Shown: positions 1 through 24,000 of the stretch, piece after piece
Layout of the letters: the number at the start of each line of letters is the position of its first letter
How positions within the stretch are numbered: the first letter of the stretch is position 1
From: Alphaproteobacteria bacterium
GTDB taxonomy: Bacteria > Pseudomonadota > Alphaproteobacteria > MPNO01
Reading direction: 5' to 3'
Assembly (NCBI GenBank): GCA_964291675.2
Contig: OZ219866.1
Location: 29,408 to 53,407, forward strand
Length of the DNA stretch: 24,000 bases
Position numbers and translations under genes: made by a program
Notes under the pieces: model-generated
Databases searched by the model: none
Told to the model about the DNA's origin: nothing
Seen by the model: the letters and a program-made list of their open reading frames with translations, nothing else

Positions 1-302
1 TCGGAGGGAACCTGTCGTCCAATCAAGGCGTCGAAGAACCCGCTAAGCAATGAGCGCACATAATTTACTTCGCACACGGCCAGCCACGCGGTCGTGGACA
101 ATCCGGCAGTTCGTCCACGCTACGTCCTGCTACCGCCGCTCACCCATACACGACCCGTGGGCGACCCCGTGGGCGTCGAATTCCCAGAGCGCGGCAACGC
201 CTAAACGGGACCCCGCAATCTGATCGTGCCATTTGGGCTATAGCTGGCGACACAGCGGGCATTCAAGTAACAAGGCGGTAGGGAGCCGGTCGCAGCAGCG
301 AC

Positions 303-1199
303 TTGTCATGGTTTACCAGCCACACAGAAGGACCTTCAACCGTGGATGAGCAGGCGCTTGAGGCACTCGCCGAGTTCATTTGTGGAGACGACAAAGACAC
401 GGCTCCCGTCTATCGGTCGGGCAGCATGCTCACGCGGTTCTTCCAAACCGCTGGTCTCCCCCGATTTGTTCACGACGGGTCGACGCGCAAGTGGTGGACC
501 TTGAGCGCGCTGCAACAATGCACACCAGACGAACTTAGGAAGATCATATTGCGCCTGGCTTCACCCCGCGAATATCGAAGTGATGCTCCCTCAACGAGAA
601 AAGCGATCAACGCTCTCAACCACATTTTTCAGCTTGAAGGCCTACGCATCGACTTCAAGAACGGACAACCACTCATCGTGCCCGTTCCAATTGACTTTGA
701 CTTAGGTGCGGGTGCTGAAGAAAGGGAACTAGTTCCACAGCCTCCACCCGATTTCCTCGCCTTAGGTCTCGATGTAGGCATTGGTGACTTGCTGGACTTG
801 CGCTGGCGTGAAGCCCAACTATGCGTAGACAACGAGGCATATCTTTCAGCCACAATCGCCATGGGCAGCCTGCTAGAGGGACTATTGTTGGGCGTGCTTA
901 TGCATCGTCCCGAGGTAGCAAATCGCTCCAAATCTGCACCAAAAGACGCTACCGGAAAAGTGAAAGAGTTTCCAGATTGGACCTTATCTCAAATGATAGA
1001 TGTTGCTCATTCTGTCGGTTGGATCGATCTGGATGTCAAACGCTTTTCTCACGCTCTAAGGGAGTTTCGAAACCTCATTCACCCATACCAGCAATTGGCA
1101 TTGCGCACCAATCCTGATGCGGACACATGTGGAATAAGCTGGCTTGTCGTACAAGCTGCCGCAAATGATCTCGCTCGAGTGCTGACTTCGAAGAAATGA
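303..1199 (+). CDS. Hypothetical defence-type protein: AbiJ-N-terminal-like region plus C-terminal HEPN-like motif
   Basis: 298-aa ORF. TTG at 303 is the first in-frame start after a TAG at 279-281. An alternative GTG at 342 sits 9 nt after GAAGGA (327-332). The N-terminal stretch APVYRSGSMLTRFFQTAGL...STRKWWTLSAL...DELRKIILRLASPREY recalls the N-terminal domains of AbiJ-type abortive-infection proteins (from memory, not searched). The C-terminal LREFRNLIHPY fits the HEPN Rx4-6H motif only via the first Arg (R-x6-H). Confidence 0.5.
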   Translation: MSWFTSHTEGPSTVDEQALEALAEFICGDDKDTAPVYRSGSMLTRFFQTAGLPRFVHDGSTRKWWTLSALQQCTPDELRKIILRLASPREYRSDAPSTRKAINALNHIFQLEGLRIDFKNGQPLIVPVPIDFDLGAGAEERELVPQPPPDFLALGLDVGIGDLLDLRWREAQLCVDNEAYLSATIAMGSLLEGLLLGVLMHRPEVANRSKSAPKDATGKVKEFPDWTLSQMIDVAHSVGWIDLDVKRFSHALREFRNLIHPYQQLALRTNPDADTCGISWLVVQAAANDLARVLTSKK

Positions 1200-1379
1200 T
1201 GAAGCAAGAGCATCGCCCGCAACTATTGAAGGGGTGTCAAGTGGAGCAGGACCCGTTAGCCAGAATCACCGTTACCGGATTGCAGGCCGGCGAGAAAACA
1301 GGAGCCGTTCAACGGATGCGGTTTTCAAGTCAATTTTTCCCAAATACTTTGGAATTCTGACCATCGGAATGAAACTCGC

Positions 1380-2681
1380 ATGACCGCTGTCATCACAAAA
1401 CCGGCCGACCTGATCGATCCGGGAGACATTCAGGCGCTGGTAGCCGAGAACGTGCCGGAAAGCGCTCAGATCGAATTCAAGGAAAGCCTGCCGGTAGGCA
1501 AGGGCAGTACCGATGCGTGGCTTAACGGCGGAAGCAGGATCGGCGAATACGCAAGAAACCGGATTTTGGAAGAGGTCGTGGCGTTCGCCAATGCCTATGG
1601 TGGCGCCCTGGTCCTCGGCATTGCGGAGAATCGCGCCAAACCGCCCGTCGCTGCGGCGGTAACGCCGCTGCCGCGCTGCACCGACCTGGCGGAGCGTTTC
1701 AGGCTGATGTTTCGCGATTGCGTCGAACCGCAACTCCCGACGCTGGATATCGTCCCCGTTCCGACGGACGGCGATAAGGGGGTCATCGTGTTCCGAACGG
1801 GCCGGTCACGTCTCGGTCCCCATCGCATTGCGTCCACGTTGGTGTGCCCGGTCCGGCGTGCCGACCGGTGCGAGGCACTGAGCATGCGGGAAATCCGGGA
1901 CATGACCCTCAATCTTGCGCACGGCACGGAACGGCTGGAACGCCAACTACGGGAGCGTTCCAGGAAATTCGAGGAGGAATTCAAACGTCTCGAGACCCCC
2001 GACGACGCTTTCGGGTTTCGCATGACGGCCATCCCCGTCGGCGATGAAGTTCGTTTCGGGGCTGTCTTTACCGGAGGCAGCCTACTTGAAGGATTACGTC
2101 CGCCCCACGTCCAGGTCGGGCGCGGGTCAAACAACCGGGACTCCCGATTGCGCACCATTCGAAGCTTGCATGGCATGCACTTTCAAGACTGGCGACCGAT
2201 GCTCCGGGCAGCGCGCGCGCAGGAAAGTCACGACTGGAATAGAAGAGTGACAAGACACGCTTACGCCGAAGTCCACGCCGACGGCCTATTGGAGTGGGGA
2301 TTTGTCTCGAATCGTCTCGTCGGTGAGTTTCCTGACGATCCGGCGGAAACAAACTTCGACTCCGAAACGCCGATCTCGACGCTGGCTAGGCTTCTTGTTT
2401 GGGCGGACCGCGTGCGGCAGCAGGCATCGGCCCCGGGGGCGGAGTATGCGATTCAACCGCAGTTCAGGGTCACGGCGGACAGTATCAATGTTGGAGGCAA
2501 CGACGACAAAATCGTTGTTGGGACGATCGAACGGAACGATACCGATTTTCCTTTGTACCCCTTGGAGGCGTCCGGCGACATCAGCAATACGGTTTCCCGC
2601 TTCGAGAGGGATTTCTGGAACTACTTCCGCCAAGATCCGGGTTGGAGGAGTCGCGAGCCATTGGCCATCACTCAGGCATGA
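1380..2681 (+). CDS. AlbA_2 / Schlafen-type putative nucleic-acid-binding domain protein with unknown C-terminal domain
   Basis: 433-aa ORF with ATG at 1380. The N-terminus (SAQIEFKESLP ... ILEEVVAFANAYGGALVLGIAE) carries the E-F-K ... A-F-A-N-x-x-G-G-x-L-x-x-G-I hallmark of Pfam AlbA_2 (PF04326). The C-terminal ~250 aa has no motif I recognise. Overlapping ORFs on both strands are Arg/Pro-rich shadows. Confidence 0.75.
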   Translation: MTAVITKPADLIDPGDIQALVAENVPESAQIEFKESLPVGKGSTDAWLNGGSRIGEYARNRILEEVVAFANAYGGALVLGIAENRAKPPVAAAVTPLPRCTDLAERFRLMFRDCVEPQLPTLDIVPVPTDGDKGVIVFRTGRSRLGPHRIASTLVCPVRRADRCEALSMREIRDMTLNLAHGTERLERQLRERSRKFEEEFKRLETPDDAFGFRMTAIPVGDEVRFGAVFTGGSLLEGLRPPHVQVGRGSNNRDSRLRTIRSLHGMHFQDWRPMLRAARAQESHDWNRRVTRHAYAEVHADGLLEWGFVSNRLVGEFPDDPAETNFDSETPISTLARLLVWADRVRQQASAPGAEYAIQPQFRVTADSINVGGNDDKIVVGTIERNDTDFPLYPLEASGDISNTVSRFERDFWNYFRQDPGWRSREPLAITQA

Positions 2682-2699
2682 CCGCCTGAGTTGCCCCGA

Positions 2700-3042
2700 C
2701 CGCCGAATGCGCCCGGAGCCATCAGTCCGAGAAGCCGCTTCCGATCTAGAAGCGCCTCAACCGAGACTTGAAGTACCGGAGGATCGCGTTCTCCGGCTAT
2801 CCGACAGCCTCAAAGCCGACATGGACACGCCGCCGGACGTTTCTCACGCAGTGTGATCTATGGCACTCCTTCGTCTCGTGGCCGCTCGCGCCCGGCGAAG
2901 GACTGCCGATCATCGGCCGGCTGCTCGGTCACATAAGGTGGAGCCACCGCGCTCTATACGCATCTCGCCCGCCACTCCCTGAGCTAATCTACCCAGCGCA
3001 CCGCCTTGAACATCGCGGCCGACATTCTTTAAGCCTCTACTG
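2700..3042 (+). pseudogene. Tyrosine recombinase/integrase C-terminal catalytic-domain remnant (frameshifted, catalytic residues lost)
   Basis: Frame of ORF 2768..3094 reads CDLWHSFVSWPLAPGEGLPIIGRLLGH, against the integrase box HDLRHSFAS.ALA.GE.LP.IGKLLGH. The H and R of the HxxR box are replaced (C..W, nt 2852-2872). After GH the match continues in another frame (ATTALYTHLARHSLS, nt ~2945-2995, the Y-containing box) and in a third frame (RTALNIAADIL*). An upstream frame gives VLRLSDSLKAD, like the SKTG strand. At least 2 frameshifts and no N-terminal domain. The left edge is approximate. Confidence 0.65.
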
Positions 3043-3165
3043 TGCAGAACCGCGACCACTGGGCATGTACGAAGTCACGGTGCAATCTGCGTAATCACGC
3101 ACGCGCTTTGGAGTTTACCGCAACCATTTACGGCGCGCCCCTTCCCCATCTCAGCGGCATCCGGA

Positions 3166-4800
3166 CTACCGGATACGAAACCGATTCCGCAACGCCAGCA
3201 ACAACAAGAATAGCAGCGCCGTGGACCCGACCGTCTGCACAACTCCGAGAAATGATATTGCACTTGGCACCAATGCCACGCATCCATCGCCAATACCATA
3301 AAGACTGGAATGAAATGACGGAATCCTGTCACCCAAACCGGAGAATGCTGGCAAACTTCGGTGGGTGGATAGTGCAAGCGCGGCTATCCAGGGCTCAACA
3401 AACTCAGACCCGGAGCACCTCCTCGACATGTCCATGCCATCCACATCAGGGCGGATCGTCAGATAGAGTGCCCAAAATGCAAGCAACCAGATCAGCCAGC
3501 ACACAAGCGGACGAAATACCGACCGCCCAAAATCTGAAAGCAACTGATAGAGTACACCGAACCAGAAGAACGCATGCCAGGGTTTATCTGTAATCCAGCG
3601 TGAGGTCAGCATCTCCTCTCGAAAAAAAAACAGCTCACGCTGATGATCGTGACCTTGGGTTGCAAGCCGCTTCAAGGTTCGCCAGCGTACTCCCAGTTCT
3701 CTCCTTTGTTGTTTCAGCTCCTGCCATTTTTCTCCGGCATCTGCATTGGAATTTCTTTTGAATGCGTTCGAGAGCGCAGCACGGAACAGCCCGTTCTCAT
3801 TCCGTGCCTGAATTTCAAAATTGTCCAAACGAGGAGCTTCCACAAAGGTCGCCTGGTCAAAGTTCGGCACGTCCGAAAAGGAGGCATTGGCCATGGTGAA
3901 GGCTGATCGTGCCTCAACTGCCTGAAAGCTCACACGACCTCGATACTTTGTATGGTCGAATATCGCATATCTCCCAAAGCGCGCAGCAGAGAACGCTGCG
4001 TCCCCCTCGAAGGTGCAATATTCAAACCGAGCTCCACCTTTGAAGAAGGCATTGTTGAACCGGGCCATTTGCTGAAATACCACCCTTGCGAACCAAGCCT
4101 CGCCATCGAAGATTGCACTTTCGAACCGAACCGCACCGCTGAACGACCCAAAACTTGCGTCACCTCCAAAATGGGCATGCATGAAGAAGCTCTGATCTTC
4201 AAGTCTTGCTTCACGATAGTGGACATTTCCCTTGAAATAGGCATTCTCAAACGTAACGCCATCCTTGAACGATGCATCAAAGTATGAGTCAATTCCCTTG
4301 CATGAAATGGAATGGAACATGGCATAGTTGTGGAAAGTCGATTCTTGAAAAAACACAATTCCCCGGAATGATGACTTGCTAAAATTGGTTGTTCCTTTGT
4401 GGTCTGTTTTCCTGAAGTCTGCGGTGCTTCGAAATGTCGACTTTCCAAAGTGTGCATCACCTTCAAAACTAGCTTCTTCAAACCACGTATCCTGACCAAA
4501 ATCAGTCCCAATAAAACATATCTCGTTCTTGAACACCGCCTGCTTGAACTTGGCCTCTGCCTCGAATTTAGTATCAATAAACCATGAGTTTCCTGAAAAA
4601 ACTGTACCGGAGAAATTGGCAGGACCAGGAAACGTAAATCCCGAGAACTCAGCGTTTCCGAACACATGGAAAGAAAAATCGACGCTTGCCTCTTTCTTCC
4701 ACTCATCACTATCCTTCTGCCGTGCAAGAAGGTCCGTGGCCCAAGCGTTCCACGAATCCCTTCCTTGACGGTACAATGCCAGCGATTGGTCCTTGTTCAT
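3166..4800 (-). CDS. Pentapeptide-repeat protein with C-terminal multi-TM membrane domain
   Basis: 544-aa ORF, visibly AT-richer than its flanks. Residues ~40-320 are continuous 5-residue periodic repeats (ANFSGTVFSGNSWFIDTKFEAEAKFKQAVF...; F/A at every 5th position), as in Pfam Pentapeptide PF00805. The C-terminal ~145 aa (nt 3166-3603) has hydrophobic helices (FFWFGVLYQLL, PLVCWLIWLLAFWALYLTI, AISFLGVVQTVGSTALLFLLLLAL) and two G-x-G-D motifs (SGLGD at nt 3328-3342; YGIGDG). Confidence 0.85.
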   Translation of the reverse strand: MNKDQSLALYRQGRDSWNAWATDLLARQKDSDEWKKEASVDFSFHVFGNAEFSGFTFPGPANFSGTVFSGNSWFIDTKFEAEAKFKQAVFKNEICFIGTDFGQDTWFEEASFEGDAHFGKSTFRSTADFRKTDHKGTTNFSKSSFRGIVFFQESTFHNYAMFHSISCKGIDSYFDASFKDGVTFENAYFKGNVHYREARLEDQSFFMHAHFGGDASFGSFSGAVRFESAIFDGEAWFARVVFQQMARFNNAFFKGGARFEYCTFEGDAAFSAARFGRYAIFDHTKYRGRVSFQAVEARSAFTMANASFSDVPNFDQATFVEAPRLDNFEIQARNENGLFRAALSNAFKRNSNADAGEKWQELKQQRRELGVRWRTLKRLATQGHDHQRELFFFREEMLTSRWITDKPWHAFFWFGVLYQLLSDFGRSVFRPLVCWLIWLLAFWALYLTIRPDVDGMDMSRRCSGSEFVEPWIAALALSTHRSLPAFSGLGDRIPSFHSSLYGIGDGCVALVPSAISFLGVVQTVGSTALLFLLLLALRNRFRIR

Positions 4801-4889
4801 ACGCTCAACTCTGCGGCAACTTCATCGTCAAGGGCTTGTAGGGATTGGTCTTGGCCTCAATGACTCTTGTCTCTGAGATTTACCAAGCT

Positions 4890-5440
4890 GCGACTTTCTA
4901 TTCATCCCTAACGGTTGCGACAAGGCTTCATGATCCGGGATCCCAGTGTCCCACCCGTAGGCCGCAGCGTCGAGCGTTACATGCGCGTCGGCGAGCCATT
5001 GGGGGCGGGCATTGTAGAGATTCGTCAACGTGCCGGCCTTGAGTTCCTTAGTTGTCCTCTCGTCGCGGCGACGGGGCGCTTGGAGTAGCCCGGTACCGGC
5101 TCGTCCACCCACACCACCCATTCGGGCGGGTTGGGCCAGCGGTCGCGCACTTCGACCAGCCGCCGCGCGGCGTTGGCGACGGCGCGGGGATCGCCGGCGT
5201 AGTCGGCCGCCGGGATAGTGGGGGAGACGCCGTCCGGGAAGGGGAAGGTCTCGAAGGTCGTGGTCCGCGTGTAGCGCGGATCGTTGCCCTTGCCGAGCCA
5301 CGTCCCCAGCCGCAGCGACCATGCCTCGTGAAACCGGCTGTGGAGTATGCCGAAGGTGGTGTCGTCGTCGCGCGCTACGACGATGAGCTGATGGTCCGGA
5401 CAGATCCGCCAGGGTCTCGATGCCGTCGGGACGGACTTGC
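4890..5440 (-). pseudogene. C-terminal remnant of an MmeI-like (type IIL/IIG) N6-adenine DNA methyltransferase/restriction enzyme, frameshifted and 5'-truncated
   Basis: One minus frame (ORF 5025..5576) reads LIVVARDDDTTFGILHSRFHEAWSLRLGTWLGKGNDPRYTRTTTFETFPFPDG...DPRAVANAARRLVEVRDRW. After a frameshift near 5040-5060 a second frame (ORF 4828..5859) continues LKAGTLTNLYNARPQWLADAHVTLDAAAYGWDTGIPDHEAL. The motifs F-E-T-F-P-F-P and RTLTNLYN..P.WL..AH..LD.AV..AYGW are typical of the MmeI-family C-terminus. No methyltransferase catalytic or N-terminal nuclease part is present. Edges are approximate. Confidence 0.7.
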
Positions 5441-6261
5441 GAGCGGCCATTCCCGATATTGGGGTGCAGGCGACGGATCCATCCGCGACGGATGCGCTGC
5501 AGCTGACCCTGGCGCTGGACGGATGTCGCATCAAGATCGAGGTCTCTCCGGTCTCGCGCGGCACGGTGTGGCCCACCGAGATGCGGGAGGTTGTCGCGAC
5601 GGTCGAAGAGAGCCTCGGCTACTCCGAGAACCGGTTCCTGTCGTTCAACGATGTCTATGCAGGCGCGTCCCGCTCCGTCCTCGCCATGACCCACGGTCTT
5701 CACGACTTCAGTGATCTTTCTCCGACCCGGGAACGCAAACAACTCGAAAACGACCTGCGCAGTCAATATGACGAGTATTTCAACGAGGATCGGGGCGAGT
5801 GGGATGCCGACCCCGTCTACACGGCGGAGGAAGCAAATCGGGAAGCCAACCCTCACCATCGCTACCGACTTTTCACCTTCAGTAATTTCCTTACCACCCT
5901 CGACATGGTCTCAAAATTTCAGGACACCATCGAAGAAATCCTCGCTGACGCCCATGCGGGGTCGGTCCTCCTCATGATTGGCGCCACGGGCGGTTGCTAC
6001 CCAACGATCCGAGAGCGTGTTGCCAAGTTGGCGGAGGTCGGTCGTTTTCGACATCACCACGGCATCTCCGCCCAGGCAGGCGCAGATGAGACGTTCGAGC
6101 AACGGTTACGCGAAGAAATCCGCTCTTTCTACCACCGTCTCAAGCGATTGGCAGTCGACTTGCCCGCAAATGGACCAGTTGGCGCCAAGCTCCAAAGCGA
6201 ACTGGAAAACCATCGTCCGATGACGTTCAATAGCAGCACAGTCCTTGCATTTCGGAAGTGA
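5437..6261 (+). pseudogene. Chimeric ORF: internal fragment of an AbiEii/AbiGii-family nucleotidyltransferase (to ~5715) fused in frame to an unrelated, AT-richer C-terminal segment of unknown function
   Basis: The first ~90 codons read LALDGCRIKIEVSPVSRGTVWPTEMREVVATVEESLGYSE.RFLSFNDVYAG....L......LHDFSDL. This parallels the central I-K-I-E-V-N...RG ... L-S-F-E-D-L-Y-A-G-K...RDLFD region of AbiEii toxins (PF08843). The N-terminal NTase motif is absent. From ~5715 both composition and sequence change (RYRLFTFSNFLTTLDMVSKFQDTIEEILADAHAGSVLLMIGATGG...), and I recognise no family. Confidence 0.5.
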
Positions 6262-6382
6262 TTCGGATTGCAGTTCATCGAATCGGCACGGCCCAATCCA
6301 AATGCGCTCCTTTCTCTGTCCAACCACATCGTGTCGTGATACACTGTCGGACGATCCATCCTATTGACCGACGATTACTCAC

Positions 6383-7009
6383 ATGACGCCCGCGCTCACG
6401 ACGTCTCAGAAAGATCGGGCTGTCGCCCTTCTCAAGGTCCACGGCCCCATGCGTGGCATCGAGCTCAGCGACGCCGGCATCCACCCGGAAACCCTCGCGC
6501 GCATGCTCAAGGACCAGACCCTCACCCGCGTCACCCGCGGCCTCTACCAGCTCGCCGATGCCGAAGTGACGGCACCCCACAACCTCGCCGAGGTTGCGAA
6601 GCTGGTACCCCAAGGCGTTATCTGCCTCGTCTCCGCCCTTCAGTTCCACGAACTCACGCTCCAGATGCCCGGCCGGGTCTGGCTTGCCATAGCTTCAAGA
6701 GCGCGAAAGCCGAAGTTCCACTATCCCCCGACCCGAGTCGTGCGGTTTGGCCCGCGGGCCCTTTCCCTCGGCGTGCAGACTCACACCGTCGACGGCGTGT
6801 CCGTGCCCATTTTCGATCCAGCCAAGACGGTCGTCGATTGTTTTCGGTTCAGACAGCACGTTGGTCTCGATGTCGCGCTCGAAGGTCTCCACAACGTCGT
6901 GAGGTCCGGTAAGGCCAAACCGGCGCAGATCGTTGACTACGCCCGCGATATCCGCATCTGGTCCGTCCTCCGGCCCTATCTGGAAACGGTGGTCGCCGAT
7001 GGCGCGTGA
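6383..7009 (+). CDS. abiEi: Type IV toxin-antitoxin AbiEi-family antitoxin / transcriptional regulator
   Basis: 208-aa ORF. The N-terminal wHTH-like region ends in the TRVTRGLYQL motif. This is followed by VICLVSALQFHELTLQMP and a C-terminal domain typical of AbiEi. Its stop (7007-7009) overlaps the start of the next gene. Confidence 0.85.
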   Translation: MTPALTTSQKDRAVALLKVHGPMRGIELSDAGIHPETLARMLKDQTLTRVTRGLYQLADAEVTAPHNLAEVAKLVPQGVICLVSALQFHELTLQMPGRVWLAIASRARKPKFHYPPTRVVRFGPRALSLGVQTHTVDGVSVPIFDPAKTVVDCFRFRQHVGLDVALEGLHNVVRSGKAKPAQIVDYARDIRIWSVLRPYLETVVADGA

Positions 7010-7922
7010 ACCGAAAAATGTCGCAGCGTCAGTACGCGCGCAGCTGCAAAACCTCGCCAGGGAGCAACAGGCCAATTTCCAGCGCGTGCTTACCCGATAC
7101 GCTCTCGAAAGGTTTCTCTTCCGACTCAGCGTCTCGCCTCACAAGGAGCTCTTCGTCCTCAAGGGCGCCATGCTCTACGCCGCATGGCTCGAAGATCCGT
7201 TCCGCACGACCCGCGACCTCGACCTGCTCTCCCTCGTCGACCGCGAGACGACGCCCCTCCTTGAGACAATTCGCGACGTCTGCGCTCAGCCAGTCGCGGA
7301 CGACGGATTGCGCTTCGATACCGAGAACATCTTCGCAGCGCCGTTTGACGAGGAACGCACCCATGGCGCCTTTCGGGTCCGCACCTCGGCCCAACTCGGA
7401 ACCGCCATTGCCCCGGTCCAAATCGATGTCGGTTTCGGAGACACCGTCACCCCTGGCCCTCTGGAGCTCGAGTATCCCGTCCTTCTCGATCAGCCGACGC
7501 CCACCCTCTACGCGTACCCACGAGAAACCGTGGCCGCCGAGAAGTTCGAAGCCATCGTTGCACTCGACCTCGCGAACAGCCGCATGAAGGACTTCTACGA
7601 CGTTCTCGCGATGTCGCGGCTCTTCTCGTTCGATGGAATGACCCTCGCCGCCGCGATTCGGGCTACCTTTGAAACGCGTGGGACCACCATTCCACACGAA
7701 CGCCCTCCGCCCCTCACGCACGCATTCTCGGACGACCCCCAAAAGCTCCGGCAATGGCGATCGTTTCTCACCCGAGACCCGCTGTTGATCGACGAACCTG
7801 ACCTGCGCACCGTCATTCGTGAAGTCGGGGACTTCATCATGCCGGCAGCCCTCGCGGCCCTCGATGATCGCCACATCGCTGGACAGTGGACGTCCGACAG
7901 CGGTTGGGGGCTGGCCACATGA
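6999..7922 (+). CDS. abiEii: Type IV toxin-antitoxin AbiEii-family nucleotidyltransferase toxin
   Basis: ATG at 6999 is in frame with ORF 6933..7922 and overlaps the abiEi stop by 11 nt (ATGGCGCGTGA). MAREPKNVAASVRAQLQNLAREQQANFQRVLTRYALERFLFRLS...FVLKGAMLY...TRDLDLL is the canonical AbiEii (PF08843) N-terminus and NTase motif. Confidence 0.85.
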   Translation: MAREPKNVAASVRAQLQNLAREQQANFQRVLTRYALERFLFRLSVSPHKELFVLKGAMLYAAWLEDPFRTTRDLDLLSLVDRETTPLLETIRDVCAQPVADDGLRFDTENIFAAPFDEERTHGAFRVRTSAQLGTAIAPVQIDVGFGDTVTPGPLELEYPVLLDQPTPTLYAYPRETVAAEKFEAIVALDLANSRMKDFYDVLAMSRLFSFDGMTLAAAIRATFETRGTTIPHERPPPLTHAFSDDPQKLRQWRSFLTRDPLLIDEPDLRTVIREVGDFIMPAALAALDDRHIAGQWTSDSGWGLAT

Positions 7923-8060
7923 CCGCGCCGAATTGGGATGCCATTTTCATCAGCCGCACCAACCCGGAGGATAACGCATTTGCCTTCTGGCTCGGGGCGC
8001 GCTTGATGGCGGCCGGGTACGAGCTCCAGGCAGGCGTGCTCAAACAACGCGGCGGCCAAG
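7919..8060 (+). pseudogene. TIR-domain-like N-terminal stub, translationally coupled to abiEii, degenerate and truncated
   Basis: ATG 7919 overlaps the abiEii stop (ATGA, 7919-7922). MTAPNWDAIFISRTNPEDNAFAFWLGARLMAAGYELQAGVLKQRGGQAW parallels bacterial TIR N-termini (D-V-F-I-S-H...ED-N-x-F...W-L...L...G-Y-x-V-W-x-D...L-x-G-G-x-x-W), but with SR in place of SH and LQAG in place of VWxD. Similarity is lost after ~8060 and the rest of ORF 7886..8320 is low-complexity. The right edge is approximate. Confidence 0.35.
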
Positions 8061-8166
8061 CCTGGCAATGCTTGCTAGGGGCGCGGCCACTCCAGTACTC
8101 CGCTCAGCAAACGGAATGGGCGAGAAGCCGCTTGCCGATCCCTTCCTCCAGGAAACGACCTCACGA

Positions 8167-10365
8167 TCAATTCTCCTCCTCCCCTCTACTGCCGCGATCA
8201 TCTGCTTCACAAAATCGTCTAGCACCGACTAGCACCGCGTCTATCCGCCGACGCTCGTCCTCCGTCAGCTTCGGATCATTACAATGCTTCATCCCTGCAT
8301 CAACAAGATCATCAAGCTGATACCACCTCGCGTCAGGCCGCTCCTCCATAGAATAGTGCCGCCCGGTTTCGTCAACGCTATAAGCCACTAGTCCCTTACA
8401 CACCTTTGCCATAAACGTTGCGTTGTCCGCCATACCCTCTGTTAGCCAAGTCTTCGCCGCTTCGCAATCCGATAAGTGACTCCAGCATCTAACGATGTTG
8501 TAGTAAAATGGAGCGTCCGCGAGAGTATTTTCCTTGTAACCCGCATCAATTCTTTTCATGAGCAGCTGACCAATTGCTTCGAAGTCCTCTTTTGAAATAC
8601 ACGCTTCATCTCGCGGTGGGTTGCCAAAAACACCAAGTTCCTCGCCCCGCGACACGTAGATGTCAGCGAGGAAGCTGGGCGATCCCTCCCTCTCAAATGC
8701 TTCAATCAAAAACTGACCTGATTTTCTAATTCCCCATTGCTTCAAAATATCGTAAATCAGAAATCCGATCATCGATCGCGGCGGCAACTCCATCATGCTG
8801 AACACTTGATCAACAGATATTACCTCTTCGCCAACGCGAAACAACGCATACAGTATTGCTGACGTCCCCCGCATTGGGCTCCTTCCGGAGTACTGCACTC
8901 GCAGCTCGTGAAGCACCTTTGAGATCATCGGCACTCCACGGCTGTCAGACATCACCAGATACCCTCGGAGTATCTTTTCGATGTCCTCGACATTGGCCTC
9001 CGGGGACACCAAATCGCCGATATCTGCCAACCTAACCGCATCCGCTGATGGGTGCAGACCAAAATAACTGTCGTAGCCGGCCTCGCAACCGATGCCTCTT
9101 CTTCTCTCCACCTCGTCATAGGCGTCTGCCCCGAACGACGCATCGCTGTCAGACCACTTTGCCAATTGCGGGAATAGGACCGTGATCACCCCTAGCACTT
9201 GCGAATATTCTCCTTCTGGAACTCTTCGCTTCAGATCTTCGACGACTTGTTCCCTCACACCATCGTCAGCGAGCTGAAAACGGCCTTCGTTGAATAGGAA
9301 GTTTCGATTGTCACGAAGCCACGAAAACGCTTCCGCGTCAAACAATCGCACTCCCTCCATCCCAAGCATATCTTGCGGATCAATCTCATTGCACAGTGCC
9401 GGCCACGCAAATTTGACTGCGTTCGATAACCGTACGACGTCACGAGGTGACTTCACCCATCGATGCACACCGTCCCGTAACAACAACTGCCAACGAAACG
9501 AATTTTCTGTTTGGCGCACCAAAAACGCTGTTTCTCGATCAAGCATTCTCAGCAGTGTATTCTTCGGCGGTTGAGGCAGTTCCAATTCCTGTTGAATTAT
9601 CTTTTCACCAAACGACGGTCCCGTACCGGCAGCATCGCTGTCCAGAACGTTCCACACAATCTTGCGGTCATAGGATAGCAAGTAAATTACGTTGGGAAGT
9701 TGGCCAATGCTCTTTACCATTTTGAAAATTAGCTTTACTTCAGCGTCCTCTAACCGATCAATATCGTCAATGGTGACAAGAAATCGTTTGTCGCTATTTC
9801 TTAGTAATTCCCTTAAGTTTTCGTAGGCCTTTTGCAAAGAGGGCTCTTCCACGAAACGGTCAATCACGGAACCAAGAGATTTCTTGGCAACGCGTCCAGC
9901 GACGCGGGACATCACTCCTGCGCTGGGATCTATCGTGATTGCAACAGTCGCCGCGGCGTCTACCAACCCGTTAGAAGCATCTGACACAGCGTTACGATTT
10001 CGCTCAAGCCATCTTCGGCTTCTAGATTTCTTTGGCCCAAGATATTCTGACAACACCTTAAAGAATGCCGCAATCAGATCATGATGTCCTGTTACAAGCC
10101 AAGGTCGGAAATCAATATGTACAAGCGGGCTTTCACCGCTTTCTTTGTTGAATCTGTGAATGTACTCTATCACGAAGTTTAGAATTGTAGATTTGCCAGC
10201 GCCCCATGCACCGTGAATACCGATGACGTAGCCATTTGGTGCCTCTAGGGCAACGACTGTTCTTGCAATGCTCTCGGCGAACTGTGCATAGCCAAGTCGA
10301 TCATCTTCAGGCATTAGCTTTGGTGCATCATCGCCCAATATAAAATTGAATTCCGTGTTCGTCAT
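8167..10365 (-). CDS. KAP-family P-loop NTPase (no obvious transmembrane insert)
   Basis: 732-aa ORF, AT-richer than its flanks. The N-terminus DRLGYAQFAESIARTV...YVIGIHGAWGAGKSTILNFV (Walker A at nt 10186-10212) and the Walker B FLVTIDDIDRLE match the KAP NTPase (PF07693) pattern. The insert between Walker A and B lacks clear hydrophobic helices. Confidence 0.85.
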   Translation of the reverse strand: MTNTEFNFILGDDAPKLMPEDDRLGYAQFAESIARTVVALEAPNGYVIGIHGAWGAGKSTILNFVIEYIHRFNKESGESPLVHIDFRPWLVTGHHDLIAAFFKVLSEYLGPKKSRSRRWLERNRNAVSDASNGLVDAAATVAITIDPSAGVMSRVAGRVAKKSLGSVIDRFVEEPSLQKAYENLRELLRNSDKRFLVTIDDIDRLEDAEVKLIFKMVKSIGQLPNVIYLLSYDRKIVWNVLDSDAAGTGPSFGEKIIQQELELPQPPKNTLLRMLDRETAFLVRQTENSFRWQLLLRDGVHRWVKSPRDVVRLSNAVKFAWPALCNEIDPQDMLGMEGVRLFDAEAFSWLRDNRNFLFNEGRFQLADDGVREQVVEDLKRRVPEGEYSQVLGVITVLFPQLAKWSDSDASFGADAYDEVERRRGIGCEAGYDSYFGLHPSADAVRLADIGDLVSPEANVEDIEKILRGYLVMSDSRGVPMISKVLHELRVQYSGRSPMRGTSAILYALFRVGEEVISVDQVFSMMELPPRSMIGFLIYDILKQWGIRKSGQFLIEAFEREGSPSFLADIYVSRGEELGVFGNPPRDEACISKEDFEAIGQLLMKRIDAGYKENTLADAPFYYNIVRCWSHLSDCEAAKTWLTEGMADNATFMAKVCKGLVAYSVDETGRHYSMEERPDARWYQLDDLVDAGMKHCNDPKLTEDERRRIDAVLVGARRFCEADDRGSRGEEEN

Positions 10366-10799
10366 TGTGACATGTCTACCTGATCGTCCCTATGTATTGA
10401 TCCAACTTCATAGTTCGTGCATCTCACAGCGGAATACCACCGGAAGTCTGTTGAGTGCCCAATCTCGGGTATGCGTCGCTCAAAGTCCTTGGTCCCCTTA
10501 TTCAGCGATTGTCATCACATAGGAATCCGCCGATTTCAACCCAACGTCTCTTGTCACCGTTCCCCGCGTTCCTTCGGCCCGAAAGGAGAGCCAAGGGATC
10601 TTACAAGTACCACGAAATTTATCCCTTCGGGAATTCAAACCTCGCGAACTTTAGAAGCGGCGCTACGTAGAATCGTCGGGCTGGAGCGAAACTCAGCTCT
10701 GTCGTAGTGAATCTTCACCCGCGCGTCGGACAGGAAGAGCTGGAGAATGACATCGGCGAGCGGCGGTGAGACGGCGGTACTTGTGTTCGGGTCCATTCC

Positions 10800-11372
10800 T
10801 CAAGGAATGGATATTCCAAGCCTCGTGAGCGTCGCGATGTCCATGCGCCCGGTTTGCGGAATCCCCTCGGATCGCTGAAAGGCCTTCAGCGCGGCGCGAG
10901 TCTTGGGCCCCAGCAGGCCATCGATATCCCCGTTGTAGAGGCCTCGACGCATCAGGGCCGCCTGAACCCGGACCACCATTGTCGACACGTCCTGCGGGGT
11001 CGCTTTGGGAATCGTCCGCTCGATCCGCGGCGCAGCCTTGGGAATCACCGACGGGGCCGGGCTCGACGGCGGTGACTGATATTGCGGTTGTGGCGCCGGC
11101 GCGGAAGGGGCCTGTCGCACTCCGCCGCTGCTCGACCGGTGACTCCGGTGACTGCCGTGGGAACTATGGCTCCTGTGCGCCGCATACCGGTCCTCGGCCG
11201 TCGCATTCAGCGTATTCGGCAATAGGACCGGCGCCCTGTCGGGATTGCCAGACGCCTCCAAGTCTTCGCCAATTGCGGCGGCGGTATTGGCTCCCAACGC
11301 CGCCGTCGTCATGCCCCCAGCTGCCAGTGCTGGCCCACGCAGAAGCCGCCAAACCCTACCGCGCCATGTCAT
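10800..11372 (-). CDS. hxsA: His-Xaa-Ser repeat protein (HxsA-like precursor) with signal peptide and C-terminal peptidoglycan-binding (PG_binding_1) domain
   Basis: 190-aa ORF with GAGGG about 10 nt upstream of ATG 11372. The N-terminal signal-like region is WRLLRGPALAAGGMTTAALGANTAAA. Five perfect tandem H-x-S triplets (HRS HSS HGS HRS HRS) were verified at nt 11133-11177. A Pro/Ser/Ala-rich linker follows. The C-terminus VVRVQAALMRRGLYNGDIDGLLGPKTRAALKAFQRSEGIPQTGRMDIATLTRLG matches PF01471. It lies immediately downstream of two radical-SAM genes. Confidence 0.7.
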   Translation of the reverse strand: MTWRGRVWRLLRGPALAAGGMTTAALGANTAAAIGEDLEASGNPDRAPVLLPNTLNATAEDRYAAHRSHSSHGSHRSHRSSSGGVRQAPSAPAPQPQYQSPPSSPAPSVIPKAAPRIERTIPKATPQDVSTMVVRVQAALMRRGLYNGDIDGLLGPKTRAALKAFQRSEGIPQTGRMDIATLTRLGISIP

Positions 11373-11397
11373 GTATGTTGTCCCTCACCGTCTAGCC

Positions 11398-12585
11398 CTA
11401 TCCGATCTGTCCCACGGTCTCCCTCACCGGCTTGATAGCACGGCTCATCCACTTGCCGTCTATCGACCGAAAGAACCCGCAACATTCGTCTCGCAGCATG
11501 CATCCGACACATTCCGGCAGATAGGTGTTCTTCCAGTCCGAGATGCTTTGTCTGGAATATGGCCGAAGTTCTACCGGCACCGTGCAAAGCGGAAAGTTGT
11601 ACAAGGAAACGCTCATTCCCCGATTTGCGAGAAAGAATACCGCATCGCGCAGCGCGTCCATGCAGTCGACCGGATCGATCCATATCTTCTCGTAGTTGGC
11701 CCGCGCGAAACCGATCGGCTCCAGTCCCATGAACGCGACATGCCCTGCAAAGGTCAGGTTCCGGAATATGAAATACGCCAGTTCGCCGAGCCGTTCGACG
11801 TTGGGTCGCTGCACGACAACGCGGATTTCGATATCCGCCTCGTGCTTCGCCAGGTTGTGCAGCCCGGCCAGCGTCTCCTCCCAAGCGGTGTCGGCCTGGA
11901 CGATGTAGTCGTGGATTTCCGGGCAGTCAGAGTAGAGCGGGATACCCCAAGTCAGGTTCGGGTGCCTGACAGCACAGGCCGTCCGGGCGAACGCCTCTTC
12001 GGCGAACCGCCTTCCGTTGGAGAGGATATGAAGGCCGGTGTCCGGTAGGAGGCGCCGAGCCCGATCCAGAACCACGAGCAGGTCGTCGCCAAGCAGGGTC
12101 GGCTCGCCGCCGCTGATGCCGAGCTGTGCCTCGTCCCGGTCCACCAGAGAAATCGTCTCCAGCATCTCGCCGACCAACCATCCGTCATCGACATCACGCG
12201 GGGGCTGAGAGCACATGATGCAGAAGCTGTTGCACCGTTCCGTCGCGAGCAGAGTGTTGCTGTTAGACCCGCGCCGGTAGAGAACCGATACTCGGGAACT
12301 CCCCTCCACCAGACGAATGACGTCACCCGGCGCAACGACACCCGGCGTGCCGATCCGGTCGACTGCGATCCCGGCGGCCGAATCGCCTTCGAGAGCGCCG
12401 CCCGTCACGACGCCGGCCCAGGGCCCATCCACCTTCTCCGGCTCCTTGCCCTCCCGCCGATCGAGCCAGATCAGGCAACGTTCCGGGTCGATATCGGATC
12501 GAACGGCTTCGTTCGCCGTGAGGACTTTCACGATCGCCCGGTCTTGCACACCTTGGACTCGGGCCCGGGTATGAAGAGGCAGCAT
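11398..12585 (-). CDS. hxsC: Radical SAM maturase, HxsC-like
   Basis: 395-aa ORF. CNSFCIMC (CX3CX2C, nt 12211-12234) is followed by SQPP, then GISGGEPTL (SAM-binding GGE). A C-terminal Cys cluster reads LPECVGCMLRDECCGFF. ATG 12585 lies 3 nt after the hxsB stop. Size and pairing with a SPASM rSAM and an HxS-repeat protein fit the HxsC family as I recall it. Confidence 0.8.
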   Translation of the reverse strand: MLPLHTRARVQGVQDRAIVKVLTANEAVRSDIDPERCLIWLDRREGKEPEKVDGPWAGVVTGGALEGDSAAGIAVDRIGTPGVVAPGDVIRLVEGSSRVSVLYRRGSNSNTLLATERCNSFCIMCSQPPRDVDDGWLVGEMLETISLVDRDEAQLGISGGEPTLLGDDLLVVLDRARRLLPDTGLHILSNGRRFAEEAFARTACAVRHPNLTWGIPLYSDCPEIHDYIVQADTAWEETLAGLHNLAKHEADIEIRVVVQRPNVERLGELAYFIFRNLTFAGHVAFMGLEPIGFARANYEKIWIDPVDCMDALRDAVFFLANRGMSVSLYNFPLCTVPVELRPYSRQSISDWKNTYLPECVGCMLRDECCGFFRSIDGKWMSRAIKPVRETVGQIG

Positions 12586-12588
12586 GCC

Positions 12589-14094
12589 CTACACCCGGTA
12601 ACCGGCTGCGGACAGCTCGGATGCGTCTCGCCGGGTCATCCAGGAAAGGAACACCCGCAGCACATCGGGATCTCGTCCCGCCAATAGTTCGAAGACGATT
12701 CGGAACAGGCCGGTATGGCGGTGGCAGAACTCGCTTGTCGGCCGATGACCGACGGGGTTTCCCTGCGTCGCCACGTTGAAAACGGGATCGGCGCCGCAAT
12801 AGGGAACGAACGCGCATTCCGAGCAGACCGGCAGCTTCTCTGCATCGCCCGCGTCCTCGATGATCTTCATGGCGTTCGATTGCCGGAGATCGGCCAACGA
12901 ATCATGGACCGAGCCCATTCGGAAGCGGTCGTCGCCCATCTCCGCCAGCATTCGGCCCTCGTCCGAAACGTAGACCCCGCCATCGTAGTTGTAGACGAGC
13001 ACGTTCCTGCCTGCGGCCGCGGGCGATTGCAGGTCGACATAGTCGGTCGGAAACGGTGTCAGGATTCTCGTCAACAGCAGGGTCGCGTACGATTCCTCGA
13101 TCCTCCGTCCCGCGAGGTTGACCTCGATCAGATAGTCCAGGGCCTCGCGGTAGAACCGCAGAAATTCGTCGCTCGTGTATCCCAGCTTGCGCCGGCTCTT
13201 CACGGCAAAGCCGAAGGGACTGATCGGCCGAAGCGAGATCGAGTCGAACCCCAGCTCCAGATAGGTATCCACGGTCTCGCGCGGATACCCCAGGCCATGC
13301 CGAGTGATCGTCGCCAACGCTGCCACGCGATCATGACCGCAGATCGCTCGCGCCCGCGCCATTCCCTCCACCGTTCGCTTGAACGAATCCCGCATCGCAT
13401 TGGGTCGGTTCGCGTCGTGAACGTGCTCCGGACCGTCGAGCGAGGTGGACAATTCGATCCGGTGGTCCCGGCAGAAGGCCAGCATGTCGTCCGTCATCAG
13501 GTGCAGGGTCGTCGCCATCACGAACCGCACCATCCTTTCGGCCACCCGAGCGCGCCGGGCCGCTTGCTTGACGATCCGCCGCACGAGGGGAAAGGCCAGC
13601 GCAGACTCACCGCCCTGAAACTCGATGGTCAGTGTCTCCGCCTTCGATTCGAACACCCGATCCAGAGCGGCATCCGCGGTCGCGTCGTCCATGTCGAATC
13701 CGCGCTCCCACGGGCGACGCGGCGACACCTGGCAGTAGTGGCAGCGATGGTCGCATCTCAGGGTCAGAACAAGAATGTGCAGCGCGGGGTCTTCCGTCGC
13801 GAAGTGCTTCCGCGTCCGTTGCTGCGCGGCCAGCCCCGGAAGAAACGGACCCCGCTCGGCATCGCAAACGATCTGCCGCGTCCGCAGATCGCGGTAGATC
13901 TCCGTTCCGGGTTCAAGCGTACCGTCGGTCAGCTTGCGGAAATCGTTCTCGGCCAGAAACAGATATTCCCCGACCGCAGACGTCACCAGAACCTGGCCCG
14001 GAAGAGTCGGCAGCCTGGTGTGTCTGAAAGGCAGGACCTCGTACGCTCGGGAGGGCGCCGCAAATTCCTTCGGATCGCGAAAGGCCGCGGTCAT
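12589..14094 (-). CDS. hxsB: Radical SAM/SPASM-domain maturase, HxsB-like
   Basis: CDHRCHYC (CX3CX2C, nt 13732-13755) is followed by FQGGESAL. The C-terminal SPASM-like Cys motifs are CSECAFVPYCGADP...EFCHRH. The start is chosen at ATG 14094 (MTAAFRDPKEF...). The ORF-track extension to 14322 is Arg/Trp-rich and looks non-coding. ATG 14142 is an alternative start. Confidence 0.8.
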   Translation of the reverse strand: MTAAFRDPKEFAAPSRAYEVLPFRHTRLPTLPGQVLVTSAVGEYLFLAENDFRKLTDGTLEPGTEIYRDLRTRQIVCDAERGPFLPGLAAQQRTRKHFATEDPALHILVLTLRCDHRCHYCQVSPRRPWERGFDMDDATADAALDRVFESKAETLTIEFQGGESALAFPLVRRIVKQAARRARVAERMVRFVMATTLHLMTDDMLAFCRDHRIELSTSLDGPEHVHDANRPNAMRDSFKRTVEGMARARAICGHDRVAALATITRHGLGYPRETVDTYLELGFDSISLRPISPFGFAVKSRRKLGYTSDEFLRFYREALDYLIEVNLAGRRIEESYATLLLTRILTPFPTDYVDLQSPAAAGRNVLVYNYDGGVYVSDEGRMLAEMGDDRFRMGSVHDSLADLRQSNAMKIIEDAGDAEKLPVCSECAFVPYCGADPVFNVATQGNPVGHRPTSEFCHRHTGLFRIVFELLAGRDPDVLRVFLSWMTRRDASELSAAGYRV

Positions 14095-14381
14095 TCCACG
14101 TCCAGCAGACAAGCGTTCATCTCCCTCATCGGTGCACCCCATTGAATCTCGAATCGGTTCGTTCCGGTCCGGCCCTTGGGACCAGCGTGGACTTCCTATA
14201 CCCCTGCCTTCCCACCTTCGCACCCTCTTCCTCAGAACCCGCCGAACCGAAGCAACTGACCACAGCCAGAGCGGTACCCAACCAGCTGATTCGCCGCCCG
14301 GACGATCACTCATCCCTTGCACCGCTGGGCAGGTGGGTTAGCTTGACCATCGTTCAGGACAGATGGTGCTGCGCGGGGCCC

Positions 14382-14819
14382 ATGACGATTGCTCCCATCA
14401 ATACAGGAGTGCCGCGGTGCCGGATGCTGCTTTGCGCTCAACTGATCGCGGCTATGGTCATCGCTATCGCCGCCCAGCTTCCCGCCCACGCCGACGCCCC
14501 TCCGCCCGCCGTCGCCGCTCCGTCTGAGAAATCCGCCACGACCCTCAGCCACCGCAACGAGCGTAGTACCCCACGGGTCTCGGTCTTGCCTGCCAGTCCC
14601 GCGATTGCTCATGATCGCGAACAAACTGGAGATCGCCTCTCCGTCGGTCTCGCCAAAGCCGTCCTGCTACGCCTCGGATATCCGGTCGGCCGCTTGGACG
14701 ACCGAACCACCGCGAAATTCAAGGCCGCGCTATTCCGGTACCAGCGCGCCCACGGCATCCCGTCCTCCGGTACTCTCGACGAGGCAACACTCCGGTCACT
14801 GGGAATCACCCCGAAATGA
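14382..14819 (+). CDS. Secreted protein with degenerate PG_binding_1 domain; repeat-less paralogue of the HxsA-like C-terminus
   Basis: In-frame ATG at 14382, or at 14424 (MLLCAQLIAAMVIAIAAQLPAHA|DAPPP, a signal peptide). The C-terminus VGLAKAVLLRLGYPVGRLDDRTTAKFKAALFRYQRAHGIPSSGTLDEATLRSLGI aligns position by position with the PG-binding domain of 10800..11372. It is divergent from hxsB, and its stop overlaps the next start (ATGA at 14816-14819). Confidence 0.6.
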   Translation: MTIAPINTGVPRCRMLLCAQLIAAMVIAIAAQLPAHADAPPPAVAAPSEKSATTLSHRNERSTPRVSVLPASPAIAHDREQTGDRLSVGLAKAVLLRLGYPVGRLDDRTTAKFKAALFRYQRAHGIPSSGTLDEATLRSLGITPK

Positions 14820-15199
14820 AGCGCATCCTGCTTCCCCTGAATGCATTGGCCGTTCTCATCGTCCTCGCCTTCGGCGCCGACCGTTACTTGGCGCCCGTGA
14901 TCGCGAAAGCGATCTATGCCGAGGATTACAGGAATCTGATGTATCAGTGCGACCACGTCATGCGCGAACACTTCATCGCCAAGCAAATGGTGCTGGCCTC
15001 GACGACCGAAGAGACGATTCGCAACCTGGAGGCCGCCGAAGTCGGTCTCACCACCTGCCACGAATACGACAAGCTGCGAAAGGAGATGATCCGCTGGGGG
15101 CTTTCCGAGAACTCGCTTGCCCGCATCGGTCTTGAAGCCATCGAAGAACGAGCCACGGACATCCGCAAGTTCGTCGAGATCCATGAAATCCGCTACTAG
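14816..15199 (+). CDS. Small membrane-anchored or secreted hypothetical protein
   Basis: 127-aa ORF. The N-terminal hydrophobic helix is LLPLNALAVLIVLAFGA. It has two Cys residues. It is translationally coupled on both sides: an ATGA overlap upstream and a 17-nt overlap with the peroxidase start at 15183. No family recognised. Confidence 0.45.
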   Translation: MKRILLPLNALAVLIVLAFGADRYLAPVIAKAIYAEDYRNLMYQCDHVMREHFIAKQMVLASTTEETIRNLEAAEVGLTTCHEYDKLRKEMIRWGLSENSLARIGLEAIEERATDIRKFVEIHEIRY

Positions 15200-16418
15200 G
15201 CTCCTTCTTGCCGCCATCGCACTCACGATCGGGACCGCGGCCAGTGCCGCCGACAAGTCGTTTTCCGAGATTCTGCGTAATGCCGCACTTGCCAACGGCC
15301 TTCTGCCGCCCAAACAGCTCTTCGTAGACACCGATCAGCATCTGGCGGCCATCGGCAGGGCATTCTTCGAAAGCAAGAACCTGAGCCTGAACGGCCGGAT
15401 TGCTTGTCGGACGTGCCATCTCGACGCCTTCAGCTCGGGCGACGGGCTGCCGAATGCCGTGGGCATCTTCGGCACCGGCGAGGGACCGGTGCGAGCATTC
15501 AGCGAGGGGAAGATCGTCCCTCGGAATACTCTCCCGCTCTGGGGACGCGGGGGCCAGGGATTCGATGTCTTCTTCTGGGACGGGAAGGTCGACTTCTCCG
15601 GACAACGACCGCTGAGCCAGTTCGGTGCCGATGTACCTTCATCCGATCCACTGTTGACCGCGGTCCACCTTCCACCCGTCGAGATTCGCGAGATGATCGA
15701 CGACGACGCCGATGTATCGCGATTCAAAACCGAGTCCCCGGCGCAAGCTCACCGCCTGTACGCGCGGATCCTGACTCGCCTTCTCGAGACGGAACAAGCA
15801 GCAATGGAGGACCTCGCCACCAACCTAAACAAACAGCCTAACGAACTTGCCTTCAGCGATGTGGCACGATCGATTGCCGCCTTCATACGTTCGGAGTTCC
15901 GCCTTCACGATACCGACTTTCATCGGTTCGTCTTTGGAGACGGCCCACTTTCCCGTGACGAAATCCAAGGGGGGTTGATCTTTTATGGCAAGGGGAAGTG
16001 CGTCAATTGCCACACCGGACCTTATTTCTCGGACCTTCGGTTCCACGCCATTCCATTTCCACAGCTCGGATTTGGGAAGAACGGTTTTGGAATTGACTAC
16101 GGCCGCTTCAATGTCACCTTCGATCCTGACGATCTATACAAATTCCGCACGCCGCCACTCTTCAATGTCGCATCCACGTCACCCTATGGTCACTCCGGTT
16201 CTCTTTCGGTGCTTCGTGATGCAATAGTAGGCCATTTTGACCCTCTTCGAAATTTGGACACCGATGCGATGACCCCATTATCACGCCATGAGTACTACAA
16301 GAGAATGGCTGCGGTCGGTGCCGACTTCAGACTCTTCAGTGTCCTCACGGATCAAGAAGTTGCATTGGTCATTGAGTTCCTCAAGACGCTCAGCTTCTCT
16401 TCTCACGCTTCCAGATGA
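15183..16418 (+). CDS. Di-haem cytochrome c peroxidase / MauG-family protein (periplasmic)
   Basis: ATG 15183 gives the signal peptide MKSATRLLLAAIALTIGTAASAA. Two haem-c motifs are present: CRTCH (nt 15405-15419) and CVNCH (nt 15999-16013). Family hallmarks are CHTGPYFSD, FRTPPLFNV and SPYGHSGS (PF03150 CCP_MauG). Confidence 0.85.
   Translation: MKSATRLLLAAIALTIGTAASAADKSFSEILRNAALANGLLPPKQLFVDTDQHLAAIGRAFFESKNLSLNGRIACRTCHLDAFSSGDGLPNAVGIFGTGEGPVRAFSEGKIVPRNTLPLWGRGGQGFDVFFWDGKVDFSGQRPLSQFGADVPSSDPLLTAVHLPPVEIREMIDDDADVSRFKTESPAQAHRLYARILTRLLETEQAAMEDLATNLNKQPNELAFSDVARSIAAFIRSEFRLHDTDFHRFVFGDGPLSRDEIQGGLIFYGKGKCVNCHTGPYFSDLRFHAIPFPQLGFGKNGFGIDYGRFNVTFDPDDLYKFRTPPLFNVASTSPYGHSGSLSVLRDAIVGHFDPLRNLDTDAMTPLSRHEYYKRMAAVGADFRLFSVLTDQEVALVIEFLKTLSFSSHASR

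Positions 16419-24000: not shown

What the first reader, a model, noticed from the sequence alone, without database searches (positions are those of the whole stretch)
10800..14094. His-Xaa-Ser radical-SAM maturation cluster in non-canonical order (hxsB-hxsC-hxsA) with no HxsD seen
Two tightly coupled radical-SAM genes lie 3 nt apart. Their CX3CX2C clusters were verified at 13732-13755 and 12211-12234, and the first gene has a SPASM-type C-terminus. A 25-nt gap separates them from a secreted protein with five perfect tandem H-x-S triplets (11133-11177). This is the signature of the Hxs system, which to my knowledge is defined only by comparative genomics, with no known product, chemistry or phenotype. 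The repeat has no Cys, so the modification cannot be a sactionine- or ranthipeptide-type thioether. His/Ser-directed cross-linking, epimerisation or C-methylation by two different rSAM enzymes would be new chemistry. I saw no LLNDYxLRE-type HxsD ORF in the window. The substrate gene is last rather than first.
Basis: partly seen in the sequence, partly recalled or inferred. Interest (0 to 1): 0.8.

Follow-up and report, generated by a model that had tools for sequence, protein, structure and literature searches.

The report
HxsD-less HXS anti-phage system variant
This is a real His-Xaa-Ser (HXS) radical-SAM gene cluster, a system shown in 2026 to block phage DNA entry, so it is no longer a mystery; here it is an uncharacterised subtype that lacks the small HxsD protein and has three extra periplasmic genes next to it, including a MauG-like di-heme enzyme.

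Summary
hxsB, hxsC and hxsA lie on the minus strand, 3 and 25 nt apart. All three proteins pass NCBIfam's curated cut-offs for HxsB, HxsC and HxsA by wide margins.

Three parts of the interpretation need correcting:
1. B-C-A is the canonical order. Published surveys find D-B-C-A in 99.6% of systems.
2. The system now has a known phenotype. PMC13128918 (Nat Commun 2026) shows anti-phage defence by blocking DNA entry, with a +8 Da modification on the SHRSS motif, which is conserved here.
3. It encodes a second peptidoglycan-binding paralogue, a TIGR03982 'His-Xaa-Ser system protein' and a TIGR03981 'HXS-associated MauG-like' di-heme enzyme.

The absence of HxsD is real within the window, with positive controls passing. 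HxsD is also absent from all ten related loci that carry TIGR03982. These loci form one HxsB clade spanning Alpha- and Gammaproteobacteria and Verrucomicrobia. All six genes are under purifying selection, and the block sits in a defence island with AbiE and a PifA-like gene.

Verdict: a known system in an uncharacterised architectural variant. Interest is moderate.

The parts
12589..14112 (-). hxsB, a radical SAM maturase. The likely start is TTG at 14112 (507 aa).
   Evidence: TIGR03978 scores 551.3 bits against a cut-off of 370. The ATG at 14094 is ATA in L001 and L002, while TTG at 14112 and its Shine-Dalgarno-like sequence are conserved.
13732..13755 (-). HxsB CX3CX2C motif (CDHRCHYC), the radical-SAM [4Fe-4S] site
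12796..12825 (-). HxsB C-terminal CX2CX5C (auxiliary-cluster cysteines), with a further Cys at 12724-12726. This is an abbreviated SPASM-like region.
   Evidence: TIGR04085 scores 22.1 bits, below its cut-off of 27.
11398..12585 (-). hxsC, the second radical SAM maturase. It starts 3 nt after the hxsB stop codon.
   Evidence: TIGR03977 scores 384 bits against a cut-off of 267.9. The MLPLHT start is conserved in relatives.
12211..12234 (-). HxsC CX3CX2C motif (CNSFCIMC)
11479..11511 (-). HxsC C-terminal cysteine cluster (C359, C362, C368, C369)
   Evidence: These align with the conserved C..C.....C(C)GFF block in all HxsC sequences compared.
10800..11372 (-). hxsA, the HxS-repeat effector precursor. 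It has a signal-like N-terminus, five HxS repeats, a Pro/Ser-rich linker and a C-terminal PG_binding_1 domain (about 10818-10976).
   Evidence: TIGR03979 scores 137 bits against a cut-off of 121.65. PF01471 scores 58.2 bits over aa 133-185.
11133..11177 (-). Five tandem HxS triplets: HRS HSS HGS HRS HRS
11130..11144 (-). SHRSS motif at the end of the repeat array. In E. coli HxsA this is the site of the +8 Da modification.
   Evidence: Coordinates. Motif role from PMC13128918. The motif is conserved in most HxsA homologues compared, including this subtype and Klebsiella.
14113..14381 (.). Divergent intergenic region between hxsB and the accessory operon. It is too short to hold an hxsD, and none is in it.
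   Evidence: No consensus promoters or terminators above chance. No HxsD match.
14382..14819 (+). Second peptidoglycan-binding protein ('PGB2'), an HxsA paralogue. It has a signal peptide but no HxS repeats.
   Evidence: PF01471 scores 32.2 bits. TIGR03979 matches only the C-terminal half, at 33.7 bits, below cut-off. It is conserved at this position in L001, L002, L021 and L023-L026.
14553..14606 (+). Conserved PGB2 motif RNERSTPRVSVLPASPAI (consensus RN-E/H-x-S-T/S-P-x-x-S-V/I-LP-x-SPAI)
   Evidence: Alignment of 8 orthologues from three phyla. Coordinates.
14816..15199 (+). TIGR03982-family His-Xaa-Ser system protein, 127 aa. It has an N-terminal membrane helix, invariant Cys45 and Cys81, and a conserved C-terminal HEIRY (Arg126 and Tyr127 nearly invariant).
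   Evidence: TIGR03982 scores 110 bits against a cut-off of 40. 248 homologue clusters found. Conservation. AlphaFold2 gives pLDDT 85.8, all-helical.
15183..16418 (+). HXS-associated MauG-like di-heme enzyme. It has a signal peptide and two CxxCH motifs (15405-15419 and 15999-16013). It overlaps the TIGR03982 gene by 17 nt.
   Evidence: TIGR03981 scores 368.8 bits against a cut-off of 340. PF03150 matches. The best solved relative is 6e1c, a di-heme enzyme, at E 6e-23, followed by bacterial cytochrome c peroxidases (bCcPs) and MauG. Motif coordinates.

Best explanation
The locus is an HXS-family anti-phage module of an HxsD-less subtype.

Shown by homology:
- Two cytoplasmic radical-SAM enzymes, HxsB and HxsC, sit next to their substrate HxsA.
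- HxsA keeps the five basic HxS repeats, the terminal SHRSS motif and a peptidoglycan-binding domain.

Inferred from the E. coli system:
- HxsB/HxsC covalently modify and process HxsA.
- HxsA is exported and anchored on the cell wall.
- Its basic repeat array then stops incoming phage DNA.

Specific to this subtype (inferred):
- HxsD, the HxsC partner that is essential in E. coli, is missing.
- A conserved, divergently transcribed trio of envelope proteins is present instead. They are a repeat-less HxsA paralogue with its own conserved motif, a membrane-anchored TIGR03982 protein and a MauG-like di-heme oxidase.
- I propose the trio acts on or with HxsA in the periplasm, for example by haem-dependent oxidative completion of the modification or by assembly of the wall-anchored barrier. 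The cytoplasmic rSAM step would then work without HxsD.
For: Family identity:
- HxsB, HxsC, HxsA, TIGR03982 and TIGR03981 all score above their curated cut-offs.

Function of the family:
- PMC13128918 reports 110 of 113 coliphages inhibited, a block of DNA entry, a +8 Da change on SHRSS and a requirement for the PG-binding domain.
- The core YAAHRSHSSH...SHRSSSGG is conserved between this HxsA and the Klebsiella HxsA.

Absence of HxsD:
- No TIGR03976 or NF038315 match at E<=0.1 in 142 stop-to-stop segments covering window 1-19323.
- Positive controls score 53-94 bits.
- A local HxsD HMM finds HxsD upstream of hxsB in 10 other loci, but nothing in any frame of the whole window or of the subtype's loci.

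The subtype is real and maintained:
- The same six genes occur in L001, L002, L021 and L023-L026, and a co-linear B-C-A-TIGR03982-MauG-like form occurs on Rhodobacterales plasmids.
- The subtype forms a single HxsB clade.
- dN/dS is 0.05-0.38 for all six genes.

Envelope location of the trio:
- Signal or anchor sequences and two CxxCH motifs are read directly from the sequences.

Defence-island context:
- AbiEi/AbiEii, a PifA-like KAP NTPase and a BrxP/SspD-like PAPS reductase are nearby.
- Related loci sit among toxin-antitoxin (TA), restriction-modification (RM), integrase and transposase genes.
Against: - No experiment exists on this subtype.
- HxsB is only about 32% identical to the Klebsiella/E. 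coli-type enzyme, so transferring the phenotype is an inference.
- In E. coli all four genes, including hxsD, are essential, and I found no replacement. TIGR03982 is not homologous to HxsD (hhalign probability 0.4%), and HxsB/HxsC carry no fused HxsD-like domain.
- An hxsD elsewhere in the genome cannot be excluded from a 24-kb window.
- A sister lineage (Roseomonas, L003) lacks both HxsD and the MauG-like trio. The trio is therefore not a simple one-for-one substitute.
- Known MauG-family substrates are Trp residues (my own recall of the MauG and MbnH literature). Trp is absent from the PGB2 sequence and lies only in the N-terminal signal-like region of HxsA.
- PADLOC v2 (2023) has no HXS model, so defence status rests on one paper.
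Confidence: 0.7

Rival explanations
1. This is a machine for making a protein-derived cofactor or a metal-binding protein, not an immune system. The rSAM pair and the MauG-like oxidase would turn HxsA (or PGB2) into a redox-active or metal-chelating periplasmic protein. The parallels are MauG forming the tryptophan tryptophylquinone (TTQ) cofactor and QhpD acting in quinohemoprotein amine dehydrogenase maturation.
For: - MauG-family enzymes build protein-derived cofactors in the periplasm (my own recall, not checked here).
- The NCBIfam short name of TIGR03981 is 'SAM_quin_mod', and HxsB scores 74.6 bits on the QhpD family TIGR03906.
- His-rich repeats could bind metals (inference).
Against: - The E. 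coli homologue has a demonstrated anti-phage phenotype.
- This locus and its relatives sit in defence or mobile islands, not next to dehydrogenase or metal-transport genes.
- Basal relatives carry a lipoprotein nuclease in the operon, which fits a DNA-directed function.
- The two readings are not mutually exclusive.
Confidence: 0.15
2. This is a decaying remnant. Having lost the essential hxsD, the cluster would be non-functional.
For: hxsD is essential in E. coli. Some related copies look broken: hxsB is truncated on the Thioclava plasmid, and gene calls are fragmented in L020 and L022.
Against: - All six ORFs are intact, with catalytic Cys motifs and haem motifs in place.
- dN/dS is 0.05-0.38 against three HxsD-less relatives.
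- The architecture is conserved across three phyla.
Confidence: 0.05
3. The divergent trio (PGB2, TIGR03982, MauG-like) is an unrelated neighbour. HxsBCA alone would be the system.
For: - The trio is a separate transcription unit.
- Roseomonas has hxsB, hxsC and an HxS-repeat peptidoglycan-binding protein (scoring below the HxsA cut-off) without hxsD and without the trio.
Against: - TIGR03982 and the MauG-like gene were next to hxs genes in all ten loci examined, in two different arrangements (divergent and co-linear).
- PGB2 is a paralogue of HxsA.
- NCBIfam curators named both families from this association.
Confidence: 0.07

Closest known systems
HXS anti-phage system of E. coli / Klebsiella (hxsD-hxsB-hxsC-hxsA; PMC13128918, Nat Commun 2026)
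   Same: - Paired rSAM enzymes HxsB and HxsC with the same cysteine motifs.
- The same B-C-A order and tight coupling.
- HxsA with a signal-like N-terminus, five basic HxS repeats, a terminal SHRSS motif followed by SSGG, and a C-terminal PG_binding_1 domain.
- A defence-island or mobile context.
   Different: - No HxsD, which is essential and binds HxsC in E. coli.
- An extra conserved divergent operon: PGB2, TIGR03982 and a MauG-like di-heme enzyme.
- HxsB is only about 32% identical to the Klebsiella type.
- The hosts are Alphaproteobacteria-like rather than Enterobacterales.
Co-linear hxsB-hxsC-hxsA-TIGR03982-MauG-like operons on Rhodobacterales plasmids (Tritonibacter NZ_CP136707, Thioclava NZ_CP149519)
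   Same: HxsD-less, with TIGR03982 and a TIGR03981 MauG-like gene attached. TIGR03982 and the MauG-like gene overlap by the same 17 nt in Tritonibacter.
   Different: - All genes lie on one strand and there is no PGB2 paralogue.
- TIGR03982 is only 35-39% identical.
- HxsB falls on a different branch of the tree.
MauG / MbnH / BthA family of di-heme enzymes (PDB 3l4m, 6e1c)
   Same: Periplasmic, with two c-type haem motifs and the CCP_MauG fold. The family carries out oxidative post-translational modification of a partner protein.
   Different: - Sequence similarity is low: E 6e-23 to 6e1c and about 1e-9 to MauG.
- It scores below cut-off on the MauG and MbnH models (53 and 90 bits).
- The substrate is unknown, and no conserved Trp is evident in the candidate partners.
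SPASM/twitch rSAM peptide maturases (PapB, AnSME, QhpD, SCIFF maturase)
   Same: HxsB aligns to these full length at 59-99 bits. It has an N-terminal rSAM core plus a C-terminal auxiliary-cluster region.
   Different: - All score far below their cut-offs.
- Only 4 of the 7 SPASM cysteines are present.

Membership tests
HXS (His-Xaa-Ser) system | HxsB radical SAM maturase (TIGR03978 equivalog) | tested here: met
   551.3 bits against a cut-off of 370. The next-best family scores 99 bits. CX3CX2C is present.
HXS (His-Xaa-Ser) system | HxsC radical SAM maturase (TIGR03977 equivalog) adjacent to HxsB | tested here: met
   384.0 bits against a cut-off of 267.9. The gap to hxsB is 3 nt.
HXS (His-Xaa-Ser) system | HxsA: tandem His-Xaa-Ser repeats plus a peptidoglycan-binding domain (TIGR03979) | tested here: met
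   137.0 bits against a cut-off of 121.65. Five HxS repeats and SHRSS are present. PF01471 scores 58.2 bits.
HXS (His-Xaa-Ser) system | HxsD small protein (TIGR03976, LLNDYxLRE), normally immediately upstream of hxsB and essential in E. coli | tested here: not met
   - No TIGR03976 or NF038315 match at E<=0.1 in 142 segments of at least 62 aa covering 1-19323.
- Controls score 53-94 bits.
- The local HMM finds nothing in any frame (segments of at least 25 aa) of the whole window at E<=20.
- The rest of the genome was not available.
HXS (His-Xaa-Ser) system | Gene order (D-)B-C-A | tested here: met
   B-C-A on the minus strand. This matches the canonical order in PMC13128918 and in L016 and L017.
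HXS (His-Xaa-Ser) system | Anti-phage phenotype, block of DNA entry, +8 Da modification of SHRSS | not testable with these tools
   Only the conserved SHRSS motif and the defence-island context could be checked.
HXS accessory module (NCBIfam TIGR03981 / TIGR03982) | TIGR03982-family small protein and TIGR03981 MauG-like di-heme protein next to hxs genes | tested here: met
   110 bits against a cut-off of 40, and 368.8 bits against a cut-off of 340. Two CxxCH motifs are present.
HXS variants HxsA3 / HxsA4 / HxsC4 (NF038309, NF038313, NF038332) | Score above the variant-specific cut-offs | tested here: not met
   32.6 bits against 65, 20.4 against 55 and 35.1 against 500.
SPASM-domain rSAM enzymes | SPASM domain with the 7-Cys motif (TIGR04085 / PF13186) | tested here: inconclusive
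   TIGR04085 scores 22.1 bits, below its cut-off of 27, at E 1.5e-4. No Pfam SPASM hit at E<=0.01. Only CX2CX5C plus one distal Cys is present.
MauG (TTQ biosynthesis) / MbnH | Score above the TIGR03791 or TIGR04039 cut-off | tested here: not met
   53.3 bits against 443.85, and 90.1 against 362.85. It is a relative of these families, not a member.

The most novel reading that the evidence does not exclude
The HxsD-less block forms a distinct HXS subtype: six genes here, and seven in basal relatives that put a lipoprotein SNase nuclease in the hxsD slot. In this subtype, maturation of the HxS effector would be finished, or its barrier assembled, in the periplasm. The players would be a MauG-like di-heme oxidase, a membrane-anchored TIGR03982 protein and a second wall-anchored paralogue carrying a conserved RNExSTP..SVLPxSPAI motif. 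This would be a haem-dependent second maturation step with no counterpart in the characterised E. coli system. In the nuclease-bearing relatives it would also couple capture of incoming DNA to its degradation.
Probability: 0.3. Interest if true: 0.65.

Novelty: new variant of a known kind. Interest (0 to 1): 0.4.

Why it matters
The radical chemistry behind the +8 Da mark on HxsA is still unsolved, as is the role of HxsD. The authors of the only functional study could not reconstitute the reaction. This subtype is a natural lineage that keeps HxsB, HxsC and HxsA under purifying selection without HxsD and adds a periplasmic di-heme oxidase. That makes it a ready comparison for three questions: what HxsD is needed for, whether the modification is completed outside the cytoplasm, and how a wall-anchored basic repeat stops phage DNA. 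For the scan itself, the main value is corrective. The cluster is not an orphan of unknown phenotype, and its gene order is ordinary.

Tried and rejected
I used stop-to-stop segments through an alignment id instead.
2. The Pfam scan for HxsD is not a valid test. The tool's Pfam copy lacks PF27806 and PF27798: TIGR03982 homologues carry precomputed PF27798, yet the window protein hit nothing.
3. The protein search with Aeromonas HxsD returned only close relatives. I built a wider HxsD profile from genomic loci instead.
4. I tested TIGR03982 as a disguised HxsD and rejected it. hhalign gives a probability of 0.4%, and the protein has a membrane helix.
5. I tested for HxsD fused to HxsB or HxsC and rejected it. 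There are no HMM hits and no clade-specific insertion in the HxsC alignment.
6. An AlphaFold2 model of TIGR03982 (pLDDT 85.8) searched against the PDB gave no match at E<0.8. The fold is uninformative.
7. I looked for an SNase remnant upstream of hxsB in the window and found none.
8. The promoter and terminator scan of 10300-16700 found nothing above shuffled expectation.
9. PADLOC has no HXS model. Only weak viperin-like rSAM hits appeared.
10. A literature search for TIGR03981 and TIGR03982 found no paper in the library mentioning them, and the HXS paper does not mention MauG or haem.


Full report
**1. The observation**

Every coordinate in the finding checks out. There are three co-directional minus-strand ORFs.
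- The first ends at 12589 and carries CDHRCHYC at 13732-13755.
- The second spans 11398-12585 and carries CNSFCIMC at 12211-12234.
- The third spans 10800-11372. Its product has no cysteine and reads HRS-HSS-HGS-HRS-HRS at 11133-11177.

The gaps are 3 nt and 25 nt. None of this is a chance pattern. NCBIfam equivalog models give HxsB 551.3 bits (cut-off 370), HxsC 384.0 (267.9) and HxsA 137.0 (121.65, E 7e-40). The next-best families score far lower: PapB at 99 bits for HxsB and ScmE at 43 bits for HxsC.

There are two small corrections.
- The ATG at 14094 is ATA in two ~90%-identical orthologues. A TTG at 14112, preceded by GAGGGAG, is conserved and gives 507 aa, the length class of the relatives.
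- The 'SPASM-type' end of HxsB is abbreviated. It has CX2CX5C plus one distal Cys, and TIGR04085 scores 22.1 bits against a cut-off of 27.

**2.

A second operon runs the other way, across a 269-bp gap upstream of hxsB. It holds three genes.
- 14382-14819 encodes a signal-peptide protein with a PG_binding_1 domain. It is a repeat-less paralogue of HxsA, and I call it PGB2. The HxsA model matches only its C-terminal half, at 33.7 bits.
- 14816-15199 encodes a 127-aa protein that passes TIGR03982, 'His-Xaa-Ser system protein' (110 bits against a cut-off of 40).
- 15183-16418 overlaps the previous gene by 17 nt. It encodes a signal-peptide protein with two CxxCH motifs that passes TIGR03981, 'His-Xaa-Ser system-associated MauG-like protein' (368.8 bits against 340).

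The six-gene block has 61% G+C, while its flanks have 50-51%. It lies in a defence island containing:
- AbiEi/AbiEii (251 and 384 bits on PADLOC models)
- a PifA-like KAP NTPase (287 bits)
- a Schlafen/AlbA_2 protein
- an MmeI-TRD-like fragment
- a BrxP/SspD-like PAPS reductase

**3. What is already known**

The claim that the system has 'no known product, chemistry or phenotype' is out of date. PMC13128918 (Nat Commun, March 2026) reports the following.
- The E. coli hxsD-hxsB-hxsC-hxsA operon protects against 110 of 113 coliphages by blocking genome entry.
- All four genes are essential.
- A +8.0 Da (+C/-4H-type) change maps to the SHRSS motif of the last repeat.
- HxsC binds HxsD.
- The PG-binding domain and every repeat are required.

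The same paper gives D-B-C-A as the order in 99.6% of systems and says HxsD is missing 'in a few cases'. The order B-C-A seen here is therefore canonical. I saw D-B-C-A myself on Aeromonas and Klebsiella plasmids. The window's HxsA keeps the core YAAHRSHSSH...SHRSSSGG, including SHRSS at 11130-11144.

**4. Is HxsD really absent?**

- I scanned 142 stop-to-stop segments of at least 62 aa covering window 1-19323, leaving out the frames of five of the genes already identified (the KAP NTPase gene, hxsA, hxsB, hxsC and the MauG-like gene). The set included the 81-aa extension upstream of hxsB. NCBIfam found no TIGR03976 (HxsD) or NF038315 (HxsD-like) match at E<=0.1.
- The same models recognise HxsD from Aeromonas (78.8 bits), Klebsiella (93.6) and two distant genomes (53.4 and 62.6).
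- A local HMM built from seven HxsD sequences was run without filters on all six-frame segments of at least 25 aa. It finds HxsD directly upstream of hxsB in ten other loci. It finds nothing at E<=20 in the whole window or in any locus of this subtype.
- The Pfam scan is not a valid test, because the tool's Pfam copy lacks PF27806.
- A copy elsewhere in the genome cannot be excluded from 24 kb.

**5. The subtype**

Relatives of HxsB and of the TIGR03982 protein show the same layout: hxsA, hxsC and hxsB on one strand, with PGB2, TIGR03982 and the MauG-like gene diverging from them. I found this in:
- two Alphaproteobacteria MAGs at about 90% identity (L001, L002)
- a 3.9-Mb contig (L021)
- a Nitrincola genome (L023)
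- a Limisphaerales MAG (L024)
- two metagenome contigs (L025, L026)

None of these has an HxsD, either by the precomputed PF27806 annotation or by my HMM. Two Rhodobacterales plasmids carry a co-linear version, hxsB-hxsC-hxsA-TIGR03982-MauG-like, which also lacks hxsD.

The comparison runs both ways. Ten HxsD-positive loci have no TIGR03982 or MauG-like gene within 8 kb.

In an HxsB tree the divergent-operon type is one clade. It is sister to a Roseomonas/Hyphomonadaceae branch that also lacks HxsD but has no trio, and it is nested among HxsD-positive lineages. The loss of HxsD therefore seems older than, and not strictly tied to, the gain of the trio.

In the four basal members (L023-L026), the slot immediately upstream of hxsB is occupied by a lipoprotein staphylococcal-nuclease homologue. 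The window has no trace of it.

All six genes are under purifying selection against HxsD-less relatives, with dN/dS 0.05-0.38. The block is therefore not a decaying remnant.

**6. The accessory proteins**

- **PGB2** has a motif conserved across three phyla, RNExSTPxxS(V/I)LPxSPAI, at window 14553-14606.
- **TIGR03982** has an N-terminal hydrophobic helix, invariant Cys45 and Cys81, and a conserved C-terminal HEIRY with Arg126 and Tyr127 nearly invariant. Its AlphaFold2 model is confident (pLDDT 85.8) and all-helical, but it has no informative PDB neighbour. It is not related to HxsD (hhalign probability 0.4%).
- **The MauG-like protein** is closest to the di-heme enzyme 6e1c (E 6e-23), then to bacterial cytochrome c peroxidases and MauG. 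It fails the MauG and MbnH equivalog cut-offs.
- **HxsB and HxsC** show no fused domain or clade-specific insertion that could stand in for HxsD.

**7. Mechanism**

The steps below are graded by how well they are supported.
- Shown by homology: there is a cytoplasmic rSAM pair plus an HxS-repeat protein with a wall-binding domain and the conserved modification motif.
- Inferred from E. coli: HxsB and HxsC modify and process HxsA, HxsA is exported and anchored on peptidoglycan, and its basic repeats stop incoming phage DNA.
- Inferred for this subtype, with low confidence: the three envelope proteins act on or with HxsA in the periplasm. The MauG-like haem enzyme could provide an oxidative step or cross-link.
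- Weakness of the last point: I cannot name the enzyme's substrate. By my own recall, known MauG-family substrates are tryptophans, and none is conserved in the obvious partners.

**8. Rivals**

- A cofactor or metal-protein maturation pathway unrelated to immunity. This is plausible from the MauG and QhpD analogies, but the E. coli phenotype, the island context and the nuclease in relatives argue against it.
- A dead remnant. The selection analysis and intact motifs argue against it.
- An unrelated neighbouring operon. Co-occurrence in all ten loci in two arrangements, and the HxsA paralogy of PGB2, argue against it.

**9. Novelty and score**

The core is a known system, and NCBIfam already names two of the accessory families. 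I found no paper in the searchable library that mentions TIGR03981 or TIGR03982, and the HXS paper says nothing about MauG or haem.

The points that go beyond what is recorded are:
- the apparent mutual exclusion of HxsD and the TIGR03982/MauG-like module
- the PGB2 paralogue and its motif
- the nuclease in the hxsD slot of basal relatives
- evidence that the HxsD-less form is maintained by selection

I file the locus as a new variant of a known kind, because one defining component was tested and is not present.

Noticed in passing
L023:6898-7515(-), L024:3738-4385(-), L025:6909-7562(-), L026:3753-4427(-); also L018:4547-5023(-): A lipoprotein staphylococcal-nuclease (SNase/thermonuclease) gene sits immediately upstream of hxsB in four basal members of the HxsD-less subtype. 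This is the slot hxsD occupies in canonical systems. A thermonuclease gene also lies near the Thioclava plasmid system. The window, L001, L002 and L021 lack it.
   Followed up: partly
An in-frame TTG at 14112, with GAGGGAG 8 nt upstream, is conserved in all four close relatives and gives 507 aa.
   Followed up: yes
window 14553-14606 (+): The second PG-binding protein carries a short motif, RNERSTPRVSVLPASPAI, conserved from Alphaproteobacteria to Verrucomicrobia. It is embedded in otherwise variable sequence. It could be a second modification or recognition site.
   Followed up: partly
window 8167-10365 (-): A KAP-family P-loop NTPase lies next to hxsA. It scores 286.7 bits on PADLOC's PifA model, the F-plasmid T7-exclusion protein family.
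   Followed up: partly
window 5437-7922 (+): A complete AbiEi/AbiEii toxin-antitoxin defence pair lies at 6383-7009 and 6933-7922 (251 and 384 bits on PADLOC). An AbiEii fragment precedes it at 5437-6261 (45 bits).
   Followed up: partly
window 1380-5859: Three further island genes: a Schlafen/AlbA_2-domain protein (1380-2681, +), a 544-aa pentapeptide-repeat protein (3166-4800, -), and a 343-aa ORF (4828-5859, -). The last matches only the target-recognition end of MmeI-type IIG restriction-methylases, so it is probably a remnant.
   Followed up: no
window 10800-16418 versus flanks: The six-gene HXS block is 61% G+C, between flanks of 50-51% (8167-10799 and 16419-19000). Beyond 19 kb, G+C rises to 64-73%. 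The window is a compositional mosaic, which suggests modules acquired separately.
   Followed up: partly
window 16577-18945 (-): Three consecutive low-GC ORFs (309, 207 and 271 aa) downstream of the MauG-like gene have no match in Pfam, NCBIfam or PADLOC. They may be another uncharacterised island cargo.
   Followed up: partly
window 19328-22200: A 415-aa protein with an N-terminal HU-type DNA-binding domain and a long unassigned C-terminal part lies at 19328-20575 (-). A PAPS-reductase-like protein (BrxP/SspD/DndC-like, weak) lies at 21289-22200 (+). A PAPS_reduct gene also lies near the HXS block in the closest relative, L020.
   Followed up: no
L020, L022, L018: Some related copies look damaged. 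Gene calls for hxsC, hxsA and the MauG-like gene are fragmented in L020 and L022; these could be long-read frameshifts or pseudogenes. On the Thioclava plasmid, hxsB is a 261-aa truncation.
   Followed up: no
L015 (Roseomonas mucosa plasmid p2-HV1) 4983-10322: A sister HxsD-less locus has hxsB, hxsC and an HxS-repeat PG-binding protein whose array ends in SHYS and which contains two Cys. It has no TIGR03982 or MauG-like gene. Instead, a 577-aa class I SAM-dependent methyltransferase is divergently transcribed upstream of hxsB.
   Followed up: no
tool libraries: The Pfam copy used by search_protein_families lacks PF27798 (TIGR03982 family) and PF27806 (HxsD), although both appear in the precomputed annotations of the protein database. 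Negative Pfam results for these families are therefore meaningless.
   Followed up: yes

What the first reader, a model, noticed from the sequence alone, without database searches (positions are those of the whole stretch)
10800..11372. Hxs precursor is fused to a peptidoglycan-binding domain and has a repeat-less paralogue across the cluster
As I recall them, HxsA proteins are short signal-peptide plus repeat proteins. Here the H-x-S block is followed by a Pro-rich linker and a full PG_binding_1 domain. That would tether the modified His-rich segment to the cell wall. A second protein (14382-14819), divergently transcribed from hxsB, has the same signal-peptide, linker and PG-binding layout but no H-x-S repeat. 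This looks like a duplicated scaffold in which only one copy is a substrate. A wall-anchored, post-translationally modified poly-His segment suggests metal capture or redox chemistry in the periplasm (inference).
Basis: partly seen in the sequence, partly recalled or inferred. Interest (0 to 1): 0.6.

Follow-up and report, generated by a model that had tools for sequence, protein, structure and literature searches.

The report
Known HxsA plus repeat-less wall-binding partner
The His-x-Ser repeat protein joined to a cell-wall-binding domain is the normal, already published form of the HXS anti-phage effector. The second, repeat-less wall-binding protein is real and conserved, carries its own invariant short motif, and belongs to an unstudied accessory module with a two-haem enzyme.

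Summary
The sequence observation holds. 10800-11372(-) encodes a 190-aa protein with five tandem HxS triplets, a Pro-rich linker and PF01471. 14382-14819(+) encodes a 145-aa PF01471 protein with no HxS run.

- The NCBIfam HxsA model (TIGR03979, 190 positions) spans the PG domain and matches end to end above its cut-off.
- 116 of 120 listed homologues carry PF01471.
- Li et al. (Nat Commun 2026, PMC13128918) showed that HxsA (signal peptide, five HxS repeats, PG-binding domain) is the periplasmic effector of the HXS anti-phage system.

The paralogue is the more interesting part:
- It is a conserved family and was present in all 9 'split' loci examined.
- It always sits just upstream of a TIGR03982 protein and a MauG-like di-haem enzyme, and its stop overlaps the TIGR03982 start here.
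- It has an invariant box, RNERSTPRxSVLPxSPA, in a predicted disordered linker.
- In one-operon relatives a single HxsA carries both the repeats and this box.
- Trees suggest the paralogue is not a recent local copy. It appears to have come with the di-haem module from another HXS lineage.
- No HxsD is found in this genome.

This scan had noted HXS di-haem and split variants before on other DNA. Verdict: known HxsA, plus a new variant of a known system.

The parts
10800..11372 (-). hxsA: His-Xaa-Ser repeat protein, precursor of the wall-anchored HXS effector (190 aa)
   Evidence: TIGR03979 137 bits > cut-off 121.65, residues 20-189 on profile 12-190/190. PF01471 58.2 bits. 184 homologues, of which 117 of the 120 listed have HxS runs.
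11133..11177 (-). five tandem HxS triplets (H66-S80). With S81 the last repeat gives SHRSS, the motif that carries the +8 Da modification in E. coli HxsA
   Evidence: Read from the translation. H66 S68 H69 S74 H75 S77 H78 S80 are invariant in alignment A2. SHRSS role from PMC13128918.
10818..10976 (-). PG_binding_1 domain of HxsA (residues 133-185)
   Evidence: PF01471 9.6e-16.
11398..12585 (-). hxsC radical-SAM maturase
   Evidence: TIGR03977 384 bits > 267.9.
12589..14094 (-). hxsB radical-SAM/SPASM maturase. The probable start is the ATG at 14094; the open frame runs on to 14322
   Evidence: TIGR03978 551 bits > 370, match starts at residue 97 of the 577-aa frame. Homologues align from the Met at 14094.
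14095..14381 (.). 287-nt divergent intergenic region between hxsB and the paralogue operon
   Evidence: Sequence read. No sigma-70-like consensus site was found there.
14382..14819 (+). repeat-less HxsA-derived wall-binding protein (145 aa): Sec signal, disordered linker with invariant box, PG_binding_1
   Evidence: PF01471 33.3 bits. TIGR03979 34.6 bits, below cut-off. 50 homologues and about 35 further 50%-identity clusters. dN/dS 0.18-0.44. AF2 model: helix 12-31, low pLDDT 36-80, PG domain pLDDT >90.
14550..14609 (+). conserved box H57-A76, (H)RNERSTPRxSVLPxSPAIA: a short linear motif
   Evidence: R58 N59 E60 S62 T63 P64 L69 P70 P73 A74 A76 are invariant in 34 sequences that fall to 36% overall identity. 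The same box follows the HxS repeats in single-gene HxsA proteins at L019:9330-9926 and L012:2205-2870, and in P0094, P0100, P0110, P0112, P0117, P0118, P0120 and P0265.
14643..14801 (+). PG_binding_1 domain of the paralogue (residues 88-140)
   Evidence: PF01471 5.5e-08. AF2 pLDDT 91-96.
14816..15199 (+). TIGR03982 / PF27798 His-Xaa-Ser system small protein with an N-terminal membrane anchor. Its ATG overlaps the paralogue's TGA (ATGA)
   Evidence: TIGR03982 110 bits > 40. ATGA read. C45, C81, Y84, D85, K89, H123 invariant in 10 loci.
15183..16418 (+). His-Xaa-Ser system-associated MauG-like di-haem enzyme with a Sec signal (start taken at the Met of MKSATRLL)
   Evidence: TIGR03981 368.8 bits > 340, PF03150. 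Signal-peptide features.

Best explanation
Gene 10800-11372(-) is an ordinary HxsA. It is the precursor of the periplasmic, peptidoglycan-anchored effector of the HXS anti-phage system. The adjacent radical-SAM enzymes HxsB and HxsC presumably mature it on its five HxS repeats, which include the SHRSS site. Its PG_binding_1 domain is part of the family definition, not an addition.

Gene 14382-14819(+) is a repeat-less descendant of an HxsA. It is not a recent copy of its neighbour. It resembles the C-terminal two-thirds of a 'bipartite' HxsA lineage, in which one protein has HxS repeats, then an RNERSTP...VLPxSPA box, then the PG domain. The paralogue has kept a classical Sec signal peptide, the invariant box in a disordered linker, the PG domain, and the ancestral position immediately upstream of the TIGR03982 small membrane protein and the MauG-like di-haem enzyme. 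Its stop codon overlaps the TIGR03982 start.

Inferred, not shown: in the periplasm it is the wall-anchored docking partner of those two proteins, through the linear box. In one-gene systems HxsA itself does this job. This clade therefore splits 'repeat array' and 'accessory-module anchor' between two wall-bound proteins. The hxsBCA half and the paralogue/TIGR03982/MauG-like half probably come from two different HXS lineages. The system has no HxsD.
For: HxsA identity:
- TIGR03979 137 bits > 121.65 over profile 12-190/190, next to TIGR03977 and TIGR03978 proteins above their cut-offs.
- PF01471 present. 116/120 listed homologues carry PF01471 and 117/120 have HxS runs.
- Published architecture and function are in PMC13128918.

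Paralogue is real and constrained:
- 50 homologues and about 35 more clusters.
- Invariant box. dN/dS 0.18-0.44.

Synteny:
- Paralogue, then TIGR03982/PF27798, then MauG-like, divergent from hxsB-hxsC-hxsA, in all 9 split loci: window, L004, L006, L007, L008, L010, L011, L025, L026.
- In all 10 loci compared (split and one-operon), a PG-binding gene lies directly upstream of the TIGR03982 gene. It overlaps that gene in 9.

Descent from HxsA:
- Single-gene HxsA proteins carry repeats, the same box and the PG domain.
- The 90 closest homologues of the window's HxsA lack the box.
- In the PG-domain tree the paralogue clade (100/99) is nearest the L019/P0265 bipartite HxsA clade. Split-type HxsA forms its own clade (97/99).

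Mosaic origin:
- Window versus L024 / L019 identities: HxsB 45/31%, MauG-like 35/58%, TIGR03982 36/52%.
- HxsB tree: split + L024 98/92. MauG-like tree: split + L019 98/95.
- AU tests: HxsB rejects split+L019 (p 4e-11). MauG-like rejects split+L024 (p 2e-5).

Linear-motif reading: the AF2 model has low confidence for the box region (block means 50-61 over residues 51-80) and high confidence for the PG domain.

Export: the paralogue, TIGR03982 and MauG-like proteins all have strongly hydrophobic N-termini.

No HxsD: no TIGR03976 match in the own genome and none above cut-off in 5 other genomes with the paralogue. No HxsD-like small ORF in the split loci.
Against: - Nothing here is experimental. 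The link between the box and the TIGR03982/MauG-like proteins rests on gene order alone.
- L023 (Marinobacter halodurans) and L024 have the TIGR03982 and MauG-like genes next to HxsA proteins that lack the RN box. The box is therefore not a universal requirement of that module.
- The mosaic-origin argument uses only 14 loci with long branches, and the groups were named after the trees were seen. The MauG-like data do not reject monophyly of the bipartite-type loci (p 0.11). HxsB rejects an L023+L024 clade only at p 0.023.
- The PG-domain tree has only 66 columns.
- The E. coli system needs HxsD for HxsA maturation, so it is unknown whether this HxsD-less locus is active.
- The signal-peptide calls are my own hydrophobicity computation, not a trained predictor.
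Confidence: 0.68

Rival explanations
1. A local tandem or inverted duplication of hxsA produced two copies of one scaffold. One copy kept the repeats and is the substrate. The other lost them and is an inert or merely structural wall-binding protein.
For: The general layout is shared: export signal, low-complexity linker, PF01471. The PG domains are 44% identical. The paralogue is HxsA-derived.
Against: The two PG domains are not sister groups. Homology is confined to 59 columns. The paralogue's most conserved part is a box that the neighbouring HxsA lacks. The two halves of the locus have different nearest relatives.
Confidence: 0.12
2. The paralogue is itself a second effector or substrate. 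The MauG-like di-haem enzyme, helped by the TIGR03982 protein, oxidatively modifies a residue in or near the conserved box or in the PG domain. This would be analogous to MauG acting on pre-methylamine dehydrogenase or MbnH acting on MbnP (my knowledge of those families).
For: All three products are exported, and the paralogue and TIGR03982 genes overlap start-to-stop. The box is invariant and lies in a disordered, accessible segment. NCBIfam names TIGR03981 'SAM_quin_mod'.
Against: The box has no Trp, Tyr or Cys, which are the usual targets of MauG-type chemistry. Relatives L023 and L024 have the enzyme without the box. No mass data exist.
Confidence: 0.2
3. The paralogue is an unrelated PG_binding_1 protein, a decaying remnant, or a mis-called ORF that lies next to the Hxs genes by chance.
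For: It falls below the TIGR03979 cut-off (34.6 vs 121.65 bits). No Shine-Dalgarno sequence is obvious before 14382. It was left uncalled in one public contig (L026).
Against: It is conserved with invariant residues in 34 or more sequences. dN/dS is below 0.5. It is present in 9 of 9 split loci with the same neighbours. It shares the box with true HxsA proteins.
Confidence: 0.03

Closest known systems
HXS anti-phage system of E. coli/Klebsiella, hxsD-hxsB-hxsC-hxsA (Li et al., Nat Commun 2026, PMC13128918)
   Same: HxsA has an N-terminal export region, five HxS repeats ending in SHRSS, and a C-terminal PG-binding domain. Paired radical-SAM genes hxsB and hxsC lie next to it in the order B-C-A. 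The locus sits in a defence-island-like setting, with AbiEi/AbiEii, a KAP NTPase and a Schlafen-like gene nearby.
   Different: There is no HxsD anywhere in the genome. A divergent three-gene periplasmic operon is present: the repeat-less HxsA-like protein, TIGR03982 and the MauG-like enzyme. That paper does not mention such an operon (0 occurrences of 'MauG'). Activity against phages is untested here.
Six-gene HXS variant catalogued by NCBIfam/Pfam (TIGR03976-TIGR03979 plus TIGR03982/PF27798 and TIGR03981), e.g. Marinobacter halodurans (L023) and Hoeflea sp. WL0058 (L020)
   Same: The same TIGR03982 and MauG-like genes are present, and a PG-binding gene lies immediately upstream of TIGR03982.
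   Different: There a single HxsA fills that position and all genes are on one strand. In the window's clade the position is held by a repeat-less derivative, the hxsBCA genes are inverted, and HxsA has lost the RN box.
Bipartite HxsA proteins (L019:9330-9926, L012:2205-2870 Novosphingobium profundi, P0117, P0120, P0265)
   Same: The paralogue shares their RN(E/x)xSTPxxS(V/I)LPxSPA box, PG domain and downstream neighbours. It is 42% identical over 104 aa to the L019 protein.
   Different: They carry HxS repeats before the box. The paralogue has none.
Short HxsA2/HxsA3/HxsA4 repeat proteins (NF038296, NF038309, NF038313)
   Same: They have an HxS repeat block. The window's HxsA gives weak sub-threshold matches to HxsA3 and HxsA4 in that block only.
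   Different: Their profiles are 81-96 positions long and have no PG domain. The window's protein is not one of them.
MauG / MbnH-type di-haem enzymes acting on a partner protein (my knowledge of the families)
   Same: The locus has a secreted di-haem CCP/MauG-family enzyme encoded next to small exported partner proteins. TIGR04039 MbnH and TIGR03791 MauG give sub-threshold hits.
   Different: No substrate residue is known, and the candidate partner box lacks aromatic residues.

Membership tests
HxsA (NCBIfam TIGR03979), tested on 10800-11372(-) | Whole-protein score above the curated cut-off, end-to-end match | tested here: met
   137 bits vs 121.65; residues 20-189 on profile 12-190/190.
HxsA (NCBIfam TIGR03979), tested on 10800-11372(-) | Tandem His-Xaa-Ser repeats including the SHRSS site | tested here: met
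   HRS HSS HGS HRS HRS followed by S81. The repeat columns are invariant in A2.
HxsA (NCBIfam TIGR03979), tested on 10800-11372(-) | C-terminal peptidoglycan-binding domain | tested here: met
   PF01471 58.2 bits at residues 133-185.
HxsA (NCBIfam TIGR03979), tested on 10800-11372(-) | N-terminal signal for export to the periplasm | tested here: inconclusive
   The N-terminus is conserved, Trp-containing and Ala/Gly/Thr-rich, but only weakly hydrophobic (KD 1.32) and has no RR motif. The E. coli paper also reports non-canonical export.
HxsA (NCBIfam TIGR03979), tested on 10800-11372(-) | Encoded next to hxsB and hxsC | tested here: met
   TIGR03978 and TIGR03977 proteins lie directly upstream on the same strand.
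Four-gene HXS defence system (Li et al. 2026) | HxsD (TIGR03976 / PF27806) present and required | tested here: not met
   No match at E<=10 in the 4.8-Mb, 93.7%-complete genome. No HxsD-like small ORF in the window or the split loci.
Four-gene HXS defence system (Li et al. 2026) | Protection against phage by blocking DNA entry | not testable with these tools
   Needs plaque assays with the cloned locus.
HxsA (TIGR03979), tested on the paralogue 14382-14819(+) | Score above cut-off and HxS repeats | tested here: not met
   34.6 bits vs 121.65, matching profile positions 90-189 only. No HxS run in it or in 33 aligned homologues.
PG_binding_1 (PF01471), tested on the paralogue | Score above the Pfam gathering threshold | tested here: met
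   33.3 bits vs 23. The AF2 three-helix domain has pLDDT >90. PDB sequence hits are PG-binding domains only.
TIGR03982/TIGR03981 HXS accessory pair | Both genes above cut-off and adjacent to the Hxs genes | tested here: met
   110 bits > 40 and 368.8 bits > 340.

The most novel reading that the evidence does not exclude
The invariant RNERSTPRxSVLPxSPA box is the docking or modification site through which a membrane-anchored TIGR03982 protein and a MauG-like di-haem enzyme act at the cell wall. If so, most non-enteric HXS defence systems would have a second, periplasmic, oxidative maturation or activation step that the E. coli model lacks. In this clade that step would have been moved onto a separate wall-anchored protein, which would allow an HxsD-less, mosaic HXS system to function.
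Probability: 0.3. Interest if true: 0.65.

Novelty: new variant of a known kind. Interest (0 to 1): 0.42.

Why it matters
HXS was shown only in 2026 to stop phage DNA entry, and its chemistry and mechanism are still open. The published model rests on the four-gene enterobacterial form.

This locus belongs to a clade, mostly from uncultured Alphaproteobacteria, that differs in three ways. It lacks HxsD. It keeps a normal HxsA. It also has a second, repeat-less HxsA-derived wall protein tied to a di-haem enzyme module.

The two conserved elements of 'bipartite' HxsA, the repeat array and the RN box, sit on separate proteins here. That makes a natural separation-of-function experiment. Each can be deleted on its own to ask what the box and the di-haem module contribute to defence.

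Tried and rejected
- A shared 'R-x-E-R-(S/T)-x-P' motif between HxsA (RIERTIP) and the paralogue (RNERSTP). It is not conserved among HxsA homologues, and hhalign aligns nothing outside the PG domain. Rejected.
- An exclusive link between the RN box and the MauG-like module. L023 and L024 have the module with box-less HxsA. Rejected.
- HxsD hidden in the 76-codon N-terminal extension of the hxsB frame, or in the 53-aa ORF 10635-10796. No TIGR03976 or NCBIfam hit and no similarity to HxsD-like small ORFs of relatives.
- A Tat signal. Neither protein has a twin-arginine motif.
- The genome-contig scan with the paralogue profile gave only 5 loci. TIGR03982 was above cut-off in 1 of 400 sampled same-class genomes. 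The variant is rare among species representatives, and the pattern-based scan can miss relatives.
- Haft and Basu 2011 (PMC3133131) is not held. No paper in the library holds both 'His-Xaa-Ser' and 'MauG'.
- A PDB sequence search found only generic PG-binding domains. I ran no fold search, because the model outside the PG domain has low confidence.

Full report
**1. The observation**

The minus-strand ORF 10800-11372 encodes 190 aa. Residues 66-80 read HRS-HSS-HGS-HRS-HRS (nt 11133-11177). A Pro/Ala/Ser-rich linker follows, then a C-terminal PG_binding_1 domain (PF01471, 58.2 bits, residues 133-185).

The plus-strand ORF 14382-14819 encodes 145 aa with PF01471 at residues 88-140 (33.3 bits) and no HxS run. 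The two proteins align only in the PG domain, at 44% identity over 52 aa, E 2e-10. A profile-profile comparison of the two families also aligns only those 59 columns.

Two corrections apply.
- The N-termini differ in kind. The paralogue has a classical hydrophobic signal with an A-H-A|D site. HxsA has a weakly hydrophobic Ala/Gly/Thr-rich N-terminus. Neither has a twin-arginine motif (my own computation).
- The paralogue is not featureless between its signal and its PG domain (see section 3).

**2. The fusion is the canonical form**

- The NCBIfam HxsA model TIGR03979 is 190 positions long. It matches the window's protein from position 12 to 190 at 137 bits, above its 121.65-bit cut-off.
- The paralogue's linker and PG domain hit positions 90-189 of the same model. 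The family model therefore contains the PG domain.
- Of the 120 best homologues, 116 carry PF01471 and 117 have HxS runs. Several are named 'His-Xaa-Ser repeat protein HxsA' by NCBI or JGI.
- Li et al. (Nat Commun 2026, PMC13128918) describe HxsA as signal peptide, five HxS repeats and PG-binding domain. They show that it is the periplasmic effector of the HXS anti-phage system. HxsB, HxsC and HxsD mature it by N-terminal cleavage and a +8 Da change on SHRSS. Mutating the PG domain abolishes defence.
- The window's HxsA has five repeats and the SHRSS site.

**3. The paralogue is a real, conserved family with its own motif**

- A search found 50 homologues of 119-162 aa.
- A profile search of 1.84 billion representatives added about 35 further short, repeat-less clusters.
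- The alignment of 34 members falls to 36% overall identity. It still has an invariant box between the signal peptide and the PG domain: R58 N59 E60 (R) S62 T63 P64 (R) x S V L69 P70 x S P73 A74 x A76.
- dN/dS against relatives is 0.18-0.44.
- AlphaFold2 with this alignment gives a signal helix, a low-confidence segment from 36 to 80 that holds the box, and a confident three-helix PG domain with pLDDT above 90. The box therefore looks like a short linear motif in a disordered tether.
- NCBIfam has no model for this protein. Public names are only 'peptidoglycan-binding domain-containing protein'.

**4. Context**

- The paralogue's TGA overlaps the ATG of a TIGR03982 (Pfam PF27798 'His-Xaa-Ser_sys') gene, read as ATGA.
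- A TIGR03981 'His-Xaa-Ser system-associated MauG-like' di-haem enzyme gene follows. Both of these products have hydrophobic N-termini.
- This three-gene operon diverges from hxsB-hxsC-hxsA.
- The same arrangement is present in all nine split loci I examined, down to 48% paralogue identity: window, L004, L006, L007, L008, L010, L011, L025, L026. In L026 the gene had simply not been called.
- No HxsD (TIGR03976) is found in this genome, and none above cut-off in five other genomes that carry the paralogue. The loci hold no HxsD-like small ORF.
- The neighbourhood holds AbiEi/AbiEii, a KAP NTPase and a Schlafen-like gene. This fits a defence island.

**5. Where the paralogue comes from**

- In L019, L020, L021, L022 and L012 (Hoeflea, Novosphingobium profundi and MAGs) all genes lie on one strand in the order hxsB-hxsC-hxsA-TIGR03982-MauG-like.
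- In these loci the single HxsA carries both the HxS repeats and the same box before its PG domain, for example ...SRNDESTPPNSVLPSSPAI....
- The 90 closest homologues of the window's HxsA lack the box.
- In all ten loci compared, a PG-binding gene lies directly upstream of the TIGR03982 gene, overlapping it in nine.
- In a PG-domain tree (66 columns, so treat with caution) the paralogues form a clade (100/99). Their nearest HxsA relatives are the L019/P0265 bipartite proteins. The split-type HxsA proteins form a separate clade (97/99).
- The two halves of the locus have different nearest relatives. Window versus L024 and L019: HxsB 45% and 31%; MauG-like 35% and 58%; TIGR03982 36% and 52%.
- The HxsB tree joins the split loci to L024 (98/92). 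The MauG-like tree joins them to L019 (98/95).
- AU tests reject the opposite groupings, p 4e-11 and p 2e-5.
- Caveats: only 14 loci, long branches, and groups named after seeing the trees. The MauG-like data do not reject monophyly of the bipartite-type loci (p 0.11). HxsB rejects an L023+L024 clade only at p 0.023.

My reading is that the paralogue is the remnant of the HxsA that belonged to the di-haem module. It lost its repeats when that module was joined to an HxsD-less hxsBCA set from another lineage. Simple local duplication is less likely.

**6. Mechanism**

Shown elsewhere by experiment: HxsA is exported, wall-anchored and required for defence.

Shown here by sequence: the window's HxsA has all the family features except a partner HxsD.

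Inferred: the paralogue is exported by Sec and tethered to peptidoglycan. It presents its invariant box to the TIGR03982 and/or MauG-like proteins, either as a docking site (my preferred reading) or as a substrate (the rival). In single-gene systems HxsA would do this itself.

Against a strict link: L023 and L024 have the di-haem module next to HxsA proteins without the RN box.

The published evidence favours electrostatic interference with incoming DNA.

**7. Novelty**

- The HxsA-PG fusion is already known.
- The TIGR03982 and MauG-like accessory genes are catalogued by NCBIfam and Pfam but unstudied. No paper in the library holds both 'His-Xaa-Ser' and 'MauG', and the 2026 paper does not mention MauG.
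- Earlier notes of this scan on other genomes had already recorded HXS variants with a di-haem module, a wall-binding protein and a split effector.
- New here: the invariant box, its presence in both bipartite HxsA and the repeat-less family, the 9-of-9 synteny without HxsD, and the evidence for a mosaic origin.

I class it as a new variant of a known kind, of moderate interest.

**8. Limits**

- No signal-peptide predictor and no complex predictor were on hand.
- The survey of species genomes found few loci. Most relatives come from metagenome contigs.

Noticed in passing
window 14095-14322 (-): The hxsB open frame extends 76 codons upstream of the Met where homologues and the TIGR03978 match begin. 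The extension is Arg/Trp/Gly-rich and is probably not translated, which leaves a 287-nt divergent intergenic region.
   Followed up: partly
window 14363-14384: Several paralogue homologues begin MVLRAGPMT..., 7-8 residues earlier. In the window the matching ATG at 14363 is in another frame, so translation most likely starts at 14382, as in L008. This looks like a 2-nt difference, but I inferred it from protein N-termini only.
   Followed up: partly
L019:6583-6852 and L021:4251-4499: Small ORFs of 89 and 82 aa overlap the hxsB start. They are homologous to each other (phmmer E 2e-8) and carry an 'LYRE(R/K)I' segment that recalls the HxsD LLNDYxLRE motif. TIGR03976 does not detect the L019 ORF (the L021 ORF was not scanned). 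They are probably divergent HxsD.
   Followed up: partly
L004:391-1524, L023:967-1698, L025:239-955: Ion_trans (voltage-gated channel-like) genes recur a few genes from HXS loci of different subtypes. An earlier scan note on a Bacteroidales HXS locus also mentions a K+ channel.
   Followed up: no
L004:7329-7910, L004:1530-2228, L021:9530-9940 and 12300-12707: Secreted-nuclease (PF00565 SNase) genes lie next to HXS loci. In L004 one lies directly upstream of hxsB on the same strand.
   Followed up: no
L004:2755-3318 (-): A third PG_binding_1 protein (187 aa) with a lipoprotein-type signal (LTGC) lies 660 nt downstream of hxsA. It has no HxS repeats and no RN box.
   Followed up: partly
window 14816-15199 (+): In the TIGR03982 protein, C45, C81, Y84, D85, K89, G95, E110 and H123 are invariant across 10 loci. 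The C-terminus is (I/E)HEI(R/H)Y in the loci whose neighbouring PG protein has the RN box, and different in L023 and L024. This could reflect co-evolution or just shared ancestry.
   Followed up: partly
window 1380-2681, 6383-7922, 8167-10365: Schlafen/AlbA_2-like, AbiEi/AbiEii and KAP P-loop NTPase genes flank the Hxs locus, giving a defence-island setting.
   Followed up: partly
window 11398-12585 (-): HxsC has about 84 residues N-terminal to the TIGR03977 match. I did not check whether this region substitutes for the missing HxsD.
   Followed up: no
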